Part shown: positions 1-64,000 of the stretch, one piece after another | Position numbering within the stretch: position 1 is the first letter of the stretch | How the letters are laid out: each line of letters begins with the position of its first letter | Source of the DNA: Naegleria gruberi | Taxonomy: Eukaryota | Reading direction: 5' to 3' (one strand) | Assembly: GCA_000004985.1 (NCBI GenBank) | Contig: GG738904.1 | Length of the DNA: 64,000 nucleotides | Program-made: the position numbers and the translations under genes | The notes under the pieces: model-generated | What the model was told of the DNA's origin: nothing | What the model saw: only the letters and a program-made list of their open reading frames with translations | The model's database searches: none

Positions 1-303
1 CCCAAACCCAAACCCAAACCCAAACCCAACCCAAACCCAAACCCAAACCCAAACCCAAACCCAAACCCAAACCCAAACCCAAACCCAAACCCAAACCCAA
101 CCCAAACCCAAACCCAAACCCAAACCCAAACCCAAACCCAAACCCAAACCCAAACCCAAACCCAAACCCAAACCCAAACCCAAACCCAAACCCAAACCCA
201 AACCCAAACCCAAACCCAAACCCAAACCCAAACCCAAACCCAAACCCAAACCCAAACCCAAACCCAAACCCAAACCCAAACCCAAACCCAAACCCAAACC
301 CAC
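1..303. repeat. Terminal telomeric repeat (CCCAAA)n, about 50 units. The C-rich strand runs 5'->3' on the + strand, which is the orientation expected at a left chromosome end. Occasional CCCAAC variants occur.
   Basis: Perfect hexamer periodicity from base 1 to about 303 (G-strand TTTGGG), with units lacking one A at about 28-33 and 100-105. The tract gives way abruptly to AT-rich unique sequence. Confidence 0.9.
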
Positions 304-984
304 GACTAAGGTCAGACCCAACATTTTTACTTTTATTCATCTTAATTAATTATCTCAATAAATACTCATTATAAATCAATATATTATATATCAATATACT
401 CCAAATTGAATATATAATCATATAATAACATAATATTACATCATTATAATGACTTATATAAGTTAATTTCATATAATAGATTAGACAATTAGAATATCAA
501 TGAAAACATTTCAAATTCAATTCAAATAAATATATCACCTTGTGTATCATGTTAATAACAATATATATCAATTTCAAATACTTTGGTATCATTTCAGGAA
601 ATTAACTATTCAACTTGTCAACTGACCTATTCTAACATTGAAGATAGAATTCTGTTCCACTTCAATTCACTTCCAATACATATATACATGATAATAAAAT
701 ATATTAATATCATTTTGACATTCATCCATATTATACATGGTACATGGCTGATCCACTTGATACATACAGGATTGTGACATTGACATCTACTATACAGATC
801 ATTATGAAATTGATACAGTGCCTTACTAATGGTGAATAAACACTACTGTATCAGTTTCATGACAATTTGAAATCATTCAACATGTCAGGAGTGTAATCAT
901 GAGAATTATAAATGTCAAGATAATCAAATCATATTAAATTTAAAATCTTTCAATTACAATATCATATTTAGATCAATTAATCAT

Positions 985-3900
985 NNNNNNNNNNNNNNNN
1001 NNNNNNNNNNNNNNNNNNNNNNNNNNNNNNNNNNNNNNNNNNNNNNNNNNNNNNNNNNNNNNNNNNNNNNNNNNNNNNNNNNNNNNNNNNNNNNNNNNNN
1101 NNNNNNNNNNNNNNNNNNNNNNNNNNNNNNNNNNNNNNNNNNNNNNNNNNNNNNNNNNNNNNNNNNNNNNNNNNNNNNNNNNNNNNNNNNNNNNNNNNNN
1201 NNNNNNNNNNNNNNNNNNNNNNNNNNNNNNNNNNNNNNNNNNNNNNNNNNNNNNNNNNNNNNNNNNNNNNNNNNNNNNNNNNNNNNNNNNNNNNNNNNNN
1301 NNNNNNNNNNNNNNNNNNNNNNNNNNNNNNNNNNNNNNNNNNNNNNNNNNNNNNNNNNNNNNNNNNNNNNNNNNNNNNNNNNNNNNNNNNNNNNNNNNNN
1401 NNNNNNNNNNNNNNNNNNNNNNNNNNNNNNNNNNNNNNNNNNNNNNNNNNNNNNNNNNNNNNNNNNNNNNNNNNNNNNNNNNNNNNNNNNNNNNNNNNNN
1501 NNNNNNNNNNNNNNNNNNNNNNNNNNNNNNNNNNNNNNNNNNNNNNNNNNNNNNNNNNNNNNNNNNNNNNNNNNNNNNNNNNNNNNNNNNNNNNNNNNNN
1601 NNNNNNNNNNNNNNNNNNNNNNNNNNNNNNNNNNNNNNNNNNNNNNNNNNNNNNNNNNNNNNNNNNNNNNNNNNNNNNNNNNNNNNNNNNNNNNNNNNNN
1701 NNNNNNNNNNNNNNNNNNNNNNNNNNNNNNNNNNNNNNNNNNNNNNNNNNNNNNNNNNNNNNNNNNNNNNNNNNNNNNNNNNNNNNNNNNNNNNNNNNNN
1801 NNNNNNNNNNNNNNNNNNNNNNNNNNNNNNNNNNNNNNNNNNNNNNNNNNNNNNNNNNNNNNNNNNNNNNNNNNNNNNNNNNNNNNNNNNNNNNNNNNNN
1901 NNNNNNNNNNNNNNNNNNNNNNNNNNNNNNNNNNNNNNNNNNNNNNNNNNNNNNNNNNNNNNNNNNNNNNNNNNNNNNNNNNNNNNNNNNNNNNNNNNNN
2001 NNNNNNNNNNNNNNNNNNNNNNNNNNNNNNNNNNNNNNNNNNNNNNNNNNNNNNNNNNNNNNNNNNNNNNNNNNNNNNNNNNNNNNNNNNNNNNNNNNNN
2101 NNNNNNNNNNNNNNNNNNNNNNNNNNNNNNNNNNNNNNNNNNNNNNNNNNNNNNNNNNNNNNNNNNNNNNNNNNNNNNNNNNNNNNNNNNNNNNNNNNNN
2201 NNNNNNNNNNNNNNNNNNNNNNNNNNNNNNNNNNNNNNNNNNNNNNNNNNNNNNNNNNNNNNNNNNNNNNNNNNNNNNNNNNNNNNNNNNNNNNNNNNNN
2301 NNNNNNNNNNNNNNNNNNNNNNNNNNNNNNNNNNNNNNNNNNNNNNNNNNNNNNNNNNNNNNNNNNNNNNNNNNNNNNNNNNNNNNNNNNNNNNNNNNNN
2401 NNNNNNNNNNNNNNNNNNNNNNNNNNNNNNNNNNNNNNNNNNNNNNNNNNNNNNNNNNNNNNNNNNNNNNNNNNNNNNNNNNNNNNNNNNNNNNNNNNNN
2501 NNNNNNNNNNNNNNNNNNNNNNNNNNNNNNNNNNNNNNNNNNNNNNNNNNNNNNNNNNNNNNNNNNNNNNNNNNNNNNNNNNNNNNNNNNNNNNNNNNNN
2601 NNNNNNNNNNNNNNNNNNNNNNNNNNNNNNNNNNNNNNNNNNNNNNNNNNNNNNNNNNNNNNNNNNNNNNNNNNNNNNNNNNNNNNNNNNNNNNNNNNNN
2701 NNNNNNNNNNNNNNNNNNNNNNNNNNNNNNNNNNNNNNNNNNNNNNNNNNNNNNNNNNNNNNNNNNNNNNNNNNNNNNNNNNNNNNNNNNNNNNNNNNNN
2801 NNNNNNNNNNNNNNNNNNNNNNNNNNNNNNNNNNNNNNNNNNNNNNNNNNNNNNNNNNNNNNNNNNNNNNNNNNNNNNNNNNNNNNNNNNNNNNNNNNNN
2901 NNNNNNNNNNNNNNNNNNNNNNNNNNNNNNNNNNNNNNNNNNNNNNNNNNNNNNNNNNNNNNNNNNNNNNNNNNNNNNNNNNNNNNNNNNNNNNNNNNNN
3001 NNNNNNNNNNNNNNNNNNNNNNNNNNNNNNNNNNNNNNNNNNNNNNNNNNNNNNNNNNNNNNNNNNNNNNNNNNNNNNNNNNNNNNNNNNNNNNNNNNNN
3101 NNNNNNNNNNNNNNNNNNNNNNNNNNNNNNNNNNNNNNNNNNNNNNNNNNNNNNNNNNNNNNNNNNNNNNNNNNNNNNNNNNNNNNNNNNNNNNNNNNNN
3201 NNNNNNNNNNNNNNNNNNNNNNNNNNNNNNNNNNNNNNNNNNNNNNNNNNNNNNNNNNNNNNNNNNNNNNNNNNNNNNNNNNNNNNNNNNNNNNNNNNNN
3301 NNNNNNNNNNNNNNNNNNNNNNNNNNNNNNNNNNNNNNNNNNNNNNNNNNNNNNNNNNNNNNNNNNNNNNNNNNNNNNNNNNNNNNNNNNNNNNNNNNNN
3401 NNNNNNNNNNNNNNNNNNNNNNNNNNNNNNNNNNNNNNNNNNNNNNNNNNNNNNNNNNNNNNNNNNNNNNNNNNNNNNNNNNNNNNNNNNNNNNNNNNNN
3501 NNNNNNNNNNNNNNNNNNNNNNNNNNNNNNNNNNNNNNNNNNNNNNNNNNNNNNNNNNNNNNNNNNNNNNNNNNNNNNNNNNNNNNNNNNNNNNNNNNNN
3601 NNNNNNNNNNNNNNNNNNNNNNNNNNNNNNNNNNNNNNNNNNNNNNNNNNNNNNNNNNNNNNNNNNNNNNNNNNNNNNNNNNNNNNNNNNNNNNNNNNNN
3701 NNNNNNNNNNNNNNNNNNNNNNNNNNNNNNNNNNNNNNNNNNNNNNNNNNNNNNNNNNNNNNNNNNNNNNNNNNNNNNNNNNNNNNNNNNNNNNNNNNNN
3801 NNNNNNNNNNNNNNNNNNNNNNNNNNNNNNNNNNNNNNNNNNNNNNNNNNNNNNNNNNNNNNNNNNNNNNNNNNNNNNNNNNNNNNNNNNNNNNNNNNNN

Positions 3901-6105
3901 NNNNNNNNNNNNNNNNNNNNNNNNNNNNNNNNNNNNNNNNNNNNNNNNNNNNNNNNNNNNNNNNNNNNNNNNNNNNNNNNNNNNNNNNNNNNNNNNNNNN
4001 NNNNNNNNNNNNNNNNNNNNNNNNNNNNNNNNNNNNNNNNNNNNNNNNNNNNNNNNNNNNNNNNNNNNNNNNNNNNNNNNNNNNNNNNNNNNNNNNNNNN
4101 NNNNNNNNNNNNNNNNNNNNNNNNNNNNNNNNNNNNNNNNNNNNNNNNNNNNNNNNNNNNNNNNNNNNNNNNNNNNNNNNNNNNNNNNNNNNNNNNNNNN
4201 NNNNNNNNNNNNNNNNNNNNNNNNNNNNNNNNNNNNNNNNNNNNNNNNNNNNNNNNNNNNNNNNNNNNNNNNNNNNNNNNNNNNNNNNNNNNNNNNNNNN
4301 NNNNNNNNNNNNNNNNNNNNNNNNNNNNNNNNNNNNNNNNNNNNNNNNNNNNNNNNNNNNNNNNNNNNNNNNNNNNNNNNNNNNNNNNNNNNNNNNNNNN
4401 NNNNNNNNNNNNNNNNNNNNNNNNNNNNNNNNNNNNNNNNNNNNNNNNNNNNNNNNNNNNNNNNNNNNNNNNNNNNNNNNNNNNNNNNNNNNNNNNNNNN
4501 NNNNNNNNNNNNNNNNNNNNNNNNNNNNNNNNNNNNNNNNNNNNNNNNNNNNNNNNNNNNNNNNNNNNNNNNNNNNNNNNNNNNNNNNNNNNNNNNNNNN
4601 NNNNNNNNNNNNNNNNNNNNNNNNNNNNNNNNNNNNNNNNNNNNNNNNNNNNNNNNNNNNNNNNNNNNNNNNNNNNNNNNNNNNNNNNNNNNNNNNNNNN
4701 NNNNNNNNNNNNNNNNNNNNNNNNNNNNNNNNNNNNNNNNNNNNNNNNNNNNNNNNNNNNNNNNNNNNNNNNNNNNNNNNNNNNNNNNNNNNNNNNNNNN
4801 NNNNNNNNNNNNNNNNNNNNNNNNNNNNNNNNNNNNNNNNNNNNNNNNNNNNNNNNNNNNNNNNNNNNNNNNNNNNNNNNNNNNNNNNNNNNNNNNNNNN
4901 NNNNNNNNNNNNNNNNNNNNNNNNNNNNNNNNNNNNNNNNNNNNNNNNNNNNNNNNNNNNNNNNNNNNNNNNNNNNNNNNNNNNNNNNNNNNNNNNNNNN
5001 NNNNNNNNNNNNNNNNNNNNNNNNNNNNNNNNNNNNNNNNNNNNNNNNNNNNNNNNNNNNNNNNNNNNNNNNNNNNNNNNNNNNNNNNNNNNNNNNNNNN
5101 NNNNNNNNNNNNNNNNNNNNNNNNNNNNNNNNNNNNNNNNNNNNNNNNNNNNNNNNNNNNNNNNNNNNNNNNNNNNNNNNNNNNNNNNNNNNNNNNNNNN
5201 NNNNNNNNNNNNNNNNNNNNNNNNNNNNNNNNNNNNNNNNNNNNNNNNNNNNNNNNNNNNNNNNNNNNNNNNNNNNNNNNNNNNNNNNNNNNNNNNNNNN
5301 NNNNNNNNNNNNNNNNNNNNNNNNNNNNNNNNNNNNNNNNNNNNNNNNNNNNNNNNNNNNNNNNNNNNNNNNNNNNNNNNNNNNNNNNNNNNNNNNNNNN
5401 NNNNNNNNNNNNNNNNNNNNNNNNNNNNNNNNNNNNNNNNNNNNNNNNNNNNNNNNNNNNNNNNNNNNNNNNNNNNNNNNNNNNNNNNNNNNNNNNNNNN
5501 NNNNNNNNNNNNNNNNNNNNNNNNNNNNNNNNNNNNNNNNNNNNNNNNNNNNNNNNNNNNNNNNNNNNNNNNNNNNNNNNNNNNNNNNNNNNNNNNNNNN
5601 NNNNNNNNNNNNNNNNNNNNNNNNNNNNNNNNNNNNNNNNNNNNNNNNNNNNNNNNNNNNNNNNNNNNNNNNNNNNNNNNNNNNNNNNNNNNNNNNNNNN
5701 NNNNNNNNNNNNNNNNNNNNNNNNNNNNNNNNNNNNNNNNNNNNNNNNNNNNNNNNNNNNNNNNNNNNNNNNNNNNNNNNNNNNNNNNNNNNNNNNNNNN
5801 NNNNNNNNNNNNNNNNNNNNNNNNNNNNNNNNNNNNNNNNNNNNNNNNNNNNNNNNNNNNNNNNNNNNNNNNNNNNNNNNNNNNNNNNNNNNNNNNNNNN
5901 NNNNNNNNNNNNNNNNNNNNNNNNNNNNNNNNNNNNNNNNNNNNNNNNNNNNNNNNNNNNNNNNNNNNNNNNNNNNNNNNNNNNNNNNNNNNNNNNNNNN
6001 NNNNNNNNNNNNNNNNNNNNNNNNNNNNNNNNNNNNNNNNNNNNNNNNNNNNNNNNNNNNNNNNNNNNNNNNNNNNNNNNNNNNNNNNNNNNNNNNNNNN
6101 NNNNN
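985..6105. other. Assembly gap (N run, about 5.1 kb)
   Basis: Contiguous n characters. All six-frame ORFs that span it are artifacts. Confidence 0.99.
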
Positions 6106-6605
6106 ACTCAATTTTACTAGGTAACGACAGTATTTGTGACAAATGTAATGTCAAGGAAGATTGGACCCACGTATTCCAAACTTGTCCCAAATGCAATCCT
6201 GAAAAGGATGAACTGTATGCCACATGGGACGCTATCTCCCAGAAATTTAGCCTTAACAAGATTCGTTTCCCTCCTGATATCTCAGAATCCTCTCAACTTA
6301 GGATAGAATTTGATGGTCGTTGCTCCCGTAATGACTGGCTTAACTGGTCTAAGCGCAAAAGAATACCTAAGAATGTGGCCCTAGAAGTCTACAAAGCACT
6401 AGCTATTTATTTGGAAAATTGCTACAAGAACTCAGTGTGGTACAACCGTCCCAATGCAGGCTTCACTATTAACAGGAAATACCTCTCTGCCTACCACAGG
6501 CAGGCTCAGTCTAACCAACCACTTAGCGTCAACCCATAACACTTAAACGCTGAACCGAAACTTACTGGTTGTAGACCTCGTCTCTCAGGTCTTTACGATA
6601 CAAGA
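6106..6605 (+). mobile_element. 3' end of a retroelement-like ORF with a Cys/His-rich C-terminal region (the ORF's 5' part is lost in the gap; stop at 6537-6539). It is followed by a 3' UTR carrying a short hairpin (GTAGACC...AGGTCT).
   Basis: The + frame reads LGNDSICDKCNVKEDWTHVFQTCPKCNPEKDELYATWDAISQKF...NRKYLSAYHRQAQSNQPLSVNP*. The CxxC...H...CxxC knuckle is typical of the C-terminus of non-LTR retrotransposon ORF2. Local GC content is clearly higher than in the flanks. About 60 bp of the 3' end recur in inverted orientation at 19305-19362. Confidence 0.4.
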
Positions 6606-7296
6606 GACGTTAATAAAATCACAATTTACTTTTGCAGGTTCTACCACTTCTTGATTACTAGCAAGCTTCAACTCCATTTCACTTAGTCTTGAAAGAAGTA
6701 CATCCATGTTCGCAATATTCCTTCTTGATTTGACTCTAGCTGTACCATTATTCCTGCAAGACTCAACATCTTCCGACTCAGATGAAGAAGGAGAGGATGA
6801 CGAGGAGTCGGTTCTTCTAGAGTGATTCAGAGGAATACTCTGGCTTGTGCTTCCCGAGTCTGAATGATGATGTCTACCAAATTGTCAACTGACCTATCAG
6901 AAGGTAGTTGAATGCCCATTGATTCAATGAGTTCCTCTAATTGATCAATAGAGCACTCTGATAATTCATTTCTTGATTTAAAATACATCTTTCGGAATTA
7001 ATTTGAGACTTCAAGGTATAAATGGGAAGTAGAATCAACAAGTGTTAAAACCATCTTTTATTACACAAAACAAAAGAAATATCCAATTGTCACAATTGAA
7101 CAATACAATAGATTGAAACTTTTCCAAATTACCATTTGAATCGGGAAGTGATGATGATTTTAGTGAACAATATTAAATTTCACTAAAATATTAATATTAT
7201 CAGATTTCCACAAATATTACTATTATAATGATGATAAATAACAATGATGATGGTTGGTAGTTGTTCCGATGTGATGGAACACGGTAGTATCTGGAA

Positions 7297-7513
7297 TTGA
7301 AAAAAATGACTCAAGTCTCTAAAGGTTTGTGTAATGATCAAAGTTTGCTAATAATTGTAATAGAAATATTTTCTGATGATGTAATTTATGAAATTATTTC
7401 CTATTTATGTGATGATTGGAAATTCGTATTATTAAATTGCGTAATGGTAACAAAACAATGGTTGAACGTCATCCGAGATCGATCCGAGCTTTCAATGATG
7501 GCGAATAATCATT
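7297..7513 (+). CDS. F-box-like protein, 5' fragment that runs into the gap
   Basis: The ORF opens MKKMTQVSKGLCNDQSLLIIVIEIFSDDVIYEIISYLCDDWKFVLLNCVMVTKQW, an F-box-like pattern (L..I..I...VI.EI.SYL......L..V.K.W). The rest is unknown because of the gap. Confidence 0.35.
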
Positions 7514-10500
7514 NNNNNNNNNNNNNNNNNNNNNNNNNNNNNNNNNNNNNNNNNNNNNNNNNNNNNNNNNNNNNNNNNNNNNNNNNNNNNNNNNNNNNNN
7601 NNNNNNNNNNNNNNNNNNNNNNNNNNNNNNNNNNNNNNNNNNNNNNNNNNNNNNNNNNNNNNNNNNNNNNNNNNNNNNNNNNNNNNNNNNNNNNNNNNNN
7701 NNNNNNNNNNNNNNNNNNNNNNNNNNNNNNNNNNNNNNNNNNNNNNNNNNNNNNNNNNNNNNNNNNNNNNNNNNNNNNNNNNNNNNNNNNNNNNNNNNNN
7801 NNNNNNNNNNNNNNNNNNNNNNNNNNNNNNNNNNNNNNNNNNNNNNNNNNNNNNNNNNNNNNNNNNNNNNNNNNNNNNNNNNNNNNNNNNNNNNNNNNNN
7901 NNNNNNNNNNNNNNNNNNNNNNNNNNNNNNNNNNNNNNNNNNNNNNNNNNNNNNNNNNNNNNNNNNNNNNNNNNNNNNNNNNNNNNNNNNNNNNNNNNNN
8001 NNNNNNNNNNNNNNNNNNNNNNNNNNNNNNNNNNNNNNNNNNNNNNNNNNNNNNNNNNNNNNNNNNNNNNNNNNNNNNNNNNNNNNNNNNNNNNNNNNNN
8101 NNNNNNNNNNNNNNNNNNNNNNNNNNNNNNNNNNNNNNNNNNNNNNNNNNNNNNNNNNNNNNNNNNNNNNNNNNNNNNNNNNNNNNNNNNNNNNNNNNNN
8201 NNNNNNNNNNNNNNNNNNNNNNNNNNNNNNNNNNNNNNNNNNNNNNNNNNNNNNNNNNNNNNNNNNNNNNNNNNNNNNNNNNNNNNNNNNNNNNNNNNNN
8301 NNNNNNNNNNNNNNNNNNNNNNNNNNNNNNNNNNNNNNNNNNNNNNNNNNNNNNNNNNNNNNNNNNNNNNNNNNNNNNNNNNNNNNNNNNNNNNNNNNNN
8401 NNNNNNNNNNNNNNNNNNNNNNNNNNNNNNNNNNNNNNNNNNNNNNNNNNNNNNNNNNNNNNNNNNNNNNNNNNNNNNNNNNNNNNNNNNNNNNNNNNNN
8501 NNNNNNNNNNNNNNNNNNNNNNNNNNNNNNNNNNNNNNNNNNNNNNNNNNNNNNNNNNNNNNNNNNNNNNNNNNNNNNNNNNNNNNNNNNNNNNNNNNNN
8601 NNNNNNNNNNNNNNNNNNNNNNNNNNNNNNNNNNNNNNNNNNNNNNNNNNNNNNNNNNNNNNNNNNNNNNNNNNNNNNNNNNNNNNNNNNNNNNNNNNNN
8701 NNNNNNNNNNNNNNNNNNNNNNNNNNNNNNNNNNNNNNNNNNNNNNNNNNNNNNNNNNNNNNNNNNNNNNNNNNNNNNNNNNNNNNNNNNNNNNNNNNNN
8801 NNNNNNNNNNNNNNNNNNNNNNNNNNNNNNNNNNNNNNNNNNNNNNNNNNNNNNNNNNNNNNNNNNNNNNNNNNNNNNNNNNNNNNNNNNNNNNNNNNNN
8901 NNNNNNNNNNNNNNNNNNNNNNNNNNNNNNNNNNNNNNNNNNNNNNNNNNNNNNNNNNNNNNNNNNNNNNNNNNNNNNNNNNNNNNNNNNNNNNNNNNNN
9001 NNNNNNNNNNNNNNNNNNNNNNNNNNNNNNNNNNNNNNNNNNNNNNNNNNNNNNNNNNNNNNNNNNNNNNNNNNNNNNNNNNNNNNNNNNNNNNNNNNNN
9101 NNNNNNNNNNNNNNNNNNNNNNNNNNNNNNNNNNNNNNNNNNNNNNNNNNNNNNNNNNNNNNNNNNNNNNNNNNNNNNNNNNNNNNNNNNNNNNNNNNNN
9201 NNNNNNNNNNNNNNNNNNNNNNNNNNNNNNNNNNNNNNNNNNNNNNNNNNNNNNNNNNNNNNNNNNNNNNNNNNNNNNNNNNNNNNNNNNNNNNNNNNNN
9301 NNNNNNNNNNNNNNNNNNNNNNNNNNNNNNNNNNNNNNNNNNNNNNNNNNNNNNNNNNNNNNNNNNNNNNNNNNNNNNNNNNNNNNNNNNNNNNNNNNNN
9401 NNNNNNNNNNNNNNNNNNNNNNNNNNNNNNNNNNNNNNNNNNNNNNNNNNNNNNNNNNNNNNNNNNNNNNNNNNNNNNNNNNNNNNNNNNNNNNNNNNNN
9501 NNNNNNNNNNNNNNNNNNNNNNNNNNNNNNNNNNNNNNNNNNNNNNNNNNNNNNNNNNNNNNNNNNNNNNNNNNNNNNNNNNNNNNNNNNNNNNNNNNNN
9601 NNNNNNNNNNNNNNNNNNNNNNNNNNNNNNNNNNNNNNNNNNNNNNNNNNNNNNNNNNNNNNNNNNNNNNNNNNNNNNNNNNNNNNNNNNNNNNNNNNNN
9701 NNNNNNNNNNNNNNNNNNNNNNNNNNNNNNNNNNNNNNNNNNNNNNNNNNNNNNNNNNNNNNNNNNNNNNNNNNNNNNNNNNNNNNNNNNNNNNNNNNNN
9801 NNNNNNNNNNNNNNNNNNNNNNNNNNNNNNNNNNNNNNNNNNNNNNNNNNNNNNNNNNNNNNNNNNNNNNNNNNNNNNNNNNNNNNNNNNNNNNNNNNNN
9901 NNNNNNNNNNNNNNNNNNNNNNNNNNNNNNNNNNNNNNNNNNNNNNNNNNNNNNNNNNNNNNNNNNNNNNNNNNNNNNNNNNNNNNNNNNNNNNNNNNNN
10001 NNNNNNNNNNNNNNNNNNNNNNNNNNNNNNNNNNNNNNNNNNNNNNNNNNNNNNNNNNNNNNNNNNNNNNNNNNNNNNNNNNNNNNNNNNNNNNNNNNNN
10101 NNNNNNNNNNNNNNNNNNNNNNNNNNNNNNNNNNNNNNNNNNNNNNNNNNNNNNNNNNNNNNNNNNNNNNNNNNNNNNNNNNNNNNNNNNNNNNNNNNNN
10201 NNNNNNNNNNNNNNNNNNNNNNNNNNNNNNNNNNNNNNNNNNNNNNNNNNNNNNNNNNNNNNNNNNNNNNNNNNNNNNNNNNNNNNNNNNNNNNNNNNNN
10301 NNNNNNNNNNNNNNNNNNNNNNNNNNNNNNNNNNNNNNNNNNNNNNNNNNNNNNNNNNNNNNNNNNNNNNNNNNNNNNNNNNNNNNNNNNNNNNNNNNNN
10401 NNNNNNNNNNNNNNNNNNNNNNNNNNNNNNNNNNNNNNNNNNNNNNNNNNNNNNNNNNNNNNNNNNNNNNNNNNNNNNNNNNNNNNNNNNNNNNNNNNNN

Positions 10501-13500
10501 NNNNNNNNNNNNNNNNNNNNNNNNNNNNNNNNNNNNNNNNNNNNNNNNNNNNNNNNNNNNNNNNNNNNNNNNNNNNNNNNNNNNNNNNNNNNNNNNNNNN
10601 NNNNNNNNNNNNNNNNNNNNNNNNNNNNNNNNNNNNNNNNNNNNNNNNNNNNNNNNNNNNNNNNNNNNNNNNNNNNNNNNNNNNNNNNNNNNNNNNNNNN
10701 NNNNNNNNNNNNNNNNNNNNNNNNNNNNNNNNNNNNNNNNNNNNNNNNNNNNNNNNNNNNNNNNNNNNNNNNNNNNNNNNNNNNNNNNNNNNNNNNNNNN
10801 NNNNNNNNNNNNNNNNNNNNNNNNNNNNNNNNNNNNNNNNNNNNNNNNNNNNNNNNNNNNNNNNNNNNNNNNNNNNNNNNNNNNNNNNNNNNNNNNNNNN
10901 NNNNNNNNNNNNNNNNNNNNNNNNNNNNNNNNNNNNNNNNNNNNNNNNNNNNNNNNNNNNNNNNNNNNNNNNNNNNNNNNNNNNNNNNNNNNNNNNNNNN
11001 NNNNNNNNNNNNNNNNNNNNNNNNNNNNNNNNNNNNNNNNNNNNNNNNNNNNNNNNNNNNNNNNNNNNNNNNNNNNNNNNNNNNNNNNNNNNNNNNNNNN
11101 NNNNNNNNNNNNNNNNNNNNNNNNNNNNNNNNNNNNNNNNNNNNNNNNNNNNNNNNNNNNNNNNNNNNNNNNNNNNNNNNNNNNNNNNNNNNNNNNNNNN
11201 NNNNNNNNNNNNNNNNNNNNNNNNNNNNNNNNNNNNNNNNNNNNNNNNNNNNNNNNNNNNNNNNNNNNNNNNNNNNNNNNNNNNNNNNNNNNNNNNNNNN
11301 NNNNNNNNNNNNNNNNNNNNNNNNNNNNNNNNNNNNNNNNNNNNNNNNNNNNNNNNNNNNNNNNNNNNNNNNNNNNNNNNNNNNNNNNNNNNNNNNNNNN
11401 NNNNNNNNNNNNNNNNNNNNNNNNNNNNNNNNNNNNNNNNNNNNNNNNNNNNNNNNNNNNNNNNNNNNNNNNNNNNNNNNNNNNNNNNNNNNNNNNNNNN
11501 NNNNNNNNNNNNNNNNNNNNNNNNNNNNNNNNNNNNNNNNNNNNNNNNNNNNNNNNNNNNNNNNNNNNNNNNNNNNNNNNNNNNNNNNNNNNNNNNNNNN
11601 NNNNNNNNNNNNNNNNNNNNNNNNNNNNNNNNNNNNNNNNNNNNNNNNNNNNNNNNNNNNNNNNNNNNNNNNNNNNNNNNNNNNNNNNNNNNNNNNNNNN
11701 NNNNNNNNNNNNNNNNNNNNNNNNNNNNNNNNNNNNNNNNNNNNNNNNNNNNNNNNNNNNNNNNNNNNNNNNNNNNNNNNNNNNNNNNNNNNNNNNNNNN
11801 NNNNNNNNNNNNNNNNNNNNNNNNNNNNNNNNNNNNNNNNNNNNNNNNNNNNNNNNNNNNNNNNNNNNNNNNNNNNNNNNNNNNNNNNNNNNNNNNNNNN
11901 NNNNNNNNNNNNNNNNNNNNNNNNNNNNNNNNNNNNNNNNNNNNNNNNNNNNNNNNNNNNNNNNNNNNNNNNNNNNNNNNNNNNNNNNNNNNNNNNNNNN
12001 NNNNNNNNNNNNNNNNNNNNNNNNNNNNNNNNNNNNNNNNNNNNNNNNNNNNNNNNNNNNNNNNNNNNNNNNNNNNNNNNNNNNNNNNNNNNNNNNNNNN
12101 NNNNNNNNNNNNNNNNNNNNNNNNNNNNNNNNNNNNNNNNNNNNNNNNNNNNNNNNNNNNNNNNNNNNNNNNNNNNNNNNNNNNNNNNNNNNNNNNNNNN
12201 NNNNNNNNNNNNNNNNNNNNNNNNNNNNNNNNNNNNNNNNNNNNNNNNNNNNNNNNNNNNNNNNNNNNNNNNNNNNNNNNNNNNNNNNNNNNNNNNNNNN
12301 NNNNNNNNNNNNNNNNNNNNNNNNNNNNNNNNNNNNNNNNNNNNNNNNNNNNNNNNNNNNNNNNNNNNNNNNNNNNNNNNNNNNNNNNNNNNNNNNNNNN
12401 NNNNNNNNNNNNNNNNNNNNNNNNNNNNNNNNNNNNNNNNNNNNNNNNNNNNNNNNNNNNNNNNNNNNNNNNNNNNNNNNNNNNNNNNNNNNNNNNNNNN
12501 NNNNNNNNNNNNNNNNNNNNNNNNNNNNNNNNNNNNNNNNNNNNNNNNNNNNNNNNNNNNNNNNNNNNNNNNNNNNNNNNNNNNNNNNNNNNNNNNNNNN
12601 NNNNNNNNNNNNNNNNNNNNNNNNNNNNNNNNNNNNNNNNNNNNNNNNNNNNNNNNNNNNNNNNNNNNNNNNNNNNNNNNNNNNNNNNNNNNNNNNNNNN
12701 NNNNNNNNNNNNNNNNNNNNNNNNNNNNNNNNNNNNNNNNNNNNNNNNNNNNNNNNNNNNNNNNNNNNNNNNNNNNNNNNNNNNNNNNNNNNNNNNNNNN
12801 NNNNNNNNNNNNNNNNNNNNNNNNNNNNNNNNNNNNNNNNNNNNNNNNNNNNNNNNNNNNNNNNNNNNNNNNNNNNNNNNNNNNNNNNNNNNNNNNNNNN
12901 NNNNNNNNNNNNNNNNNNNNNNNNNNNNNNNNNNNNNNNNNNNNNNNNNNNNNNNNNNNNNNNNNNNNNNNNNNNNNNNNNNNNNNNNNNNNNNNNNNNN
13001 NNNNNNNNNNNNNNNNNNNNNNNNNNNNNNNNNNNNNNNNNNNNNNNNNNNNNNNNNNNNNNNNNNNNNNNNNNNNNNNNNNNNNNNNNNNNNNNNNNNN
13101 NNNNNNNNNNNNNNNNNNNNNNNNNNNNNNNNNNNNNNNNNNNNNNNNNNNNNNNNNNNNNNNNNNNNNNNNNNNNNNNNNNNNNNNNNNNNNNNNNNNN
13201 NNNNNNNNNNNNNNNNNNNNNNNNNNNNNNNNNNNNNNNNNNNNNNNNNNNNNNNNNNNNNNNNNNNNNNNNNNNNNNNNNNNNNNNNNNNNNNNNNNNN
13301 NNNNNNNNNNNNNNNNNNNNNNNNNNNNNNNNNNNNNNNNNNNNNNNNNNNNNNNNNNNNNNNNNNNNNNNNNNNNNNNNNNNNNNNNNNNNNNNNNNNN
13401 NNNNNNNNNNNNNNNNNNNNNNNNNNNNNNNNNNNNNNNNNNNNNNNNNNNNNNNNNNNNNNNNNNNNNNNNNNNNNNNNNNNNNNNNNNNNNNNNNNNN

Positions 13501-13723
13501 NNNNNNNNNNNNNNNNNNNNNNNNNNNNNNNNNNNNNNNNNNNNNNNNNNNNNNNNNNNNNNNNNNNNNNNNNNNNNNNNNNNNNNNNNNNNNNNNNNNN
13601 NNNNNNNNNNNNNNNNNNNNNNNNNNNNNNNNNNNNNNNNNNNNNNNNNNNNNNNNNNNNNNNNNNNNNNNNNNNNNNNNNNNNNNNNNNNNNNNNNNNN
13701 NNNNNNNNNNNNNNNNNNNNNNN
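7514..13723. other. Assembly gap (N run, about 6.2 kb)
   Basis: Contiguous n characters. Confidence 0.99.
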
Positions 13724-14153
13724 CCCTAACCCAAACCCAAACCCAAAGCCAAACCCAAACCCAAACCCAAACCCAAACCCAAGCCCAAACCCAAACCCAA
13801 ACCCAAACCCAAACCCAAACCCAAACCCAAACCCAAACCCAAACCCAAACCCAAACCCAAACCCAAACCCAAACCCAAACCCAAACCCAAACCCAAACCC
13901 AAACCCAAACCCAACCCAAACCCAAACCCAAACCCAAACCCAAACCCAAACCCAAACCCAAACCCAAACCCAAACCCAAACCCAAACCCAAACCCAAACC
14001 CAAACCCAAACCCAAACCCAAACCCAAACCCAAACCCAAACCCAAACCCAAACCCAAACCCAAACCCAAACCCAAACCCAAACCCAAACCCAAACCCAAA
14101 CCCAAACCCAAACCCAAACCCAAACCCAAACCCAAACCCAAACCCAAACCCAA
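13724..14153. repeat. Internal telomere-repeat tract (CCCAAA)n, about 70 units, in the same orientation as the terminal tract, with a degenerate proximal boundary
   Basis: It starts CCCTAACCCAAACCCAAA immediately after the gap. Variant units CCCAAAGCC and CCCAAGCCC occur. It decays into telomere-like remnants (aaacccaacg, aaaccctagcccaaaa) at 14154-14210. Confidence 0.9.
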
Positions 14154-15022
14154 ACTAAAAATAGAATTCTTCTAAACCCAACGTTCAAACCCTAGCCCAA
14201 AATTATAAACTTATTCAAATATCATTAAATTTTATATCATTCGATTGGAAATTATGAGTAGAACAACGTGGTATATTTAGTTTTTCAATTTATAAAATAT
14301 TAAATTTGTTAATAATGTCAGATTAAAATTTCATAAATGAAACTATAGGAAGAATGATAATTTCAAAATCGTTTAATGAGATTATATAGTCAATATCATC
14401 ATTAACAACATTCATAATCACTTTCATATGAAATTTCAAAGGTTCATGTCTGTAGATATAAAAGTATCAAGTGAAAAGGGAAGATGTGAGGTAAAAGAGG
14501 TCAACAATAACTTTTGAGTTTCTCATCAAAACATATTGAATCCTAATATGAAAATGTTCCATTTGATGATTAAACATCGAATATCAAATTTATTTTGACT
14601 TTCATATTTACAGATTTCTTCCCTCAATCACACATGGTCAACTTGTATGAAAAGGAGGAAATCTTGAAAAAGGACCACCTATTGAAACTTTACCATCATG
14701 ATGTAGATGATATATAATGATGTAGAATTCAATTTCATATCATAAGAATTAGAAATGGTACCATGGGAATGTAAATGTTGATTTTCCAAAGTTGACTGAN
14801 AGGAAAGACAAGTCAGACCAAGTCTATCAAATATATCACTTCAATCAACAAATTATACATGAAAATGCTCCATTCGATGNNNNNNNNNNNNNNNNNNNNN
14901 NNNNNNNNNNNNNNNNNNNNNNNNNNNNNCATGAGTGCAGAACTGAGTTATTCAAAATTTGTGAATGTTCGGTCCAGTCAAATCAAAGATGGGTTCTTAA
15001 CTACCCATAGGTTTGCATTCTT

Positions 15023-16096
15023 CTAGATATTATTGAGCACATTCTCCATCTCTATTCTTTCAATTTCCTCCGTTGTAAAGTTTCCTTTCATTGGAATAAA
15101 CACATGATCGTAAAAGGCCTTGAACCAATAACTCACTGGACAACATCTATTAAAATTCTCTTCAGAGCCTGTATGTACTCCTATTACTGATCGATCAAGA
15201 ATTACATTCTCCTTAAAGTCTCTCCAATTGCTATAATTTTCACAACAAGGAAGAACAGCACCGCCTGAAGAGCCTGGAAATGAGCTGGCGTTATAGTGTT
15301 TACAACATGTTTTTTCGTTAGTATCAACAAATTTTCCAAAGCTAATATTTTTACACTCCAACTCAAACATACTCTTTAAGGCAATAAGATTTGTGTGATA
15401 ATCTAAATGTTGTTCTAAAGTTGTTACATCTTTCTCAGTTGGCATGCCTTGAAAGGAAAGAATAGACATGTTATAATCATGTTCTGATTGAGGGTTGAGC
15501 TTTGAAGGACTTGGAATAAGGTATGATTCTGGAAAATGTTGTTCATCTAATACTATATCGATTGGTACTTCCATTTTCATCAAAACCCAATCTTTGTTTG
15601 GATGTTCCTTTACATTTTCATCCTCTTTCAGATCTGATTTTGCAAGAATGGTGCAATTCATGGATCTGGCACTTAACGGCTCAAACCTATGATTCTTCCC
15701 TAAAATTCCTTTAATCATTCTTAAAGAAAGTTGCACTACTTCATTATTGTATTCATATTCAAAAGGAAGAGTGTTATGCAAGCATGTCACAAAGTAATAT
15801 TCCCAAATAGTGTCGAGTTTGTTTGGAGGAGCAACAAGGAAGCCAGAACCCCGAATTGGAACTCTAACATCAATTTGTTTAGAATTAACACCTTGATAAA
15901 AACAAACTACATCAACAACAGCATTAAAAACATCCAGATTATCCTTTGCAGATTTTAAATCATAACAACTACAAATTCTGGGATAGGTTGTTAATCGGAA
16001 GGGATTGAGGCAACCTGTTAAATCCTCAAAACAATTCCTTGATTTTTCATCAACAATTAACATCTCCTCCGACACAGTGGTAGAGTACTTATTCAT
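15023..16096 (-). CDS. Trypsin-fold (PA clan) serine peptidase-like protein, paralog A of a tandem pair. The first Met abuts a 50-N gap at 16102.
   Basis: ORF of 357 aa. Catalytic-triad-like motifs: His in TCLHN, Asp in DWVLMKM (compare DIALLKL), Ser in GSSGGAV (compare GDSGGP), followed by VIGVHTGS. It is about 95% identical to 16811-17851, except for an in-frame 81-bp insertion (plus strand about 15424-15504) and a 6-bp indel. Confidence 0.6.
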   Translation of the reverse strand: MNKYSTTVSEEMLIVDEKSRNCFEDLTGCLNPFRLTTYPRICSCYDLKSAKDNLDVFNAVVDVVCFYQGVNSKQIDVRVPIRGSGFLVAPPNKLDTIWEYYFVTCLHNTLPFEYEYNNEVVQLSLRMIKGILGKNHRFEPLSARSMNCTILAKSDLKEDENVKEHPNKDWVLMKMEVPIDIVLDEQHFPESYLIPSPSKLNPQSEHDYNMSILSFQGMPTEKDVTTLEQHLDYHTNLIALKSMFELECKNISFGKFVDTNEKTCCKHYNASSFPGSSGGAVLPCCENYSNWRDFKENVILDRSVIGVHTGSEENFNRCCPVSYWFKAFYDHVFIPMKGNFTTEEIERIEMENVLNNI

Positions 16097-16810
16097 CGAT
16101 GNNNNNNNNNNNNNNNNNNNNNNNNNNNNNNNNNNNNNNNNNNNNNNNNNNTTCTGTATACATTATTATAATCGTAATACCTTGCAATACCAATAAAACT
16201 CAATAGAAGAATTAATTCTTCTCATTTTCAAATAGATTATTCAATATAGAACAGATCTAGATAGTTTCCAGATCATAAAAGTCAAGCTACTATATATGGT
16301 CTTTGATTAAATTTAAAAATAGACTGCCGTTGATTACTGGAATCTTGATTCAAAGCTTGTTGATCAACCTATTGATTGAAATCAAACCGATTATTGAATA
16401 TTGAATTGGTGAATAATCACTCTTGATACTGCTACATATTTCAGATTGCATGCAAATCAACCTGATTCAATCTTCAAAGGTTGGTAGTTGCACCACTACG
16501 TGGCGAAACTACCCATCCACGATCAATCAACATTAGATTCACTTCCATTCAACTCAATTTGACCGTTATAATCAATAAATCAATGAAATGTTCCTTTATT
16601 AGCAATACATATTCAATCTAACGAGTAGATTCACGTCCCAAACATTTGACTTCTCAAAGTCCATAATTCAAAAGTTAGTTCTGACCTGACCTTTAAATAT
16701 CTATCAATACAAGAAATGAAACCATCAAATTTACATCATTAATAGATGATAAGAAATATAATCAATGATATGAATCTTCACTAAGTAATCTCTTAAATAA
16801 CCCAAATAAA

Positions 16811-17851
16811 TCAACTCTGAATCCTAACCAAACCCTCTATTCTTTCAATTTCCTCCGTTGTAAAGTTTCCTTTCATTGAAACAAACACATGATCGTAAAA
16901 GGCCTTGAACCAATAACTCACTGGACAACATCTATTAAAATTCTCTTCAGAGCCTATATGTATTCCTATTACTGATCTATCAAGAATAACATTCTCCTTA
17001 AAGTCTCTCCAATTGCTATAATTTTCACAACAAGGCACCACAGCACCGCCTGAAGAGCCTGGAAATGAGCTGGCGTTATAGTTACATGTTTTTTCGTTAG
17101 TATCAACAAATTTTCCAAAGCTAATATTTTTACACTCCAACTCAAACATACTCTTTAAGGCAATAAGATTTGTGTGATGTTCTGATTGAGGGTTGAGCTT
17201 TGAAGGACTTGGAATAAGGTATGATTCTGGAAAATATTGTTCATCCAATACTACATCAATTGGCACTTCCATTTTCATCAAAACCCAATCATTGTTTGGA
17301 TGTTTCTTTACATTTTCATCTTCTTTCAGACCTGATTTTGCAAGAATGGTGCAATTCATAGATCTGGTACTTAATGGCTCAAACCTATGATTCTTCCCTA
17401 AAATTCCTTTCATCATTCTTAAAGAAAGTTGCACTACTTCATTATTGTATTCATATTCAAAAGGAAGAGTGTTATGCAAGCATGTCACAAAGTAATATTC
17501 CCAAATAGTGTCGAGTTTGTTTGGAGGAGCAACAAGGAAGCCAGAACCACGAATTGGAACTCTAACATCAATTTGTTTAGAATTAATACCTTGATAAAAA
17601 CAAACTACATCAACAACAGCATTAAAAACATCCAGATTATCCTTTGCAGATTTTAAATCATAATAACTACAAATTCTGGGATAGGTTGTTAATCGGAAGG
17701 GATTGAGGCAACCTGTTAAATCCTCAAAACAATTCCTTGATTTTTCATCAACAATTAACATCTCCTCCGACACAGTGGTAGAGTACTTATTCATCGATGG
17801 TTTCATAATTTCAATGTCATTGATTGGAATAGATTCTGCTGGTGAGAACAT
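16811..17851 (-). CDS. Trypsin-fold serine peptidase-like protein, paralog B (tandem duplicate of A)
   Basis: ORF of 346 aa with the same H/D/S motifs (TCLHN, DWVLMKM, GSSGGAV). It has an N-terminal extension MFSPAESIPINDIEIMKPS relative to copy A. Confidence 0.65.
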   Translation of the reverse strand: MFSPAESIPINDIEIMKPSMNKYSTTVSEEMLIVDEKSRNCFEDLTGCLNPFRLTTYPRICSYYDLKSAKDNLDVFNAVVDVVCFYQGINSKQIDVRVPIRGSGFLVAPPNKLDTIWEYYFVTCLHNTLPFEYEYNNEVVQLSLRMMKGILGKNHRFEPLSTRSMNCTILAKSGLKEDENVKKHPNNDWVLMKMEVPIDVVLDEQYFPESYLIPSPSKLNPQSEHHTNLIALKSMFELECKNISFGKFVDTNEKTCNYNASSFPGSSGGAVVPCCENYSNWRDFKENVILDRSVIGIHIGSEENFNRCCPVSYWFKAFYDHVFVSMKGNFTTEEIERIEGLVRIQS

Positions 17852-17998
17852 TCTGCTAATTTTTTTTAAGCTCTCTTGTTGGTATTAAGGTATTAAGAAT
17901 AAGCACTTCTGCATCAACGTTCATCACAACAGCCATTAAATCACAATATTTATCACTGCAATATTTCAGGTGGAACAAAAAAATACCGTTGCGCAGTC
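17852..17998. promoter_or_regulatory. Short divergent intergenic region shared by protease paralogs B (-) and C (+)
   Basis: 147 bp lie between the two start codons, which point outward. The regulatory role is inferred from the arrangement only. Confidence 0.3.
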
Positions 17999-19303
17999 AT
18001 GAGATTTGTTCGACAAATGTTAGAGGTTATAGTGCCTCAATCCGAAACTGATGATTCGGTCGATGTGTATTCAAAGGATAACTTTAGTGAAGTTTGTTTT
18101 AATGTGTTTAGAGTAGCTGATAATGGTGATTTAATTCCTCCATCCACCAAATTTTCTCTTAGAAAATTATATTTGCTATCAACCATTAAGGATTATTTGA
18201 TGAAGGCTAAATGTGGGATGGCTCGAATAGGTCAGCCAAGTTCAACAGGTTTAGGTGGAAACGGTACTTGCTTTTATTTGCTTCCCAATGTTGTTATCAC
18301 AAACTCTCACGTGGCAAATACAGATGAAATCCCATTGATCTACACAGGCACATATTCCGAAGCAGTTGAAGGCTATTTTCAAAAACTCAATCCTGTTGAA
18401 AGCAAGTTGCTTTTCTCTGGATCATCTATGCAGCATCAAATGCGGAAATATAATCATTCCTTAACAAGAACACATTTCCCTCAAGTTGACGAAACATATT
18501 TAGATCCTATTATTTCTTTACGTGGTGATTTTGGTTATATGGATATTTCCTTGCACAAAATTGCATTTCCAAATAATATGCAAAGTTCTAAAGTATTAAT
18601 GATCCCCTGTCCAGAAATCTTACAAGTTTCAGATCCCATATTTACAATGCATTATCCTGGAGTTGAAGGAACACAATTTTCAAGTCTCCACAGCAACCAA
18701 TTTTCAAATTATTTACATTGGGCACCAAATGACAATGTTGTTTCCGATTTATTTCATGGTTATGGAAAACTATGCATCAGTACTGGTAAAGTTCTGGCTC
18801 CATATGTTGAAGAGAAGCAAGAAAATGGGAACATTGATTGGGTTCCAAATACTTCACATCAATATAACTCTCAAAACTCTAATTTTCTTATAACTAATGA
18901 GAGCGTAACGATAGGTTCATCTGGAGGATGTGTTCAATCTCCAACATGTAGGGTTATTGAAATTAATGGAATTACCTTAGTAGAGTTTCATGCCATCCAT
19001 TTTGGAGGACAATTTGTCAAGTGTAAGAATTGCTTAAAGCACATCAAACAACAAATGAATGAAAATGATGAAGATGAATATCCATCCTTATTCCAAGGTT
19101 TACCTCAAGAATGGAACTTTTGCGAAGCATGTCAAAATGGAAAAGAATCCTCCAAAATGGTGTACAATTACTCTGTTTCAGTTCATCATCCATTGTTGAA
19201 ACAAGTTTACAAGAAATTAATTGCACCAGATTTGTTAACAGTATTGAATGTGAATTTGTCTGATGAGAGATTAGAAAGGCTGAAACAATATTTAGACATG
19301 TAA
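17999..19303 (+). CDS. Divergent trypsin-fold serine peptidase-like protein, paralog C, with a Cys-rich C-terminal tail
   Basis: 434 aa. His in ITNSHVA, Asp in DISLHKIAF, Ser in GSSGGCV. The C-terminus has CKNCLKH...CEACQNG, a possible zinc-binding motif. Confidence 0.6.
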   Translation: MRFVRQMLEVIVPQSETDDSVDVYSKDNFSEVCFNVFRVADNGDLIPPSTKFSLRKLYLLSTIKDYLMKAKCGMARIGQPSSTGLGGNGTCFYLLPNVVITNSHVANTDEIPLIYTGTYSEAVEGYFQKLNPVESKLLFSGSSMQHQMRKYNHSLTRTHFPQVDETYLDPIISLRGDFGYMDISLHKIAFPNNMQSSKVLMIPCPEILQVSDPIFTMHYPGVEGTQFSSLHSNQFSNYLHWAPNDNVVSDLFHGYGKLCISTGKVLAPYVEEKQENGNIDWVPNTSHQYNSQNSNFLITNESVTIGSSGGCVQSPTCRVIEINGITLVEFHAIHFGGQFVKCKNCLKHIKQQMNENDEDEYPSLFQGLPQEWNFCEACQNGKESSKMVYNYSVSVHHPLLKQVYKKLIAPDLLTVLNVNLSDERLERLKQYLDM

Positions 19304-19304
19304 C

Positions 19305-19362
19305 GGAGACCTTTTAATTAAGACGAGGTCTACAACCATTAGGTTTTCGTTTAAGCGTTCTT
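19305..19362 (-). mobile_element. Inverted copy of the roughly 60-bp 3'-terminal hairpin element of the retroelement at 6541-6600. It looks like a severely 5'-truncated insertion or solo 3' end.
   Basis: The reverse complement of 19305-19362 shares CTTAAACG...AACC...TGGTTGTAGACCTCGTCT...AGGTCT with 6541-6600, including the AGACC/GGTCT stem. It lies 2 bp after the stop codon of paralog C. Confidence 0.35.
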
Positions 19363-20197
19363 CAATACAACAACACATGAACAGCATAACTACATCCATT
19401 ATTACTCACTAAAAATATTGTTTACTATTAACAATTCATTAACTAATTACAAATATCTATGAAAATGAACACAAGAAGTTTGCTGTGGTGTTGAATATCC
19501 AAGAAATGGTCTTACTGGTGCTCGACAACATCCACAACATTGAGGTACAACTGGAACAGCCAAAGGATAACTGGTTTGGTGATATGGAACAGCCAACAGA
19601 CTTGTTTGGTGATAACAAAGTTGACGATAAGGAAAACAAGTTTGGGGATAACCAAAATTTTCAGAGAACAATTGCAAAGTAACACTTCCATAGTTGGAAC
19701 AAAGAACAATACTTCCGTATGGTTAAACAATAAACTTCTTAAACAAATTGTTTCTGTGGCAAGCATTTGGGTTTCGAGATAATCTTTGAATATTTTAATT
19801 TCAACCATTTCATTTAAACATGGGTTGAAATCCAAAGCGGTGCTGTATGGTGGGAAGAATTGTGCAGAAAAAGTTCCAATATTAACTTTAATATATGGAG
19901 ATACTTGAAAACGTAGAATGAATACTTAAATTTTGACTACCTACCTTTAACCGAACTATTGCACGACACGTTAAGATAGAGTTTTGCCATTTGTTGTTTA
20001 TTTTTTGTTTGAAAGAAATTATCGTTACATATTCTCAGGTTTTATAACTTCTCCAGTGTGTCTATTTTCGAAGTTGTGAATTCTCAACCTTCACAAAAGG
20101 TGAGTTACCAAATTTTACAAAGCACTAATATGAACAGACGTTTGCAATACATCGACTTTGGCAATTCCTTGAGAAAGGTTTTTCGGCGACCATTTAT

Positions 20198-21745
20198 TTA
20201 CATGAAATTTATTTCGTCTGCATCAAAATATAAATTTGAAATAGTTCTTCTTTCTGGACTGGCTGCTCTGCTCATTCTTCTATCGTAGAGCTTGATAGTG
20301 TCTGCAATTCTGTTGGTATTTGTTGGAACCACAAAGCTTTCAGTTGTCATATTGATGAGGTTGACTACCCTCTTCTTGGCAGCTTCTCTTGACATTTCAA
20401 TTGCTTTTTTCAATCCCAAAAAGCTTTGATTTCCTCTCATGGATGTGAGCTTGTTCCACAATGAGAGAGGAACAATTCCTCCCAAATCAATAAATGCCAT
20501 TGCTGTATATCTTGTGTGAATATCACTCAATTTCTCAATTAAAATACCTCCAATATATCTTCCTCGAACACAACCTTTAGTGATTGGCACTTTGCTGTTT
20601 TCAATACCTCTCCTCAATATCAAAAAATCACTCTCCGTTGAGTCAATGCCAATTTCTCTCCTGACAGAGGAGCCGAGAATGAATTCTCTGTTACTCAATG
20701 GCCAAGGCATTTTCACAACACTTCTCGAATAGGATACTCCCAATCCATCCTCTTCCTCGTCATCTTCAATAAATTCCAAAAAATCAGTGGAAATTATTTG
20801 ATTCTCCACCATTGAATAATATCGTGAATCGATGAGAGCTGTCAATACCTCTTCAGGTGTTGCATTCAAAATACCAGTTTCCTTAAATAATTGAATTGTT
20901 CTTTTCTTTTTGTCAAGTTTCAGCTTTCCCAAATCTGACTTGTAAGAAGCAAAACAAGTAGAGTCCTTATCCTTTGAAGAGGTGATGCATTTCCACAAAT
21001 TTTCATCATTAGATTGAATGATTACTTTCAACATTTCAAAATCTTCCTCCTTTACAATCTTTCGTGTTGTATCTGCAAACAGCAGTGCACGAGCAAATCT
21101 CTCGACAATAGCTGAGCCTGATGAAGAACTCTTCACATCACTAGATGTTGCTGAGGCAGAATCTGAATTCTGACTTGATGTATCACTTGTGGTGGCAAGT
21201 GGAGGTGAACTTGGTTGATTTTCCTCATCAACAATGAAATTCCTAGCTGACGAATCTTGCATTCTTGCATTCTTCTTTTCTCCAATCATTGACAAGTAAA
21301 TATCCAAATAATGATAAAAACCTTCCAAATCCTTAGCTGATTCCAAACATTCAGTAACTACACTAATAATATGATCTGTAAACTGTTTACTCTGTGTAAA
21401 TCTCAAAAAGTTGTCAGATTTCAATTGAATTGAAACATCTACTTTAGCATTATCGAATAGATTTGGATCTACAAATTCCTCCGATGCATAATTGTAAAAC
21501 TTGGCAATGACAATCTCTCTAATATTATTATTCAAATTAATCTGTGAGTCACTTTCTTCTCTAAAGAAGGCATCAATAATCATTTGTGATTGTTGAAACC
21601 TTGTCAGTGGATCTTTCATCTTGTTAAATTCGGCAATTCTTATTAGAAACTCCAAAGATGACAAATTCAATTCTCTCTTTAAAAACTCTTTGAACAAATC
21701 CAACAGAATAAATTCACCATTTCTATATATTAATTCTTCTCTCAA
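20198..21745 (-). CDS. Protein with an N-terminal RGS domain and a C-terminal START (lipid-transfer) domain
   Basis: RGS-like: FKEFLKRELNLSSLEFLIRIAEFNK...IIDAFFRE...NFLRFTQSKQF. START-like C-terminus: ...WPLSNREFILGSSVRRE...ILRRGIENSKVPITKGCVRGRYIGGILIEKLSDIHTRYTAMAFIDLGGIVP. ORF of 515 aa. Confidence 0.55.
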   Translation of the reverse strand: MREELIYRNGEFILLDLFKEFLKRELNLSSLEFLIRIAEFNKMKDPLTRFQQSQMIIDAFFREESDSQINLNNNIREIVIAKFYNYASEEFVDPNLFDNAKVDVSIQLKSDNFLRFTQSKQFTDHIISVVTECLESAKDLEGFYHYLDIYLSMIGEKKNARMQDSSARNFIVDEENQPSSPPLATTSDTSSQNSDSASATSSDVKSSSSGSAIVERFARALLFADTTRKIVKEEDFEMLKVIIQSNDENLWKCITSSKDKDSTCFASYKSDLGKLKLDKKKRTIQLFKETGILNATPEEVLTALIDSRYYSMVENQIISTDFLEFIEDDEEEDGLGVSYSRSVVKMPWPLSNREFILGSSVRREIGIDSTESDFLILRRGIENSKVPITKGCVRGRYIGGILIEKLSDIHTRYTAMAFIDLGGIVPLSLWNKLTSMRGNQSFLGLKKAIEMSREAAKKRVVNLINMTTESFVVPTNTNRIADTIKLYDRRMSRAASPERRTISNLYFDADEINFM

Positions 21746-21756
21746 TTTGGAATCTT

Positions 21757-22236
21757 TTACCAGTTGACCAGAGCACTATTTCCGTTGGCCATCATTAAAT
21801 TACTTGTACTACTACCATTAGATGTTGTTGTTGTATTGTTGGTACTACAACTCTTCAAATCATATCCTCCCAATAACATTATCTTCTCCAAGTCAATTGA
21901 AAATGTTTTCAATCTATCCAGTACGATATTGACCAACATTTCATATGGTCCTCCACACATAACTGGTTTATAAGTAACAACAATTGAATTGATGGAATTA
22001 TTGGGTGAAGATGACATTAAAGGTGCGGAAGAGGAAACTGATTTGTTCTCTTGATGATCTTCATGTGATGATGATGATGATGATGATGGTTGAATAATTC
22101 GCATGGATGATGATTGTGTTGTTTTCAAACTCGTTTTCGAGTGGTTGGATGACGAGGCCGACATTGTTTCAATTTTTCTTGAGTGTGTGTTTCGTGTTTT
22201 GTTACCTTTTGCCCAATTATAACTATCCAAATACAA
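21757..22236 (-). CDS. Ser/Thr-rich ORF directly upstream of the RGS-START gene on the same strand. It may be that gene's 5' exon or N-terminal extension.
   Basis: ORF of 159 aa ending 8 nt before the RGS ORF's Met, in a different frame. I could not find a convincing intron to join them. Confidence 0.3.
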   Translation of the reverse strand: MYLDSYNWAKGNKTRNTHSRKIETMSASSSNHSKTSLKTTQSSSMRIIQPSSSSSSSHEDHQENKSVSSSAPLMSSSPNNSINSIVVTYKPVMCGGPYEMLVNIVLDRLKTFSIDLEKIMLLGGYDLKSCSTNNTTTTSNGSSTSNLMMANGNSALVNW

Positions 22237-22876
22237 TAATCATCAACAATAGGAAATTAGATGATGAATCAAGAAAATATTAAATATTCACAATTATCAT
22301 ATTATTATTATTCCTACTAGTATGCAAAACAAGAAAATAAGAAAATTCGGGGGAAAGCAAAAGGAAGAGAGGTATTAGAGACTTTGTTTTTTGAATATAT
22401 ATTAATAAATTCCAAGTGAATTGCATCAACAATTTTCTCTTCTTTGGTTTGACATGACCCGAGAAGCAGAATACAAATTCATCTCCACCACACATCATGA
22501 ATCGTTAATGAATGGAGAGAATATCGTAATTGGTAACAACAATGCTAATTATCGGTATCGTATTGTCATGTAGCTATGAAGTTTGTTGACCATGCATGTT
22601 CAAGTGCGATTTAGCAACTAGGCTTTGGATTTGGTAGTTTCAAATCGAGCTGTCGAAATTTTAAGAGGAACAATTTAATGATTCGCGATTAAAAACCAAA
22701 TCACGTAATTTTTTTGGCGCCAATGTTGAATTAAGCATCTTGTGTTTGATATTGTTGTTGGAAAGATTTCGAATAGTATTGGGAAAGATGCTCAACAAAA
22801 ATTGAAAGAATCTTTCAGATTTGGAATATTACTAGAAAAATGGAAAGGAAAGTTTCGTTTTTTTCAAAAGATAAAA

Positions 22877-25119
22877 ATGTTTCCATCATCTGAAGAGGTT
22901 TCGAATGAGGAAAAAAACAATCCAGCATTGAGTACTTCTCAACAACCTGCAAGTATAACTCCAAAAGTTTCAGATAATTTACAAAAAGCACCTTCATTGA
23001 CTTTTGTTGAAGAGGTAATTGAGGAAGAAACTCAAACGAATCAAACTAATCAACCTGTGCATCATCTCCACACACTTCCTTCGGACGATACTTTACTGTT
23101 ACACTCTCACAACCTTTCTAGATTGTTGGGATTTAACAAATCTAAAAAACTAAGACTAATTGGCAACCAACCCGCTATTCGATTCGACAGTTACTTTGAT
23201 TTGAATAAGAAAGCAGAGGAAAAAATGTTAAAACCAAAGAAGGCATCCAAAATGAGAATATTTCTCGCCACTGCTTGCTTTAGTGGTTTGCAATTTGGTT
23301 GGGCACTTCGTAAGTTTCCACAAGTTTCGTCTCATTTCCAATACTAACAAAAACATGCAAAATTCATAGAAATTGCTCTCTTAACACCATACATTCTCGA
23401 ACTGGGTCTCTCCAAAAATCTAATCACTCTCATTTGGCTCTGTGGCCCAGTCTCTGGTCTCATCATTCAACCTTTAGTTGGTGTTCTAAGTGATCGTTGT
23501 AAAAGTCCACTAGGAAAACGACGTCCCTTTCTAATAGTTGGTACAATCATGATTGTCATGTCCCTTCTCCTCATTCCATTCAGTCTCGATCTGGGTCATG
23601 CCATGGGAGATCCAACTAATGATCATCCAGCGGCAATTGCTTTGGCAATTATTGGATTTTGGATTCTTGATGTGAGTAATAATACATTACAAGGGCCGAC
23701 GAGAGCATTGGTTGCTGATATGGCATCTCATAAGAATCAGGCATTTGGAAATGCTGCATTGACGTTTTGGAGTGGATTGGGAAATATTTTGGGATATTTG
23801 GCTGGTTTTATAAGGGTAAGTAGTTATTCGAAATTGGATTATTCGAAAGTTGGAATGATTTTGTAAAGTGGTCTGAATATATTCCATTTTTCAAAACTGA
23901 AGTGTGTTCAGAAGGTTGCCAGAATTTGAAGATTTGCTTCCTACAGAGTATCATGTTTCTTCTCTTTACTTTCGTTGTGACCTTGTTAGCAGCTCGTGAG
24001 GAGCCAACTCATAAGAAACATACCCAAAGAAGGGATGAAGAGAATCGACTAATTGGTGAAGAAACCAAAACTGAAAATCCAGAAAATCAATCAGAAAGTG
24101 GAATGGAAACTAATCTTTTCAAATCAAAAAGTGAACCAATGCTCCACACAACCTCTTCCCAAATTGATGAAGAAGAAGAAAGTGAAGCCCAACCTCAGTT
24201 GACTTCTCCAAACTTTAACAATTCAAATCAGAATGCTGCACTTCTGGAACCTTTCATTGATGAAGAAGAATCAGAAATTACTCAATCAGATCGTCCTCAA
24301 CAAGTGGAAGTTTCTGGAGAGCTGGTACTCGAACACAATATTGAAAAGGAAAAGGAAGAACACACAATCTTTCCTCCAGATACTCGTGCTGTCTCTCTCC
24401 ACATTGTCCGAGTCAATCAATTATGGAACTATGTCAGGAGTTGCTTCTCCCTACCTCAAGCCATGTGGAGAGTTTGCATTGTAAACTTTTTCTCATATCT
24501 GGGATGGTTTACATTCCTTGTGTATATTACTACTTGGGTTGGTGAGAATGTTTTCCATGGAAAGAGTGATGAGAAGGAACCTTCGTATAATCTCTATGTG
24601 AAAGGAGTTCAATTCGGCTCGTTTGGATTGGCTGGATTTGCTGGATCATCCATCATCTTTTCCTTTATGATTCCTTCCCTGTGCCACAAAATTGGCTTTA
24701 AGGCAACATTTTTCTTTAGTCAATTGGTCCTTGCCGGTTGTCTTGGAGCTACCTTATTTGTCAAGAACAAAATCCTGGCCTTACTATTAATCTCAACCTT
24801 TGGATTTCCATGGGCAGTGAGCAATACCATTCCATTTGCTCTAGTTGCAACCATTGCTAATAAGGATCAAAAGGGAACTTTTATGGGATTGCTGAATATT
24901 TTCATTGTTGTTCCACAGTTGGTGATGAGCTCATTTGGACCTGTGATTTCGATACTTTCGAATGGAAATGTTGCTTGGACTTTGATGTGTGGAGCTATTA
25001 GTGTGTTGATTAGTGCAGTGATGGTGTGGTTTCTGATAATTCCTCCATCAATTCTGATAACAAAGAAACGAAAGAAGAAGAAACACAACAGGCTCTATCT
25101 TTCTCACTCTATTCATTAG
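22877..25119 (+). CDS. Sucrose/H+ symporter-like MFS transporter (GPH / SLC45 family) in 3 exons: 22877-23309, 23370-23815, 23947-25119
   Basis: Exon-spanning match to plant SUT / animal SLC45: MRIFLATACFSGLQFGWAL|QIALLTPYILELGLS...PLVGVLSDRCKSPLGKRRPF...ILDVSNNTLQGPTRALVADMA. Introns are GTAAGT..AG (23310-23369) and GTAAGT..AG (23816-23946), and the frames are conserved across the junctions. The start was chosen at the first ATG that precedes hydrophilic N-terminal sequence (22877). Confidence 0.7.
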
Positions 25120-26353
25120 GAAATAATTATTCTTTCATGTGATACTAACACGAATCATGGCCAACCGAAAAATAGCACTTGAATGCATGTAGATAAACTA
25201 TTCTAAACCTTTCATAACCTTTCGCACACTTTGAATGTTTTCAATAAAACTTCACAATTCTTTGCAGTGATGATTGAACACCTTCTTAAACCAACCTCAT
25301 CCTATTTCGTGCATGTTTCTATTCGAAAGATTTAAAACGAGGCTAAATATGTGAACTTTACAACACAATTTTCCAAACATTGAAAGTGCCTTCCTTGTTA
25401 TCCTCAAACAAAGTCCTGAGGAGAATAGGTGTGCTATTGAGAAGTATCTAATAATCCCCAAATAGATTGGTCCATTCGATGGGCTCTCCTTCTAATATTG
25501 TAATCGAATGCTAAATTATTCGAATGTGCACACATGTGTGAGGCTTTTTCAATCCAATAAACGTGTCAAAAAAACAAGTTCATTCAGACCTTGCTAATCT
25601 CGCTCTCATAGTGGCCCAAAAGAATCTAGGAATTACTGCAGAGGACACTTTTACTACTATTCGCTTCTTGCCGAAACTCCACACAATTGTTTTTCTTGCA
25701 TTTTCAGAATTGAGTGTTGCAAGCTTGTTTCGACTTTTCTAGAGAACACACCAAGAACTTCACAAAAGCTCATCTTGGTTCTCCTAAATTCTTCAGTTCG
25801 AACAATTTCTGAACCGGTTACAATTCTACAATTTCCAATACCAACTTTTGATTGAATTTTCAAAGGAAATTGGATGGACAATCGTGCAAAAAAAGTATCC
25901 ACCACACAATACAGTAACTTTATACGAAACTCAACACACTCACGTTGAAGGTTTCGTTATCGTTCAATTTAATATTGAATATATTTTTTGATTAGCACTT
26001 ACCATTGCCGAATTGGACAAAACTATACTAGTATCAGCAACAACCAAATTTGCACTGTCATCAGCTTATTCACAGTCAAAAAAAACATCTATAGACCCTT
26101 CTCTCTAAATTATTCGAAAGTAGAGTGGATTATTCTTCACATCATCAACAGGCGGCACAACAACAATTGTTGTTGATCAACATCCATTGACAATATTTAA
26201 ACACAAAATCGGAGAATACGAAAAAATCTCTGTGAGCAGTAAAACTAATAACCGAACAAAAAATTTGCCGCCAAAAAAGAAAATTGCTGAATTCAAACCT
26301 GAACTTGCGTAAACATTTAAAAACTTGTTAAATTCACACACACAAATTATCAA

Positions 26354-29300
26354 TTGGATTTCAACATGCAAGTTTCAGAACAACAAGTATCTGTAGTACT
26401 AACTCATCAACCACAATCATCATCAATATCTGAAGCGGATAATAATAATAATAATAATACCATTAACAATATAGATAATAATAATAATAGCAATAATAAT
26501 AATAATAATATAGAGGAAGATAATGATAATAATAATAATATTTACATGCTTTCATTCAATAATAGTGGATTAACACCTGCATTACCTGATCCGAGTCCTT
26601 CACCTCCACTTAAATCAACTGTTGCAGTAGTTGGTACATCATCACAACAACAAAACATGTCGAAATTATATTCCTCTCCTCCGAATAACATTAACAATCA
26701 ATTAGATTATTCACCAGTGAGGATTAGAACCATCAATTCGGCGACATTACCAACCAATAATAATATTAACAATAATAATGAAGACCGATCACTGATGATG
26801 ACAACAACAACATCTTCATCAACTGCACCTCCTCCACCTAGTTCTTATCAATATCCAATTCCAACAAGACCTACTACTACTAAATCTTCATCCGTGAATG
26901 AGAGTAATAATATGATGGAGGACAATTTCCCCAACACCATAGAAAGTAATGTGCGAACACAAGAACATTCCCAACAACAAACACACTACAAATCCTATCA
27001 TCACAATAATGAAAGAGAAGGAGAACGAGCTTCTTACTATCATCACTCCTATCCATCACAAAATTCCATAATGATGACAAATAATCATAATATCGAAAAT
27101 TGGAAAGGCTTGAAGGAAAACAGCAACAATCTATCATCCGCAGAAATTCAAAAAGAACAAGCGAACTTGGTTTACGGCACTCAATACCGCCAAAAGAATA
27201 GAAGTACACAACCACCTAGCAGCGCTTCTTACTTAGGATCAGTTGTTGAACGAGAAGAAAGAGGAGACGAAGAAGAAGAAGATTATCGTGTCTATCATCA
27301 TCAGCAACAACCACAGCAACAACAATATTTGAGAGAGAACTATTATCCTTCTCATCAGGGTAGTAGTACTACGTTGCCAAGCACTACTTCAATCTTGTTG
27401 CCAAGCCACGAAGCAAGGAATATCCAAAATTATAACAACCCTTCGCTACAAATAATTAATCAAAAGAATACCTCCACAAGTTCAACTTCACCTTCTTTAA
27501 ATTTTGCTACAGGTTCGTCTTCACAACAACCATTGCACGGAAGAAGAAATAGCAATTATCATCTGTACGATAATAATAACTATCACCAACAACACCAATA
27601 CGTGGAGAGAAATAATAACAATTTTCCAACAACTTCTCTCCATCAACGAACAACACCAACAACAATAGCAGAATATCAAGTTGGAGCTCCTAGTTATTCT
27701 AAACAAAGTTCAATGCAACAACAACCCTTTGTCATTCAGCCAAGTATGCAGCCCTCATCTGGAATACCGTCCTTTCACCAAGTTCACTCATCCTCCTCTG
27801 CCACCAATTCCTTCCATGTACCTTCCAATTATCAACAACATCATCATCATCAACCTCCACCACCACAACACTATCAACCACTTCCTCCGTCATCATCATC
27901 CTCATCAAATTATTTGAATCCTCCACACCAACAACAACAACAATCATCCTACTCTTCACCAAACAGTAACCAAACTAACTCATCCGAACCAAAATTACGT
28001 GTCTATAATTCAACATTAAAAGTTCCAGAAGGAATTTTTTCATACGATAACACAACACTAACTTGTGAACCTCATGGATTTAAGCCAAATGATAGAAGAG
28101 GAGCTCCACAAACAACTCACAGTGTCTACGTGAGTGATGTATTAGTAGTTACTTGTGATTTGGTTAACATGTCGAATCAACCAGGTGTTTTTCAAAATTG
28201 TACTGCGAGATTGGTTCATTTGATGGGAAAGAATGCTAAAAAGAAGAGAAAGGAAGGAGTCAGTGATCAAGATGATGGTTTAGACTCGGAGGATGATGAT
28301 TTGGATGATGGAAAGAAGAAGAAAAAGAAGAATAAGAAGAAGGATCAAGAAGATTCACTTGATGGTGATTTTGTTACTGATTTTTCACAGGCAGGAATGT
28401 TAGAGTCTTTTGAATTATTATCGGAACAACCTTGTCAAGAAAATGTTCAGAAAGGAAAGATTGTTTCCTCCCTCAAGGTTCCTCGTGTTAGGGGAAGAGA
28501 TTGTAAAACAAAGACTGGACAAATTCAAGTTATTAGATTTAAAGGAACAGAGAGAGAACATATTATTGCTGTGAGTGACTTGTTCTGGATAAGATCTAGA
28601 ACAAGAACAGAGATGGAAGTGAGAAAGTTCAAGAAACAACAGCAACAAACTCCACAACAATCATTGCCATCTCATCAACCACCTCAACAACAACCAATTT
28701 CTGTTCAATCACATGAAACTTCCAATCTTTCTTTGCATCATCATGCACAACAACTTTCTCATCCACCAACAATTCCATCTTCAAGTTTAAATCCTCCTCG
28801 TGAAAATTATCATAATCCACAATGGCCAAATATGCCAAATATTGTACAACCAAATTCACCAAGTACAAATGAGCATGCTGGTCTTCCTCCTAAAAAGAGA
28901 AGGAATAATAGTCCAGGAGGTGGTAATACACCAAACACTTATAGAGTTCCTTCAAATCCAGCTGCTTCAATTGTTCACTCATCAACAGGATATTTCCCCT
29001 CAAACAATATTCAACATCAAGAGAATGGTAAAGTACCAAATCTACACGATTCTCCTTCTCTTAGTCATCATCATCATCACGTGCCTTATCAACCATCGAG
29101 GAATGAACCAACTTATCATGAATTACTACAACGAGTTCACACATTAGAAGAAAAGTTGAATAGACTTGAAAGTAAATTGACTAGAGCTGGACATTTGTCA
29201 CCTGAGTTCCCAATGCCACCTGATAGTCAAACATTTTCTCCATTCCTCCCTAGTTCTGCAATTCAGCCACGTCCTGTTGAACCACCTAAAACTTTTGCAC

Positions 29301-29539
29301 CTTTCCCAATTGATGTTTTCATTAAAGACGATAAGAGAGGAGAAAACCCAACATTGCCTTCAGTGGTTTCGTCAGATTCCCAACCAGCAATTTTTAATCC
29401 AAAATCACCACTTCCAAGTTTCCCTTTTGATCCATCTGATTCATTCTTGAAGAATAGTTTCTCATCACCACCAGCTTTTACAAATCCAACATCGAGCAGT
29501 TCATCCGAGAGTGGAGGTGGCATGAAGAGAGAACGTTAA
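26354..29539 (+). CDS. Large N/Q/S-rich low-complexity protein with a unique central core (about aa 540-760) and a C-terminal coiled-coil segment. It may be a nuclear regulator.
   Basis: Uninterrupted ORF of 1061 aa with poly-N, poly-Q and Ser/Pro-rich tracts. The complex-sequence core is YNSTLKVPEGIFSYDNTTLTCEPHGFKPNDRRGAPQTTHSVYVSDVLVVTCDLVNMSNQPG...QVIRFKGTEREHIIAVSDLFWIRSR. It also has a KKKRK-like basic patch. Confidence 0.5.
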   Translation: MDFNMQVSEQQVSVVLTHQPQSSSISEADNNNNNNTINNIDNNNNSNNNNNNIEEDNDNNNNIYMLSFNNSGLTPALPDPSPSPPLKSTVAVVGTSSQQQNMSKLYSSPPNNINNQLDYSPVRIRTINSATLPTNNNINNNNEDRSLMMTTTTSSSTAPPPPSSYQYPIPTRPTTTKSSSVNESNNMMEDNFPNTIESNVRTQEHSQQQTHYKSYHHNNEREGERASYYHHSYPSQNSIMMTNNHNIENWKGLKENSNNLSSAEIQKEQANLVYGTQYRQKNRSTQPPSSASYLGSVVEREERGDEEEEDYRVYHHQQQPQQQQYLRENYYPSHQGSSTTLPSTTSILLPSHEARNIQNYNNPSLQIINQKNTSTSSTSPSLNFATGSSSQQPLHGRRNSNYHLYDNNNYHQQHQYVERNNNNFPTTSLHQRTTPTTIAEYQVGAPSYSKQSSMQQQPFVIQPSMQPSSGIPSFHQVHSSSSATNSFHVPSNYQQHHHHQPPPPQHYQPLPPSSSSSSNYLNPPHQQQQQSSYSSPNSNQTNSSEPKLRVYNSTLKVPEGIFSYDNTTLTCEPHGFKPNDRRGAPQTTHSVYVSDVLVVTCDLVNMSNQPGVFQNCTARLVHLMGKNAKKKRKEGVSDQDDGLDSEDDDLDDGKKKKKKNKKKDQEDSLDGDFVTDFSQAGMLESFELLSEQPCQENVQKGKIVSSLKVPRVRGRDCKTKTGQIQVIRFKGTEREHIIAVSDLFWIRSRTRTEMEVRKFKKQQQQTPQQSLPSHQPPQQQPISVQSHETSNLSLHHHAQQLSHPPTIPSSSLNPPRENYHNPQWPNMPNIVQPNSPSTNEHAGLPPKKRRNNSPGGGNTPNTYRVPSNPAASIVHSSTGYFPSNNIQHQENGKVPNLHDSPSLSHHHHHVPYQPSRNEPTYHELLQRVHTLEEKLNRLESKLTRAGHLSPEFPMPPDSQTFSPFLPSSAIQPRPVEPPKTFAPFPIDVFIKDDKRGENPTLPSVVSSDSQPAIFNPKSPLPSFPFDPSDSFLKNSFSSPPAFTNPTSSSSSESGGGMKRER

Positions 29540-30122
29540 ATGAAGTGAAATAAAAAATTAATTGTAAATTCAAATATGAAAATTGAAGTTTAGTTTGTAA
29601 TATGTTTGAGAATCCAACAAGTTCAAAGATATTAATGGTCCTTCCACCTTGTGTGTCATGTACTCTAGTGTAAAAAAATCAAAAAGGCTGTGTGAAAAGT
29701 GAGCTTAACTTTACAACATGTGATCGTTCAATGCGTGCGTACGATCTCCGATCTATTGAGAAGAAACCAGTTGTTGAAAATTGCAAACTTGAAGATTTAA
29801 CGTTTCGAAAAAAAATTCATGAGTAGTAACAAGTAGGCCGCTAATTTGCTTGCTAGAAAAGACTCTGATCACACACTATGTAAGTCATCATTCTTAAATA
29901 TCTTGGCAAGATATTAATTTCTACATTTCACCAATTTGCTTGTAAAAATTTACAAATTGCAATTTTAATGATCCAATGATAATAATAATGATCATCATCC
30001 GATACCTAATTAACTTGATCATATTAATACTACCATGATCATCAATGATGATATTGTACACTTTGTATGCAAATTGTCGTGATGAAAAATCTTGTCAAAC
30101 ACTTTTGGATTAATTTCCAAAT

Positions 30123-32723
30123 ATGGACTCTTTAATATTGGTCCTTTTTCTTGCATTACTCTCTGTGTTGATCGTCACCAAAACACTCAATTGGTTCTTT
30201 CTCTATCAACATTCCATTCAATATTGCATTTCCTCTCCTTTCTTAACCCAATTGACCAAAATCTTGAAAAAATCGATGAAATTTCTTATTGGGCTCTTGT
30301 TGTTCTTTGTTTGTTATTCGTGGTATTCTTCTTTCAAAATACTTGCCATTGCTCCGAATGAAAACTTTGAAAAATCCTTGCAATATCGGAATGCTTCCTC
30401 TTTCCAATTTCATATCAAATCTTCCATCCTTGCTGCTTGTCTAAATTCCCACCACTCTAACAATGCAAATACTTGCAAATCTTCCTCCACTCATAACCAT
30501 CGTGCTGATGTTAATGATGCTGAACCAATTTTTGAACTTTCCTGTCGTTGCACAACTTTAAATCCGATGAATAATGATCCTTCTCTCACCACCAAAAACA
30601 ACCTCGACCAAATATTGCAACAATACCAAAATTCATTGACTTTGGACTCCCCGAATCAATCGACCACCCCCAACTACTACGGCTCTTGTTCTGTTACTGA
30701 CAATCGTGATGATGATGCTTCTGGTGCTTCTTCCTCTGCTTCTTCCTCTGCAACTGCTACCTTGATTAATACCAACCAAAATAGTACTAAAAACTCTCTC
30801 AAAGAAGTAGAAGAAAAAACAACAACTCCCTCCAAACAACTCTTAGAAATAATGAATAAGAACGACTTGTATGCACTTGCTCCAAATCACTTCCTCTACA
30901 ATCCAATGTTGAATAAGGATACCGCATTCACAGTGGAGGATCGTGAAAAATTGGGTCTTCGTGGATTGTTGCCACCACACGTTGAGACCATTACTCATCA
31001 ATTGGTGAGATGCTTGAGACAATTCCGTAACTTTAAAAATCCATTGGACAAGTATGTTTACTTGATGAGTTTGCAAGGTAGAAATCAAACCTTGTTCTTT
31101 AAATTGTTGATTGATAACATGGTTGAAATGTTGCCAATTGGTAAGTTGATGATAATAATTTTGCATTCCAAAGTTTTTAACACATTCTCTCTCATCTGTG
31201 TGAAATTTACTTGTTATTTTGCTTAATACAAATAATAATGCTTCGGAACCACCACAACAAAACACAACATTCATTTACCACTCTTTTTAACATTATAAAC
31301 AGTCTACACACCAACTGTTGGTGATGCTTGTCTTCAATTCGACCAAATTTGGAGAGTTGCTCAAGGCATGTACATCTCATTGGAAGATAAGGGATCAATT
31401 TCTGCAATTTTGAAGAATTGGGAACCAAAGCAACCAGATATTATTGTCGTTTCCGATGGTTCACGTATTTTGGGTCTTGGTGATTTGGGTGCTAATGGTA
31501 TGGGTATTCCAATTGGTAAATTGAATCTCTATGTTGCTGCTGCTGGTTTCCATCCAGATAAGACTTTGCCAATTTGCATTGATGTTGGTACTAACAATCC
31601 AGGATTGTTGGAAGATGATTTATATTTGGGATTGAAGAGAAAGCGTGTTCGTGGACAAGAATTCTTTGATTTCATGAAGGAATTTATGATTGCTGTCAAG
31701 ACTACATGGCCAAATTGTTTAGTCCAATTCGAAGATTTCTCAAATGATGTCTGTTTCGATTTATTGGATCAATATCGTAATGAACAATTGTGTTTCAATG
31801 ATGATATCCAAGGTACTGGTGCTGTCATTGTTGCTGGTTTCATCAATGCTGCCAAGATTACTGGTAAGAGAACTTATCAACACAAATTATTATTTATGGG
31901 AGCTGGTTCTGCTGCCACTGGTGTCGCTGATCAATGTGTTGGTGTCATGAAATTGCAAGCTGAAGAAGATGGATTGAGCAAGGAAGAAATTGATGCCATG
32001 TCTGAACATTGGGTTTATTTGGTCGATTCTAAGGGATTAGTTACACAAACTCGTTCTGATTACGAAGAAATGCCACATCACAAGAAGAAGTATGCCAAGA
32101 AGGGTGATGAAACTTTGGGTAACTTCCAATCCAAATCTCTTTTGGAAATTGTTCAAAAGACTCAACCAACTGCTCTCATTGGTCTCTGTGGTCAATCTGG
32201 TGTTTTCACTCAAGATATCATTGAAGAAATGGCCAAGATTAACCAAAAGCCAATCGTTTTTGCCTTGTCCAACCCAACTAAGAATTCTGAATGTACTGCC
32301 AAGGAAGCTATTGAATATTCAAGTGGAAGAGCTATCTTTGCTTCTGGTTCTCCATTCGAAGATGTTACTTACAATGGAAAGACTTATCAATTGAGTCAAG
32401 GTAACAATTTGTACATTTTCCCAGCTTTGGGTCTTGGTGCTGTCGTTACCAGATCAAAGCACGTTTCTGATGTTATGATTTTGAGAGCTGCTCAAACTTT
32501 GGCCGATCTCACAAGCCAAGATAGATTGGACAATGGATTGTTGTATCCAAGTTTGACAAATATCAGAGAAATTGCTCAAAAGATTGCTGTCCAAGTTGGT
32601 AAACAAAGTGTTAAGGAAGGTCTTTCTCAATTGACTGAAGAACAATTACCAAAATCTGAAGAAGAATGGGTTAAAATTGTTAAGGATTATGTATATACTC
32701 CAGATTATGAGTCCAAATTGTAA
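30123..32723 (+). CDS. Malic enzyme (NAD(P)-dependent malate dehydrogenase, decarboxylating) in 2 exons: ?-31140 and 31303-32723. The annotated start at 30123 is the start of the open frame; the true start is uncertain.
   Basis: Hallmarks: LYNPMLNKDTAFTVEDREKLGLRGLLPP...EMLPI|VYTPTVGDACLQFDQIW...GSRILGLGDLGANGMGIPIGKL...FEDFSNDVCFDLL...FNDDIQGTGAV...GAGSA. The intron is GTAAGT...ACAG (31141-31302) with phase 1 conserved. Confidence 0.8.
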
Positions 32724-33081
32724 ATATTTCAACAATTAATTTAAACCAACTATTATAAACATTTAATATTTCACTGATATTATTTCACACACTTTCAATA
32801 TATTCTCCATTCCAATCGCAACAGCGTCCAACCATACTCAATTCTGTCCAATTCTATCTAAATGCAACCTGAGGATCTCCTTCACAACCAAGCGCATCAA
32901 CCAAACACTAGTCCGACCAGCACTACGATCCTAGTGCACTTCAATTAATATCATGTCATGAAATCTCTCCACCGTATTACTTTTAAACAAAAAGAAAAAA
33001 AATCTCCAATTGTTAACTGTACAAATCTTTCATCTTTTTCCGAAAGTTAGAGAATAATTTGAAAGAGAAGGTGAACACAAA

Positions 33082-34095
33082 ATGACTAGTCAAGAGAGTA
33101 ATGATGGATCAATTTCCTATGGATGGTGGATTGCCACTCTTTTAATAGGAATTGTCCTGATGAGAATATTGCAATTAATTATGAAATTGAAAAGACAAAT
33201 AAGCAAGGCTGGTGGAACTCCTGGTTATTGGCAATTATTGGCTGAAGGCTTGTTTATCATGCCAATTCTTTCGCCCTATATTGCTCATGGTAATTTCCCA
33301 GTGATTCAAGGATTGATTGCTAAGGAGGAAGAGAGAGCTAAGGGAAGTGATGAAAAGCAATTGATTATTCGTGTCAGTACTCCCTATAGAAATAATTATG
33401 TAATTTGGGATAAGGATTCAGTGAAGGAAGTTTTAGTTACAAAATCATCATCCTTTCCAAAACCTTTGGATTTTTATGAACCTTTCAATATTTTCGATAA
33501 GGATGCTACTTCAATTTTGACAGCTGCCGATGGTCCAGTTTGGAAGAATCATAGACATGTGGTGGCTCCTTCATTCTCAACTGGTAATTTGGTTTTTATG
33601 AGTCAAGTGACTGTAAAGACAGTTGATGCATTGTTTAGAACAAAGTGGAATAAGTTATTGGACCAGGATAGTAAGGGATTCATTATGGATATGGAAGATA
33701 CTACAGCTGTCACTCTTCAAATTATTGGTGAAAGTGGATTTGGTATGGATTTTGGTGTTTTCGATGAAACTAGCTCTGATTCTAAAAAGTTTAGAGAAGC
33801 ATTGAATATTGTCGTGAGAGTTGACTATTATGCCAGATTCTTCCTTGCTAAAATCCCATTCCTTTACAATGCAGTTTCTGATTATACTGGAAATACAGAA
33901 GCTCTCAAGGTGATGAGTGAAAAGCTTGAACAATGCATTTCTCAAAGAGTAGCCGAATTCAAACAAGATCCAGAAAAACCAATGAATGATTTATTGTCGC
34001 TCCTTGTTAAGGCAAACATGATGGATGAAAAACTCACACTCAATGAATTGAAGAGTAACAGTTACATCTTCGTAGTTGCAGGTCATGAGTATTGA
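33082..34095 (+). pseudogene. Cytochrome P450, N-terminal half only. It ends at the I-helix ...FVVAGHE and then Y-stop because an insertion follows.
   Basis: N-terminal membrane anchor plus P450 fold up to AGHE (I-helix AGHETT). It is a paralog of the N-half of the P450 at 55239-56286 (shared ...SDAYIFS/VVAGHE). The reading frame hits TGA at 34093-95, right after CATGAG. Confidence 0.6.
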
Positions 34096-34618
34096 AAATC
34101 AGAAGGTGTTCTTAAAGATGGTCACTGGTGCCATCAATGGTTTGATTCGTGGATTTTGGTTAAAGATATTATTCCACTTGAAGAACATTCTTCAATTATT
34201 AGGAGATGTTACAGCATGCTATGTGGAAAGTACCGTTAATATTTCCAAAGATATTTTGGAAATGTACAGTTTCATAATGAAGGAATCATTTTTGGAAAGA
34301 TTAAATTCAAGAATTGAGGAGAGAAATCTTTTATGTATTGATTTTGAAATTGTTAACAATGGATTGGTAGATAGGAATGCAGAGTGTTTTAACTCATGGT
34401 ATGAAAATGTATCTAAACATCTTATTGATTGGTCAAGTAAGGCTGTAAGTAATCGATTTGCAGAGTTTACAGAGTTAGTGGATGAAATTTTTGGTCAAGT
34501 TAAGAATGATTATGCAATGATTGCTGATAAAACTATTGAAAAGAGAACAATGGAGTATAATTTTATTACTGAAAAGAAGAGAAGATTGACAGAATTGATC
34601 AAAGAGTTAAAAAAGTAG
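34085..34618 (+). CDS. Hypothetical protein of 177 aa, predicted helical. Its ATG is embedded in the P450 His-Glu codons (cATGag).
   Basis: ORF MSIENQKVFLKMVTGAINGLIRGFWLKILFHL...RLTELIKELKK in frame +2 relative to the P450. I recognise no domain. Confidence 0.3.
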   Translation: MSIENQKVFLKMVTGAINGLIRGFWLKILFHLKNILQLLGDVTACYVESTVNISKDILEMYSFIMKESFLERLNSRIEERNLLCIDFEIVNNGLVDRNAECFNSWYENVSKHLIDWSSKAVSNRFAEFTELVDEIFGQVKNDYAMIADKTIEKRTMEYNFITEKKRRLTELIKELKK

Positions 34619-34639
34619 ATTGGTAATGAGTAAATTGAA

Positions 34640-35060
34640 TTGTGTCTGTGCAATTCTGATTGTATTCTTGTAAAGTGGTGATGGTACCTGTCAGGTACCG
34701 TCACAGGTACTTGGCAGGTACGATTTTTACCATCACAGGTACCGTCACAGGTACTTGGCAGGTATCACAGGTACCATCAGGTACCATCAGGTACCATCAC
34801 AGGTACCGTCACAGGTGCAAATGGTACCTGACAAGTACAATCACAGGTACCGTCACAGGTATCTGAATTTCCTCACAGGTACCATCACAGGTACTTGGCA
34901 GGTATCACAGGTACCATCACAGGTACCATCACAGGTACCGTCACAAGTACTTGGACCATCACAAGTACCCTTACAAGGACTTGTAAGGTGCTCAACACGT
35001 ACCTACAGTGTCTGACAAGTATGGTACCTCACAATAACCATCACAGCTACAACAAACACC
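34640..35060. repeat. Imperfect tandem minisatellite, about 20 units of CACAGGTACC(A/G)TCA or CAGGTACTTGG, each centred on a KpnI palindrome GGTACC. It begins with an inverted unit that can form a hairpin.
   Basis: Repeated caggtaccatca and caggtaccgtcacaggtacttggcaggtat. At 34676-34710, tgatggtacctgtca is the reverse complement of tgacaggtaccatca. It lies between the convergent 3' ends of ORF 34085-34618 and gene 35100-36299. Confidence 0.85.
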
Positions 35061-35099
35061 ATAACAAATACTTTTTATATCTCCTCCAATCAACTATAT

Positions 35100-36299
35100 T
35101 TATTTGAAATATTTGGATTTCTTAATAGGTCTATGGACATTATGATCATTTTCTGAATCAGAACTAATACCACCTCTATCTGAAGAATCTTCTTCAACAT
35201 CTTCTTCTTCATCATCCTCTTCAACTTCACAATGATCAGCATTTCCAAAGCAAATATTGTACCAAATTGGAGGACCTTCATCAGACTTGTTACAATCATC
35301 TTTATCCATTTGCTTTTCAAAGAATAACTCCATTTCAAAGGCATCAAGTTCTTCATTCAATTGAATAACATCCTTAACAGGTGGTTCTATGATGGCTTCC
35401 TCTTCAATATAACCATTCTCATTGTAACGATTGATGAGAAGAACTGTTTCCTTTGAGGTGTCAAATATCTCTTCTTCCTCCTTCTCATTAAAATCAATAC
35501 TTTCATCATCTGCTATAGTTGCAGATTCCTTCTTTTCATACTCCACAATTAAATTCAAACCACTAACATCTGGTTTGATTACAAGACTGGAAAGCGTGTC
35601 TTCATTTAGAGATGGCAAATCATCATATGGGAAAACAATACTTTGAGTTTCACTAACGGATGAGTATCCATCTTGATCTGCTCTAGCCATTTCGACAGAA
35701 TCATCATCAGTGAGTGCATCATCTTCTGTTAGAATCAATGGTTCATTAAATACATCAACTTGTTCTTCCATCTGAGTTTCTGCACTTGATATAATCAATA
35801 AAGGTTGAACCAATTCATATCTCTCATTGGTGTAAGAGTAAAGGTCAATGTCATCATTGTTTAATAACAAGTTTAACAATGTTGAATTACTAGTCTGTGA
35901 AAGCACTTTTCCCTTCTTACTAAACTCTCCAACAAATGCTTGGAAATTGAATTCACTATTACATTGTTCCAACTCTTTGAAATAAATCAAAGAAGGGTTC
36001 ATTTCAAGTAAATCTGCCAAATCTTCTAATTTACTATCCATGGATAAAAAGTCATCATGCTTCTTCTCCTTAAAAATCAAAAGTAAGAGACAAAGTGCAA
36101 AATAATCACAAGAGTAATCTGCTGATAATCCATTAATATCATCTTGATTGATAGGATCGTTACCAAGCCAAAAAGATGTCAATTCCTTCCTTAGCTTGAT
36201 ATCCAAATAACAGAAATCACTGACAACTTCACTATAAAATTTCTTCTTTACTAATTCTTCTACTAAACACCACTTGTTGAAATATGTATTGTACAACAT
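35100..36299 (-). CDS. Hypothetical acidic (D/E-rich) protein of 399 aa, divergently transcribed from the Myb-LAGLIDADG gene
   Basis: Uninterrupted ORF MLYNTYFNKWCLVEELVKKKFYSEVVSDF...EEDDEEEDVEEDSSDRGGISSDSENDHNVHRPIKKSKYFK. I recognise no domain. It shares a 345-bp promoter region (36300-36644, containing (AT)8 and CACAC..CTCGAG..GTGTG) with the downstream + gene. Confidence 0.45.
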   Translation of the reverse strand: MLYNTYFNKWCLVEELVKKKFYSEVVSDFCYLDIKLRKELTSFWLGNDPINQDDINGLSADYSCDYFALCLLLLIFKEKKHDDFLSMDSKLEDLADLLEMNPSLIYFKELEQCNSEFNFQAFVGEFSKKGKVLSQTSNSTLLNLLLNNDDIDLYSYTNERYELVQPLLIISSAETQMEEQVDVFNEPLILTEDDALTDDDSVEMARADQDGYSSVSETQSIVFPYDDLPSLNEDTLSSLVIKPDVSGLNLIVEYEKKESATIADDESIDFNEKEEEEIFDTSKETVLLINRYNENGYIEEEAIIEPPVKDVIQLNEELDAFEMELFFEKQMDKDDCNKSDEGPPIWYNICFGNADHCEVEEDDEEEDVEEDSSDRGGISSDSENDHNVHRPIKKSKYFK

Positions 36300-36644
36300 G
36301 ATGGATTATTCCTTTTTTTTCAAAAACAAAAGCTTTCACACAACCTCGAGTCGTGTGAAATGTCTCACACTCTAATATTTTAATATTTTTATAAGGCTTG
36401 AATATATATATATATATATTGAAAAGGGATTGACCGAAACTGGAAGACACATTAATTGGATATCTAAAGAGACCAAACAAATTTTCCTCAGAATTGAAGA
36501 GTCACGTCGCTACGTCCCTCAAGACATCCACACAACTTTGCAAATTAATACAATTGAGAAAAAAAAACTACTTTTATTTTCGACTCAACTTTGTTACAAG
36601 TAACAACACACATCAAATTCCAACACAGAACTCAATATAGCAGA

Positions 36645-38966
36645 ATGATAAGAAAAAACTGGTTAAAAGAAGAAGAAGATCTTTTGGTCAAATTGGTAAA
36701 GGAAAAAGGCCACAATTGGACTGAAATTGCTCCCAACTTCGATGTTACTCCAAATGCCTGCCACAAAAAGTATAAGGATTTGTTAAAGAATCTTGGCAGG
36801 AAAAGATCGTTCTGGACTGATGAAATGAAAGCTAATCTCCTTAAATTAGCAAAAGAATATGCCGATAAAGGAATAGAGAAATGGAAGATTATTGAGGAAA
36901 AATTAGGAAAAGAAGCTAAAGCTTGCCAACAGCATTTTTATTATTTAGTCAAACAGCACGGGTTGGATTCTAATGATTTCAACAGCGTCAGACCATTTTG
37001 GACCATGGAAGAGAAGCGCGAATTGACTGAGTTAGTCAATTTGCATGGAAGGAAGTGGAAGAAAATTGAGAAACTAATTAGCTGCAACAGAGATGCTCAT
37101 TCTTGTCAGAGCCAGTTTATGCTATTAGAAAGTAGACAGAATGATCCAATTGAAAAGAAGTTGAACGATATCTTTCAAGCAACGACTTCAGAGACAGATT
37201 TGAATGAAATCTCTCTTTACGAATTCTTCAATATCCCAACAAGTAGATACAATGGGGTTCCAGCATCGACTTTGTTGGTGGATCAAGCAGATGAAGTTGA
37301 TGAAGAAACATTTCATCGTTCTTACATGGCTGGAGATACTGAATTTAGTGTACGTGAGGTTGCAACTGGTAGATTGGTCAGAAAAACCATTGAGGAGATT
37401 TATCTTTCCAGTGGAACATATGAAACATATAGTATTGAATCTGGATTTAATGTGGAAGAAATTGGTAAGTTTCGTTTCAATTACTATTTTCAAAGAATAA
37501 TAATAATGAAAGAATGTAAATTGTTTCCAGCAAATGAAGTATTAGAGTTGAGTGCTACTTGTTTCAAAGCAAAATTATATTTCAATGAATGTGCTCGAAT
37601 TGTTGAAGAGAAACGTTTCATATTTTCCGAACAAGTTCAAGTCCGTCCAGATGAGTGCAGTAGTGTGAGATTACCTGTATCAGATCTTCAAGACAATATG
37701 TTCATCATTAATAACTATCAATTGAAATCCAAGGAAAAGCTTGTAAGAACATCATTACCATGTGGTCAACTTACTGACACCACCCAAACAAAAGAATGTA
37801 AGTATTTTATGAATTATTCTCATAATATTTTAAAGATTTTGACATTTTGTTCAGAACTTTCCCAACTCTAGTTGACTCCAAAGACAAACAGGGAGTCATG
37901 GTTCAACTATTGGGAGCCTATTTAGCAGATGGTGATGGAGGATACTTTAAATTGTATTTTAATGCCAAAAATGAGCAAGAACTTACCTATTATTTTACAG
38001 ATTTCTTAAAAGAAATTTGTGAATTGAATTCAGAGACAATAAGAGAGGATCTTAAATTCAAGAAAGAGGAAGAGTATGTCACCATTAAGCTCAATGATAA
38101 GAATGCTGACAAGGATATTGAACGAGTCTTACAAAATGGTTATCAAATATCCGGGTCCATACTTGTTGCACCTGCATGGTATGTTTTTCACTTTCAATAC
38201 ATTTTTACTAGTAACAAATAGTACTGGCTTACACAGATTTTTAAAAGAAATAGAATTGTTATGTAATAAGTATAATGGCAGTTACCAAACTAGAAAGAAT
38301 TTCTCTTCCATCTTCAACATTACAAATTTTGGTATGTTTAGCTTGTACAAATTTTTCGAAGGTTCTGTACAAGGAGATGGCACATTAGAGAGTAATCGTG
38401 TAACGTTTGGTCAGAATTGTTCAATTTCAGATACTCACCAACAGTACTTTAATCAGGTCCACCATTGTGCAACCATGCTTGGGTTAAAGACTGGCGTGGG
38501 TAAAGTGTGTGAAGAAACTACAGGTTTGAAAATGACTGGTAAGAACATGACCATTTTTGAAAGTGAAGGACTTGAGAAAAAGAAAGTAAATGCAGATGTT
38601 GTGTTTAGACCATTTAATCTTACAGTTCAAAGATTAATAGGTGAATCAATGAAGAAGATGTACTGTTTCAAGAAGAGTAATCACTCCTTCCCAATGTTTA
38701 ATGGAATGATAGTGCAAAATGTTGATACTGATCTAGTTTCTGCTAAAATATGTTATGGGAATAGATGGGAAATTCGTGAAATGGACAACTATGAATCTGC
38801 TGCCACTTTCTGCTTGAAGAAATATATTGCTTCCTTAGGGTTTCCAAGTGACCGTATGACAAGAAATGCTGTAAGAAGATTAATACTAAAAATAGAAGGA
38901 ATAGTATCTGTTAAAAGAAAGCAAAAATCAAACAAGGAATCAAACAAGAAAGTTAAAACACAATAA
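36645..38966 (+). CDS. Fusion protein with three N-terminal Myb/SANT-type repeats and a C-terminal two-motif LAGLIDADG endonuclease-like domain. Exons: 36645-37464 (or read-through), 37531-37801, 37855-38178, 38222-38966.
   Basis: Myb repeats: WLKEEEDLLVKLVKEKGHNWTEIAPNF..Y, FWTDEMKANLLKLAKEYADKGIEKWKIIEEKL..F, FWTMEEKRELTELVNLHGRKWKKIEKL..F, with W-x18-22-W-x18-(Y/F) spacing. LAGLIDADG motif 1: VMVQLLGAYLADGDGGYFKLYF (37907-37945). Motif 2, about 130 aa later: SLYKFFEGSVQGDGTLESNRVTF (about 38352-38390). Introns: GTAAGT..CAG (37465-37530, in-frame and optional), GTATTT..TTCAG (37802-37854), GTATGT..ATAG (38179-38221, short). Confidence 0.5.
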
Positions 38967-39085
38967 CATTTCAATTAAAGAATATATTTACTGAACTTTA
39001 TTAAATGACTTTTTATTTCTGAATAAACAAAAGTATATTGAGCACTTTTGCATCCATTTGAAAATTGACAATCATTTCTGCTGAA

Positions 39086-39162
39086 ATGGTCATGTAAGAA
39101 GTATGAATTATGTCATTCTGGAAACTCTTCGTATTCATCCACCTGTAACATGTGTTTAGAGT
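39086..39162 (+). pseudogene. Degenerate P450 K-helix fragment (..NGHVRSMNYVILETLRIHPPVTCV*) just inside the right end of the insertion
   Basis: ETLRIHPP matches the P450 ExxR / HPP K-helix consensus. MNYV matches the paralog at 56520-56560 (IMNYVNAVIMET), not the adjacent C-half (MDYIHGCVMECLRLHPPV). It is out of order for a P450, which runs I-helix then K-helix. Confidence 0.45.
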
Positions 39163-39178
39163 TGCTAAGAAGACAACC

Positions 39179-39842
39179 ACATGAGGTTCGTGTTTTATAA
39201 TTAATTTTACAAGTGTTTAACAAAATATTTAAGACGACTGCCACAACCATGCAATGGTTAATGTACGAATTGTCCAAGCGTCCAGAAGCTCAACAAAAGG
39301 CCAGAGAAGAAGCAATCAGAATTGGAGGAGGTGACAATGTTTTGAGAGCTCCAGATTTTGATGATTACAACAATATGGACTATATTCATGGTTGTGTAAT
39401 GGAATGCTTACGTCTCCATCCACCAGTCGTTTCCATGGTAAAAACCTGTGCCAAATCTACCAAAATTGGAAAAACAAGCATTCCAAAGGGATCTTGCATC
39501 TATGTAAATGCCAAGGCCTGTCACTTGTACGGTGAAGATTTTAACACCACTGAATTTACTGGTGCTCAATTCGCTCCAGAAAGATTTTTGGATAAGGATT
39601 TCAAACAAAAGGTTCAAACAAGTGGAGCATGGTTCCCATTCAATATGAGTAATAGAAAATGCATTGGTTACATGTTTGCCCAAATTGAATTGTGTATCAT
39701 GTTGTGTAGAATGTTGCAATTTTATGAATTCAAATTGTTGAATGATGAAAGTAAACCAGCTGAGAAGGTTGAAGATCTTCCTGGTATTACCTTTAGACCA
39801 TCTTCTAATTTGAAGGTTTTGGTAACAAGAAGAACAAAATAA
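39179..39842 (+). CDS. Cytochrome P450 C-terminal half. A 7-nt micro-exon ACATGAG (39179-39185, the His-Glu of AGHETT) is followed by a GTTCGT..TTTAAG intron (39186-39233) and exon 39234-39842 (TTATTMQWLMYEL...heme loop FPFNMSNRKCIGYMFA).
   Basis: Contains ECLRLHPP (ExxR), PERF and FxxxxxRxCxG (FNMSNRKCIG). Together with 33082-34089 it would form a complete P450 if the insertion were absent. Confidence 0.6.
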
Positions 39843-39964
39843 ATATGAATGTGTAAATATTTATTATACTTAATATATTTAAATTATTGAAATATTGAAA
39901 TATTGAAATTGTAAAGTTTTTAAATAGTTTAAAAATAGAGTTTACAATTTTAAAAAAATAAAAA

Positions 39965-41035
39965 ATGTCTGATGACCAAAAACAAGAAGAAATTGCTTCG
40001 GAAGAAACCATGGAACATATCGCCCAACTGATCAACAAGGCAAGAAGAGTCGTTGTATTTTCTGGTGCTGGTATGAGTGCAGAGTCTGGAATTGATACTT
40101 TCAGAGGAGGAGGTGGTTTATGGACCGGATTGATGGGAAAATTGTTTTTGGCTTATGGAGGTGAGTGGATTTGTCTTTAAATTCGTGTTTATATATATTG
40201 GATATATTGGATTGTATTTAAAATTATTAAAATTATTTAAATATTATTTGATGGTAATTGATTGGAATAATTTATAAATTAATTATTCGTGTGATGATTA
40301 TATGAATGAATGAATTGATGGAATATGATAATATTAGGAACACCATTTGGATGGAATATAACACCACAGATTTGTTGGGGACAATATATTAAACGATTTT
40401 ATGGACCGATTGCTAAAGCTGATCCAAATAATGGACATTTTGCATTGGCCAAGTTGGAACAAGAAGTGTTTGGAGATTATATGGAAGTTATTACACAAAA
40501 TGTTGATGGATTGCATCAAAGAGCTGGATCAACTCATGTCTATGAAGTGCATGGTACAGTAATGAGACATTGCTGTATTGCTGAACGTCACATTTTCGAT
40601 TTTGATGAATATTGGGGAGAAGAGAATGATGAAAAGAAAATGGACTTGCCAGACAAGTCACCAAAATGCAAACATCCAGGGTGTAATAGTACACTTCGTC
40701 CTGATTGTGTCCTATTTACAGAAGCCCTGCCAATGGACCAATGGGAACCTTCTTTCCATGCAGTTGACAGAATGAGAAAGGGAGATGTCATGATTTGTGT
40801 TGGAACAAGTGCCAAGGTCTATCCAGCTGCTTCACTTCCTGGAAGAGCTGCCAGAAGAGGAGCTCATTTAATTGAATTCAATTTGGAAGAAACAGATTAC
40901 AATCAATTACCGAATTATATATTCGTTAAGGGTCCAAGTGGTCAAACACTTCCAACCATTGTAGATAGAGTAATTGAATTGAGAAATGCAAATCAATCAA
41001 TACCATCGGAAAATATTTCTCAAATTGTAGAATAA
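39965..41035 (+). CDS. Sir2-family NAD-dependent protein deacylase (sirtuin), 2 exons: 39965-40160 and 40338-41035
   Basis: GAGMSAESGIDTFRG (Rossmann / GAGISxxxGIPxFR), QNVDGLHQRAGS, HG, a Zn ribbon (C..C...CKHPGC..LRPDCV) and GTSAKVYPAA. The intron is GTGAGT...ATTAG (40161-40337) in phase 1. Confidence 0.8.
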
Positions 41036-41208
41036 TATATTGTAAATATTTTAACACAAAATGTAAAAACCAAATTATTAATAGTATTTAATATTGCTAT
41101 AAATTCAAAGTAGATTTCCTAATATTTCCAATTTTGAACATTCAACTGAACCGCCAAAACAAAATTTGAATCAAAAAAAACAAACAAATTACCACGTGTC
41201 AGACAAAG

Positions 41209-43332
41209 ATGACAGCAGCAACAGCAACGAGTAGTGGAAAGGATTTGCTTGTGCAATGCCTGGGACTTGTTGTCTTTTGTGTGGTGGGTGGTCTTTTCGT
41301 CTACTTTATTCCATCGGAACAATATGGAAAAGAGATGATGAACAAGATGACGAATCACGCAAAGATAAAAGATTTGATGAGTAGATTTACTTCTTTGGAA
41401 AGTAAAATAGTAAAGAAAGATAGAGAAACTATTCGAAATCTTTCACCTTCGTGTAAATTAGCACTTGTCGAGAATAGTTTAAAGACCAAACACGTTTCAC
41501 AATTCTTTTCAAGTATTCTACCAAGTGAAAAGTATGAGAAAATTGCCAACCAACTCTCGGAACAAGTTACAGATCAAACTTTTAACAAGTGTGAAAAACA
41601 AATTGATTTTACCAATTTAAAAATCAATTTGAATTTAGAAAAGTTGAAATCAAATCAAGAAATAGTTATTGATTTGAATTTTATGAAAAAGATGGAAGAA
41701 TTAAGTTTCCTTCAATCTTCATTACAACAAGAGCAACACAGTGGATCATGTTCTCAACGAGTGATTGAATCAATTTTAATTCAGAAAGAGTTGCACGATA
41801 TTTCAACACTTCATAATATTACAACACTCGATAAGGCAGTTAATTTTTATGGTCAATTGTGGCTTAGACAAGATTGTTCTGAATCTATTAGTACTATCAG
41901 CAAGTCGTCAGATTTGTTAAAGGAATATTCTCATTTGGTCAACCAACAGGATGTGGATAAGCTTTACCAATTATTGGATGTTGAACCATCTGATCATTTG
42001 AAACCTTTAGAACCAAGAGTGTTAAAATCAATTTTCCAAGAGCAAGAAAAGAAAATTGTAAATGCACAAATTGACAAGTTGGAAAAGCAAATTACTGAGC
42101 TGAAGAATACCATTGGTGAATTTGAAAATCAATCCAAAATCTTGTCTAGAACCATTTCAGAAAAGGAGAAGGAATACAAGATGTCCCTTGAAAAATCTCA
42201 AGCAGAAAATGACAAACTGCAAGTTTTAATAAGAGAAAAGCAAGTTTCCATCTCATCACTTGAATCCAAGCAAAAATCATTGACAGAAGAAGTGGTGAAT
42301 TATCAACGATCTGTATCTAATCTCAAAAGTGATTTGGAAAAGGAATTTGAGAAATATAAGGCTATCAATTTGAAGAATATTCAATTAGAAGATTCCAATA
42401 ACAAGCTCACTCAAAAATCAAAGGATTTTGAGAATGAAATCAAGAAGAAAATTCCTTCCCTTGAAGAAAATATTCAACTCTTGAATAAGGAAAAGACAAC
42501 AATGGAAAAACAAATTCAAGAACTCAAGAATTCAACCTACACCGATTTGATTTCTGGACGTGAAAAGCTTTTCAAGCAAGCTGAAGTATTACAACAAACT
42601 GGAAAGAATATTGACACTATTGGTGGCTTATTGAATCAATTCAATGAAACTCTTAAAGGAGACGAATCCCTTCGTGAAAGAATTGGACAACTCTTGGATA
42701 AATTAGAAAAACAACAAAAATCTCAAAAGGAATTGGAAGAAATAATGTCAAAATCCAAACATTTGGAAGTGGAAGGAAAGGAATGTTTCAGTGCTCTCAG
42801 CGTTTGTCGTGAAGAAAAGTCCAAACTCCTCAATGATAAGCAAGTTGAAAAGCTAGTTCTCAAAGTTTCTTCATTGGAAAAGAAAATTGAAGCCCTCAAT
42901 CAAGAAAAACAAGAATTAGTTTCCAAAGTTGGAGATTATTCGAATACCATCTCAGAAATTGAGCAGAAAAAGAATGAATCTATCGAAAGATCAGAAAACT
43001 TGTCGACCATTCTTGTGGATTTGAAATTAGAACATGTTGAAGAACAAAAACGAAACAAACTCACCATTGAAACTTTAGAACAAGAATTGAACGAAACAAG
43101 GCAATTACTCAATCAAACATCGACCCAACATTCAACAGAACATACTCAAAATGAACAATTACAAAACGAATTGACCAAAATTAAGGACCAATTTACCACT
43201 TGCCAAACCAGCAGTGAAACCATTCTCGAGGAAAATAGAAAACTTTTATTGGAATTGGAAGAAATTAAGAAGGACTTGGTTATTGCTCAATCTGCAAAGA
43301 TTGTTTCTGATTTGAAAGAGGAAGATAATTAA
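41209..43332 (+). CDS. Long coiled-coil protein (707 aa) with an N-terminal hydrophobic segment
   Basis: An N-terminal transmembrane-like stretch LLVQCLGLVVFCVVGGLFVYFI is followed by about 650 aa of heptad-rich K/E/L/Q sequence. Confidence 0.6.
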   Translation: MTAATATSSGKDLLVQCLGLVVFCVVGGLFVYFIPSEQYGKEMMNKMTNHAKIKDLMSRFTSLESKIVKKDRETIRNLSPSCKLALVENSLKTKHVSQFFSSILPSEKYEKIANQLSEQVTDQTFNKCEKQIDFTNLKINLNLEKLKSNQEIVIDLNFMKKMEELSFLQSSLQQEQHSGSCSQRVIESILIQKELHDISTLHNITTLDKAVNFYGQLWLRQDCSESISTISKSSDLLKEYSHLVNQQDVDKLYQLLDVEPSDHLKPLEPRVLKSIFQEQEKKIVNAQIDKLEKQITELKNTIGEFENQSKILSRTISEKEKEYKMSLEKSQAENDKLQVLIREKQVSISSLESKQKSLTEEVVNYQRSVSNLKSDLEKEFEKYKAINLKNIQLEDSNNKLTQKSKDFENEIKKKIPSLEENIQLLNKEKTTMEKQIQELKNSTYTDLISGREKLFKQAEVLQQTGKNIDTIGGLLNQFNETLKGDESLRERIGQLLDKLEKQQKSQKELEEIMSKSKHLEVEGKECFSALSVCREEKSKLLNDKQVEKLVLKVSSLEKKIEALNQEKQELVSKVGDYSNTISEIEQKKNESIERSENLSTILVDLKLEHVEEQKRNKLTIETLEQELNETRQLLNQTSTQHSTEHTQNEQLQNELTKIKDQFTTCQTSSETILEENRKLLLELEEIKKDLVIAQSAKIVSDLKEEDN

Positions 43333-43404
43333 ACCTTTCAAATCAGCATCCTTAATACAATTTACATATTTACAAATTGAATATTTATTATCAAGAAATT
43401 ATTA

Positions 43405-43929
43405 TTAGTAGTAGAATGGTTGATTGTATCCATAACAAGATTGAGATGGTTGTTGATATATTGGATTGAACATTTGATTTTGTGGATACCACATTGGATT
43501 TGGTAATTGACCTTGTTGAGAATACATTGGTTGTTGCTGTTGTAGTGGTGGTGGTGGTGGATATATGACAAGTTGTTGAGCATTACTACTTGGTTGACAA
43601 TAACCATATCCATTCACAGGTTGTGGAAATGGACACATTGGAGGTGGTGGAGGAATGAAACATTGATATGAATATTCATTTATCAACTTGACTTTCAAAG
43701 TACCCATCTGCCAACCCTCACATTTCAAATCAAGATACTTTGATTCACCATCCAATAAATCTCGTAAACGAACTGAGGCTTCATAAAACTTGCCATTGTT
43801 AAAAACTTTAAAGTAGATTCGATCCGTTCCAATGGAAGGAGGATCGAATAGAGTGCTGGTTTCCCAAGGATAAACAGTTGCCTTTAGTTTGACCATTAGT
43901 TTTTTGTTGAGTGTTTCGAATAGTTTCAA
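43405..43929 (-). CDS. Hypothetical protein with a Pro/Gln-rich C-terminus
   Basis: ORF of 174 aa: MKLFETLNKKLMVKLKATVYPWETSTLFDPPSIGTDRIYFKVFNNGKFYEASVRLRDLLDG...PPPPP...QQQQP. Confidence 0.4.
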   Translation of the reverse strand: MKLFETLNKKLMVKLKATVYPWETSTLFDPPSIGTDRIYFKVFNNGKFYEASVRLRDLLDGESKYLDLKCEGWQMGTLKVKLINEYSYQCFIPPPPPMCPFPQPVNGYGYCQPSSNAQQLVIYPPPPPLQQQQPMYSQQGQLPNPMWYPQNQMFNPIYQQPSQSCYGYNQPFYY

Positions 43930-44286
43930 TTTCTTTGTGTTCTACCAATGGCAGAATTTCAAATTAAAAAAGAAAATTACTATAACAGTAAAGTGAATAT
44001 TACCAATCCAAAACTGAAAGTTTTCCTTAGTTGGAATTCATCTACGCTATGATTATTTTCTTCAGATACATTTCATAACATTTTTATGGTCAATTCTGCC
44101 TTTGAGTACAACTTATATATATTAAGGGAATTTTCTCAGAAAATTAAATCCAATCAAAAATCCTTGTCAGAAGAAAAGTGAAGTCTTATCAACACAGTTT
44201 CAAATCAATATATCAAACGTGATAGCAATCTAAGCAAACAAAAGTATTTTTCCGAAACGTGATTTCATAAATTCTTCATAAAAAAA

Positions 44287-44877
44287 ATGTCGAACACTCT
44301 CACCATTACTGAACCTGTTGTCTATAATTCGAAACAATTGAATGTTTTGAGAGAAATAGTATTAAAATTGAAGAAGGAAGATCCCTCTCAAACAAATATT
44401 GATTTTGGAGACAAGGAACAAGTTTCGAAAATGTTGAAAAACTATTCGAAAGAATGCCACTGTCCTATCTGTTTAGAAGGAGTATTAGAGGAAGGAGGAA
44501 ATCGAATCCTTGCCTGTAAACACTTCATACACGACAATTGCCTTGATCAACTAACAGAAATTCATGGAAAAAACACAAAATGTCCAATTTGTGTTCAACC
44601 TGTATTTCCAAAAAAGGAGAATAACAAGAAACAAGAACAGAAACTAGGTACTGTCTTTTTTACATCATCTTTTTTCTTAATTACTGGCACATGTATTGCG
44701 TATATTGTAAACACACTCAACCAACCAAATTTGGTTACTGAAATTGTCAATTCGTCCACTAGTTCACAAATTGTTGAATCTTGTGCAAACCTATCTTTGG
44801 ATATTGACTATAAATCGTTTACCGATTGTATTAAGCTTGATGGTTTTTCTGGTAATTGCTATTCAACTTTTTTGTAA
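44287..44877 (+). CDS. RING-H2 finger protein with a C-terminal transmembrane anchor (putative membrane E3 ligase)
   Basis: CPICLEGVLEEGGNRILACKHFIHDNCLDQLTEIHGKNTKCPICVQ (C3H2C3), then FFTSSFFLITGTCIAYIV. Confidence 0.65.
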   Translation: MSNTLTITEPVVYNSKQLNVLREIVLKLKKEDPSQTNIDFGDKEQVSKMLKNYSKECHCPICLEGVLEEGGNRILACKHFIHDNCLDQLTEIHGKNTKCPICVQPVFPKKENNKKQEQKLGTVFFTSSFFLITGTCIAYIVNTLNQPNLVTEIVNSSTSSQIVESCANLSLDIDYKSFTDCIKLDGFSGNCYSTFL

Positions 44878-45098
44878 AGTTACAAATAAAGAAAACGAAA
44901 GAAATTAAAAAAAACAAAAAATAAACTTTTTAAAAAATTGTTAACAAAATTGCGAATTTTATACAAATTTATTTTAATACAAACAACTACAGACAAGTTA
45001 GTCACGTTTCGCACTAAGATCACGTTTGCGAAACGTGATTTCCAGTCACCAGTCAATAAATTAACTTGATTGCCTATTTATTTGGCAAGCAAAAAAAA

Positions 45099-46181
45099 AT
45101 GGCAAAAGTAAGGTACTACTACAATGACCAATTCGAATCAGATGATTTACTTTCTACAACCTTCTCTTGTCAAGAATCTCCATTCCTTAATCAAGTCAAC
45201 CCTCAATTCAGAGATAACATTAATGTTCAATTGGTATTTAACAAGAAAATAATGCCACCACTTGAAAACCAATCTCTTGCTCAAATTGAATTGGAAAAAA
45301 CTTTTGATGGCTGTCAAGATGTCACAATTATTTATACTGATCTATCAAGTGATGGAAAATTTTGTGGTTACATGAAAACGTATTTGGTTTCTGGTGATGA
45401 TGAAATATTTACAAGGAATTCATTGGTTAGAAACTTGTTGGATTTGGTCAACCAGTTCGATATTCCATACGAAACAGTCTTTGAGAATTTCAGAAACCTT
45501 ATTTCTCAACGTGTTTTACATGTCAATTCCAAAAGTTCTGGTTTTTCAAAGTATTTCAATGGTAATGAAAGAAGATATATTAATGGTTTAGGTATTTTTG
45601 GTGCTTTGAAGAAACTATTCGAAACGGACAATAAGCTTTCGAATAGTTTGAGTCATTATTATGAAAAGAAGAAATTAGTTGACCGACTTTACAAACACGG
45701 AATTTATCATTATTCTTCTTTTTGTAGACTCAGTCTTATTCCACTAATTGGATTTGAAGGAAAAGAAGGTGAGAGAATTAATGTTTCGTCTCTGATACAA
45801 GCAAGAGATATCTATTCGAAACATGAACAATTGTATTTATGTGCTGATGTCGATTCAGAACTAACTATGGGTTTTCATGACATGTTGATTTCAGAATTAG
45901 CTACACAAGTTTGTGATCAGGGAGGCGAAATTCCTGAAACTGGATGCAGAATTCCAGGTTTTTTGGAAGCTTTTGGAAGATTAGGCAAGTTTCTAATAGA
46001 AAGTTGGAAGATTGGAGTAGGACTTGTTTGTTGTTTGGTAATTCCAGAGTTAATTCCTTTGGCAGCAATAGTTGTTGGAGTTTTTTGTTATTATTCTGTT
46101 TCATCATTAAAAAGAAAAGAAGTGAGAATTCTTCTAGCAAAGAAAGTCAAATCAGACGAAACTGGATCAATTTGTTTTTAA
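45099..46181 (+). CDS. Hypothetical protein with a C-terminal transmembrane segment
   Basis: ORF taken from MAKVRYYYNDQF... The C-terminus is VGLVCCLVIPELIPLAAIVVGVFCYYSV. I recognise no domain. Confidence 0.4.
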   Translation: MAKVRYYYNDQFESDDLLSTTFSCQESPFLNQVNPQFRDNINVQLVFNKKIMPPLENQSLAQIELEKTFDGCQDVTIIYTDLSSDGKFCGYMKTYLVSGDDEIFTRNSLVRNLLDLVNQFDIPYETVFENFRNLISQRVLHVNSKSSGFSKYFNGNERRYINGLGIFGALKKLFETDNKLSNSLSHYYEKKKLVDRLYKHGIYHYSSFCRLSLIPLIGFEGKEGERINVSSLIQARDIYSKHEQLYLCADVDSELTMGFHDMLISELATQVCDQGGEIPETGCRIPGFLEAFGRLGKFLIESWKIGVGLVCCLVIPELIPLAAIVVGVFCYYSVSSLKRKEVRILLAKKVKSDETGSICF

Positions 46182-46822
46182 ACATCATGATTTAGAATAA
46201 ATGTTTCCTGCCAAGACTTTTACCAGAATTTCTATCTGGGCTACATTTCACCATCTAGTAATTAAATAGGTAGATGGTTCTGTTCAAGTAGTTTTTCAAT
46301 CATCATAAGATTTTCAAAATTCCAAACATTATCATCAGAAATATGGATAGGAGAGAACACTCTATGAGAAACTCTAGTTGAAGAATTGATTTGGAAATAG
46401 TCCACTATTTTTCAAACATTCGAATATATCTAATCCTGATTGGAGAGAATGAAACTCCAAATTGATGAAATTTATAAGAGAGGAAGATTTGGAATATTTT
46501 AGAAAGGAATCACTTGAATTATTGGAAGAAAATCAAGACGAAAGTGAAGAACCTGAGTAAGGAATATCAATTGAGGAGAATGTTAAGGGGATGATTCTTT
46601 CGAGTGTATCTACAATTATTTAAATGATGAGTAACCCATCTCATTGTATCAATCATTTTCATAATTAATAAATTAATAATTTAACTTAAACTCCGTAAGA
46701 TACTTTGTAATGTTTTTGAACACACAACTCCGTTCCGTTCCACTCGGCGATGGGGCTTTCCTTTTTCGTCTTCCGAAAAATCTAAACTCAATTATCTATA
46801 AATATCATCCTCATTCATCACT

Positions 46823-48010
46823 ATGACAAGATATTATCAAAAAAAAATGCAACAATCTATTCGTTTCGTATTGTGTTTCCTCTTAATTGCCACAACTTTC
46901 GTCTGTGGTCAATTCTCAGCTTTGGACAAGCCAGTTCATGAATTATCCTTGATTCAAAAGATTAATTCTGATTCCTCTATCAGATGGAAAGCAACCACTT
47001 ACAAGAAGTTTGAAGGAATGACCCTTCGTGAAGCTAGAAAGTATTTGGGAACTGTCATTATTTCACCAATCAATAATTTGCCAAAGAAAAAGATGCCAAA
47101 GAATTTGAAAGCTGCTTCTCATTTCGATGCTAGAGAAAAGTGGGAGGATTGTATTCATGAAATTCGTAATCAAGAAGTATGTTTTTTACAAATTTTACAA
47201 ATCAAATTTTACAAATAATTCAAAAAAAAGGAATGTGGTTCATGTTGGGCTTGTAAGTAATTTTTGTGTGAAATTTTGTGTGTGATATATATATCATGAT
47301 AGTCTCTGCATCTGAAGCCTTCTCTGATAGATTGTGTATTGCCACCAATGGAAGTGTCAATATTGTCTTGTCTCCTCAATATATGGTCTCTTGTGATGCA
47401 ACTGATTATGGTTGTGATGGTGGTTACTTGAATAATGCTTGGAATTTCTTGGCAAATACTGGTATTCCATCTGATGAATGTGTTCCATATCAATCTGGTA
47501 GTGGTCATGTCCCATCATGCTCCAAGCTTAATAAGAAGTGTCAAGATGGATCTGACATTAAATTGTACAAGGTCAGCAAAAAGTCAATTGCCAATTTGGA
47601 CAGTATTGAAGATATCCAAAAGGATATTCAAGAGAATGGATCAATACAATCAGGCTTCTCCGTATACAAGGACTTCTTCTCCTATAAGTCAGGTGTCTAT
47701 CATCATGTCACCGGTTCTTTGGCAGGTGGACATGCCATTAAGGTAATTGGTAAGTAATTTTTGAAAAAAATTAGCACTTTTTAACACTTTTCAGGATGGG
47801 GAACTACAAGTGATGGTCATGATACTCCATATTGGATTGTTGCTAACTCATGGGGAAATTCTTGGGGATTGGTAAGTTTTCAAAAAAAAAAATTTTTTTT
47901 TTTTTTTAACACATTTCCTATTATAGAAAGGATACTTCTGGATCTTGAAGGGTTCTGATGAATGTGGTATTGAATCCAATGCTTGGTCTGGTTTGCCTGA
48001 TTTGCAATAA
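46823..48010 (+). CDS. Cathepsin B-like papain-family cysteine protease, 5 exons: 46823-47176, 47231-47252, 47303-47749, 47795-47871, 47927-48010
   Basis: A signal peptide is followed by ...IRNQE|ECGSCWA|FSASEAFSDRLCIATNGSVNIVLSPQYMVSC..GCDGGYLNNAW (occluding-loop region), ...GGHAIKVIG|WGTTSDGHDTPYWIVANSWGNSWGL|KGYFWILKGSDECGIE. All introns are GTA(A/T)GT..AG and the phases are consistent. Confidence 0.8.
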
Positions 48011-48041
48011 TCAAATGGCCAAGACCTAAAAAATTTGTAAA

Positions 48042-49589
48042 TTACAAATCCAATGACTTTCTGAGAGCAATAAATTCTTCTCTAAAGCATTCAGCATACA
48101 TGTGAATATCTTGAATGATTCCCTTATCGCAAACTATTGATAAACCAACTCGATCGTTAAATGTCATGAGTGTGCAATTGACAGCTACTGCAGATACTAA
48201 TGGAATGAAACCAGCTCCCTGTACAATGTTTCTTCCCAACATGGTATATTTCAACTTGTCGTCTGCTTCAAAACCTTGAACGTTGGAACAGGTGAAGGTT
48301 GTTGAGGCAGCTCCCCAATTCATCAATGAAACTGCCATCTTCTTTGGAAGAAGTGCAGTTCCCAACCACAACAAGTATCTGTTAAAATAGGGCTGTGGAA
48401 GGAACTTGGCAAAATTCATGTTATTCCTCACAGTTTCAAATCTCTTCTGTGGCTCTTCAATGAGTTGAATATTGAGTGGAATGCTACCGAAAATAACGCC
48501 AACAATATTGCCACTCTGTGACTTGCTCTCAGTAGATCTGATATTCACTCCCATTCCCATTCGAGCATTTGTTGTGCTCAATAGTTTTTCCCTCTCTTGC
48601 ATGTTGGATGATTCTTTGGCACTGAGTTTCAATCTGTAACGATCGGAAGCTCCACTCAGCAAGCTCAAGAATAGGTCATTCAATTTTCCATCTAACTTTT
48701 TGGCCACCTTTTTAAATTCTGGCACTGTAAAGTACTTGTCTGTTTCATTTCTCAAATCATTCTCATCATCTCTCAATTGCTCTGTATCATTGAACCAAAT
48801 GAATGAACAAGTGACTTGACCACATTTTGGATGTTTCTTGGAAGCTCTAAACATGGTATCTGGCTCTCCCTTAACGCCAATTCCCAAAATCAAAAAGAAT
48901 GTTGCAACAAAGGCCAAAATCTTCAAAAAGAATCCAATGCAATAGCTCACCAAAGAACCCAACAATGGAATCCTGTTCAATTTTCCTGTCAAATTATTAA
49001 TAATGGTCAATGCTGAATTCCAATTGCTGTGACTACCTTTCATAATCTTGTCAAATTTACTCTGAACATATTCACTTGCCTCCTTCTCATTATCCAACAG
49101 GTCAGTTCCAACAATTTTCTGCAACAAGGTTCCATCTCCAATCCAATGATGAATTCTAAAGAATAGAATCAATCCTCTCGAATAATTTTCAATAACAATA
49201 CATTCCCATAATGGAATAACTCCCTTCACTTGTGAATTTTCCACAGGTTTGAAGGGAGAAAACAATCTTGAACCAATCAATTCACTCAAAATCTCATCCT
49301 CACTCTTTTCCTTGCTCAAATTCAACATTTCATACTTGACATGATTCTCCAAACATACTTCATCAACTCCAATATCAATATACTCTGATTCACTCACTAG
49401 AATACTTCTGAATCGAACATATCTTTGTAAAAGTCTTTCCTTTAATCGTTCTTCAAATGCTTTCCTATCAATCCGATGAATTTTCTCCTCAATATTGTTG
49501 TTGTTGTCATCTTTGGCTGATAATAAAACCAATCCTCCTACAACACATGGTGTTGTCTCGGATTCTTGCATGACCATCAATTGGGACAT
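48042..49589 (-). CDS. Wax ester synthase / diacylglycerol O-acyltransferase (WS/DGAT)-like protein
   Basis: Active-site motif HHWIGDG (compare HHxxxDG of WS/DGAT). It has N-terminal condensation-like and C-terminal DUF1298-like regions. ORF of 515 aa. Confidence 0.55.
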   Translation of the reverse strand: MSQLMVMQESETTPCVVGGLVLLSAKDDNNNNIEEKIHRIDRKAFEERLKERLLQRYVRFRSILVSESEYIDIGVDEVCLENHVKYEMLNLSKEKSEDEILSELIGSRLFSPFKPVENSQVKGVIPLWECIVIENYSRGLILFFRIHHWIGDGTLLQKIVGTDLLDNEKEASEYVQSKFDKIMKGSHSNWNSALTIINNLTGKLNRIPLLGSLVSYCIGFFLKILAFVATFFLILGIGVKGEPDTMFRASKKHPKCGQVTCSFIWFNDTEQLRDDENDLRNETDKYFTVPEFKKVAKKLDGKLNDLFLSLLSGASDRYRLKLSAKESSNMQEREKLLSTTNARMGMGVNIRSTESKSQSGNIVGVIFGSIPLNIQLIEEPQKRFETVRNNMNFAKFLPQPYFNRYLLWLGTALLPKKMAVSLMNWGAASTTFTCSNVQGFEADDKLKYTMLGRNIVQGAGFIPLVSAVAVNCTLMTFNDRVGLSIVCDKGIIQDIHMYAECFREEFIALRKSLDL

Positions 49590-49772
49590 TCTTTATCATT
49601 CCGAAAAATATCATATTTGTAAAAACATTTAATAATTAATAATCATCATCATCTTCTTGATACAAACCTCGTAAGTTTTCTTCTTGGTAAAACTTGGAAC
49701 GAGGTAGGGACATGAAATTTTGACATTTTTTTATTCTTTCCTTTTGTAAATGTTTGTGTTGAAATTTACTTG

Positions 49773-51695
49773 TTACATGGTTAAACATTTGGATGTTAGA
49801 CTTGATTTTTCCGGTAAACGAAAGAGAAATCTTGTTATTCCTGTATAGTGTGTTCTATCTGGTTGGATGTAATTTCTAAATTTTTTGAAAGAGTTAAAGG
49901 CCACAACATTATACGGAGCTTTGTTTTCTATCAGTAAGGTTGCATAATTTCCTGGATCCATAACTAGAACGCAATAGATATAGTCTCCATTACATATAAA
50001 GTATCTTAATTCCATGCAATCTCTCTTAAAGGTAGAAAGGATTATCTCAGATAGTTCATCACGAGTTGGTTGCAAGAAATGTAAAGGAGTTAGAGCAAGG
50101 ACAATTTGAGGTGGAAGTATAATGAGGGCCTGTTTGAGTATTTCAAGGTTTGCAAAACAATTTACAGGAGAACCTGTTAATTTGATTGTCATAGGATAGC
50201 TAACATTGAATACTTTCAAATTGATCATCCTTTCAATTGTAAAAGTATTAATCATTTCCGCATCAGCCATATAAATATTTAGATATTCCAATGAAGACAT
50301 ATTCTCCAAGTATTGTAACTCTTCTGCTTTGTACACAAAGCTATCAAGATGAAGAGCGGTCAAATTCAAATCTTGTAATGTTGACAAGTAAAATTGTTGT
50401 ACTAAATGCCTTGTGTTTTTAAGAATAAGCTCTGTCAAACGAGTTCTCTTTGGGCACTTAATTGAAGGTCCGCTGAACTCGCAACTAATAAAGTGTACCA
50501 TTTCCAATGTCTCCGACATTTCAATTATTGCCTCTGCTGACGGTACTGTGCATTCTTTAAGGATTACAACTTCTAGATTCTTCAAGCATTGATTGGTAAC
50601 TATTTTAGCATTCGAAAGTTCAAGTCTTCTCAAATGGGCAAACCTCGAAGGATACATTGTAAAGACATTGTTACGAAATTTTGTTGAAGGATTGAAAATG
50701 ATACTTTTAGAATCTACTGGGAAAATGTTTTCGTTTGCTGTTAGGGCTGCATGATCAACCCTAAAAGAAAGCACCTTATGTAGAGACAATACTTCATCGC
50801 CAGAATTGTGCATTTCAACTATTGATATGTGCATTTCCCTACAAAATTTTGAAACATCATTGAACTTGTTTAAGAATGAAATAGAAGGTACATTGAAGAA
50901 GTGGAAAGAAATCCTTCCCTTTCCTTGCAGAAAGCATGATGTGAAGAGTTCCAATAAGGCACTATTATCTGTAAATACCTCACAATTGAGAGCTATTGAA
51001 ATATTTCTCAAAGGTCGAATAAATTTACAATACTTTTCCACGTGTTCCTTGCTATACAAATACAGTGTTGTTTCAAATGTTTCCATCGATTGCATTGTTA
51101 CACACGAGTCGAGTACAACATTTGCATCCACAGATTTACCAATAAAAAGCCGTAACACTTTCAACTTTTTGAAACGATGCAAACCAGAGCACAAATACTT
51201 GGCAAATTCAGAATCCAACAAGACACTAATAGAAAGCTCACTCAGCCACTCTCCACAAGCAGAAGCAATACTATCAAACAAAGAAGGTTGAGCCTTGTTG
51301 AAGACAATTTCAACTCCCTTGAGTGTTTCCTGATGTTCTCCAATGAATGTAACCAATTCTAATAGTCTAGACTCATCAATAGGTTCGTTTGTGAGCCTGT
51401 CCGAATCACTTGCTTCAATATACTTGACAGCACTATAATACGACTTGATTCTATCCAACCTTTCATAGTTGGTAAAGGAAAACTTCCATAACAATCTACT
51501 ATAATGATAGGGTTTGTGTGCAAGTTGATGGAATTGTTGTGAACACGTAGAGAGTGTATCTAGGACAAAGAATCGATCTAGAAATTCGAAAATATTCAGA
51601 ATGACATCTTCATTGAGTTGTTGTATGAATGTTGTTGGTTTTTCCGCTTCTTGAAGAGTTTCATCGTCTAGCTGAGGATCTGTTTCTATTATCAT
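49773..51695 (-). CDS. F-box / leucine-rich-repeat protein
   Basis: N-terminal F-box-like segment VILNIFEFLDRFFVLDTLSTCSQQFHQLA, followed by many irregular LxxLxL repeats. 640 aa. Confidence 0.5.
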   Translation of the reverse strand: MIIETDPQLDDETLQEAEKPTTFIQQLNEDVILNIFEFLDRFFVLDTLSTCSQQFHQLAHKPYHYSRLLWKFSFTNYERLDRIKSYYSAVKYIEASDSDRLTNEPIDESRLLELVTFIGEHQETLKGVEIVFNKAQPSLFDSIASACGEWLSELSISVLLDSEFAKYLCSGLHRFKKLKVLRLFIGKSVDANVVLDSCVTMQSMETFETTLYLYSKEHVEKYCKFIRPLRNISIALNCEVFTDNSALLELFTSCFLQGKGRISFHFFNVPSISFLNKFNDVSKFCREMHISIVEMHNSGDEVLSLHKVLSFRVDHAALTANENIFPVDSKSIIFNPSTKFRNNVFTMYPSRFAHLRRLELSNAKIVTNQCLKNLEVVILKECTVPSAEAIIEMSETLEMVHFISCEFSGPSIKCPKRTRLTELILKNTRHLVQQFYLSTLQDLNLTALHLDSFVYKAEELQYLENMSSLEYLNIYMADAEMINTFTIERMINLKVFNVSYPMTIKLTGSPVNCFANLEILKQALIILPPQIVLALTPLHFLQPTRDELSEIILSTFKRDCMELRYFICNGDYIYCVLVMDPGNYATLLIENKAPYNVVAFNSFKKFRNYIQPDRTHYTGITRFLFRLPEKSSLTSKCLTM

Positions 51696-52190
51696 GATGA
51701 CGCTAATTTTTTGTTATTGTCCTTTTGTTGGAAGGATGAACAAGATAGAACAAGATTATTGGGTGTTGTTGATGTTTTTAATCCAACACTTCAGGACGTT
51801 CAACAGAATGTGATGATGAAATCACTCATAGTAATGACGTGGTTTTTTTAAAAAAAAAAATAAAAAGAATAAAAATATTTTTGATGCACAAAACTTGTAT
51901 TTTCTAAAGAACAACACATCACACTAGTATTTCCATCACAATAATTATCAGGATATAACACGATGAATATCAAGGCTATTTTTCAACACTAGTTACACTA
52001 ACCAAGGAAAATTGGACTACTTTGATTATTATTAATATCATGAAATTATTGATGATGACGATTAATTCTAATTCCTTACAGCACACATTTGATCATCACA
52101 TCATCATACATTTCCATCCTACATTGTGAGTACTCTTATATAGTAAAATAATATAACAATAATAACAACAAGTTCTCTGGCCTCCATTTC

Positions 52191-54920
52191 ATGTTTTCAT
52201 CACTGAAAGAGTTCGAAAGTTCTCCTTTCTTCTCCTTTCCCTGCAACAGCCGTTTGAATTTCATCAAAATGATCTACTCTCTGCAAACTCATGTCAAAGT
52301 GTCAGAACCCAACAGAAAAAAATACATCAACATCATGACATTTTCATCATCTCCACAACAGCAGCTGATAAGAACACTTACAACAACAATATTCATACTA
52401 TTATTCATCACATCTTTCATCCATGCCAATGTCTATGACTTTTTACATAATGCCACTATCAAGACACAATCAACAATAACAAATTATAATTCCCTGAATG
52501 CGACTATTGTAAATATACCGATTGCTTATCAAGTTTATGTAAACAAATTGGCAAAACTTCAAACAGGATCATCAACATTTGAAGATGTCTCTGATTTTAT
52601 TGGTAGTTCATTGGATTTTCTGACATCTTCAACGAATCCTAGATGTGTCATTTCACAAGATTATGACACCTTTCCAAGTATTAACAAGTATAAGGAAACG
52701 TATAATACTATTGTGAAAAGCATGTCAAATGCCTCGGATGTTTGTAATAATCCTACTGTGATTAATACGGGATCGATACCTATTGAAACGGCTCACTATT
52801 CGTATATTATTAATCAAGTTTCTCCTAGTGTGGTTATTTCTACATTAGATTCGTATGAAAAATGGTTGAATATTTTGAGAAATTCTATGGTTTCGAAGAA
52901 TACGAGACTTTCACTTTGGAATGCAACATTTAGTGATGCATTCAAGACACAACCAGTGCATAATGCACCATTTTCTTTTGATTTTGTTCCTTATTCAAAT
53001 TGGAGTAAACTCTACACAGATAGTACAATGAGAAAGGAGCTGATATCATATCTTCAGGAGGATATAGTGACGGATATGGCCTTGTTTAAGTTATTCTATT
53101 CTACACATTTGAAAAATAATGGAACTGGACTTGCTTATTCACCAATTAGTAGTAAGAGTGTAAATTGTGGCTCAATATTTACCAATTCTACACTCAGATA
53201 TCAATATCATGCAGCCATTATGAGGATTAATGCTCGATTGGCCTATTTTCTTACCAAAGCACCAACTGGATCGAGTAGAAATGTTTCTACAGTATTTAAC
53301 TTGGCACTATTCAATGCCAAAACATATTTTGATGATTCAGTTGTTTCCATTGATTATAGTTTCAATTTTGAAGCAACTAGAAGAATGTTATTCAATGGAA
53401 TATTTGATGACTTTCTTTCTCTATTCATCAAAAATCCTTCCAGCAAATATTTGACATTTACCTCATCTGATTTGCAAGATGTCTATGCTTACTTTGTTCA
53501 TCCAGCATGTTTCACTTACTATTATACCTACAGCCAATTGTATCTCAGCACAACAGACTCTACTTCACCAATAATAGCCAATGATGCCATTTACATTACA
53601 ATTGCGAGTGTTGGATTTTTAATTTTCATGACTAATTTATTTGCCTACTTTTTAGGATTTAAAATCATGACCAAGAAGAGACTCTTCTTACCATTGTCTG
53701 CTCCTCCATTCCTATTTACATTGTGCATTTTCTTTGTGTATGGAGTCAAGTCGAATATTCCAACTGAATCTTATTGGGTTCAAATGGCTTTGGCATTCTT
53801 CCCTGCTCCATTATTTATTGCCTCATATTTAGTTTCAGTTTCCAGATTTACCTATTTGAAGAATATTGAAAAGTGCACCAAGTATTGTTGCAAATCTTTG
53901 AGATTTCACAGATGCATGACCTCTAGAGGAATTTCCATATTTGCTGCATTATTTTTGACTATATTCCTCTTCATTGTTTGTGGCATTCCAATCCTGATTG
54001 TTTTAGTTGCTCTTGTCTTTTCATTTGTCAATTTCCCAACTGAAATTGTTATTTTAATGATTGCTATCCAGACAATTTTATTGCTTTTCATAGCAACTTT
54101 ATTCTTTATATTTGATTTGGCCTCCTCTGGTATCAATACAATCAAAAAGAAGGGTCTCTCCTATTATTTGGCTTTTGACGATCCATTCATGTATAGAACA
54201 GATCTCTTCTTGATGTTTATCATGTTTCTCTCGGCCATTCCTTTCATAACAGGTGCCATTCAGGATTCTTTCGATTTCTTTGTTTTGAGAAAGATTGCCT
54301 CCATCATTTATTTCCTTTGTTTCTATCTAGTTTTGGGAGGAAGTGTTTCTTTGAAATTCTGGTTTGATACCCTTTCAAAACTTGTAAGAAAGAAAACAGA
54401 TATTACTCATGACTTGCAAAAGTACATGAATGTGGAATCATTCAGAGAAATGTTCAAATCATATTGTGAAAATGAATTTTCAAGTGAAAATTATCTTTTA
54501 TATGAGGAATTGGAAAAATTACAACAGAAAGGAAAAGTCTATGAGGATGATCTTGTCAGAATTAATACATTGTACTTGGCCAATCGTGCTCAATATGAAG
54601 TCAATTTGCCATCTGTCACCAAGAGAAAGTTTAGAGAGTTATTGGAAGATTTTGACATTACTGCTTTTGAAGGAGGAAGTATTGAATCAGATTCTTCCAT
54701 TCCACTCTCAGATACATCAGGTTCCTCCTCTCAAGCACTAGTTTCCAGTCAACCAAAAAAGAAGAAATGCATCACTGTTCAACAATTGAAAGATGTTTTA
54801 GCATTTGAAGTTGTCAAAAACATGGTCGACACTTACAGTAGATTGGAATTGACTTCTGAATTTAACAAATGGAAAGAATTGAATGATTTTAAAGCAGAAC
54901 AAATGGGAGTCGATGTTTAA
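52191..54920 (+). CDS. Multi-pass membrane protein (about 7-8 TM) with a large extracellular N-terminal domain and a C-terminal RGS domain (7TM-RGS type). The likely true start is the Met at 52335, just before the signal peptide.
   Basis: Signal peptide MTFSSSPQQQLIRTLTTTIFILLFITSFIHA. Transmembrane cluster from about aa 470 to 730. RGS domain: FREMFKSYCENEFSSENYLLYEELEKL...LVRINTLYLANRAQYEVNLPSVTKRKFRELLE. Confidence 0.65.
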   Translation: MFSSLKEFESSPFFSFPCNSRLNFIKMIYSLQTHVKVSEPNRKKYINIMTFSSSPQQQLIRTLTTTIFILLFITSFIHANVYDFLHNATIKTQSTITNYNSLNATIVNIPIAYQVYVNKLAKLQTGSSTFEDVSDFIGSSLDFLTSSTNPRCVISQDYDTFPSINKYKETYNTIVKSMSNASDVCNNPTVINTGSIPIETAHYSYIINQVSPSVVISTLDSYEKWLNILRNSMVSKNTRLSLWNATFSDAFKTQPVHNAPFSFDFVPYSNWSKLYTDSTMRKELISYLQEDIVTDMALFKLFYSTHLKNNGTGLAYSPISSKSVNCGSIFTNSTLRYQYHAAIMRINARLAYFLTKAPTGSSRNVSTVFNLALFNAKTYFDDSVVSIDYSFNFEATRRMLFNGIFDDFLSLFIKNPSSKYLTFTSSDLQDVYAYFVHPACFTYYYTYSQLYLSTTDSTSPIIANDAIYITIASVGFLIFMTNLFAYFLGFKIMTKKRLFLPLSAPPFLFTLCIFFVYGVKSNIPTESYWVQMALAFFPAPLFIASYLVSVSRFTYLKNIEKCTKYCCKSLRFHRCMTSRGISIFAALFLTIFLFIVCGIPILIVLVALVFSFVNFPTEIVILMIAIQTILLLFIATLFFIFDLASSGINTIKKKGLSYYLAFDDPFMYRTDLFLMFIMFLSAIPFITGAIQDSFDFFVLRKIASIIYFLCFYLVLGGSVSLKFWFDTLSKLVRKKTDITHDLQKYMNVESFREMFKSYCENEFSSENYLLYEELEKLQQKGKVYEDDLVRINTLYLANRAQYEVNLPSVTKRKFRELLEDFDITAFEGGSIESDSSIPLSDTSGSSSQALVSSQPKKKKCITVQQLKDVLAFEVVKNMVDTYSRLELTSEFNKWKELNDFKAEQMGVDV

Positions 54921-55238
54921 TCCTCAATCTTTCAATAAAAAGTTTGACAAATTTCAAAATATTTAAATATTTGAATAAGTTCATAGATTCGAATTTCGGC
55001 AACATCATCTCGTACACAAAATCTCTCACTATTGCAAAGCACGATCGCTCAAAAAACCAAATAACCACAGCGCCAAAGCATCCTTATTTGGAAAAACTAA
55101 TATCCGTCATCGCACGCTCACCATTTCGGGGAATATATTACAGAGAAAGAATCGACCAACAAATAATTGAAATAAATTCCTCACCTTCTCCAAGGAGAAA
55201 TTCCCAACAATTTGAAAAAAAACAAAGAAAACATCGTC

Positions 55239-56928
55239 ATGGCTTTAAGCGAAATTATTTTGGGAATTGTTTGCGTTTTTGCTGCAATTCTTCTCTTCTT
55301 CCTCATTTCAATTTATAATAATTATAAGAAAGTGAGTCACATTCCAGGTGCTTTCCAATTCTTCTTGACTTTTAAGAATATTCCAATCATTTCACCTTAT
55401 TTGAGTTTCGATGGACACAAGAGAATGGAACAATTGGTCAAAACTCACGGAGATCCAAAAACTGGACTTGTCAGATTATCCATGTTCGATAGAAATATGG
55501 TTGTAGTTTCAGATAGAGACATGTTGAAGGAATTGTTGGTCGTTAAGGGTGGAATTTTCATCAAATCTTGGAAATTATATGAAGTTTTCAATGCTTTCGG
55601 CAAGAATATCTTATCAATTCTCGATGGTACCAGTGATTCATGGAAAAATCATCACAAAGTAGCTTCAGGTGCTTTTGCTTCTAAAAATTTGGAATACATG
55701 TCAAGAGTTGCCTCAAAATCTTTGGATTTGTGTAAGGAAAGTAAATGGGATGGTGAAATGGAAAAGGCATTGAAGGAAGGAAAGGAAGGTATTATTATTG
55801 ATACCAATGCTGATTTTAGTGATATTACTTTGGGTAAGTTTCGAATTTTGACATTGTCATGTTGACCTTTCGAATAATAGACGTTCTTGGTAAGGCTGCT
55901 TTCGGTTTGGACTTTTCCATCTTTGATGAAACTAACCCAGAAGGTAGAATTTTCAGAAAATCCCTCGAAAAGATGTTTACCACTGGTGTAATCTTAAAAC
56001 GTTTCGTCGGATTAAATCCAGTCCTTTCCTGGGCTTTCCCATGGGCTTGCAAATATACTGGTTTAGATAAGGCAGTAAAAGTTGTGAGTGATAAGTTGGA
56101 TGCAATCATTGCGGAAAGAACTCGTGAAGTAGAATTGCGTGGAATGGAAGATGGAAACACATCCGAAACTGGTGTTGAAGAAAGAAAGGATTTGTTGAGT
56201 GTTTTGGTTGAAGCCAATTTCATTCAAAAGGGAATCTTGTCAGGTGATGAACTCAAATCTGACGCTTATATCTTTTCGCTTGCTGGGTATGTATTCGAAT
56301 TTTAAACTATTTGTCCTAATTTATTTTCATAGACATGAGGTTCGTATTTGCAAATTTACAATTTTTTGTAATGATTTTTTTATTTGAAATTTTAGACAAC
56401 TTCAACAACTTTACAATGGGTTTGTTACGAATTATCAACAAAACCAGATATTCAAAATAAGATTCGTGAAGAGATTGATTTACATCTCGGAAAGGGTGTA
56501 AATGCCAGAGCTCCAAACTTTGACGATTATCCAATTATGAACTATGTCAATGCTGTCATTATGGAAACTGCAAATAGAAGTGATCGAAACTGGGATAAAC
56601 CTTTAGAATTCATTCCAGAAAGATATCCAATGAATGCTGAAGAACAATTGAGAATTCAACATGATTTCACTTGGATTCCATTCTCTATGGGTAATCGTAA
56701 ATGCATTGTAAGTACTTTTTGAAAATTTCACAAGTTTACAAAATTTTTCAGGGTTTCAAGTTTGCTCAAATTGAAGCTTTTACAATTCTTGTAAGATTAC
56801 TTCAATTCTATGAATTAGGATTGGATAATGATGAATCTAATCCAAAGGATCAAATTGTTGATGTTCCTGGCGTTACAGTTCGTCCAGGAAATTGTAGAAT
56901 TATTCTCAAACCAAGAAAGGATCTTTAA
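55239..56928 (+). CDS. Cytochrome P450 paralog, 5 exons including a 7-nt micro-exon: 55239-55833, 55881-56286, 56333-56339, 56396-56707, 56752-56928. It lacks the K-helix/ExxR segment and may be a pseudogene or a divergent P450.
   Basis: ...YIFSLAG|HE|TTSTTLQWVCYEL...FSMGNRKCIG|FKFAQIE. The micro-exon ACATGAG is flanked by GTATGT..ATAG and GTTCGT..TTAG introns. Relative to 39234-39842 about 38 aa are missing (LHPPVV...HLYGED), which leaves METANRSD where ExxR should be. Confidence 0.55.
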
Positions 56929-57579
56929 TTTCGAATACAATTTTGTAAATAGTAAAAATAAATAAAATAATTTAATTCATAATATTGTTGATGATACAGT
57001 GGAGGTTGAAAATGCAATTACAAGTTGTGGTTGTTTGAAAATTTATGGAGCTTGTCAGAGGGTAAATACTGACATGTACAGTTGACAAGATCTTGAGTAA
57101 TAATGAAGATCTTTTGGAGTTTAGAATCAATTTTGTTAACACTTACAATTGGATGTTTCTCATCCTCTTCGATCTGAGCTTTACAGCAAGTAATATTTCC
57201 AAAAATAGCTATTGTTTGCAATGTTAAAAAAATTAATGAGACACATTTTCGATATTTTGTTTAAAATTACCTCAAATGCAAGGTGGAAAAACAAAATTAT
57301 TTCTTTTAAGGTCTAAGTGTTTCATAATATGTCTGTTGCCAACAACCTGCCAATCCACTACAAATTAAATCTGCACAGCTTTTGAAAATAACATTTTGCG
57401 TCTAAACCACACGCCCCAACAAAAAAAATGCAACAAACAAGAATGCTTCACTCATCACCCAACCATTCCCACAACACCAACAACAAAAAAATCACAATAT
57501 TAATTCATCATGAGCAAAGGTATAAACAAATCATCAGTAAGTAACCATATAAACAAGTACTCTAATAATTATAAAAGAA

Positions 57580-58389
57580 CACTAAGAAGAAAACTAACAC
57601 CAAGACAACTGTGAAGAAAACCAACACCAAGAACACTGTGAAGAATACCAATACCAAGAACACTGTGAAGAACACTGTGAAGAACACCAATAAGAAGAAT
57701 ACCATCAAAAAGAAGAATCCAAAGCGTAAGTGTTATTGTTATTTATTAATTTACTAACATTGTTAATAGTTGCTCGGGAAGTTGTCAATTACACAACTGT
57801 GAATGCCAAATGGTTCCTTTATGCTCCAACCACCACCGAAAGTGGTTTCAAAGCTACATTTATTCCAGTCAGTGGTCCATTTAACAGAGTTGAAGAAATG
57901 AAACGAGTTGCTTGTTTGCAAATGTTTTGTGAAAGTTGTGCTATAACTTTGGGTTTTTATTTGGATCCAAGTATGTTCAAAAGATTTCAAACTGGTATTC
58001 GTATTGCATCATTGAAACCTGAATGGTTCTCTCATTATTTCGAGTCATGTGGTGGAAAAATGAAAAACAGAGTTCAATATATTCGTTACAATGGTCACAG
58101 TTTGAGTATTACTTGTCCTTCTTATGAATTCTATGGTTTGGAAAATATGCCACCTTTGAATTGTAATGGTAGTTATGCAAGCACGGTTTTTCAAGTTTCC
58201 CAACCAATATTGATGAACCATCCATTTCAACCACACTTTAAATGGATTGAACAGTGGAAATTTGTTTACAGATTGTATTTCTCTAAACTCGTATTTATAT
58301 GCAATCCAGTAACGAATATGGTTTCAGTAGATTTGGAATTTACAAAGGATGTACAAAGTATGGATTGTACTGGTTTCCAAATTGTTTAA
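57580..58389 (+). CDS. Hypothetical protein. An upstream exon encodes K/T/N-rich 7-aa repeats (DNA 21-bp tandem repeats, 57580-57724), then intron 57725-57771, then main exon 57772-58389. The start codon was not resolved.
   Basis: Open frame KNTKKKTNTKTTVKKTNTKNTVKNTNTKNTVKNTVKNTNKKNTIKKKNPK, then GTAAGT...TACTAAC..AATAG and LAREVVNYTTVNAKWFLYAPTTTESGF.... The 21-mer is ACCAAGAACACTGTGAAGAAT, 4-5 times. Confidence 0.4.
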
Positions 58390-58399
58390 TAAATAATTT

Positions 58400-58879
58400 T
58401 TATTCATTAAAATCAATTAATGACAAGTCACATTCTTCTCGTTTCAATTTCAAGAATAGCACATTATTGAACTTGAATGGATTTTCTGCTAAATTGTCTG
58501 TTGTATCAACATGAACAAATAAAGACTTGAAGGCTCTATTTTCTGCATACAAAATTGAATTTAAAGAGTAAAGTTTTAATCTTCGGGTTGCAGAGGGTAA
58601 ATCAAATACTTCACGTAGAATTTTCAAATATTTAGTATCTGTAAATTCTACAACACCTTCATCCTCATCAATTCCATAATCAATCAAAGTTCTTTTTAAT
58701 TCATCCATTAGAGCTCTTGGATTAACAATAGATGGTTTCATAACACAATTCGGAATATACAGATGATCATAAAATTGATCATCTGTAATTTCTTCTCCTT
58801 CACAACAAATCATAACTACGGGCAATTCGTAAATGGTGTTATAAATAGGAATTATATTGGCTTCAGCAACACGAGGCAT
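58400..58879 (-). CDS. Hypothetical protein (about 159 aa from MPRVAEAN...), divergent from the H3-variant gene
   Basis: The ORF track extends it to 59005, but that extension overlaps the conserved 80-bp element and the H3-variant start. The internal Met at 58877-58879 is more plausible. Confidence 0.4.
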   Translation of the reverse strand: MPRVAEANIIPIYNTIYELPVVMICCEGEEITDDQFYDHLYIPNCVMKPSIVNPRALMDELKRTLIDYGIDEDEGVVEFTDTKYLKILREVFDLPSATRRLKLYSLNSILYAENRAFKSLFVHVDTTDNLAENPFKFNNVLFLKLKREECDLSLIDFNE

Positions 58880-58887
58880 TTTGTCAG

Positions 58888-58966
58888 TTAAAATATTTGA
58901 TCGTCGATTCCCCGTGCCAGTGTTGTGGTAGTAAAAGTGATTCCGTAATCGACTCTCAAAAAAACT
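58888..58966. repeat. Conserved element of about 80 bp with an internal hairpin (copy 1). It fills the 92-bp divergent promoter between gene 58400-58879 (-) and the H3-variant gene (+).
   Basis: TTAAAATATTTGATCGTCGATTCCCCGTGCCAGTGTTGTGGTAGTAAAAGTGATTCCGTAATCGACTCTCAAAAA. Copy 2 lies at 62542-62617. Confidence 0.8.
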
Positions 58967-58971
58967 GAAAA

Positions 58972-59532
58972 ATGACTCAAACTTCTTCATCAACAGCAGA
59001 AACATCTACAGAAACCTCGGAAGTTCCAAACAACACATCAACCAAAACACCATCAACAACACCATCAAAAACACTATCAAAAACATCAACCAAAACACCA
59101 TCAAAAACATCAACCAAAACACCATCAAAAACACCAAGAAAAACACCAAGAAAAACACCAAAAAAAACACCAGCAAAGAAATCTGCAAAAAAACCATTCA
59201 CAGGAGGAATTAAAAAGCCACACAGATATAGACCAGGTACTGTAGCTTTAAGAGAAATCCGAAAGTATCAAAAAAGCACTGAATTATTGATAAAAAAAAA
59301 ACCTTTTTGTAGGTTGGTGAGAGAAGTTGCTCAAGATTACAAATCTGATGTTAGATTTCAAGCGAATTCACTCCTTGCACTTCAAGAAGCAGCTGAGGCA
59401 TTTATTATTGATATTTTTGAGGATACTAATCTTTGTGCCATTCACTCCAAAAGAGTTACTATTTTGCTCAAAGATATGCAACTTGCATTAAGAGTAAAAG
59501 GTGTTAATTATATTGGTTTATTAAATAAATAA
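58972..59532 (+). CDS. Histone H3 variant with a canonical histone fold and a long divergent T/S/P/K-rich N-terminal tail built from TPSKT repeats
   Basis: Histone fold: [97 protein letters not shown]. The tail: [45 protein letters not shown]. Confidence 0.8.
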
Positions 59533-59565
59533 TATTAATCATCATCATTTAATATCTTTAAAAAA

Positions 59566-62545
59566 ATGTCTTGTACTTTAGAAGATATTTTTCAAGACAC
59601 ACAATTCAAAAAGTTCAACGATAAAGGAAAACCGTATTGTGAAGGAGTTGTACATTTAAAACAAGAAGACTTATACAAATTTTTAGGAATAAAAGAAGTT
59701 AAAAAGAAAAGGATATTAGAAACCTCCGAATTAAATCGATGTAAAAATGNNNNNNNNNNNNNNNNNNNNNNNNNNNNNNNNNNNNNNNNNNNNNNNNNNN
59801 NNNNNNNNNNNNNNNNNNNNNNNNNNNNNNNNNNNNNNNNNNNNNNNNNNNNNNNNNNNNNNNNNNNNNNNNNNNNNNNNNNNNNNNNNNNNNNNNNNNN
59901 NNNNNNNNNNNNNNNNNNNNNNNNNNNNNNNNNNNNNNNNNNNNNNNNNNNNNNNNNNNNNNNNNNNNNNNNNNNNNNNNNNNNNNNNNNNNNNNNNNNN
60001 NNNNNNNNNNNNNNNNNNNNNNNNNNNNNNNNNNNNNNNNNNNNNNNNNNNNNNNNNNNNNNNNNNNNNNNNNNNNNNNNNNNNNNNNNNNNNNNNNNNN
60101 NNNNNNNNNNNNNNNNNNNNNNNNNNNNNNNNNNNNNNNNNNNNNNNNNNNNNNNNNNNNNNNNNNNNNNNNNNNNNNNNNNNNNNNNNNNNNNNNNNNN
60201 NNNNNNNNNNNNNNNNNNNNNNNNNNNNNNNNNNNNNNNNNNNNNNNNNNNNNNNNNNNNNNNNNNNNNNNNNNNNNNNNNNNNNNNNNNNNNNNNNNNN
60301 NNNNNNNNNNNNNNNNNNNNNNNNNNNNNNNNNNNNNNNNNNNNNNNNNNNNNNNNNNNNNNNNNNNNNNNNNNNNNNNNNNNNNNNNNNNNNNNNNNNN
60401 NNNNNNNNNNNNNNNNNNNNNNNNNNNNNNNNNNNNNNNNNNNNNNNNNNNNNNNNNNNNNNNNNNNNNNNNNNNNNNNNNNNNNNNNNNNNNNNNNNNN
60501 NNNNNNNNNNNNNNNNNNNNNNNNNNNNNNNNNNNNNNNNNNNNNNNNNNNNNNNNNNNNNNNNNNNNNNNNNNNNNNNNNNNNNNNNNNNNNNNNNNNN
60601 NNNNNNNNNNNNNNNNNNNNNNNNNNNNNNNNNNNNNNNNNNNNNNNNNNNNNNNNNNNNNNNNNNNNNNNNNNNNNNNNNNNNNNNNNNNNNNNNNNNN
60701 NNNNNNNNNNNNNNNNNNNNNNNNNNNNNNNNNNNNNNNNNNNNNNNNNNNNNNNNNNNNNNNNNNNNNNNNNNNNNNNNNNNNNNNNNNNNNNNNNNNN
60801 NNNNNNNNNNNNNNNNNNNNNNNNNNNNNNNNNNNNNNNNNNNNNNNNNNNNNNNNNNNNNNNNNNNNNNNNNNNNNNNNNNNNNNNNNNNNNNNNNNNN
60901 NNNNNNNNNNNNNNNNNNNTTACATACTGTTCACACAAGAAAACAGAATGATAAAGTATGTGTAGATAAATTACCAGAAAAAGTAATGATTAAATTGTCA
61001 ATGGATGGTAGAGAATTTGGAAATTTACGAACAGTTGTAGTTACTTTGAATATTTTAAATTTACATTTATTCGGAACACAAGAAAGAGACTGTGTTTTCC
61101 CAATTCTAATGTATATAGGTGAAGAGAAAGATATTATTAATTATATAACTGAAATTGAAAAAGAAGTTATTGAACTTTCTACCAAACATATTACTATCAA
61201 AGAAAACGAGCATGATGCTACACTATCACTTGAAAATACAACCCAAACAATTCCATTAGAATTCTATTGGGTGAGTGATTTAAAATCACTTGAATATTGT
61301 TCATTATTGAAAGAACATGCTATGTTTTGTCCTTTCTGCAACATTAAGAAACAAAATTCATTGTCTGGGATTTGTTCTGAAAATAGTAGAAATTTACAAC
61401 ACAAAATGGGTGTTAAATCATCCAATATTTTCATATGCATTTTGCATATGGATGAACGAATTACTGAATATATTTTGAAAATGACCTTAAAAACTTCGGA
61501 ACTTGAAAAGCAAATGAAAACCAATATTTGTTCATTAGAAGGTTTTGCTGATTTTAATTTTCATTCATCAAGTGTTTTAGTGAAAGATACAATCGAAGAA
61601 GAAAATGCTCTCACAGTTAAGGAATATTCATTTATGTTATCTGGCGGGCATTGTAATAAGCTTTTTGGATCTTTTGATAAAGTTTTTGGATTTTTGAAAG
61701 ATTCAAACTCAAATATGTATAATATTTGGAAAAAATACAAATCAATTAGACAGTGGTTGTATTATACAAATGAAGATTTGGAAAAGAAATCATTAAAGGA
61801 TTGGGAAAATTTTGATTCTGAGTTAAATGAATGGAGATTGCTTTTTGTTCTACAAAAAGCTGATAGTGGAAGAATAGGAGATTACATTCATATTGCCACT
61901 GCACATCTTTATGACTTGCTTTCAACTTATGGAAGTCTGGTTCCTCTTTCAAATCAAGGTGTAGAAAGTTCTCATCAATTAGATTGTTTGATTATGGAAA
62001 GAGGGACAAGTAAGGGTAAAATGTCTATTGGTACCAAAAAAGCTCAAGCTGGCTCCTCAAAACCAAACGTGGAAACTGTATCCAAACCTGCTTCCCATAC
62101 TCTTGAGTCTAGTGATCTTGATAATGAGCAAGAACATAAGGAATTTAATTATGAATCATTTATTAAGAAGACAGAATCTTGTGACTGGAATGATTTATTC
62201 CAAGTTTGTCAAATCATGCTGAAGAAACTTAGAAAGTTGTATTTATCTTTTACTTGTGAAGAAGTACTATTTGTCCGGTTAGAAAGAAGGACTGGTAAGG
62301 TAATAAGAAAAGATTGGACAAGAGACATTTTAACTATGTCTCCCAACTTTACTCTGCCTATCCGAAAACCAACCAATGTTCTCATTCAAAAACCAGATAA
62401 CATTAACACTGAAGTGATATCTCCACAGCTTGCTCCATCCCAAGATGTTCCTAAAAGAACAGTTGAACTCAAACAATCCCAGGAATATGGATTGGTTGTG
62501 AATGGTGATGATGATGGGTTGATGAATGATGATGTCTTCTATTAA
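59566..62545 (+). CDS. Large protein interrupted by a 1.17-kb N gap (59750-60919). It may be related to Mutator-superfamily transposases, judged from one C-terminal motif.
   Basis: The open frame before and after the gap shares frame continuity only by assumption. The post-gap 540 aa include CPFCNIKK...ILHMDERI and ...IATAHLYDLLSTYGSLVPLSNQGVESSHQLDCLIME (compare the Mutator/IS256 E-motif SNxxxESxN/H). The call is weak. Confidence 0.3.
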
Positions 62546-62617
62546 AAATATTTGATCGTCGATTCCCCGTGCCAGTGTTGTGGTAGTCAAAGCGATTCCG
62601 GAATCGACTTTCAAAAA
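62542..62617. repeat. Conserved 80-bp element, copy 2, with a perfect 9-bp stem GTCGATTCC (62558-62566) / GGAATCGAC (62600-62608). It starts right at the stop codon of gene 59566-62545.
   Basis: TTAAAAATATTTGATCGTCGATTCCCCGTGCCAGTGTTGTGGTAGTCAAAGCGATTCCGGAATCGACTTTCAAAAA, about 90% identical to 58888-58966. Confidence 0.8.
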
Positions 62618-63038
62618 TTCAATAAAATGTGCCATCAAATAAAATTTTATCAAAGGCCTTTATTGTTAGAAATAATAATTATTATTTAAATATTAAACAT
62701 TGTTACTTCATATAATCAAATTAAAAGCATGTTAAATGTTTAATATATAACAAATAATAACTGTAATAATCGGAATTGTAAAATTCTGGAAGATTTTAAA
62801 CAGTAGTGGTTTTAATTGGTTCAAAAAGTGGCAAAAAAAAATTTGGCGCAAAGAGCGGTCGACAATTTGTCGAGTCTTGCTGAATGGTTATTTTCAACTC
62901 TAGATTTGTAGTGTGAAAAGCAAACATTCAATTTCAAAATCTCTTTTACCCGAATGGCCTTTTGCGGTTAGAGCTCGTTATCACGCACTTGCTCAAGAAT
63001 CATTTTGAAAAAAAAACTTTACGAAACTTGCCTAAACC

Positions 63039-64000
63039 ATGAACGAAACAGAATGCAAGGATTGCGTCTCGGATAACCACAGCAAAGTTTCCAGCGCAAG
63101 CACATCCAACCTTTCCAACATTACCACAACCTCTGTAGGCTCTCTAGAATTATTCGAAACCATGATTGTCCAACCGATTGGCCATTCGATTCTTCAACTT
63201 TCGTCCAAACACAAAATTCTCATCATTTCCATTAAATGGTTTGGTTGTCCAATGTGCCAAAAATTAATCGACAATCTCGATGAATACCTCCCTTCTTTAC
63301 TAATGCTCAACATTATTCCTGTCATTTGCCATCAAGAAGACGAAACCAAATTTGGAAAGCACATTTCACATACGAAACTGTTTCATTGTAAAATTTCAAC
63401 ACAAGCCAAGAGGATGCTGTTGATTGACAAGGCAAGTGTTGTAAAGCACATGAAAGCCATGCCAACGATTTTGAAATTACTTGTCAAGGAAAAGAGAAAA
63501 TTATTTTTGCCTTCGCTGTCAGAAATCAAAGATATGGAGCTGGTGTCAACTTTTGGGATGCATATTGTGAGGAATGGACAAGTGGAGACTAGTTATTTTT
63601 ATAAGAATTTGTTGGATAGACCTGATTTGGGTCAGTTTGTGTTTAATCTTTCGAATAGAAAAGAAGAAACGATTCAGGAAGAAGGAGATGATAAGGAAAT
63701 GGTAATTTCGTATAAGAAGAGTGAAATTGAAGAAGTGGAGCAGTTTTTACCTAATCTTATCAAGCTATACCCAGATTTGAAGAAAGTTTTTTCATCAATT
63801 CGGCAAAAACGAGTTCAATTACCTTCTAGTGAACTTTCGAATAATTTACAAATAGGTCAGCCAACCTCCTCCACACCAACCTCACCTACCCTTCAAGTTC
63901 CACAGCCAGCTAACGGCGGTAGACCTTCCACATCATCAGTTGGCTCATCCTCTTCCTCAATTTCCACATCTTACATTAGCATGTCAAATGTCCTCGAAAA
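63039..64000 (+). CDS. Thioredoxin-fold protein with a GCPMC (CxxC) motif, peroxiredoxin-like/AhpC-TSA-like. It is 3'-partial at the window edge.
   Basis: ORF from ATG 63039, open to the end of the window: ...HKILIISIKWFGCPMCQKLIDNLDEYLPSLLMLNIIPVICHQ.... It is not in the supplied ORF track because it has no stop in the window. Confidence 0.5.
   Translation, partial: MNETECKDCVSDNHSKVSSASTSNLSNITTTSVGSLELFETMIVQPIGHSILQLSSKHKILIISIKWFGCPMCQKLIDNLDEYLPSLLMLNIIPVICHQEDETKFGKHISHTKLFHCKISTQAKRMLLIDKASVVKHMKAMPTILKLLVKEKRKLFLPSLSEIKDMELVSTFGMHIVRNGQVETSYFYKNLLDRPDLGQFVFNLSNRKEETIQEEGDDKEMVISYKKSEIEEVEQFLPNLIKLYPDLKKVFSSIRQKRVQLPSSELSNNLQIGQPTSSTPTSPTLQVPQPANGGRPSTSSVGSSSSSISTSYISMSNVLE

What the first reader, a model, noticed from the sequence alone, without database searches (positions are those of the whole stretch)
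1..14210. Two same-orientation (CCCAAA)n telomere tracts 13.4 kb apart, separated by retroelement and gene fragments and two large gaps
The terminal tract (1-303) and an internal tract (13724-14153, with degenerate proximal edge) both have the C-strand on top. This is the signature of a former chromosome end that was extended by a telomere-capped segment, through break-induced replication, subtelomeric exchange or retroelement-associated healing. It could also come from scaffolding of two telomeric contigs.

The hexamer TTTGGG is uncommon. The most familiar telomere repeats are TTAGGG, TTTAGGG and TTGGGG.
Basis: partly seen in the sequence, partly recalled or inferred. Interest (0 to 1): 0.55.

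Follow-up and report, generated by a model that had tools for sequence, protein, structure and literature searches.

The report
Two telomere contigs strung in a scaffold
Both repeat tracts are genuine telomere repeats of the amoeba Naegleria gruberi, but each sits at the start of a tiny contig joined only by runs of N, so the "telomere inside a chromosome" is most likely a product of draft-genome scaffolding.

Summary
(CCCAAA)n runs at 1-302 (about 51 units) and 13724-14155 (72 units), both C-strand on top, with 0 such arrays expected by chance.

The window is the left end of a 297-kb scaffold of the 2010 Sanger draft of Naegleria gruberi NEG-M. TTTGGG is already published as this species' candidate telomere repeat (PMC3622300).

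The nested layout is not shown by contiguous sequence. N makes up 84% of the interval between the tracts. The inner tract starts at the first base after a 6210-N gap, so its distal junction is never seen. Its only base substitutions lie within 60 nt of that contig edge.

The inner tract's contig is only 1156 bp. Two 50-N spacers and a 1172-bp contig, itself a 95-97% copy of sequence 1.8 kb away, separate it from the 43.6-kb main contig. The outer part is two contigs of 984 and 1408 bp.

The retroelement fragment is real. It is the C-terminal tail of an RT-bearing ORF plus a conserved 3' tail, but its 3' end does not abut telomere repeats.

Best reading: two separately cloned telomeric ends placed in series by the scaffolder (about 0.65). 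A true interstitial tract remains possible (about 0.25). Existing Nanopore reads would settle it. Low interest.

The parts
1..302 (+). Outer telomere tract. (CCCAAA)n, C-strand on top, starting at base 1 of the window and of contig A. Layout is 4 units, CCCAA, 11 units, CCCAA, 33 units, then an abrupt junction CCCA|CGACTAAGG.
303..984 (.). Remainder of contig A. AT-rich, no ORF, and no similarity to any other part of the window. Contig A is 984 bp in all, about one Sanger read.
985..6105 (.). Scaffold gap of 5121 N, a size-estimated gap. It probably hides the body of the retroelement whose 3' end opens contig B (inference).
   Evidence: inference
6108..6536 (+). C-terminal 143 codons of a retroelement ORF (zinc-knuckle-like CX2C...H...CX2C), with the stop codon at 6537-6539. 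A profile search reaches 703-aa and 685-aa proteins that carry RVT_1 (PF00078) upstream of the homologous region.
6540..6632 (+). Conserved non-coding 3' tail of the element (GTCTCT...AGAGAC stem, AATAAA). It is shared with two Naegleria-like contigs, L001 and L002. Homology stops at about 6632 and is followed by non-telomeric DNA with no poly(A).
7297..7513 (+). Start of an ORF (72 codons) that runs into the gap. It looks F-box-like by eye, but Pfam gives only E=1.6, so it is unverified. Contig B as a whole is 6106-7513, or 1408 bp.
7514..13723 (.). Scaffold gap of 6210 N. The distal flank of the inner tract would lie here and is not sequenced.
13724..14155 (+). Inner telomere tract. (CCCAAA)72, C-strand on top, starting at the first base of contig C1. 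Its three substitution variants all lie within 60 nt of the contig edge.
14156..14210 (+). Telomere-subtelomere junction with degenerate telomere-like motifs (AAACCCAAC, AAACCC, CCCAAAA).
14211..14879 (.). Remainder of contig C1 (13724-14879, 1156 bp). Non-coding, with one unresolved base (N) at 14800 that suggests about 1x read depth.
14880..14929 (.). Nominal 50-N spacer between C1 and C2. A related-strain contig (L003) extends 164 nt past the C2 edge and does not match C1, so this adjacency is uncorroborated.
14930..16101 (-). Contig C2 (1172 bp) carrying gene copy 1 (ORF 15023-16096, minus strand). It is 95-97% identical to 16835-17799 in the main contig. It is either a tandem paralogue or an allelic contig placed beside its allele.
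16102..16151 (.). Nominal 50-N spacer between C2 and the 43.6-kb main contig D (16152-59749).
16799..16835 (+). Two perfect C-strand telomeric 8-mers (AACCCAAA, CCAAACCC) at the point where homology between gene copies 1 and 2 stops. This is a weak hint of an older healed end.

Best explanation
Both tracts are real Naegleria gruberi telomere DNA: the C-strand of TTTGGG repeats, presumably laid down by telomerase. Each was cloned from a physical chromosome terminus.

The 'nested' layout is a product of scaffolding in the 2010 Sanger draft. The first 16.1 kb of the scaffold consists of four small contigs held together only by runs of N:
- A, 984 bp
- B, 1408 bp
- C1, 1156 bp
- C2, 1172 bp

Each telomere tract is the first sequence of its contig, which is what a clone starting at a chromosome tip gives. 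So the scaffold most likely places two separate telomeric ends in series rather than describing one DNA molecule.

A plausible route (inference): reads made only of telomere repeat are interchangeable between chromosome ends. If such a read from this end is absorbed into the telomere of contig A, its mate inside contig D links A to D. A (with B) would then sit to the left of D in the same orientation, because there is no room inside.

There are two sub-cases:
(i) A-B comes from another chromosome end, or from chimeric links. About 0.40.
(ii) A-B and C1-C2 are alternative ends of homologous copies of the same chromosome, and C2 is an allelic contig. About 0.25.

Shown: the contig and gap anatomy, the species, the repeat identity, and the retroelement tail. 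Inferred: how the links arose, and that telomerase makes the repeat.
For: Species and assembly:
- The malic-enzyme ORF at 31299-32720 falls in the 90% cluster that holds N. gruberi XP_002671535.1, on a 297,120-bp scaffold.
- The NEG-M genome is a Sanger assembly, GCA_000004985 (PMC8040595 and PMC9928731).
- TTTGGG is published as the candidate telomere of N. gruberi (PMC3622300).

Anatomy:
- The inner tract starts at the first base after the 6210-N gap.
- All 112 probe hits are on the + strand. No array anywhere has sequenced DNA on its distal side.
- The inner tract is 98% perfect. Its three substitutions are in the first 60 nt next to the contig edge, as expected for low-quality read ends, not at the proximal side as in an aged interstitial tract.
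- A lone N at 14800 points to about single-read depth.
- Contigs A, B, C1 and C2 are 984, 1408, 1156 and 1172 bp, each the length of one or two Sanger reads.
- C2 is flanked by two nominal 50-N spacers and is 95-97% identical to 16835-17799. The deposited gene model P0126 is spliced across that spacer from one copy into the other. Both show that local assembly is unreliable.
- The related-strain contig L003 does not continue from C2 into C1.
- A, the non-element part of B, C1 and the left end of D share no similarity.
Against: - A scaffolder normally needs real clone mates to join contigs. Those links cannot be inspected here, so genuine continuity in at least some DNA molecules is not excluded.
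- Both tracts have the same orientation, and the distal pieces carry typical subtelomere content: a retroelement and AT-rich non-coding DNA. That is also what a true extended end would look like.
- The 5121-N gap is about the size of the missing body of the retroelement. That gives an innocent, repeat-based reason for at least one gap.
- Two telomeric 8-mers at 16799-16835, at a duplication breakpoint, hint that this end may have been rebuilt on a telomere before.
Confidence: 0.65

Rival explanations
1. This is a true interstitial telomere tract. An old chromosome end at 14155 was extended by about 13.4 kb of telomere-capped DNA, through break-induced replication, subtelomeric exchange, or end joining of a fragment onto the telomere. 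That would leave TEL-13.4 kb-TEL-chromosome on one molecule.
For: - The two tracts have the same orientation.
- The native-looking degenerate junction at 14156-14210 suggests that 14155 once was, or still is, a real end.
- The distal content is subtelomere-like, with a retroelement tail.
- The scaffolder did place the pieces in this order.
- Telomeric 8-mers at 16799-16835 could be an older relic of the same process.
- Telomere repeats are high-copy, so an assembler could break at a real internal tract.
Against: - The distal junction is not sequenced. The tract abuts N.
- A 432-bp tract is shorter than a Sanger read. At normal depth, some read should have crossed a real internal tract of that length, yet none is represented.
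- The tract is nearly perfect, whereas interstitial tracts usually decay. Its only substitutions are at the contig edge.
- Only 2.1 kb of the 13.4 kb is sequenced.
- The tract's own contig is separated from the main contig by two further spacers.
Confidence: 0.25
2. These are alternative ends of homologous chromosome copies. One homologue ends at 14155 (C2-C1-telomere). Another carries different, longer distal DNA ending at position 1 (left end of D ... B-retroelement-A-telomere). The scaffolder placed the two haplotype ends in series. This is a biological sub-case of the best explanation.
For: - C2 (14930-16101) is a 95-97% copy of 16835-17799. It is bracketed by nominal 50-N spacers, which is the usual look of an allelic contig parked beside its allele.
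- Homology between the copies stops sharply at 16835/15050.
- The related strain's single gene (P0127) has copy 1's 27-residue insertion, C-terminus and downstream flank, but mostly copy 2's substitutions.
- Ploidy variation and aneuploidy are reported in other Naegleria species (PMC9928731).
Against: - Divergence of 3-5% plus an 81-bp indel is high for alleles. Both copies keep open reading frames, as true tandem paralogues would.
- No contig continues leftward from 16152 into B.
- The longer homologue's DNA should have been assembled at roughly half depth, yet only 2.1 kb is present.
Confidence: 0.22
3. Retroelement-mediated end extension. A non-LTR element used the telomeric 3' end as primer, as HeT-A/TART, SART/TRAS, MoTeR or GilT do. 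A new telomere was then added distal to it, which buried the old one.
For: The fragment at 6108-6632 is the tail of an RT-bearing ORF. Its 3' end points towards the chromosome interior, which is the orientation expected for terminal addition.
Against: - The element's 3' end at about 6632 is followed by about 880 bp of unrelated DNA and an ORF start, not by CCCAAA repeats.
- That orientation has a 50% chance of arising anyway.
- The two other copies found (L001, L002) have no telomere repeat next to them.
- None of 120 metagenome contigs carrying (CCCAAA)8 encodes the element.
Confidence: 0.03

Closest known systems
Candidate TTTGGG telomere of Naegleria gruberi (Fulneckova et al. 2013, Genome Biol Evol, PMC3622300)
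   Same: Same species, same hexamer, and the same criterion: terminal position on scaffolds with the C-strand at the 5' end. The outer tract here is one of those scaffold-end arrays.
   Different: That survey was in silico only and did not describe this locus. Terminal position has not been shown experimentally, there or here.
Internal telomere tracts between subtelomeric blocks (yeast Y'-TG1-3-Y' arrays; human subtelomeric (TTAGGG)n at duplicon boundaries). From general knowledge.
   Same: Same-orientation telomere tracts separated by kilobases of subtelomeric DNA, which is what the scaffold depicts.
   Different: In those cases the internal tracts are flanked on both sides by contiguous sequence, and are usually short or degenerate. 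Here the distal flank is a gap, and the tract is long and near-perfect.
Telomere-targeted retrotransposon arrays (MoTeR in Magnaporthe, bioRxiv 10.1101/845669; SART/TRAS, HeT-A/TART, GilT from general knowledge)
   Same: An RT-element tail lies between two telomere tracts, with its 3' end facing the interior.
   Different: The defining feature, the element's 3' end abutting telomere repeats, was tested and is not met.
Draft-assembly artefacts: allelic contigs and telomere contigs placed in series by mate-pair scaffolders. From general knowledge.
   Same: Contigs of one or two read lengths, nominal 50-N spacers, a 95-97% duplicate beside its counterpart, a gene model spliced across a spacer, and telomere arrays at contig starts.
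   Different: Read-pair data were not available, so the artefact is inferred from anatomy and not demonstrated.

Membership tests
Telomerase-type terminal telomere repeat | Long, nearly perfect tandem array of a short T/G-rich unit with strict strand asymmetry | tested here: met
   50.7 and 72.2 units at 98% matches. All 112 probe hits are on one strand, with 0 expected by chance.
Telomerase-type terminal telomere repeat | Array lies at the physical end of the sequence, with the C-rich strand reading 5'->3' inward | tested here: met
   The outer tract starts at window base 1. The inner tract starts at base 1 of its contig. Both have the C-strand on top. In metagenome contigs with the same repeat at an end, 44 show this orientation and 11 the opposite.
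Telomerase-type terminal telomere repeat | The same repeat caps many other chromosome ends of the same genome | not testable with these tools
   The N. gruberi genome could not be searched by DNA. Reported in silico in PMC3622300.
Telomerase-type terminal telomere repeat | Bal31 sensitivity, or a match to the telomerase RNA template | not testable with these tools
   Needs wet-lab work, or an identified Naegleria telomerase RNA. Rfam found nothing in the window.
Interstitial (nested) telomere tract | Array flanked on BOTH sides by non-telomeric DNA in contiguous sequence | tested here: not met
   The proximal flank is present (14156 onwards). The distal flank is a 6210-N gap that starts at the first repeat.
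Interstitial (nested) telomere tract | Same orientation as the terminal tract, as expected for end extension | tested here: met
   Both tracts have the C-strand on +. The artefact route predicts the same orientation.
Interstitial (nested) telomere tract | Decay of repeats relative to the terminal array | tested here: not met
   The inner tract is as perfect as the outer one. Its substitutions occur only within 60 nt of the contig edge.
Telomere-targeted non-LTR retrotransposon | Encodes a reverse transcriptase | tested here: inconclusive
   Only the C-terminal 143 residues are in the window. Homologues P0133 and P0134 carry RVT_1, E 4e-39 and 2e-37. The RT part of this copy would lie in the gap.
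Telomere-targeted non-LTR retrotransposon | The element's 3' end directly abuts telomere repeats | tested here: not met
   The conserved 3' tail ends at about 6632 and is followed by unrelated DNA. L001 and L002 also lack adjacent repeats.
Scaffolding / haplotype-serialisation artefact | The feature coincides with contig boundaries and N runs, and the contigs are of read length | tested here: met
   Contigs of 984, 1408, 1156 and 1172 bp. Gaps of 5121, 6210, 50 and 50 N. Both arrays sit at contig starts.
Scaffolding / haplotype-serialisation artefact | A near-identical small contig sits beside its counterpart | tested here: met
   14930-16101 against 16835-17799 is 95-97% identical. The chimeric gene model P0126 spans both.
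Scaffolding / haplotype-serialisation artefact | Read-pair links are shown to be false or to come from different molecules | not testable with these tools

The most novel reading that the evidence does not exclude
The layout is real, and this N. gruberi chromosome end has grown by repeated addition of telomere-capped segments onto an existing telomere. That would leave a young 432-bp internal tract at 13724-14155 and an almost erased older one at 16799-16835, at the breakpoint of a duplicated gene. It would be the first description of subtelomere growth by telomere burial in Heterolobosea.
Probability: 0.2. Interest if true: 0.4.

Novelty: already known. Interest (0 to 1): 0.12.

Why it matters
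As it stands, this matters mainly as a caution. In the 2010 N. gruberi draft, telomere arrays at contig starts can end up inside scaffolds. Counts of 'internal telomeric blocks' or subtelomere maps taken from that assembly should therefore be checked against gaps.

If the tract were truly internal, it would show that Naegleria subtelomeres grow by burying old telomeres. That process is already well known in yeast, fungi and humans, so even then it would be a modest addition.

If the two tracts are alternative ends of homologous chromosomes, it would be a concrete example of chromosome-end polymorphism in a polyploid laboratory strain.

Tried and rejected
1. Independent assemblies of the junction. 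Exact-protein look-ups for the three ORFs nearest the inner tract, and for the deposited gene model, found nothing on record. The only related contigs are short metagenome pieces from a strain about 98% identical (L003 at 1.5 kb, L004 at 8 kb). They do not reach the telomere.

2. Survey of other N. gruberi chromosome ends through a subtelomeric gene family. The gene next to the inner tract has only two database relatives, so there is no family to walk.

3. Metagenome scan for (CCCAAA)8. It returned 120 contigs, none related to the window by blastn or tblastx, and none encoding the retroelement. It was useful only to show the orientation bias of terminal arrays.

4. Pfam on the window fragments alone gave no hits. 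RT linkage needed a profile search of 1.84 billion representatives.

5. Shared subtelomeric sequence. A, B, C1 and the left end of D show no similarity above shuffled controls.

6. Rfam at gathering thresholds over the whole window gave no hits.

7. Literature. No paper in the library describes Naegleria telomeres beyond the 2013 survey. The 2010 genome paper and the 2011 review are not held, so the assembler and the library insert sizes could not be checked.

8. A ciliate (Paramecium-type) origin, suggested by the repeat, was considered and rejected. ORFs are long under the standard code, and the proteins match Naegleria.


Full report
**What is in the sequence**

The window opens with (CCCAAA)n at 1-302 (50.7 units). 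A second array lies at 13724-14155 (72.2 units). Both score 98% matches in Tandem Repeats Finder. An 18-mer probe allowing one mismatch hits 112 times. All hits are on the + strand and inside these two tracts, while dinucleotide-preserving shuffles give none. No G-strand array exists in the window.

**Where the window comes from**

ORFs are long under the standard genetic code and rich in Asn and Gln. A malic-enzyme ORF (31299-32720) is 82% identical to the Naegleria fowleri protein. It falls in a 90%-identity cluster that contains N. gruberi XP_002671535.1 / NAEGRDRAFT_59395, on a scaffold of 297,120 bp. The N. gruberi NEG-M genome (GCA_000004985, 2010, 40.9 Mb, 33% GC) is a Sanger assembly (PMC8040595 and PMC9928731). 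The window's G+C of 31-37% agrees.

TTTGGG has already been reported, from an in-silico survey of scaffold ends, as the candidate telomere repeat of N. gruberi (Fulneckova et al. 2013, PMC3622300). The 'uncommon hexamer' is therefore the known repeat of this species.

**Anatomy of the scaffold end**

The N runs divide the first 16.1 kb as follows:

| Piece | Coordinates | Length | Notes |
|---|---|---|---|
| Contig A | 1-984 | 984 bp | 302 bp of telomere repeat, then 682 bp |
| Gap | 985-6105 | 5121 N | |
| Contig B | 6106-7513 | 1408 bp | |
| Gap | 7514-13723 | 6210 N | |
| Contig C1 | 13724-14879 | 1156 bp | 432 bp of telomere repeat, then 724 bp; one N at 14800 |
| Spacer | 14880-14929 | 50 N | |
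| Contig C2 | 14930-16101 | 1172 bp | |
| Spacer | 16102-16151 | 50 N | |
| Contig D | 16152-59749 | 43.6 kb | main contig |

- Only 4720 of these 16,151 bases are sequence.
- Of the 13,421 bases between the tracts, 84% are N.
- Each telomere tract is the first sequence of its contig.
- The inner tract begins at the very first base after the 6210-N gap, so its distal junction, the feature that would define it as internal, is not in the data.
- Nowhere in the window does non-telomeric DNA read into a CCCAAA array from the left.

**Fine structure of the tracts**

- The outer tract has two CCCAA units and ends abruptly (CCCA|CGACT).
- The inner tract has three base substitutions: CCCTAA at 13724, GCCAAA at 13748 and CCCAAG at 13778.
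- All three lie within 60 nt of the contig edge. After them come 61 units that are perfect except for one CCCAA.
- Substitutions confined to the contig edge are what low-quality read ends give.
- An aged interstitial tract would instead be degenerate throughout, or at its proximal side.
- The lone N at 14800 also suggests roughly single-read depth.
- Proximal to the inner tract, 14156-14210 carries AAACCC twice and CCCAAAA. The background rate of AAACCC is 0.09 per kb.
- That is a normal-looking telomere-subtelomere junction, so 14155 is, or once was, a real chromosome end.

**What lies between the tracts**

- Contig A beyond the repeat is AT-rich, has no ORF, and resembles nothing else in the window.
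- Contig B opens with the last 143 codons of an ORF (6108-6536) that has a CX2C...H...CX2C motif.
- Pfam alone does not recognise this ORF, and only two close relatives exist among 5.8 billion proteins.
- A profile of the three sequences, searched against 1.84 billion representatives, reaches a 703-aa and a 685-aa protein. In both, the homologous region follows an RVT_1 reverse-transcriptase domain, with E 4e-39 and 2e-37.
- A conserved non-coding tail of about 95 nt, with a GTCTCT...AGAGAC stem and AATAAA, is shared with two Naegleria-like contigs and ends at about 6632.

It is the 3' end of an RT-bearing element whose body would lie in the 5121-N gap, and the size of that gap fits a full-length element (inference).

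The element's 3' end is followed by unrelated DNA, not by telomere repeats. The defining feature of telomere-targeted elements is therefore not met, and its orientation (3' end inward) could be chance. The ORF start at 7297-7513 is F-box-like only by eye (E=1.6).

**The pieces next to the inner tract are also unreliable**

- C2 carries gene copy 1 (15023-16096, minus strand). It is 95-97% identical to 16835-17799 in contig D, which holds copy 2.
- The deposited gene model P0126 starts in copy 2 and is 'spliced' across the 50-N spacer into copy 1.
- A contig from a strain about 98% identical (L003, ENA metagenome ERZ929261) is collinear with C2 up to its edge. It then continues for 164 nt that match neither C1 nor D. 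The C1-C2 adjacency therefore has no independent support.
- C2 may be a true tandem paralogue, or an allelic contig parked beside its allele. Both ORFs are intact, and the related strain's single gene mixes features of both. I could not decide between these.

**Interpretation**

The data show two telomere-terminated contigs of one or two read lengths, strung in series at a scaffold end by size-estimated gaps. The simplest reading is that they are two separately cloned chromosome termini.

A route that produces exactly this layout, with the same orientation, is as follows (inference). Reads consisting only of telomere repeat are interchangeable between ends. If such a read from this end is absorbed into the telomere of a foreign contig (A), its mate inside D links A, and its partner B, to the left of D.

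A biological variant is that A-B and C1-C2 are alternative ends of homologous chromosome copies. Naegleria strains are reported to show ploidy variation and aneuploidy (PMC9928731).

I give about 0.65 to 'serialised separate ends', split roughly 0.40 for a foreign end or mislinking and 0.25 for a homologue polymorphism. I give about 0.25 to a true interstitial tract, and a few percent to retroelement-mediated extension.

Several points keep the true-nesting reading alive:
- A scaffolder needs some clone links to make a join.
- The distal content looks like subtelomere.
- At least one gap has an innocent, repeat-based explanation.
- Two perfect telomeric 8-mers sit at 16799-16835, exactly where homology between the two gene copies ends. 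Only 9 such 8-mers occur on the + strand outside the tracts. This is a weak hint that this end was rebuilt on a telomere before.

**What could not be done**

No tool here reaches the N. gruberi genome, its Sanger traces or its long reads.
- Exact-protein look-ups for ORFs near the junction found nothing.
- The neighbouring gene has no family with which to survey other ends.
- A metagenome scan for (CCCAAA)8 returned 120 contigs unrelated to the window.
- That scan did show that terminal arrays of this repeat occur 44 to 11 in the telomeric orientation.
- The 2010 genome paper is not held, so the assembler settings and insert sizes are not verified.

**Comparison with known systems, and verdict**

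The repeat and its terminal position match the published N. gruberi candidate telomere. Nested same-orientation telomere tracts are well known elsewhere: yeast Y' arrays, human subtelomeric duplicon boundaries, and MoTeR arrays in Magnaporthe. Even the most favourable reading would be a new instance of a known kind.

The membership test for 'interstitial tract' fails on its defining feature, which is flanking sequence on both sides. The test for 'telomere-targeted retroelement' fails on 3'-end abutment.

The finding is best filed as a known telomere repeat plus a probable scaffolding product. Interest is low.

Nanopore reads of N. gruberi already exist (BioStudies S-BSST1363; assembly files at Zenodo 10.5281/zenodo.17174913; PMC12695648) and would settle the question in one mapping run.

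Noticed in passing
window 14930-17851: There are two 95-97% identical copies of an orphan gene with a GSSGG motif and no Pfam hit. Copy 1 is at 15023-16096 and copy 2 at 16811-17851, both on the minus strand. Copy 1 sits on a 1172-bp contig bracketed by 50-N spacers. The deposited N. gruberi gene model (P0126, 503 aa) is a chimera spliced from copy 2 into copy 1 across the spacer.
   Followed up: partly
window 16799-16835: Two perfect C-strand telomeric 8-mers (AACCCAAA, CCAAACCC) lie within 40 nt, exactly where homology between the two gene copies stops. Only 9 such 8-mers occur on the + strand outside the tracts. This may be a relic of an older healed end, or it may be chance.
   Followed up: partly
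window 34089-39233: A 5145-bp segment is absent from a related-strain contig (L004, about 98% identical). It lies inside a cytochrome P450 ORF and is bounded by GT...AG. Its last 100 nt or so carry a second P450 fragment (ETLRIHPPV). This looks like a paralogue-mediated indel between strains rather than a simple insertion. The segment contains three ORFs and the period-12/44 tandem repeat at 34683-34950.
   Followed up: partly
L003 and L004 (ENA metagenome assembly ERZ929261, PRJEB11402): An environmental metagenome contains a Naegleria about 96-98% identical in DNA to NEG-M across this region. That makes it a possible source of natural-strain comparison for N. gruberi subtelomeres.
   Followed up: no
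L005-L124 (metagenome contigs with (CCCAAA)8), e.g. L007, L017, L043, L054, L073 from WGS set JAESGV01: Many AT-rich metagenome contigs end in CCCAAA/TTTGGG arrays. 44 are in the telomeric orientation and 11 in the opposite one. Other uncultured eukaryotes therefore appear to use TTTGGG telomeres. None is related to this window, and their organisms were not identified.
   Followed up: partly
window 6108-6632; L001 755-1330; L002 72-711: This is a small Naegleria-restricted retroelement family. It has a distinctive C-terminal domain (W..F/YW.N..L..YQQRLLF...C..C...W.H.F..C..C) and a conserved 3' tail with a stem. Only 17 relatives at E<=1e-3 exist among 1.84 billion representative proteins. A 39-nt match to the tail lies at 19321-19359 on the minus strand.
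   Followed up: partly
window 57575-57687 and 59035-59197: These are coding tandem repeats of period 27 and of period 12/24/48, in Thr/Pro/Lys/Ser-rich ORFs. They were not examined.
   Followed up: no

What the first reader, a model, noticed from the sequence alone, without database searches (positions are those of the whole stretch)
33082..39842. A cytochrome P450 gene is split exactly at its conserved I-helix codons by a 5.1-kb cargo insertion flanked by duplicated CATGAG
The P450 N-half ends ...GCA GGT CAT GAG (AGHE) and is then out of frame. About 5.09 kb downstream, ACATGAG + GTTCGT...TTTAAG intron + ACG ACT GCC (TTATT...) resumes the same P450. The intact paralog at 56281-56400 has exactly this HE micro-exon / intron / TT architecture. 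So the insert (34090-39179) sits precisely after the His-Glu codons, with CATGAG present on both sides like a target-site duplication.

The AGHETT site is the single most conserved DNA stretch across P450 paralogs. It is therefore an ideal homing or targeting site for a selfish element that could spread through a multigene family. The insert has no terminal inverted repeats.
Basis: partly seen in the sequence, partly recalled or inferred. Interest (0 to 1): 0.85.

Follow-up and report, generated by a model that had tools for sequence, protein, structure and literature searches.

The report
Endonuclease-like cassette splitting a P450 gene
In this strain of the amoeba Naegleria gruberi, a 5.1-kb multi-copy gene cassette sits exactly in the most conserved codons of a cytochrome P450 gene; a sister strain lacks it there, and because it encodes a Myb-domain protein with homing-endonuclease-like motifs it may be a non-fungal counterpart of yeast HO/WHO homing elements, though nuclease activity is unproven.

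Summary
The window is subtelomeric Naegleria gruberi nuclear DNA. The split is real. P450-A (33082-34089 plus 39234-39842) is broken between the Glu and Thr codons of AGHETT.

A contig from a ~2%-diverged strain (L003) gives the empty site. The insertion is 34090-39233 (5,144 bp). It includes the second CATGAG and the 48-nt "intron", so CATGAG is not a target-site duplication. P450-A is otherwise intronless.

The insert carries three ORFs. One is a 4-exon gene for 3 Myb repeats plus a region with two LAGLIDADG-like motifs and an intein-like C-terminal block. Motif 1 is statistically strong. Pfam and hhalign are sub-threshold, and AlphaFold failed.

A second copy of at least two of its genes lies elsewhere in the genome (399-aa ORF 98.7% identical). 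A truncated 89% copy exists in the other strain.

The insert's right end holds decayed pieces of a B-type P450. Ten of the 55 substitutions across 8 kb fall in the 27 nt around the insertion point.

Best reading: the cassette was copied in by recombinational break repair, not transposition, possibly as HO/WHO-like homing. The main rival is nuclease-independent ectopic repair.

The parts
33082..34089 (+). P450-A N-terminal part (336 codons, ends AGHE). It runs into TAT TGA at 34090-34095.
   Evidence: Annotated as D2VW97. 98% identical to the uninterrupted allele on L003.
34066..34089 (+). Left part of a hyper-divergent patch. Nine of 24 nt differ from the empty allele. A tenth difference lies at 39236, just right of the insert.
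   Evidence: Ten of the 55 substitutions in an 8-kb alignment fall in this single 30-nt window. Within the coding sequence the binomial P is 8.6e-16.
34090..39233 (+). Inserted DNA (5,144 bp), absent from the sister-strain allele. The boundary has a 1-nt ambiguity.
   Evidence: L003 and L004 align to ...34088 and then to 39234.... Orthologs in N. lovaniensis and N. fowleri are uninterrupted at this site.
34085..34618 (+). 177-codon ORF of unknown function. Its ATG is the ATG inside the left CATGAG.
   Evidence: No family hit. Not in the protein collection. By my estimate, a stop-free run of this length in 34% GC DNA is unlikely by chance (inference).
34683..34950 (.). Tandem array with a 12-nt unit (TACCATCACAGG) and a 44-nt higher order, rich in GGTACC. 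It lies between two convergent ORFs.
   Evidence: Conserved in the truncated copy L005 from the other strain.
35100..36299 (-). 399-aa acidic protein gene of unknown function (D2VW99).
   Evidence: The paralog D2V8Z9 on a 573-kb scaffold differs at 5 of 399 residues.
36645..38966 (+). Gene for the Myb plus LAGLIDADG-like protein (724 aa, D2VWA0). Exons: 36645-37464, 37531-37797, 37836-38178, 38222-38966. It is transcribed divergently from the 399-aa gene.
   Evidence: The spliced model equals P0001 exactly. Pfam Myb hits have E=3.8e-20 and 5.9e-20.
36654..37124 (+). Three Myb/SANT repeats (aa 4-160).
   Evidence: best solved relatives are Reb1, c-Myb and SNAPc4.
37907..37942 (+). LAGLIDADG-like motif 1 (LLGAYLADGDGG, aa 387-398).
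   Evidence: A PSSM built from nine PDB-verified motifs scores the best-scoring 12-residue window here, GAYLADGDGGYF (aa 389-400, nt 37913-37948), at 24.6 bits, with 0 hits in 4e7 random positions. In the canonical LAGLIDADG register, which the distant paralog P0071 shares, P0001 (aa 387-398) scores only 6.1 bits (3.5e-4 per position) and P0071 scores 16.8 bits.
38352..38387 (+). LAGLIDADG-like motif 2 (FFEGSVQGDGTL, aa 521-532).
   Evidence: Weak by PSSM: 3.4 bits, 1.3e-3 per position. It is the stretch that gives the sub-threshold Pfam Hom_end PF05204 hit, E=0.034-0.17. hhalign aligns it to PI-SceI motif 2.
38700..38720 (+). Intein block-G-like NGMIVQN (aa 637-643). It is followed by Val, not Cys/Ser/Thr.
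   Evidence: hhalign ends here on the last residues of PI-SceI, NQVVVHN. The pattern occurs at 2.8e-6 per random position.
39095..39180 (+). Frameshifted remnant of a B-type P450 K-helix (MNYV..ETLRIHPPVT.V.RVAKKTTT).
   Evidence: 85.6% identical over 90 nt to the intact P450-B of the other strain (L006 762-851), and 92% over the last 62 nt.
39179..39233 (+). ACATGAG plus a 48-nt GT..AG intron-like segment. The first 13 nt are identical to the P450-B micro-exon and the start of its intron 2. All of it is absent from the empty allele.
   Evidence: The intron interiors are not similar.
39234..39842 (+). P450-A C-terminal part (TTATT... to the stop codon). Annotated separately as D2VWA1, starting at MQWLMYELSK.
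   Evidence: (98.8% identical to L003).
55239..56928 (+). Paralog P450-B (D2VWB0), for comparison only. It has the micro-exon 56333-56339 and, in this strain, a 111-nt in-frame deletion at 56568/56569.

Best explanation
A 5.1-kb, Naegleria gruberi-specific, multi-copy gene cassette was copied into the intronless P450-A gene of this strain. It landed exactly between the Glu and Thr codons of AGHETT.

The cassette holds three units: a 177-codon ORF, a 399-aa acidic protein gene, and a 4-exon gene for a protein with three Myb repeats plus an intein/HO-like region carrying two LAGLIDADG-like motifs.

The copying was recombinational repair of a double-strand break (gene conversion or templated synthesis from another copy). 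It was not cut-and-paste transposition.

The donor copy was already next to a B-type P450. This is why a decayed K-helix fragment and an 'HE micro-exon + intron start' travelled with the cassette. It also accounts for a 27-nt stretch around the junction differing at 10 positions from the empty allele.

The prime suspect for making the break at the I-helix codons is the cassette's own Myb-LAGLIDADG-like protein. On that reading this is a homing-like element analogous to yeast HO/WHO elements. Here, however, it inactivates a redundant family member instead of preserving the host gene.

Shown:
- the insertion polymorphism, its exact limits and its gene content;
- that the cassette is multi-copy;
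- the P450-B-type remnants;
- the divergent patch.

Inferred:
- the repair mechanism;
- which allele's patch is the derived one.

Hypothesis:
- nuclease activity and specificity for the I-helix DNA.
For: Insertion and empty site:
- L003/L004 from a ~2%-diverged strain are collinear with window 26557-34088 and 39234-39661, with the malic-enzyme gene upstream.
- The N. lovaniensis and N. fowleri orthologs are uninterrupted at this site.

No transposon hallmarks:
- No terminal inverted repeats.
- No target-site duplication at the true boundaries.
- No transposase, reverse transcriptase or ribozyme.

Multi-copy family:
- The 399-aa gene and the Myb gene have paralogs with consecutive accessions (D2V8Z9, D2V8Z8) on a 573-kb scaffold. 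They are 98.7% and 95% identical.
- A truncated 89% copy exists in the other strain.
- A 33% paralog, P0071, keeps motif 1.

P450 debris at the right end:
- The K-helix remnant is 86-92% identical to P450-B, while the strains differ by only ~2%. It was therefore already old when it was copied.
- ACATGAGGTTCGT is shared only with P450-B.

Patch:
- Ten of 55 substitutions in 8 kb fall in one 30-nt window at the junction. Six are synonymous changes spread over seven consecutive codons. P=8.6e-16.

Nuclease-like protein:
- The best-scoring window at motif 1 reaches 24.6 bits (0 in 4e7 random positions) and P0071 reaches 16.8 bits. In the register P0071 shares, P0001 scores only 6.1 bits.
- The block-G-like NGMIVQN pattern occurs at 2.8e-6 per position.
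- The motifs are collinear with PI-SceI, and the alignment ends on its last residue.
- The top sub-threshold Pfam family is Hom_end, the VDE/HO domain.

Precedent:
- WHO elements have host-gene fragments beside the nuclease gene and diversification of a 28-bp target.
Against: Weak support for the nuclease domain:
- No standard method places the C-terminal region in a LAGLIDADG or Hint family. Pfam Hom_end scores 12.5-14.7 bits against a cut-off of 21.1.
- Noise hits with similar E-values appeared in NCBIfam and PHROGs.
- hhalign E-values are 0.015-0.3.
- PDB sequence and profile searches find only the Myb part.
- Both AlphaFold runs failed, with pLDDT 34-35.
- Motif 2 is weak.

Other points:
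- The host gene is broken, unlike in classic homing.
- The cassette carries two extra genes of unknown role.
- The direction of the patch is unresolved. 'YIF' in the filled allele matches the orthologs, and the empty allele's 'YVM' looks derived.
- The left patch is only 17/24 identical to P450-B (my reading of the sequences).
- The region is subtelomeric, where ectopic repair is common without any dedicated nuclease.
- The DNA around the second copy could not be obtained.
Confidence: 0.45

Rival explanations
1. Nuclease-independent ectopic repair. A chance break in subtelomeric P450-A was repaired by microhomology-mediated synthesis or gene conversion. The template was a paralogous P450 locus where an ordinary gene pair (a Myb transcription factor and an acidic protein) happens to lie between P450 remnants. 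The conserved I-helix sequence supplied only the homology. The cassette is then a segmental duplicate, not a selfish element.
For: - The location is subtelomeric, with telomere-like (CCCAAA)n arrays at 1-300 and 13724-14170.
- The right end is a patchwork joined at a 2-nt AC overlap.
- The left junction coincides with a 6-nt CATGAG that is also the start of the 177-codon ORF, so it could be a microhomology.
- There is a second indel polymorphism nearby and a deletion in P450-B.
- The nuclease assignment is below threshold in every standard search.
Against: - At least three cassette-derived copies of different ages exist (98.7%, 89%), plus a 33% paralog of the Myb gene alone. This looks like a proliferating family.
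- The same I-helix point is involved in two different P450 lineages, A-type and B-type.
- Motif 1 and the block-G-like pattern are individually very unlikely by chance.
- The Myb-nuclease-like gene differs between the copies about four times as much as its neighbour, 5% against 1.3%.
Confidence: 0.3
2. One reading: a transposon-like element inserted with a 6-bp CATGAG target-site duplication into an allele that already had an intron right after HE. The sister strain would then have lost the element, one CATGAG and the intron together, and have acquired the patch.
For: - CATGAG is present at 34084-34089 and 39180-39185.
- An intron in this phase exists in P450-B.
- The filled allele's YIF matches the orthologs.
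Against: - The empty allele has neither the intron nor CATGAG.
- P450-A has no other intron in either strain.
- The orthologs' intron lies 8 nt further 3'.
- Directly upstream of the right CATGAG is B-type K-helix debris, not element sequence.
- There are no terminal inverted repeats and no transposase.
- The model needs an exact triple loss in the other strain.
Confidence: 0.07
3. The 5.1 kb is an ordinary long spliceosomal intron, or a nested-gene intron, that is removed to give an intact P450 mRNA.
For: - A GT lies at 34089 (GA|GTATTG) and an AG at 39232-39233.
Against: - That donor/acceptor pair loses one base and shifts the reading frame.
- No other canonical pair restores AGHETT (my reading).
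- The annotation splits the gene into two products, with three other gene models between them by locus-tag numbering.
- The sister strain and two sister species lack the segment.
- Known introns in this region are 38-66 nt long.
Confidence: 0.01
4. Assembly artefact: a chimeric join in the reference scaffold.
For: - The scaffold has large N gaps elsewhere.
Against: - There are no Ns between 33000 and 40000.
- Both junctions fall at the same codon boundary of one gene.
- The flanks are collinear with an independent assembly.
Confidence: 0.02

Closest known systems
Yeast WHO elements and the HO endonuclease (Coughlan et al. 2020, PMC7282813; Osborne et al. 2026 preprint, 10.64898/2026.08.13.744650)
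   Same: - A free-standing nuclear gene for an intein-derived LAGLIDADG protein, without exteins, fused to an extra DNA-binding domain.
- The gene sits at a conserved site of a host gene.
- Fragments of the host gene family lie beside the nuclease gene.
- Presence or absence varies between strains.
- There is a short stretch of extreme allelic divergence of about recognition-site length: 27 nt here, 28 bp for WHO6.
- Family members diverge fast.
   Different: - The added domain is three N-terminal Myb repeats, not a C-terminal zinc finger.
- A block-G-like C-terminus is retained here, whereas WHO and HO lack motif G.
- The host ORF is broken rather than given a replacement 3' half.
- Two extra genes and a tandem repeat travel with the cassette.
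- The host is a member of a multigene family in a heterolobosean amoeba.
- There is no detectable sequence homology to WHO or HO by standard searches.
- Cleavage is untested.
VDE / PI-SceI intein in VMA1 (PDB 1VDE, 1DFA)
   Same: - The order of elements is the same: two LAGLIDADG motifs, then a C-terminal ...hhVxN block at a similar spacing (121 aa here, 135 aa in PI-SceI).
- The weak hhalign alignment ends on the last residue of PI-SceI.
   Different: - It is not an in-frame insertion in a host protein.
- There is no N-terminal Cys/Ser, the penultimate His is Gln, and the +1 residue is Val, so protein splicing is not possible.
- The gene has its own promoter and three spliceosomal introns.
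Intron-borne homing endonuclease genes (group I/II introns, including the His-Cys box enzymes of Naegleria rDNA introns)
   Same: - It sits at a highly conserved site of a host gene.
- Alleles with and without it both exist.
- The flanks look co-converted.
   Different: - No ribozyme was found (Rfam search).
- The insert cannot be removed from the mRNA.
- The motifs are of the LAGLIDADG type, not the His-Cys box type.
Target-specific DNA transposons with short target-site duplications (e.g. Dada, IS3EU; from my own knowledge)
   Same: - Insertion into a conserved multi-copy gene.
- An apparent 6-bp repeat.
   Different: - No terminal inverted repeats and no DDE transposase.
- The 6-bp repeat does not bracket the inserted DNA once the empty site is known.
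Templated insertions and segmental duplications from microhomology-mediated break repair in subtelomeres (from my own knowledge)
   Same: - A patchwork of short ectopic pieces at one junction.
- Very short junction overlaps.
- A subtelomeric setting.
   Different: - The copied unit is a family with copies of several ages.
- It encodes a nuclease-like protein.
- The same codon boundary is involved in two P450 lineages.

Membership tests
LAGLIDADG homing endonucleases | Two LAGLIDADG motifs, each ending in an acidic residue followed by Gly, about 100-140 residues apart in a single chain. | tested here: met
   Motif 1, LLGAYLADGDGG, scores 24.6 bits on a PSSM of nine PDB-verified motifs in its best register (GAYLADGDGGYF), with 0 hits in 4e7 random positions, and 6.1 bits in the canonical register. 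Paralog P0071 scores 16.8 bits. Motif 2, FFEGSVQGDGTL, lies 134 aa downstream and scores only 3.4 bits, which is within the range of true weak motifs (-1 to 7.6 bits).
LAGLIDADG homing endonucleases | Match to a curated family model at its own threshold. | tested here: not met
   The best hit is Pfam PF05204 Hom_end at 12.5-14.7 bits against a cut-off of 21.1. NCBIfam, PHROGs and the PDB gave nothing.
LAGLIDADG homing endonucleases | The alpha-beta-beta-alpha-beta-beta-alpha fold. | tested here: inconclusive
   Two AlphaFold2 runs gave pLDDT 34.4 and 35.1, so no fold search was attempted. Only three homologs exist to build an alignment.
LAGLIDADG homing endonucleases | Site-specific double-strand cleavage of the insertion-free target. 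| not testable with these tools
   This needs protein expression and a cleavage assay on L003-type and reconstructed reference-type I-helix DNA.
Inteins (Hint domain) | An N-terminal Cys/Ser nucleophile, a C-terminal His-Asn, and a +1 Cys/Ser/Thr. Together these mean in-frame residence in a host protein and protein splicing. | tested here: not met
   The C-terminal block reads NGMIVQN followed by Val. No Cys or Ser sits at the candidate N-terminal block (YMAGDTEF). The flanks are Myb repeats and a basic tail, not a split host protein.
HO/WHO-type elements (intein-derived nuclease with no exteins plus an added DNA-binding domain) | An intein-like region fused to a DNA-binding domain in a free-standing nuclear gene. 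| tested here: inconclusive
   The architecture is analogous (Myb x3 + LAGLIDADG-like x2 + a block-G-like end). Homology to HO, WHO or VDE is not significant: hhalign E=0.09-0.12. The DNA-binding domain is of a different type.
Homing genetic elements in general | Filled and empty alleles exist at the same site in a population. | tested here: met
   The window is the filled allele. L003/L004, from run ERR1078381, are the empty allele.
Homing genetic elements in general | Co-conversion of flanking host sequence. | tested here: inconclusive
   A 27-nt patch with 10 differences abuts the insert. Which allele carries the derived patch is unresolved.
Homing genetic elements in general | Host gene function is preserved (by splicing, or by a replacement gene half). 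| tested here: not met
   A stop codon lies 2 codons into the insert. No in-frame canonical splice exists. There is no replacement C-terminal half.
Cut-and-paste DNA transposons | Terminal inverted repeats, a target-site duplication at the true boundaries, and a transposase. | tested here: not met
Group I/II introns | A ribozyme core. | tested here: not met
   Rfam gave no hit at gathering thresholds in 33000-40000.
Spliceosomal intron | GT..AG boundaries whose removal restores the reading frame. | tested here: not met
   The only GT/AG pair at the ends (34089 / 39233) removes one base too many.

The most novel reading that the evidence does not exclude
This could be the first homing-type element outside fungi of the 'third category', meaning neither an intron nor an intein. 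It would be a free-standing, intein-derived LAGLIDADG nuclease that has acquired Myb repeats as its DNA-recognition module.

On this reading it cuts the contiguous DNA that encodes the P450 I-helix signature AGHETT. It then spreads by gene conversion between alleles and also between paralogs of a multigene family, dragging pieces of earlier P450 hosts with it.

Two other observations would then be host-side escape from the nuclease:
- the 27-nt hyper-divergent patch in the empty allele;
- the 7-nt micro-exon architecture of B-type P450s, which leaves no contiguous AGHETT-coding DNA.
Probability: 0.3. Interest if true: 0.85.

Novelty: new variant of a known kind. Interest (0 to 1): 0.62.

Why it matters
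**If the nuclease reading holds**
- HO/WHO-like homing elements would not be a yeast oddity. They would have arisen, or spread, in a distant eukaryotic lineage with a different DNA-binding module.
- A conserved enzyme motif shared by a whole gene family could serve as a homing target. That would be a route to paralog-to-paralog spread and to pseudogenisation of family members.
- It would offer a natural Myb-LAGLIDADG fusion as a template for engineered nucleases.
- It would suggest a selective reason for odd micro-exon structures at conserved motifs.

**If the nuclease reading fails**
- The locus is still a cleanly resolved example of a strain-polymorphic templated insertion.
- Its filled allele, empty allele, orthologs and passenger debris are all in hand.

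Tried and rejected
**Fetching DNA around the second cassette copy.** Exact look-ups of the N. gruberi proteins P0001, P0002, P0072, P0003 and P0078 all returned nothing. The decisive comparison could therefore not be made.

**Looking for relatives elsewhere.**
- An exhaustive phmmer search with the C-terminal 544 aa found only two N. gruberi paralogs.
- Scans of metagenome and viral contigs with the family alignment found nothing.
- A metagenome scan with a left-junction DNA pattern found nothing.

**Assigning the C-terminal region to a family.**
- PDB phmmer and profile searches found only the Myb part.
- Pfam on the whole protein and on sub-segments gave only sub-threshold Hom_end hits.
- NCBIfam and PHROGs gave only noise hits at E=0.002-0.03. 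This shows that the Hom_end E-value alone is not evidence.
- hhalign against PI-SceI, I-OnuI, I-AniI, I-CreI and I-SceI, with shuffle controls, was at best 1 of 60 shuffles for I-OnuI and 5 of 60 for PI-SceI.
- Two AlphaFold2 jobs failed, so no fold search was run.

**Homology of the 48-nt intron-like segment to P450-B intron 2.** Beyond the first ~10 nt it is no better than shuffled sequence, and no other source for it exists in the window.

**Ideas rejected.**
- A Helitron, retrotransposon or Crypton: no matching termini or enzymes.
- A group I/II intron.
- That the K-helix remnant is the piece missing from the reference P450-B: it is 8-14% diverged and frameshifted, and it overlaps sequence that P450-B still has.

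**Literature.** Searches found no prior description of this locus or of this domain fusion.

Full report
**Source and setting**

The window is nuclear DNA of Naegleria gruberi. The gene at 36645-38966 translates exactly to the annotated protein D2VWA0. Four other products in the window also equal annotated N. gruberi proteins.

The window begins with a (CCCAAA)n telomere-like array. A second such array lies at 13.7-14.2 kb, and there are large N gaps, so the region is subtelomeric. Overall GC is about 34%, and the introns seen here are 38-66 nt long.

**Checking the observation**

- A P450 ORF starts at 33082 and reads ...GTA GTT GCA GGT CAT GAG, followed by TAT TGA.
- At 39234 the sequence ACG ACT GCC ACA ACC... 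continues the same protein to a stop codon at 39842.
- Joining 33082-34089 to 39234-39842 gives a 538-aa protein. It has an end-to-end Pfam p450 match (E=3.9e-63), with ExxR, PERF and the heme loop all present.
- The reference annotation treats the halves as two proteins, D2VW97 and D2VWA1. By locus-tag numbering (NAEGRDRAFT_73304 to 73308), three gene models lie between them.
- CATGAG occurs at 34084-34089 and at 39180-39185.
- No terminal inverted repeats were found.

So the split is real and it lies at the AGHE|TT codon boundary.

**The empty site changes the anatomy**

The 90%-identity cluster of the N-terminal-half protein contains a 478-aa product, P0075, from public run ERR1078381. Its contigs are L003 (7,990 nt, ENA assembly) and L004 (Logan assembly of the same run).

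- They align to window 26557-34088 at 98.0% identity, and then directly to 39234-39661 at 98.8%.
- The malic-enzyme gene lies upstream in both, so the locus is the same.
- This allele comes from a strain about 2% diverged, and in it P450-A is uninterrupted.
- It reads ...TAC GTC ATG GTT ATT GCC GGC CAC GAA ACT ACT GCC ACA ACC....

The inserted DNA is therefore 34090-39233, which is 5,144 bp with a 1-nt ambiguity at the boundary.

The empty allele has neither. P450-A has no other intron in either strain.

The closest orthologs are in N. lovaniensis (61% identity) and N. fowleri (59%). Both are uninterrupted at this site, and their nearest intron lies 8 nt further 3' (GGA CAT GAA ACA ACA AG|gtaagt). 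The insertion is therefore the derived state. CATGAG is not a target-site duplication that brackets it.

**What the insert contains**

1. A 177-codon ORF (34085-34618) whose ATG is the ATG inside the left CATGAG. It has no homologs.
2. A tandem array with a 12-nt unit and a 44-nt higher order, at 34683-34950.
3. A 399-aa acidic protein gene on the minus strand (35100-36299, D2VW99).
4. A 4-exon gene (36645-38966, 724 aa), transcribed divergently from item 3.
5. After a short 3' untranslated stretch, an 86-nt frameshifted P450 fragment (39095-39180), then ACATGAG, then the 48-nt intron-like segment.

Rfam finds no ribozyme in the region. No transposase or reverse transcriptase is detectable.

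**The 724-aa protein**

Residues 4-160 are three Myb repeats. The Pfam E-values are 3.8e-20 and 5.9e-20, and the best solved relatives are Reb1, c-Myb and SNAPc4.

The remaining 540 residues are an orphan. An exhaustive search of 1.84 billion cluster representatives found only two N. gruberi paralogs: P0002 (95% identical) and P0071 (33% identical).

By eye the region has the layout of an intein-derived LAGLIDADG enzyme:
- LLGAYLADGDGG at aa 387;
- FFEGSVQGDGTL at aa 521;
- ...HSFPMFNGMIVQN ending at aa 643.

I tested this reading in four ways.

1. *Standard searches fail.*
   - Pfam's best family for the motif-2 segment is Hom_end PF05204, which is the VDE/HO nuclease domain. The score is only 12.5-14.7 bits against a cut-off of 21.1.
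   - NCBIfam and PHROGs gave unrelated hits with equally 'good' E-values, so that number alone means little.
   - PDB sequence and profile searches see only the Myb part.

2. *hhalign against PI-SceI.*
   - hhalign gives a collinear alignment of both motifs that ends on the final residues of PI-SceI (HSFPMFNGMIVQN against HQFLLANQVVVHN).
   - The E-values are only 0.09-0.12.
   - Shuffle controls put PI-SceI at 5 of 60 and I-OnuI at 1 of 60. I-CreI, I-AniI and I-SceI are at chance level.

3. *A position-specific scoring matrix.*
   - I built it from nine motifs taken from five PDB-verified enzymes.
   - The best-scoring window at motif 1 (GAYLADGDGGYF, shifted 2 residues from the canonical register) scores 24.6 bits. 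There were no such hits in 4e7 random positions or in 39,000 positions of Naegleria ORFs.
   - In the canonical register, which the homologous P0071 motif occupies, P0001 scores only 6.1 bits (3.5e-4 per position) and P0071 scores 16.8 bits (5.5e-7 per position).
   - Motif 2 scores 3.4 bits (1.3e-3 per position). That is inside the leave-one-out range of true motifs, -1 to 27.6 bits, but it is weak.

4. *A generous intein block-G pattern.* It occurs at 2.8e-6 per random position and is found once in the protein, 121 aa after motif 2. The corresponding spacing in PI-SceI is 135 aa.

Both AlphaFold2 runs failed (pLDDT 34-35) because no alignment depth exists. No fold comparison was therefore possible.

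My estimate is about 0.7 that this is a diverged LAGLIDADG/Hint-derived domain. It cannot be a splicing intein: it has no N-terminal nucleophile, it has Gln in place of the penultimate His, and Val follows the terminal Asn.

**The cassette is a repeated family**

- The 399-aa protein has a paralog, D2V8Z9, on a 573-kb scaffold. It differs at 5 of 399 residues.
- The Myb protein's paralog, D2V8Z8, has the adjacent accession and lies on the same scaffold. It differs at 28 of 557 aligned residues.
- The annotated model of D2V8Z8 lacks three segments, including motif 1.
- The other strain carries a truncated copy that is 89% identical. It covers the tandem array plus the 3' third of the 399-aa gene and is joined to unrelated DNA (L005).
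- P0071 is a much older paralog that retains motif 1.
- No relative was found in N. fowleri, N. lovaniensis, Willaertia, metagenome contigs or viral contigs.

**P450 debris inside the insert**

A second contig from the other strain, L006, covers P450-B. There P450-B is intact...MNYVNAVIMETLRIHPPVTSVLRVAKKTTTLGEF....

- Window 39095-39180 matches this K-helix region at 85.6% over 90 nt, and at 92% over the last 62 nt. The window copy has two frameshifts.
- The strains differ by only about 2%. The remnant was therefore already old, or came from a B-like paralog, when the cassette entered P450-A. It travelled as a passenger.
- The homology stops at ...ACAACCAC. The sequence then continues ATGAGGTTCGT, which overlaps by AC with the P450-B micro-exon and the start of its intron 2.
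- ACATGAGGTTCGT occurs only at these two places in the window, against 0.04 expected.
- The interiors of the two intron-like segments are unrelated.

**The patch**

- Within the 1,436 aligned coding positions the two alleles differ at 19 sites. Ten of these lie in the 27 nt around the insertion point (34066-34089 and 39236).
- Six of the ten are synonymous third-position changes, spread over seven consecutive codons. The other four produce I/V, F/M and V/I differences.
- The binomial P is 8.6e-16.
- Across the whole 8-kb alignment there are 55 substitutions. This 30-nt window holds 10 of them, and the next-richest window holds 4.

Such a tract is what co-conversion from a diverged donor produces. 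It is also what diversification of a nuclease target looks like.

Which allele carries the derived patch is not settled. The orthologs read YIFVIAGHE, the filled allele YIFVVAGHE and the empty allele YVMVIAGHE.

**Mechanism**

The data exclude four readings:
- a normal intron, because no in-frame canonical splice exists and the segment is absent from a sister strain and from two sister species;
- a transposon with terminal inverted repeats and a target-site duplication;
- a group I or group II intron;
- an assembly error.

The data fit recombinational break repair that copied a pre-existing cassette, together with P450 flanks, from another P450-associated copy.

Two versions of this remain.

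*Version 1, which I favour slightly (0.45).* This is a homing-like process in which the cassette's own Myb-LAGLIDADG-like protein makes the break in I-helix DNA. In its favour:
- the nuclease-like signatures;
- a family with copies of several ages;
- the involvement of the same codon boundary in both an A-type and a B-type P450;
- a patch of about recognition-site length;
- the greater divergence of the nuclease-like gene than of its neighbour between the two copies.

*Version 2, the rival (0.30).* This is nuclease-independent, microhomology-driven ectopic repair in a subtelomere, with the conserved I-helix acting only as the homology.

**Comparison with known systems**

The closest analogues are the yeast WHO elements and HO. 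These share several features with the locus here:
- They are free-standing, intein-derived LAGLIDADG proteins fused to a DNA-binding domain.
- They reside at a conserved host gene.
- Host-gene fragments lie beside them.
- A 28-bp target is under diversifying selection.

The case here differs in several respects:
- the added domain is Myb, at the N-terminus;
- a block-G-like end is retained;
- there are two extra genes and a repeat array;
- the host ORF is broken rather than repaired;
- the host is a member of a gene family;
- the lineage is a heterolobosean amoeba.

Membership in the LAGLIDADG family is supported by motif statistics but not by curated thresholds or by structure. Membership among inteins is ruled out. 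Membership among classic homing elements fails on preservation of host function.

I found no earlier description in the literature library.

**Verdict**

- I rate it a new variant of a known kind, conditional on the nuclease reading, with interest 0.62.

Noticed in passing
window 1-300 and 13724-14170: (CCCAAA)n telomere-like arrays lie at the start of the window and again after a 6.2-kb N gap. The window is a scaffold end or subtelomere, and the internal array may reflect scaffolding of two telomeric contigs.
   Followed up: partly
window 56568/56569 (P450-B, 55239-56928): The reference P450-B has an in-frame 111-nt deletion. It removes LRIHPPVTSVLRVAKKTTTLGEFTIPKDTAVQINILA, which includes the ExxR arginine. 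The other strain (L006 795-904) keeps this segment. The deletion is flanked by a 1-nt repeat.
   Followed up: yes
window 57356-62913: A 5.56-kb segment is absent from the other strain's contig L006, which joins 57355 directly to 62914. It contains a histone-H3-like ORF (58972-59532) with a KTPSKTS-repeat tail, ORFs at 57730-58389 and 58400-59005 (minus strand), and a large ORF that runs across an N gap. This is a second presence/absence polymorphism only 17 kb from the first.
   Followed up: partly
window 56568-57355 vs L006 905-1658: The 3' part of P450-B and its downstream DNA are 93.9% identical between the strains. The 5' part is 98.2% identical, and 62914-64000 is 99.7% identical. This is locally elevated divergence that begins at the K-helix.
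   Followed up: no
L005 1-1097 (other strain): A truncated, 89%-identical copy of part of the cassette (window 34836-35403). At L005 position 485/486 it is joined to 485 nt of unrelated, apparently non-coding DNA.
   Followed up: partly
window 56287-56395: P450-B has no contiguous DNA that encodes AGHETT. A 7-nt micro-exon sits between introns of 46 and 56 nt, and this arrangement is conserved in the other strain. This would hide the site from any protein that reads the contiguous I-helix DNA (speculation).
   Followed up: no
window 34683-34950: A GGTACC-rich tandem array with a 12-nt unit and a 44-nt higher order lies between the convergent 177-codon and 399-codon ORFs. It is conserved in the diverged copy L005. 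Its function is unknown; it could be a binding array.
   Followed up: no
P0002 (D2V8Z8) vs P0001: The annotated second copy of the Myb-nuclease-like protein lacks residues 42-113 (one Myb repeat), 364-418 (including LAGLIDADG-like motif 1) and 478-517. It also has a run of five changed residues in a row (aa 304-308). This suggests either a decaying copy or artefacts of the gene model.
   Followed up: partly
L001 4813-5883 (N. lovaniensis): A DDE_3 (PF13358) transposase-like gene lies about 4 kb upstream of the orthologous P450 in N. lovaniensis. It is unrelated to the cassette studied here.
   Followed up: no

Follow-up and report, generated by a model that had tools for sequence, protein, structure and literature searches.

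The window analyzed here, a stretch of 64,000 nucleotides (nt) from Naegleria gruberi NEG-M, carries a cytochrome P450 gene that is split by an insertion, and the insertion contains a tandem array built around the KpnI palindrome GGTACC (table 1). The contents of the insertion were found to be, in order, an open reading frame (ORF177), the array, a gene for an acidic orphan protein of 399 amino acids (aa), a gene that joins Myb repeats to LAGLIDADG-like motifs, and a decayed P450 fragment. A gap of 481 nt separates the stop codons of the convergent ORFs 34085–34618 (plus strand) and 35100–36299 (minus strand), and the array lies in this gap, 590 bp inside the left boundary of the insertion and 4.2 kb from its right boundary. 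As a preliminary description of this DNA had held, it is placed between two 3' ends and is not a promoter. A terminal repeat or other end structure of a mobile element was also considered; the array is not at the element boundaries. The preliminary description had also raised a replication or recombination site of the element as a candidate role; here, too, the position of the array is internal rather than terminal.

Table 1. Features of the Insertion and of the Array, in Window Coordinates (L020 Is One of the Comparison Copies Described in the Text)
Feature	Position	Strand	Remarks
Insertion carrying the array	34089–39233	none	5145 bp; splits cytochrome P450 gene; empty-site allele
ORF177, left neighbor, 3' end toward the array	34085–34618	+	No family match; seven indel events in L020
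Unique spacer, from ORF177 stop to array head	34619–34678	none	91.7% identical to L020
Homogeneous core of the array	34679–34975	none	About 20 CA[G/A]GTA-headed units; blocks of 32, 44, and 108 nt
Head palindrome TGATGGTACCTGTCAGGTACCGTCA	34679–34703	none	First unit inverted with respect to the second; 12-bp hairpin stem
Second inverted unit ATGGTACCTGACAAGTACAATCAC	34821–34844	none	Part of the 108-nt block (inverted unit itself 34821–34835)
Decayed array tail, toward the 399-aa gene	34976–35060	none	Units still recognizable: CAAGTA, GGTACC at 35023
399-aa acidic orphan gene, right neighbor, 3' end toward the array	35100–36299	−	NAEGRDRAFT_73306
Myb/LAGLIDADG-like gene NAEGRDRAFT_73307	36645–38966	+	Three Myb repeats, then two LAGLIDADG-like motifs

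All copies compared with the window came from one metagenome sample and belong to a related strain. L018 is a contig of the ENA assembly ERZ929261 and L019 is its Logan counterpart, while L017 and L020 are short contigs from the same ENA sample, which were reached via the protein clusters of the neighboring genes. In the window, Pfam recognized the N-terminal 60% of a cytochrome P450 at 33082–34095 and the remainder at 39213–39842, and the insertion point falls between the Glu and Thr codons of the conserved I-helix motif, with AGHE to the left of the junction and TTATT to the right. We found that L018 and L019 match the window at 28093–34088 (98.1% identity) and then continue directly at 39234–39661 (98.8%). 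They encode an uninterrupted P450 (...IAGHETTATT...), and the empty site lies around positions 5950–6070 of L018. Given this empty-site allele, the insertion is real, and the claim that the array lies inside one was borne out. The boundaries are not those of a canonical GT..AG intron; therefore, the P450 gene is broken in the window copy. Immediately to the left of the junction, a patch of 24 nt (34065–34088) shows 10 differences from the empty-site allele, most of them synonymous (ATCTTCGTAGTTGCAGGTCATGAG vs. GTCATGGTTATTGCCGGCCACGAA), the preceding 6 kb being 98.1% identical. This patch has the look of a co-conversion tract or of part of a paralogous P450 that arrived with the insert. At its right end (39090–39233), the insert consists of a decayed fragment of a different P450, in which the K-helix sequence ILETLRIHPPV is followed by GSCFIINF and which contains stops and a frame shift. 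This suggests another P450 gene as the site from which the segment was copied.

The long ORFs of the window are closed by all three standard stop codons, so the standard genetic code applies. A ciliate origin and a ciliate code, which had been suspected from CCCAAA telomeres, were ruled out by these stop codons and by the proteins, which are those of N. gruberi. The (CCCAAA)n runs lie at 1–302 and 13724–14155 (50 and 72 copies) in the same orientation, and between them are N gaps of 5.1 and 6.2 kb plus an island of 1.4 kb. They represent either joined small telomeric scaffolds or an interstitial telomere tract, and they fit TTTGGG, the candidate telomere of N. gruberi (PMC3622300).

The status of ORF177 as a gene is doubtful: it is not in the protein collection as such, and its sole relative is a copy broken by seven indels (L020, 60–596). 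In L020, an open frame enters the ORF177 homolog from unrelated upstream sequence. The 399-aa ORF is identical to N. gruberi EFC38866 (NAEGRDRAFT_73306, on a scaffold of 297,120 bp); a second copy, EFC46778 (NAEGRDRAFT_65339, on a scaffold of 573,072 bp), has 99% identity to it. When its 3' part (35100–35360, minus strand) was compared with L017 (529–789), 13 nucleotide differences were found in 261 nt (87 codons including the stop), and the changed codons comprised 12 nonsynonymous and 0 synonymous ones, a pattern that indicates relaxed or diversifying selection. The homology in L017 ends at about codon 302, and the L017 copy looks truncated. Next to the array, a block of 65 nt (35061–35125) comprises the last codons of the 399-aa gene and its 3' flank, including ATATAAAAAG. 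It is 100% identical in three copies except for a 2-nt indel in L020, the neighboring DNA being 92–96% identical; the block may be a candidate 3'-end signal, three copies being too small a sample to judge.

The Myb/LAGLIDADG-like gene consists of exons at 36645–37464, 37531–37797, 37836–38178, and 38222–38966, separated by introns at 37465–37530, 37798–37835, and 38179–38221. A second copy (NAEGRDRAFT_47624, 95% identical) lies on another scaffold, beside the other copy of the 399-aa gene. A search of 5.8 billion proteins gave no homolog of NAEGRDRAFT_73307 outside N. gruberi, and a PDB sequence search with its protein gave no relative; the AlphaFold model was unusable (pLDDT 31). Its LAGLIDADG-like motifs are LLGAYLADGDG and FFEGSVQGDG (Pfam LAGLIDADG_3, E 0.12). 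The protein is a putative endonuclease at motif level only, these two motifs being the sole basis of the assignment.

The array itself comprises 22 tandem units at 34679–35060, each headed by CA[G/A]GTA and mostly 9–12 nt long, with a few longer ones. The units were counted by cutting the region before every CA[G/A]GTA, which gave lengths of 12, 11, 21, 12, 11, 9, 10, 10, 12, 32, 12, 12, 20, 12, 11, 9, 12, 12, 12, 18, and 54 nt. Tandem Repeats Finder (TRF) reported overlapping arrays at 34683–34950 with periods of 10 (4.2 copies, 93% matches), 12 (20–23 copies), 32, 44 (5.4 copies, score 206), and 108 nt (1.8 copies, score 249), and the units are grouped into higher-order blocks of 32, 44, and 108 nt. 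By both procedures, the KpnI-palindrome repeat of the preliminary description is real. All 11 occurrences of CAGGTACC in the window and both occurrences of GGTACCTG belong to the array, which also accounts for 14 of the 17 GGTACC sites; CACAGGTACC occurs 8 times (0.03 expected), and the consensus 12-mer, with at most two mismatches allowed, was found 14 times in the array versus 4 times in the remaining window. Constancy is greatest in the hexamer CAGGTA, of which the core has 18 copies, and the tails of the units vary in length.

The center of the array is homogeneous and its edges are decayed. Of the interval 34640–35060 that had first been assigned to it, the core and the decayed tail stood, while 34640–34678 proved to be unique spacer. 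The G+C content of the core (48.8%) exceeds that of the window (34.2%) and of the remaining insertion (32.6%), in agreement with the earlier remark that the array is unlike its AT-rich surroundings. The other longer tandem arrays of the window, telomeric repeats aside, have periods of 12, 15, 24, 27, and 48 nt, all multiples of three, and are probably coding repeats, unlike the KpnI-site array. Tandem arrays of the window were observed, for instance, at 57575–57714 and at 59035–59197, the second within the ORF 58969–59532.

The inverted head with its hairpin, also predicted beforehand, was recovered. Relative to the later units, the first one (34679, TGATGGTACCTGTCA) is reverse-complemented, and as single-stranded DNA the head forms a stem of 12 bp with a loop of 3 nt (centroid −10.4 kcal/mol; z −3.6), a fold that none of 200 shuffles equaled. 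L020 also has a head-to-head junction at the same edge of the array. A third inverted unit, which is degenerate, lies at 35021, and an extra copy of a block related to that of the second inverted unit is present in L017. A fold-back palindrome, AGAAAGTGTTCTTAccatcTTTAAGAACACTTTCT, was observed at 84–118 of L020, where the window copy has ordinary sequence; it is a mutation of the template-switch type, and a mutation of this kind could also have made the reversed units of the array.

Transcribed from either strand, the array folds far better than shuffled sequences (z −10.8 and −7.2), and it fills the whole gap between two facing 3' ends. Both observations would suit a role at the RNA level, in which convergent transcription across a self-complementary repeat gives rise to hairpin or double-stranded RNA, either stopping polymerases or silencing the segment through RNA interference. 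However, a repeated palindromic core yields strong folding of both strands automatically. Moreover, the flanking ORFs look weakly constrained or decayed, all 12 changed codons of the 399-aa gene being nonsynonymous and ORF177 having suffered its seven indels in L020, and convergent transcription itself is therefore unproven. We regard this explanation as very unlikely.

The other copies of the segment were informative about how the array changes. L017 contains the last 86 codons of the 399-aa homolog and then the same array (96% identical to the window), with one extra block of 44 nt, GGTACCTGTGATGTTCCTTGTCAGGTACCATTTGTACCTGTGAC. L020 spans the whole interval, from the broken ORF177 homolog (seven indel events) through a complete but shorter array to the end of the 399-aa gene; its gap of 358 nt holds 10 units, versus 22 units in 481 nt in the window. 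L017 and L020 are unlike each other; therefore, that strain has at least two copies of the segment, as the reference has. Three versions of the array are thus available, always with ORF177-like sequence on one side and the 399-aa gene, its 3' end facing the array, on the other, and their common landmarks include CAGGTATCTGAATTTCCTCACAGGTACC and the reversed unit next to ORF177. The array core is the most variable stretch between copies (nine gap events, 87% identity in aligned columns), and ORF177 together with the spacer is 92–93% identical.

It had been proposed that the units might co-occur with other copies of the insertion. This was indeed observed: L017 and L020 share the same neighbors, and no array was found elsewhere. 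Units scattered without any link to the element were not seen, every occurrence found having the same neighbors, although such co-occurrence is also expected of a passenger. Scans of a viral collection and of JGI metagenomes for CAGGTACCRTCACAGGTAC gave single chance matches only and no array. The bacterial metagenome contig L011, which carries a Thr/Gly-rich coding repeat, was examined as a candidate relative and rejected as unrelated. Literature searches on Naegleria combined with minisatellite or LAGLIDADG, and on PRJEB11402, returned nothing relevant.

A coding origin was considered in view of the commonest minus-strand unit, TGTGA(T/C)GGTACC, which reads Cys-Asp-Gly-Thr with a synonymous T/C difference. 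The array could then be a relic or cryptic exon of a minus-strand (Cys-Asp-Gly-Thr)n protein, maybe an extension of the 399-aa gene into ICYGVCCSCDGYCE. The insert AAAAATCGT in one unit, which measures 9 nt, and the open condition of stretches such as SPCKGTCDGPSTCDGTCDGTCDGTCDTCQ are in keeping with this. The array also resembles coding tandem repeats (Cys-rich or Thr/Gly-rich linkers) in that its 12-nt unit reads C-D-G-T on one strand or T-G-T-I/V on the opposite one, and bacterial L011 uses nearly the same DNA words for its Thr/Gly-rich stretch. Unlike coding tandem repeats, however, the array keeps no frame. The C-D-G-T reading changes frame about eight times in 350 nt, stops occur in all three minus-strand frames, and neither the unit lengths (9, 10, 11, 12, 20, and 32 nt) nor the blocks (32 and 44 nt) are consistently multiples of three. 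Even the frameshifting variants of 9, 10, and 11 nt recur within the blocks of 32 and 44 nt, the 11-nt unit CAGGTACTTGG occurring three times in this way; therefore, the expansion of the array went on regardless of any frame. Some differences between array copies would replace Cys by Phe or Thr by Ile, which likewise speaks against a coding role.

Searches for a product pointed in the same direction. A conceptual peptide with the frame repaired matched no protein at E ≤ 0.001 among 5.8 billion sequences, the N. gruberi proteome included, and Pfam contains no family for this peptide or for the plus-strand ORFs of the array. Exact-sequence look-ups of the ORFs that a gene caller might call inside the array gave no match. 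Two ways of rescuing a frame were examined and rejected. Splicing of tiny introns would have to restore the Cys-rich frame, but the introns of the neighboring gene (38–66 nt, starting with GTAAGT or GTATGT) have no fit in the array. Joining the 399-aa gene to ICYGVCCSCDGYCE by readthrough or by an intron encounters two stops, a poor candidate donor, and a 2-nt deletion in L020 that breaks the linking frame; the putative continuation (FK-stop-I-stop-LIGGDIKSICYGVCCSCDGYCE) would need both stops to be skipped. As for RNA genes, the sole match of the array in Rfam 15 was snoZ182, which scored 21.8 bits (E 0.61; gathering score 80), and a tRNA search of the array found none. The array is non-coding, and descent from a repeat protein appears extremely improbable.

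The presence of a Myb-domain gene inside the same insertion raises the question of binding sites. The array might be a row of sites for the Myb protein with three repeats, whose gene lies 1.5 kb away, or for a host factor, and hence a cis site of the segment, for example tethering the protein to its own copy or acting as a barrier or terminator between the convergent genes. The array was found with this segment alone, its palindromic GGTACC core would suit a dimeric binder, and the CAGGTA core stays constant while the tails vary, as in a row of binding sites, although this constancy rests on only a handful of independent mutational events. The sites of c-Myb are YAACNG, and telomeric repeats are bound by Myb-type proteins. 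Arrays of Myb sites resemble the present array in being tandem short motifs beside a Myb-domain gene. Unlike them, it contains no telomere-type TTTGGG and no YAACNG on either strand of its 382 nt, compared with 2.35 per kb in the remaining window. The unit is also missing from the promoter region shared by the 399-aa and Myb genes and from the remaining insertion, where the sole near-match is a 12-mer with two mismatches at 34125, and the number and order of units differ between copies. The recognition helices of this Myb protein, as read from its sequence, are unlike those of c-Myb; its target is therefore not predictable. Taken together, a row of binding sites seems rather unlikely.

The targets of LAGLIDADG homing endonucleases measure about 18–22 bp and are often pseudo-palindromic, and the target of a homing enzyme is the uninterrupted insertion site. 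The near-perfect palindrome of 25 bp at the head of the array has about the right size for such a target. On the other hand, the array has no significant similarity to the empty site, which reads GCCGGCCACGAA followed directly by ACTACTGCCACA in L018: the best local alignment of the 50-nt empty site with the array scored 11, and 40 of 300 shuffles scored as well. Besides, the two-motif layout of the LAGLIDADG-like protein would suggest an asymmetric target, unlike the palindromic head. The suggestion that the array is a binding site for the Myb or endonuclease protein thus gained no support, with no YAACNG, no likeness to the empty site, and no unit elsewhere in the element.

A broader functional reading may be built on the same protein. 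In that case, an undescribed segment that copies itself into conserved gene sites would use the array as a functional cis element, with the array serving as a landing pad for the Myb/LAGLIDADG-like protein and marking or organizing the donor copy in recombinational repair. The array is segment-specific, every copy seen has retained it, and the empty P450 site was verified, with a patch of mostly synonymous change beside the junction, all of which would be in line with such a role. We consider a landing pad very improbable.

We hypothesized that the array is an ordinary non-coding minisatellite that travels as a passenger with a multi-copy N. gruberi segment of about 5 kb, its unit number drifting in each copy, and this is probably the correct explanation. 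Its units are arranged head to tail far above chance expectation, its copy number varies, and it contains neither a reading frame nor a structured RNA gene. The tandem structure, the higher-order blocks, the lack of a frame, the linkage to the segment, and the gain and loss of blocks between copies were all directly observed, whereas we infer from these observations that the array arose by slippage and unequal exchange and that it has no function. Among the options raised at the outset, that of a minisatellite generated by slippage was supported by unit lengths that are not multiples of three, by re-amplified frameshift variants, and by a block number that varies among the three copies.

Classical G+C-rich minisatellites are the variable-number tandem repeat loci of vertebrates and yeasts. 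The array is like them in its units of about 10–12 nt arranged head to tail, its G+C content above that of the flanks, its homogeneous center and decayed edges, its higher-order blocks, and the gain or loss of whole blocks between copies. It is unlike them in that a 6-bp palindrome (GGTACC) forms the core of the unit, that two or three units are reversed and give it hairpin potential, and that it is part of a repeated 5-kb segment rather than a single chromosomal locus.

The following course of events would account for these features. A short stretch with the GGTACC palindrome may have served as the seed, the head-to-head pair GGTACCTG-T-CAGGTACC (34683–34699) being the probable one, and replication slippage would have lengthened it. 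Small deletions inside units would then have shortened them from 12 nt to 11, 10, or 9 nt, and unequal exchange would have gained and lost blocks of 32, 44, and 108 nt, re-amplifying the deletion variants. The array would be copied along with the segment, its unit number drifting independently in each copy. Nevertheless, the array was kept in three copies that differ by 4–8%, one of them with a decayed ORF neighbor, and it could have been kept for a reason.

By itself, the array matters little, being at most a length-polymorphic marker for strains of N. gruberi and for copies of the segment. Its value is indirect: the surrounding 5.1 kb were shown to be a genuine insertion with an empty-site allele, and this element is more interesting than the array. 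The segment is present at least twice per genome in two strains, and it carries a gene that joins Myb repeats to LAGLIDADG-like motifs. If the protein proves to be an active nuclease, the segment would be a rare example of a homing-like element that occupies a nuclear protein-coding gene in a free-living protist, and the array would be a convenient signature for finding further copies.

What the first reader, a model, noticed from the sequence alone, without database searches (positions are those of the whole stretch)
36645..38966. Nuclear gene encoding three Myb/SANT repeats fused to a double-motif LAGLIDADG endonuclease-like domain, located inside the P450 insertion
The N-terminus has three tandem Myb-type repeats with regularly spaced W/W/(Y/F), like the R1R2R3 repeats of c-Myb. 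The C-terminal exons contain two LAGLIDADG-type motifs, VMVQLLGAYLADGDGGYF and YKFFEGSVQGDGTLE, about 130 aa apart, each followed by a beta-hairpin-like stretch. That layout matches a monomeric two-domain LAGLIDADG homing endonuclease.

Nuclear, intron-containing LAGLIDADG genes outside fungal HO/intein contexts are rare. A Myb-DBD fusion sitting in an insertion that targets a conserved P450 motif suggests a previously undescribed nuclear homing or selfish-element system, or a domesticated endonuclease.
Basis: partly seen in the sequence, partly recalled or inferred. Interest (0 to 1): 0.9.

Follow-up and report, generated by a model that had tools for sequence, protein, structure and literature searches.

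The report
Myb-fused intein-type endonuclease on mobile insert
A Naegleria gruberi nuclear gene joins three Myb DNA-binding repeats to a nuclease module resembling the yeast HO/VMA-intein endonucleases, and it sits on a 5.1-kb insert that is missing from the same P450 gene in a near-identical genome, which looks like a homing-type selfish element of a kind so far known only from yeasts.

Summary
Window 36645-38966 (+) is N. gruberi NAEGRDRAFT_73307, a 724-aa protein from 4 exons. Residues 5-165 are three Myb repeats (Pfam E 4e-20).

The gene lies on a 5,144-bp insert (34090-39233) placed exactly between the E and T codons of the P450 AGHETT motif. A 98%-identical metagenome contig has the empty, continuous site. 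Ten substitutions cluster within 27 bp of the junction. The insert's right end carries P450-paralog sequence. The gene and its neighbour are duplicated together on another scaffold.

Most likely this is an HO/WHO-like homing element with Myb repeats in place of a zinc finger. Cleavage is untested.

The parts
36645..38966 (+). Gene NAEGRDRAFT_73307 (Myb x3 + intein-derived LAGLIDADG module). Exons 36645-37464, 37531-37797, 37836-38178, 38222-38966.
   Evidence: The translation of these exons equals P0001 / XP_002671538.
36657..37139 (+). Three Myb/SANT repeats: aa 5-52, 55-104 and 117-165.
   Evidence: Pfam PF13921 E 3.9e-20 and PF00249 E 6e-20, three stretches each. PDB matches to Reb1, c-Myb and SNAPc4.
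37305..37745 (+). Region occupying the position of the intein N-terminal Hint/DNA-recognition part (aa 221-345). Similarity is not demonstrated.
   Evidence: It is colinear in the whole-length hhalign, but taken alone it scores no better than shuffles (z = -0.2). Model pLDDT is below 40. It is conserved in paralog P0003.
37874..38561 (+). Double-motif LAGLIDADG endonuclease core (aa 376-590). Motif 1 is LLGAYLADG at 37907-37933 (D394). The block-D lysine K502 lies in RKNFSSIF at 38292-38315. Motif 2 is FEGSVQGDG at 38355-38381 (D529). Block H is at 38460-38498.
38661..38720 (+). Intein block F/G-like end of the module: YCFKKSNHSFPMFNGMIVQN, compared with ...SDHQFLLANQVVVHN in PI-SceI.
   Evidence: The hhalign segment test gives z = 6.0, with 0 of 100 shuffles reaching the real score. 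Alignments.
38721..38963 (+). C-terminal tail of 81 aa, predicted as strands plus two helices, ending in a basic KRKQKSNKESNKKVK stretch.
   Evidence: Secondary structure and pLDDT of about 55-61. No family match.
34090..39233 (.). 5,144-bp insert in the P450 gene, absent from the empty allele. The boundary is ambiguous by 1 nt because G flanks both ends.
   Evidence: L001 (ENA ERZ929261, run ERR1078381) aligns to window 28093-34088 at 98.1% and then continues directly at 39234-39661 at 98.8%.
34066..34089 (+). Left-flank tract of 24 bp holding 9 substitutions relative to the empty allele. One further substitution lies at 39236 on the right.
   Evidence: Mismatches fall at distances 0-23 on the left and 2 on the right. 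The next ~575 bp on the left hold only 3 and the 425 bp on the right hold 4.
35100..36299 (-). ORF399 = NAEGRDRAFT_73306, an acidic protein of unknown family, divergently oriented to the endonuclease gene.
   Evidence: Exact match P0021. Its 98.7%-identical paralog P0022 lies on the same 573-kb scaffold as endonuclease paralog P0002, with consecutive UniProt accessions D2V8Z9 and D2V8Z8.
34085..34618 (+). ORF of 177 aa at the left end of the insert. Its first ATG lies within the CATGAG of the P450 exon. No known family.
   Evidence: The exact sequence is not in the protein collection.
34683..34950 (.). GGTACC-rich minisatellite with periods of 12, 32 and 44 nt.
   Evidence: It is also present next to the ORF399 fragment in L003.
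39103..39178 (+). Degenerate P450 K-helix-like fragment (MNYVILETLRIHPPV..RVAKKTTT), distinct from this gene's own K helix.
   Evidence: Reading and the alignment.
39179..39233 (+). ACATGAG plus a 48-nt GT..AG intron-like piece (39186-39233). It matches the micro-exon and intron of P450 paralog B and is absent from the empty allele.
   Evidence: ACATGAGGTTCGTRTTT is identical at 17 of 18 positions to window 56333-56350, at the same position in the gene. Absence shown.
33082..34089 (+). P450 5' half, ending ...VVAGHE. It is annotated as a truncated 337-aa protein, NAEGRDRAFT_73304. The 3' half is 39234-39842.
34055..34065 (.). GTAACAGTTAC palindrome holding two YAACNG Myb-consensus sites, directly abutting the substitution tract.
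   Evidence: Only 0.4% of 40-bp windows hold two or more such sites. This is a post-hoc observation.

Best explanation
What it is. The gene encodes a free-standing, intein-derived (PI-SceI/HO-type) double-LAGLIDADG endonuclease. It has lost the protein-splicing residues and carries three N-terminal Myb repeats as an extra DNA-binding module. It is the cargo of a ~5.1-kb multi-gene element.

Proposed mechanism (inferred):
1. The protein recognises the P450 I-helix coding region, roughly the 27 bp that differ between the filled and empty alleles. The adjacent GTAACAGTTAC may be a docking site for the Myb repeats.
2. It cuts empty sites.
3. The break is repaired from a filled copy, which copies in the element together with a few tens of bp of donor flank.

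History of this copy (inferred). The donor flank came from a paralogous P450. That would explain the 24-bp tract of mostly synonymous changes on the left, and on the right the P450-type ACATGAG, the 48-nt intron and the K-helix stub.

Shown: the domain architecture, the exact presence/absence of the insert, the substitution cluster, the paralog-derived end, and co-duplication of the gene with its neighbour.

Inferred: nuclease activity, the target site, and homing.
For: - Architecture. The catalytic-position residues D394, D529 and K502 align with PI-SceI D218, D326 and K301. The alignment is; the residue roles are from my knowledge of PI-SceI.
- Mobility: an empty site in a syntenic contig that is 98% identical.
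- Junction signature: 10 substitutions in 27 bp, where about 0.4 would be expected from the flanking rate.
- Paralog-derived right end.
- More copies: the ORF399 + endonuclease pair on a second scaffold, and an 89%-identical fragment at another locus of the genome that has the empty site.
- Lineage restriction: the family was found only in N. gruberi among 1.8 billion representative proteins.
- Faster divergence: the endonuclease pair differs at 5.0% of aligned residues, its neighbour pair at 1.25%.
- Precedent: WHO/HO elements (PMC7282813; bioRxiv 10.64898/2026.08.13.744650).
Against: - No direct HMM or PDB sequence hit reaches significance.
- The N-terminal Hint-like part has no detectable similarity to inteins.
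- The only usable structural model depended on an alignment that contained inteins. The single-sequence model was uninformative.
- Unlike introns, inteins and WHO elements, this insert interrupts the host reading frame (AGHE-Y-stop). The insert as a whole has no canonical GT..AG borders.
- The flanks of the second copy could not be read.
- The roles of ORF180, ORF399 and the minisatellite are unknown.
- Two of the gene's introns are only 38 and 43 nt long and are not verified by transcripts. The gene model for paralog P0002 skips the exon parts that follow them.
Confidence: 0.55

Rival explanations
1. Domesticated or catalytically dead LAGLIDADG-Myb protein. It would act as a host DNA-binding regulator or a HO-like cellular nuclease. 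In this reading the 5.1-kb block is a segmental duplication captured at a chance break in a dispensable P450, unrelated to the protein's activity.
For: LAGLIDADG folds are known to be reused for DNA binding: WhiA is among the structural matches, and see PMC3384342. The host gene is simply broken. The element holds other ORFs.
Against: Both catalytic-position aspartates and the lysine are kept. The insertion sits exactly at a codon boundary of the most conserved P450 motif, with a 27-bp substitution cluster and P450-paralog sequence at its end. That pattern is hard to get from random capture. The family is multi-copy, lineage-restricted and fast-diverging.
Confidence: 0.2
2. The element moves by some other route, such as transposition with a 7-bp target duplication (T/A)CATGAG. 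The Myb-nuclease protein would then be its transposase-like factor, or merely a passenger.
For: TCATGAG (34083-34089) and ACATGAG (39179-39185) flank the core of the insert. Myb-like domains do occur in some transposases (my own knowledge).
Against: There are no terminal inverted repeats. The right-hand heptamer is followed by 48 nt that are also absent from the empty site. So it is not a duplication of this target. It is part of a P450-paralog-derived piece. No transposase, integrase or reverse-transcriptase family matches any ORF.
Confidence: 0.1
3. The C-terminal region is an unrelated orphan domain, and the two 'LAGLIDADG' strings are chance matches.
For: No significant direct HMM hit. In an HMM-versus-sequence test the real sequence ranks only 9th among 2,003 sequences.
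Against: The alignment to inteins is colinear across seven blocks, with z about 8 against shuffles and a clear margin over real control proteins. The endonuclease segment and the C-terminal segment are each significant on their own. The top weak Pfam hit is the correct family. The low-confidence single-sequence model already predicted alpha-beta-beta-alpha-beta-beta-alpha twice.
Confidence: 0.1
4. It is a working intein that splices the Myb part (N-extein) to the 81-aa tail (C-extein).
For: Block F/G is retained, with a terminal Asn (MIVQN).
Against: There is no Cys, Ser or Thr at the aligned position 1 (Asp in P0001). Block B TxxH is absent. The penultimate residue is Gln, not His. The +1 residue is Val.
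Confidence: 0.02

Closest known systems
HO endonuclease and WHO elements of Saccharomycetaceae (Coughlan et al. 2020, PMC7282813; Osborne et al. 2026, bioRxiv 10.64898/2026.08.13.744650)
   Same: A free-standing nuclear gene encodes an intein-like LAGLIDADG endonuclease with no exteins and no splicing, fused to an extra DNA-binding domain. It is associated with a specific site in a conserved host gene. Host-gene fragments lie beside the endonuclease gene. Alleles differ sharply in a ~27-bp region at the site; WHO6 recognises 28 bp. There are several diverged copies and apparently decaying ones.
   Different: The extra domain is three Myb repeats at the N-terminus, not a C-terminal GATA-like zinc finger. 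Motif G is partly kept here (MIVQN) but is absent in HO/WHO. The host is a P450, not FBA1 or MAT. The host reading frame is interrupted rather than given a replacement 3' half. The element carries two more ORFs and a minisatellite. The organism is a heterolobosean amoeboflagellate. Similarity to HO-type sequences is detectable only at profile level (13-19% identity).
PI-SceI (VMA1 intein, VDE) and other intein-encoded LAGLIDADG endonucleases
   Different: There are no splicing residues, it is not embedded in a conserved host protein, and similarity of the N-terminal Hint part is not detectable.
Intron-encoded monomeric LAGLIDADG homing endonucleases (I-DmoI, I-AniI, I-SceI)
   Different: Those are organellar or archaeal and ride in self-splicing introns. 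This one is nuclear, has spliceosomal introns of its own, retains an intein-type C-terminal block, and has Myb repeats.
c-Myb / Reb1 / SNAPc4-type triple Myb DNA-binding domains
   Same: Three consecutive Myb repeats that pass the Pfam thresholds.
   Different: They are fused to a nuclease module. I could not find that combination in the literature available to these tools.

Membership tests
LAGLIDADG homing endonucleases (double-motif, single chain) | Two LAGLIDADG helices, each ending in a conserved acidic residue followed by Gly | tested here: met
   LLGAYLADG (D394-G395) and FEGSVQGDG (D529-G530) align with LLGLWIGDG and LAGLIDSDG of PI-SceI-type sequences. Motif 1 is also conserved in paralog P0003 as VGLYMADG.
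LAGLIDADG homing endonucleases (double-motif, single chain) | Significant match to a curated family HMM (Pfam LAGLIDADG_1/2/3, Hom_end) | tested here: not met
   The best match is PF05204 Hom_end at E 0.061 and 13.9 bits, below the 21.1 cut-off. Nothing was found with the whole protein, with NCBIfam, or against PDB sequences.
LAGLIDADG homing endonucleases (double-motif, single chain) | Profile-profile similarity beyond controls | tested here: met
   hhalign score 34.4 (P 0.0012) against shuffles at 15.6 +/- 2.3 and real control proteins at 20.3 or less. The core segment alone gives z 5.4.
LAGLIDADG homing endonucleases (double-motif, single chain) | Duplicated alpha-beta-beta-alpha-beta-beta-alpha fold | tested here: inconclusive
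LAGLIDADG homing endonucleases (double-motif, single chain) | Site-specific double-strand cleavage leaving 4-nt 3' overhangs | not testable with these tools
   This needs purified protein and the empty-site substrate.
Inteins (protein splicing, Hint fold) | Cys/Ser/Thr at position 1 and block B TxxH | tested here: not met
   Aligned position 1 is Asp (aa 219). No TxxH is present. The N-terminal segment is no better than shuffles.
Inteins (protein splicing, Hint fold) | C-terminal blocks F/G ending in His-Asn, followed by Cys/Ser/Thr | tested here: not met
   Block F/G similarity is present (z 6.0). However, the end reads Gln-Asn followed by Val (MIVQN|V).
HO/WHO intein-zinc-finger endonucleases | Intein-like LAGLIDADG region with no exteins and no splicing | tested here: met
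   Compare PMC7282813, section 'WHO genes code for...'.
HO/WHO intein-zinc-finger endonucleases | C-terminal zinc finger with repeated CxxC | tested here: not met
   The 81-aa tail has no CxxC motifs. The DNA-binding add-on is the N-terminal Myb x3.
HO/WHO intein-zinc-finger endonucleases | Element keeps the host gene intact by supplying a replacement 3' half | tested here: not met
   The P450 frame ends AGHE-Y-stop, and no second 3' half follows the 5' half. Only a K-helix stub and an exon-end-plus-intron piece are present.
HO/WHO intein-zinc-finger endonucleases | Presence/absence polymorphism at a fixed host-gene site, with strong allelic divergence at the site | tested here: met
   The empty allele is L001. 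Ten substitutions lie in 27 bp at the junction.
Myb R1R2R3-type DNA-binding domain | Three tandem Myb repeats passing curated thresholds | tested here: met
   PF13921 scores 72.2 bits (cut-off 22.9) and PF00249 scores 71.5 bits (cut-off 24.4), three stretches each.
Cut-and-paste DNA transposons | Terminal inverted repeats, target-site duplication and a transposase | tested here: not met
   No terminal inverted repeats. The apparent 7-bp repeat does not border the sequence missing from the empty site. No transposase family hit.

The most novel reading that the evidence does not exclude
An active, WHO-like 'third-category' homing element exists in a non-fungal eukaryote. A Myb-guided, intein-derived nuclease cuts the I-helix coding site of P450 genes and spreads among alleles and paralogs. 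In doing so it has carried a spliceosomal intron (the 48-nt GTTCGT..AG piece shared with paralog B) into a P450 that lacks an intron at that position in the empty allele. That would be endonuclease-driven intron transfer in a nuclear gene. On paper, splice sites at the two ends of the insert would allow an in-frame message encoding AGHE(R)QPHETT.
Probability: 0.25. Interest if true: 0.92.

Novelty: new variant of a known kind. Interest (0 to 1): 0.8.

Why it matters
Free-standing, intein-derived nuclear endonucleases (HO and the WHO elements) are described only from a few yeast genera. The WHO paper calls them the only intein-zinc-finger fusions known in any organism (PMC7282813).

A counterpart in Naegleria, with a different DNA-binding add-on and a different host gene, would mean one of two things. 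Either this route from intein to free-standing homing element happened more than once, or it is much older than thought.

It would also give:
- a natural, long-site nuclease with a modular Myb guide;
- a filled/empty allele pair ready for a cleavage test;
- a concrete case in which break repair moved paralog sequence, including an intron, into a nuclear gene.

Tried and rejected
- Single-sequence AlphaFold of the full protein gave pLDDT 34. Its Foldseek matches were meaningless.
- phmmer and hmmsearch of the C-terminal region or the family profile against PDB sequences returned only chance hits.
- NCBIfam gave no intein or LAGLIDADG model.
- An HMM of the intein alignment against the protein was weak: rank 9 of 2,003.
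- An exhaustive phmmer over 1.8 billion representatives found only two N. gruberi paralogs.
- Scans of viral and JGI metagenome contigs found nothing.
- A chimeric query meant to find paralogs of ORF180 and ORF399 hit the candidate cap and was uninformative.
- Exact look-ups of exon-level ORFs found nothing.
- The N. gruberi scaffold carrying the second copy could not be fetched.
- I first took the 48-nt GT..AG piece to be a native intron of this P450. The empty allele has no intron there.
- I considered the whole insert as one spliceosomal intron. Its borders read TA..AG or GT..AA, not GT..AG.
- I considered a 6-7-bp target-site duplication. I rejected it for this site because the right-hand repeat lies inside the inserted DNA.
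- My first splice model for intron 2 (a 53-nt intron) was replaced by the NCBI model. Paralog P0003 conserves ILFRTFP.
Full report
**What is at the coordinates**

The window is from Naegleria gruberi. A search with the C-terminal part of my spliced model returned the annotated protein NAEGRDRAFT_73307 (XP_002671538, 724 aa, id P0001) at 99% identity, on a 297-kb scaffold. Exons 36645-37464, 37531-37797, 37836-38178 and 38222-38966 translate exactly to that protein.

The three predicted introns are 66, 38 and 43 nt. They start GTAAGT, GTAAGT and GTATGT, and each ends AG. They are short compared with roughly 160-180 nt for introns I inferred in the neighbouring malic-enzyme and sirtuin-like genes. 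A P450 paralog in the same window has introns of 46 and 56 nt by homology. I could not check transcripts.

**Myb part**

Pfam Myb_DNA-bind_6 (E 3.9e-20) and Myb_DNA-binding (E 6e-20) each match three stretches between aa 5 and 165. The nearest solved chains are Reb1, c-Myb R1R2R3 and SNAPc4.

**Nuclease part: direct tests fail**

- No Pfam LAGLIDADG or Hint model passes threshold.
- The only pointer is PF05204 Hom_end, the PI-SceI/HO endonuclease family. It is the top hit for the second half of the region, at E 0.061.
- PDB sequence searches with the region, or with a family profile, found nothing relevant.
- NCBIfam found no relevant family either.
- An exhaustive phmmer over 1.84 billion representative proteins found only two relatives, both from N. 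gruberi. P0002 is 95% identical where aligned. P0003 is a partial protein at 29% identity.

**Nuclease part: more sensitive tests agree**

I collected 17 real PI-SceI/HO-type sequences. I aligned their intein parts and compared that profile with the Naegleria family using hhalign.

The alignment runs from family position 36 to 453, against intein positions 8-454. It puts every block in order:
- LAGLIDADG 1: LLGAYLADG against LLGLWIGDG.
- Block D: RKNFSSIF against VKNIPSFL.
- LAGLIDADG 2: FFEGSVQGDG against FLAGLIDSDG.
- Block H: ATMLGLKTGV against ARSLGLVVSV.
- Blocks F/G: SNHSFPMFNGMIVQN against SDHQFLLANQVVVHN.

The nominal P value is 0.0012, which is modest. The controls are clear:
- 200 column shuffles score 15.6 +/- 2.3 (max 22.6), against 34.4 for the real alignment. 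The reversed sequence scores 15.0.
- Eight other real proteins from the window score 13.1-20.3, and the protein's own Myb region scores 10.7.

Split into three parts:
- The endonuclease core is significant on its own (z 5.4).
- The C-terminal intein block is significant on its own (z 6.0).
- The N-terminal Hint-like part is not (z -0.2).

MAFFT run without any guidance reproduces the same block alignment. An HMM-versus-sequence test is weak: the real sequence ranks 9th of 2,003. So the similarity is remote.

**Structure**

The single-sequence AlphaFold model was poor (pLDDT 34). It already showed alpha-beta-beta-alpha-beta-beta-alpha twice, but it gave no fold match.

With the merged alignment of the family plus 15 of the intein/HO sequences, the results were as follows:
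- The core (construct residues ~156-366) reaches pLDDT 60-90. The Hint-like parts stay below 40.
- Foldseek puts PI-SceI first (E 1.7e-6), followed by I-DmoI, I-AniI and WhiA.

Because the alignment contained inteins, I count this as a consistency check only.

**Not a working intein**

- Aligned position 1 is Asp.
- Block B TxxH is missing.
- The module ends Gln-Asn followed by Val.

The protein therefore has the HO/WHO logic: an intein-derived nuclease without exteins, plus an added DNA-binding domain. The add-on here is Myb x3 at the N-terminus instead of a C-terminal zinc finger (for the yeast systems).

**The insertion is real and polymorphic**

The P450 5' half (33082-34089) ends ...VVAGHE. 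It is annotated as a truncated 337-aa protein. The 3' half resumes at 39234 with TTATTMQW.

An exact-sequence cluster look-up turned up a 478-aa uninterrupted version, P0025. Its contig L001 comes from a metagenome (ENA ERZ929261, run ERR1078381). L001 is syntenic: it carries the same upstream gene and the malic-enzyme gene. It is 98.1% identical to window 28093-34088 and continues directly at 39234.

So 34090-39233 (5,144 bp) is an insert placed exactly between the Glu and Thr codons of AGHETT.

**Junction signature**

Filled and empty alleles differ at 9 of the 24 bp to the left of the junction and at the third base to the right. For example, GCC GGC CAC GAA becomes GCA GGT CAT GAG. By contrast, they differ at only 3 positions in the next ~575 bp on the left and at 4 in 425 bp on the right.

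A 27-bp patch of mostly synonymous change centred on the insertion point is what I would expect from either of two causes:
- co-conversion from a diverged donor, or
- selection at an endonuclease recognition site. The WHO6 site is 28 bp, and the FBA1 site is reported to be in an arms race.

**The right end of the insert is P450-derived**

- 39179-39233 is ACATGAG followed by a 48-nt GT..AG piece. It matches a 7-nt micro-exon and the start of the following intron in P450 paralog B (56333-56350) at 17 of 18 positions, at the same place in the gene. The empty allele has no intron there.
- Just upstream, 39103-39178 is a degenerate K-helix fragment of yet another P450.
- The left-flank tract (YIFVVAGHE) also resembles paralog B (YIFSLAGHE) more than the empty allele does (YVMVIAGHE).

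I read this as evidence that the element previously sat in, or recombined with, other P450 genes and brought pieces of them along.

**More copies**

- The neighbour ORF399 (35100-36299, minus strand; NAEGRDRAFT_73306) has a 98.7%-identical paralog. That paralog lies on the same 573-kb scaffold as endonuclease paralog P0002, with consecutive UniProt accessions. So at least this gene pair was duplicated as a unit.
- The genome with the empty site holds an 89%-identical fragment of ORF399 plus the minisatellite at another locus.
- The endonuclease pair differs at 28 of 557 aligned residues, and the ORF399 pair at 5 of 399. The endonuclease changes are concentrated in Myb repeat 3 and in aa 246-326.

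**What does not fit a textbook homing element**

- The insert breaks the host reading frame.
- As a whole it has no canonical intron borders.
- It has no terminal inverted repeats.
- The heptamer (T/A)CATGAG at both ends is not a duplication of this target, because the right copy lies inside the inserted DNA.
- An in-frame splice route across the insert exists on paper (GA|GTATTG to AAG|ACAACCACATGAG, then the 48-nt intron). It is untested, and it would add 4-5 residues to the I helix.

**Verdict**

- Architecture of the protein (Myb x3 plus an HO/PI-SceI-type LAGLIDADG module): about 0.85.
- The 5.1-kb block is a recent, mobile insertion: shown.
- The protein drives that mobility by cutting the P450 I-helix site: the best explanation at about 0.55. 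It rests on inference from context and on the yeast precedent.

I found no paper that mentions this gene or a Naegleria nuclear LAGLIDADG or intein-like element.

Noticed in passing
window 34055-34065: GTAACAGTTAC palindrome with two overlapping Myb-consensus sites (YAACNG, one per strand). It lies 25-34 bp upstream of the insertion point, directly abuts the 24-bp substitution tract, and is present in both alleles. Only 0.4% of 40-bp windows hold two or more such sites. Found post hoc.
   Followed up: partly
window 55212-56928: Second P450 (paralog B) with a 7-nt micro-exon ACATGAG (56333-56339) between introns of 46 and 56 nt inside the AGHETT motif. It appears to lack the stretch between the K helix (METANRS) and FIPERY, so it may be a pseudogene or may have further introns.
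   Followed up: partly
window 34683-34950 and L003 790-1097: GGTACC-rich minisatellite (12-nt unit TACCATCACAGG, with higher-order periods of 32 and 44 nt) next to the 3' end of ORF399. It is conserved in position in the diverged copy from another genome. Function unknown.
   Followed up: partly
window 34085-34618: 177-aa ORF at the left end of the insert. Its first ATG is formed within the CATGAG of the P450 exon. It matches no family and is not in the protein collection as such.
   Followed up: partly
P0001 versus P0002; P0021 versus P0022: The endonuclease paralogs differ four times more at the amino-acid level than the adjacent ORF399 paralogs (5.0% versus 1.25%). The gene model for P0002 skips exactly the exon parts that follow introns 2 and 3, including LAGLIDADG motif 1, so that copy may be decaying.
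   Followed up: partly
window 34088-34094, 39165-39233: On paper, donor GA|GTATTG and acceptor CTAAG|AAG.. or AAG|ACAACC.., followed by the 48-nt intron, give an in-frame P450 message encoding AGHE(R)QPHETT. Not tested against transcripts.
   Followed up: no
window 36398-36423: A (TA)n run in the 345-bp divergent intergenic region between ORF399 and the endonuclease gene.
   Followed up: no
window 2001-6000, 8001-12000 and parts of 1-2000, 12001-14000, 58001-62000: Zero or very low GC in the composition profile indicates runs of N (assembly gaps) or extreme low-complexity sequence.
   Followed up: no
P0004 (Logan assembly): The closest database match to PI-SceI carries a chitin-binding domain inserted in the intein. 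That marks it as a laboratory expression-vector sequence rather than a natural gene. I left it out of the alignment used for the structure.
   Followed up: yes

What the first reader, a model, noticed from the sequence alone, without database searches (positions are those of the whole stretch)
39086..39185. Out-of-order P450 K-helix fragment carried at the right edge of the insertion, derived from a different paralog lineage
Just inside the insert's right end, a degenerate frame reads NGHVRSMNYVILETLRIHPPVTCV*. That is an ExxR/HPP K-helix remnant sitting upstream of the I-helix micro-exon, so the order is impossible for a contiguous P450. Its MNYV signature matches the other paralog (IMNYVNAVIMET at about 56530), not the adjacent C-half (MDYIHGCVMECLRLHPPV).

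This looks like flanking host DNA co-transferred from an earlier residence of the element in another P450 gene. Homing and gene conversion typically co-convert flanking sequence in this way.
Basis: partly seen in the sequence, partly recalled or inferred. Interest (0 to 1): 0.6.

Follow-up and report, generated by a model that had tools for sequence, protein, structure and literature searches.

The report
Second-hand P450 scrap on inserted DNA
A roughly 75-base decayed piece of a different cytochrome P450 gene sits at the right tip of a 5-kb multi-copy DNA element that recently split a Naegleria gruberi P450 gene, most likely as flanking DNA carried over from the element's previous location.

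Summary
Window 39085-39159 reads NGHVRSMNYVILETLRIHPPVTCV*. After a 2-nt deletion the homology continues as VFRVAKKTTT to about 39179.

It is a real P450 K-helix relic. A nucleotide profile of the "B" paralog lineage hits it at E=7e-7. Alignment z is 5.5 (0 of 1000 shuffles). The adjacent P450 A half gives no significant match.

The window is Naegleria gruberi. A 98%-identical metagenomic contig carries the same locus with an uninterrupted P450 A, so the insertion is real (34090-39179, or to 39233). The inserted DNA is bracketed by a CATGAG repeat and abuts a 27-nt tract with 10 substitutions (background 0.6%). Two of its genes recur 95-99% identical on another scaffold.

The relic is as B-like as the resident B gene, is already damaged, and differs from resident B. 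Resident B lacks most of this segment.

- The "MNYV" argument is weak.
- The "micro-exon" in A is a duplicated exon end next to an intron-like 48 nt.
- The endonuclease identity is unproven: motifs only, all profile and fold tests negative.
- The second element copy could not be read.

The parts
33082..34089 (+). P450 gene A, 5' exon. It ends ...GCA GGT CAT GAG (I-helix AGHE).
   Evidence: Pfam p450 positions 37-276. 98.1% identical to the unoccupied allele L005 up to 34088.
34066..34089 (+). Hyper-divergent tract abutting the insertion. It has 9 differences in 24 nt against the unoccupied allele, plus 1 in 39234-39236. Six of the ten are consecutive synonymous third positions.
   Evidence: One search gives 10 differences in 27 nt against 9 in 1412 elsewhere in the CDS. 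Poisson P about 5e-15.
34084..34089 (+). Left copy of the 6-bp direct repeat CATGAG. Its ATG also opens the first ORF of the insert.
   Evidence: Sequence.
34090..39179 (+). Inserted DNA, 5,090 nt. If the 48-nt tail was imported too, the insertion runs to 39233 (5,144 nt). It is absent from the unoccupied allele.
   Evidence: L005 and L006 join 34088/34089 directly to 39234. There are no terminal inverted repeats and no other copy in the window.
34085..34618 (+). ORF of about 178 aa, predicted coiled coil, with no family match.
34683..34950 (.). 12-nt tandem repeat array (GGTACCATCACA-like) inside the insert. It is also present in the metagenomic fragment L007.
35100..36299 (-). ORF of 399 aa, acidic, with no family match. 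A 99%-identical copy lies on a 573-kb N. gruberi scaffold.
36645..38966 (+). Gene for a protein with three Myb repeats and two LAGLIDADG-like motifs (LLGAYLADGDGG, FFEGSVQGDGT). Introns at 37465-37530, 37798-37835 and 38179-38221. It equals N. gruberi D2VWA0. A 95%-identical copy, D2V8Z8, lies on the 573-kb scaffold next to the ORF399 copy.
   Evidence: The endonuclease assignment rests on motifs only (negative; low confidence).
39103..39179 (+). THE FINDING: a decayed K-helix relic of a B-lineage P450, (M)NYVILETLRIHPPVT / 2-nt deletion / VFRVAKKTT. It is the right-most part of the inserted DNA.
39088..39094 (+). It may be a trace of an earlier target copy.
   Evidence: five + strand copies in 64 kb. 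Post hoc and only suggestive.
39179..39191 (+). 13-mer ACATGAGGTTCGT, containing the right copy of CATGAG (39180-39185) and an unusual GTTCGT splice donor. It is identical to the micro-exon and donor of paralog B at 56333-56345.
   Evidence: exactly two matches in the window, 0.04 expected.
39186..39233 (+). 48-nt intron or intron-like tail (GTTCGT...TTAAC...AAG) at the GHE|TT codon boundary. It is absent from the unoccupied allele.
   Evidence: Introns occupy the same position in paralog B and in a metagenomic A-type P450, L008. Beyond the donor there is no significant similarity to B's intron.
39234..39842 (+). P450 gene A, 3' exon (TTATTMQW... to the stop codon).
   Evidence: Pfam p450 positions 276-453. 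98.8% identical to the unoccupied allele.
55239..56928 (+). P450 paralog B. Exons 55239-55833, 55881-56286, 56333-56339 (7-nt micro-exon ACATGAG), 56396-56707 and 56752-56928. The spliced ORF is intact (498 aa) but lacks 37 aa (LRLHPPV...DIYS) at junction 56569|56570.

Best explanation
The fragment is a dead piece of a B-type cytochrome P450 gene from the N. gruberi lineage. It arrived in P450 gene A as the right-hand tip of a 5-kb piece of inserted, multi-copy DNA. That DNA carries a Myb/LAGLIDADG-like gene, a 399-aa ORF, a coiled-coil ORF and a repeat array.

Proposed history. The element earlier sat in or beside a B-type P450, so that the K-helix region of that gene lay just to its right. 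When the element was copied or moved into gene A at the end of the I-helix exon (GGT CAT GAG|), about 75 nt of that old right flank came along. That is why a K-helix piece now lies upstream of A's I-helix-to-C-terminus half.

Shown: the relic is P450, B-type, damaged, and at the terminus of a real, recent insertion of repeated DNA.

Inferred: it was linked to the element before the insertion into A, and the earlier site was a P450.

Two sub-models remain open. (T) The element landed with a 6-bp CATGAG duplication at the exon-intron boundary of an A allele that already had the 48-nt intron. (H) The whole right end (relic, ACATGAG and intron) and the 24-nt left tract were copied in one gene-conversion event from an occupied paralog.
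For: P450 identity and lineage. nhmmer E=7.2e-7; blastn 2.6e-7 and 6.9e-7 to the B orthologues against E=2 to A. z=5.5 against shuffles. The best two of 120 P450s are the B orthologues.

N. gruberi-lineage origin with a coding history. The relic is 66.3% identical to the N. lovaniensis and N. fowleri B genes, while resident B is 62.5-62.8% identical to them. Mismatches concentrate at third codon positions, with 20/28, 21/28 and 14/27 matches by codon position.

Older than the insertion and not copied from resident B. The relic has a frameshift, has 3 mismatches in the 21 nt it shares with B, and B lacks the rest. By contrast, A's flanks differ from the unoccupied allele by only 0.6%.

Real insertion. 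The unoccupied allele is seen in two assemblies of one metagenome run, is syntenic with the malic-enzyme gene, and is 98% identical over 6 kb.

Repeated DNA. Both the Myb/LAGLIDADG-like gene and ORF399 have adjacent 95-99% identical copies on another scaffold. An 89%-identical truncated piece occurs in the metagenome that has the empty site, and a third paralog at 33% identity exists.

Break and repair signature at the site. There are 10 substitutions in 27 nt, P about 5e-15. A CATGAG direct repeat brackets the insert.

Link of the right end to B-type genes. The 13-mer is shared only with B's micro-exon and donor.
Against: The second element copy's flanks could not be read. N. gruberi proteins are not in the contig index. 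So it is not shown that the relic belongs to the element rather than being picked up at the moment of insertion.

No terminal repeats and no recognisable transposase, integrase or endonuclease domain were found.

The relic does not begin at the I-helix target site, as WHO-type relics do. It begins about 230 nt downstream of that site in gene coordinates. An earlier residence at the same I-helix site therefore needs an extra internal deletion, and the only trace of that is a 7-mer, GGTCATG.

The lineage call rests on about 80 nt.
Confidence: 0.6

Rival explanations
1. Filler DNA. When the 5-kb DNA was joined into a break in gene A, the repair machinery primed on a short microhomology (ACA or CA). 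It copied about 80 nt from a B-type P450, such as an allele of paralog B 17 kb downstream, before sealing the right junction. On this reading the relic was never part of the element.
For: B lies on the same strand 17 kb away and is the closest known sequence in the 21 nt that can be compared, at 18 of 21. The junction ...ACC ACA|TGAG shares 2-3 nt with both partners. B carries a 111-nt deletion overlapping the relic's template region, with CT microhomology, which shows that breaks have been repaired there.
Against: A fresh copy should be nearly identical to its template. The relic has a 2-nt deletion and 3 of 21 mismatches to resident B, while the insertion itself looks young, with 0.6% flank divergence. 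Present-day B lacks most of the template. Templated fillers are usually shorter and drawn from within a few hundred bp of the break (established knowledge of polymerase-theta end joining, not tested here).
Confidence: 0.2
2. No mobile element is involved. A one-off segmental duplication of a 5-kb chromosomal stretch, which happened to adjoin a B-type P450 pseudogene, was pasted into a random break in gene A.
For: No transposase, terminal repeats or verified endonuclease were found. Only two near-identical copies are documented in the reference genome.
Against: There is a third, truncated, 89%-identical piece in another strain whose A site is empty, and a fourth, 33%-identical paralog. The insertion point sits exactly on a codon/intron boundary and is flanked by a hyper-divergent tract. 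It also lies inside a 31-nt window that holds five different intron positions across related P450s. Together these argue for a recurrently targeted site.
Confidence: 0.12
3. Local partial duplication of the adjacent A gene's own K-helix, since diverged.
For: Proximity: A's own K-helix is at 39380-39440.
Against: There is no significant nucleotide similarity to A (E=2; 145 of 300 shuffles reach the score). The diagnostic residues VFRxAxK match B and not A's (I/M)VKxCxK. The segment is absent from the unoccupied allele.
Confidence: 0.01
4. Chance resemblance or assembly chimera.
For: The Pfam score alone is below threshold. The scaffold contains gaps elsewhere.
Against: E=7e-7 and z=5.5. The nearest N run is more than 20 kb away. 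The gene models in the insert match deposited N. gruberi proteins.
Confidence: 0.03

Closest known systems
Host-gene relics in WHO element clusters of Torulaspora yeasts (FBA1 3' fragments beside LAGLIDADG 'weird HO' genes; bioRxiv 10.64898/2026.08.13.744650, read)
   Same: This is a nuclear element that is neither intron nor intein and carries a LAGLIDADG-type motif gene next to a protein-coding host gene. Occupied and unoccupied alleles exist. An out-of-order, decaying fragment of a host-type gene lies beside the element gene. The sequence at the insertion site is unusually divergent.
   Different: WHO elements replace the 3' half of FBA1 and keep it functional. Here P450 A is simply split and the 5' exon runs into a stop. 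WHO relics begin at the cleavage site and come from the same host gene. This relic starts about 230 nt downstream of the site and comes from a different paralog. WHO proteins have a C-terminal zinc finger, whereas this protein has N-terminal Myb repeats. Endonuclease activity is unproven here.
Flank transduction or gene-fragment capture by mobile DNA (L1 3' transduction, Helitron end-bypass capture; my own knowledge, not tested)
   Same: A short piece of DNA from the previous location sits at one terminus of the new copy, in the element's orientation.
   Different: There is no reverse transcriptase, poly(A) tail, Rep/helicase, 5'-TC/CTRR-3' ends or A^T target. A 6-bp direct repeat is present instead.
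Co-conversion of exon flanks during group I intron or intein homing (my own knowledge)
   Same: A short tract of dense substitutions directly abuts the insertion in the occupied allele.
   Different: Co-converted flanks stay in the correct gene order. The K-helix relic is out of order, so simple co-conversion cannot produce it. The element is not spliced at the RNA or protein level.
Cytochrome P450 K-helix / ExxR region (Pfam PF00067, positions about 324-351)
   Same: E-T-L-R followed by H-P-P-V, then the R-x-A-x-K-x-T-T strand region. The closest matches are the Naegleria B-lineage P450s.
   Different: It is a fragment of about 25 codons with a frameshift and no flanking P450 sequence. It is not a gene.

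Membership tests
Cytochrome P450 (PF00067), as a gene fragment | Match to the family profile at K-helix positions with an ExxR motif | tested here: met
   ETLR is present. Pfam p450 is the only hit, at positions 324-351, but only E=0.03. The B-lineage nucleotide profile gives E=7.2e-7, and z=5.5 against shuffles.
Cytochrome P450 (PF00067), as a gene fragment | Belongs to the B paralog lineage rather than the A lineage | tested here: met
   Protein scores are 92 and 89 for the B orthologues against 64 for A. blastn gives about 1e-7 against E=2. Based on about 80 nt only.
Cytochrome P450 (PF00067), as a gene fragment | Intact reading frame, which a functional exon would need | tested here: not met
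   A 2-nt deletion follows HPPVT, there are stops in both frames, and no splice sites flank it.
LAGLIDADG homing endonuclease (the protein encoded at 36645-38966) | Two LAGLIDADG dodecapeptide motifs about 100-150 aa apart | tested here: inconclusive
   LLGAYLADGDGG and FFEGSVQGDGT lie about 140 aa apart in my gene model. The first is conserved as GLYMADGN in the distant paralog P0131. This is a match by eye only.
LAGLIDADG homing endonuclease (the protein encoded at 36645-38966) | Significant match to a LAGLIDADG profile or to a solved LAGLIDADG structure | tested here: not met
   Pfam, PHROGs, NCBIfam and PDB sequence and profile searches are all negative. The AlphaFold models are too poor to search (pLDDT 34.5 and 38.9).
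Homing genetic element (intron, intein or WHO type) | Occupied and unoccupied alleles of the same host gene | tested here: met
   The unoccupied allele L005/L006 is 98% identical and syntenic.
Homing genetic element (intron, intein or WHO type) | The host gene stays functional after insertion (spliced out, or half replaced) | tested here: not met
   The 5' exon runs into TAT TGA with no GT donor. The only in-frame cryptic route would replace the conserved I-helix Gly with ELLRRQP (my reading). The deposited model is a 337-aa truncated protein.
Homing genetic element (intron, intein or WHO type) | The encoded endonuclease cleaves the unoccupied site | not testable with these tools
   This needs expression of D2VWA0 and a cleavage assay on ...GTCATGGTTATTGCCGGCCACGAAACTACTGCC...
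Homing genetic element (intron, intein or WHO type) | Other copies occupy the homologous site of related genes | not testable with these tools
   The second copy's flanks are unavailable. The 13-mer shared with B's I-helix is only a hint.
Cut-and-paste DNA transposon | Target-site duplication | tested here: met
   CATGAG occurs at 34084-34089 and 39180-39185 if the 48-nt tail is A's own intron. A 6-bp repeat could also be microhomology.
Cut-and-paste DNA transposon | Terminal inverted repeats and a transposase gene | tested here: not met
   No inverted repeat joins the two ends. No transposase domain was found.

The most novel reading that the evidence does not exclude
N. gruberi harbours a lineage-specific nuclear selfish element built around a Myb/LAGLIDADG-like protein. 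The element repeatedly targets the conserved I-helix codons (A-G-H-E|T-T) of cytochrome P450 paralogs and hops between them, dragging scraps of its last host. The K-helix relic would be one such scrap. Its break-and-repair scars would seed new short spliceosomal introns and micro-exons at that site. Three observations would fit: the five different intron positions within 31 nt across six related Naegleria P450 genes, the 7-nt micro-exon of paralog B sharing a 13-mer with the element's right end, and the hyper-divergent tract in the unoccupied allele.
Probability: 0.12. Interest if true: 0.85.

Novelty: new variant of a known kind. Interest (0 to 1): 0.55.

Why it matters
Out-of-order scraps of host genes are among the few sequence-only clues to where a mobile element has been. 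Here the scrap ties a recent presence/absence insertion in one P450 gene to a different P450 paralog.

If the encoded protein proves to be a site-specific nuclease, this would be a WHO-like element outside yeasts. WHO-like means a homing element that is neither an intron nor an intein. It would lie in a protist nuclear protein-coding gene family.

It would also give a concrete, testable locus for two questions: how such elements change host, and whether their scars become introns. If the protein is not a nuclease, the result is an ordinary case of a pseudogene fragment carried by an inserted duplication.

Tried and rejected
1. Extending the relic leftwards to an I-helix C-terminal remnant (LQW..YEL at 39081-39110). 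Local alignments to four genes were no better than shuffles. A blastn hit to N. fowleri A2 (E=0.002) included intron sequence and is not trusted.

2. Extending the relic rightwards through the 48-nt tail, as the rest of the 111-nt segment missing from B. This is not significant (z=1.4 and 0.2). The length coincidence (107, 109 and 111 nt) is dropped.

3. B's two I-helix introns as remnants of the relic or of the element ends. Apart from the 13-mer there is no significant similarity.

4. The relic as the very piece deleted from B. Rejected, because it overlaps 21 nt that B retains and differs at 3 of them.

5. Verifying the endonuclease. Pfam, PHROGs, NCBIfam and PDB sequence and profile searches were negative. 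Two AlphaFold runs gave pLDDT 34.5 and 38.9, so no fold search was run.

6. Finding the second copy's flanks. Exact look-ups of P0002, P0123 and P0131 were not on record. A scan of JGI metagenomes and a scan of viral contigs found no relatives.

7. Terminal inverted repeats or other copies in the window: none.

8. A rescue splice for gene A. The only in-frame route inserts ELLRRQP in place of the I-helix glycine, and I judged it non-functional.

9. Direction of the 27-nt tract. Comparison with five other P450 I-helix regions does not say which allele is derived.

10. Literature. Two full-text searches found no report of such an element in Naegleria.

Full report
WHAT IS THERE. The window is nuclear DNA of Naegleria gruberi. 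The genes in and around the region match deposited N. gruberi proteins at 97-100%.

A P450 gene, here called A, is split. Its 5' exon (33082-34089) matches Pfam p450 positions 37-276 and ends ...GCA GGT CAT GAG, then runs into TAT TGA. Its 3' exon (39234-39842) matches positions 276-453 and begins ACG ACT GCC (TTATTMQW). A second P450, here called B, lies at 55239-56928.

IS THE FRAGMENT REAL? Yes, on four lines of evidence.
- Pfam alone is weak. p450 is the only hit, at the right positions, at E=0.03-0.08.
- I fetched the intronless B-lineage genes of N. lovaniensis and N. fowleri and built a nucleotide profile. nhmmer over the whole window finds 39104-39193 at E=7.2e-7, aligned to the K-helix columns.
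- blastn gives 2.6e-7 and 6.9e-7 to those genes, against E=2 to the neighbouring A exon.
- A global alignment beats all 1000 dinucleotide shuffles, z=5.5.

Of 120 P450s from all of life, the two best protein matches are those two B orthologues.

Aligning the DNA shows a 2-nt deletion after HPPVT. The homology then continues as VFRVAKKTTT, against VFRAARKNTT in the orthologues, to about 39179.

The relic is 66% identical to the foreign B genes. That is slightly more than resident B's 62.5-62.8%. Mismatches are concentrated at third codon positions. So the relic was part of a working B-type gene in the N. gruberi lineage until fairly recently.

IS THE INSERTION REAL? Yes. A cluster look-up turned up a 478-aa protein that reads straight through the I-helix (...VIAGHETTATTMQW...). 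It is encoded on a 7,990-nt metagenomic contig and on an independent assembly of the same run.
- The contig is 98.1% identical to window 28093-34088, malic-enzyme gene included.
- It is 98.8% identical to 39234-39661.
- Nothing lies between these two stretches.

Relative to that allele, the window has 5,144 extra bases (34090-39233).

Ten of the 27 bases around the junction differ between the two alleles, against 9 of 1,412 in the rest of the coding sequence (P about 5e-15). Six of the ten are consecutive synonymous third positions.

The extra DNA holds four features:
- a coiled-coil ORF;
- a 12-nt repeat array;
- a 399-aa ORF on the minus strand;
- a three-intron gene for a protein with three Myb repeats and two LAGLIDADG-like motifs.

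The last two genes recur side by side, 99% and 95% identical, on a 573-kb N. gruberi scaffold. An 89%-identical truncated piece occurs in the same metagenome that has the empty site. A 33%-identical paralog sits on a small scaffold. So the inserted DNA is a repeated, lineage-specific family. Outside the Myb repeats it has no relatives outside N. gruberi among 1.8 billion representative proteins.

ANATOMY OF THE RIGHT END. The relic (39103-39179) is followed by CATGAG (39180-39185), which repeats the last six bases of A's 5' exon (34084-34089). Next comes a 48-nt stretch that looks like an intron (GTTCGT...TTAAC...AAG). Then comes A's 3' exon.

The 13-mer ACATGAGGTTCGT occurs twice in the window, against 0.04 expected. 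One copy is here. The other is in paralog B, where ACATGAG is a true 7-nt micro-exon between a 46-nt and a 56-nt intron. Beyond the donor hexamer, the two introns are not significantly alike.

An intron at exactly this codon boundary also exists in a metagenomic A-type P450, which has a 17-nt micro-exon. The N. lovaniensis and N. fowleri A genes have an intron 8 nt downstream. N. fowleri A2 has one 14 nt downstream. The B orthologues have none.

This leaves two readings.
- (T) The pre-insertion A allele already had the 48-nt intron. 5,090 nt then landed at the exon-intron boundary with a 6-bp duplication. The unoccupied allele later lost the intron and diverged at the site.
- (H) The left tract, the element, the relic, ACATGAG and the intron were all copied in from an occupied paralog by gene conversion.

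I cannot decide between them. In both readings the relic is the right-most foreign sequence.

WHAT THE RELIC MOST LIKELY IS. It is B-type, not A-type. It is already broken. It differs from resident B at 3 of the 21 comparable bases. Resident B lacks most of its template, because B has an in-frame 111-nt deletion (LRLHPPV...DIYS) at 56569|56570. The insertion itself looks young, with 0.6% flank divergence.

The simplest account is that the relic was already attached to the element's right end and came from an earlier site in or beside a B-type P450. Simple co-conversion during homing cannot by itself put a K-helix piece upstream of the I-helix. An extra deletion or an illegitimate junction at the earlier site is needed. 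The junction ...ACC ACA|TGAG has 2-3 nt of microhomology. A GGTCATG 7-mer lies 9 nt before the relic, which might be what is left of an earlier I-helix target copy (post hoc).

The main rival (0.2) is filler DNA copied from a B-type gene at the moment of insertion. The same relic on the second element copy would exclude that rival. A plain segmental duplication with no mobility gets about 0.12. Duplication of A's own K-helix is refuted. Chance or misassembly is unlikely (0.03).

COMPARISON WITH KNOWN SYSTEMS. The closest described situation is the WHO element clusters of Torulaspora. There, LAGLIDADG genes sit beside FBA1 with decaying FBA1 3' fragments, occupied and unoccupied alleles exist, and the target site evolves fast.

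The differences are substantial. WHO elements keep the host gene working by replacing its 3' half, and their relics begin at the cleavage site and come from the same gene. Here the host is disrupted, the relic starts about 230 nt downstream of the site, and it comes from a paralog.

Membership of the encoded protein in the LAGLIDADG family is not established. Only the two motifs support it, and every profile, sequence-to-structure and fold attempt failed. Transposon hallmarks other than a possible 6-bp duplication are absent.

VERDICT. The fragment is a second-hand B-type P450 scrap at the tip of a recent insertion of repeated DNA. I rate it a new variant of a known kind, namely host-gene relics accompanying nuclear selfish DNA, with moderate interest (0.55). 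It is a good entry point to a possibly new protist element, but the mechanism and the earlier host remain inferred.

Noticed in passing
window 34066-34089 and 39234-39236, compared with L005 5977-6012: There are ten substitutions in the 27 nt that flank the insertion point between the occupied and unoccupied alleles. Background divergence is 0.6%. Six of the ten are consecutive synonymous third positions. This could be a conversion tract or a fast-evolving target site.
   Followed up: partly
window 56287-56395; L008 2708-2800; L001 ~7105; L009 ~2101; L004 ~3526: The P450 I-helix looks like an intron hot spot. Five different intron positions (-17, -7, 0, +8, +14 relative to the GHE|TT boundary) fall within 31 nt across six related Naegleria P450 genes. 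Two of those genes have micro-exons of 7 and 17 nt. Three related genes have no intron there.
   Followed up: partly
window 56569|56570: Paralog B has an in-frame 111-nt deletion that removes the R of ExxR and the HPPV...DIYS region (37 aa), with CT microhomology at the junction. Its spliced ORF (498 aa) is otherwise intact. It is likely a freshly inactivated gene, and no deposited protein for it appeared in the search.
   Followed up: partly
window 34085-34618: The first ORF of the inserted DNA (MSIENQK...) starts at the ATG contained in the left CATGAG copy, which is the host's His-Glu codons read in another frame.
   Followed up: no
window 34683-34950 and L007 ~840-1097: A 12-nt tandem repeat (GGTACCATCACA-like, with KpnI-site-like GGTACC cores) is conserved between the element here and an 89%-identical truncated copy in a metagenome.
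   Followed up: no
window 39088-39094: GGTCATG, identical to the Gly-His codons at the insertion target (34081-34087), lies 9 nt upstream of the relic. It may be a trace of an earlier target copy or it may be chance (five + strand copies in 64 kb).
   Followed up: partly
window 36645-38966; proteins P0001, P0002, P0131: This is a Myb plus LAGLIDADG-like protein family. Outside its Myb repeats, the only relatives found among 1.8 billion representative proteins are N. gruberi paralogs. The copy on the 573-kb scaffold has a shorter gene model that lacks the first LAGLIDADG-like motif, so it may be degenerate.
   Followed up: partly
window 985-6105, 7514-13723, 59750-60919: Large runs of N (assembly gaps totalling 12.6 kb) occupy the left fifth of the window and one later site. 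Long ORFs listed there are artefacts of the Ns.
   Followed up: no
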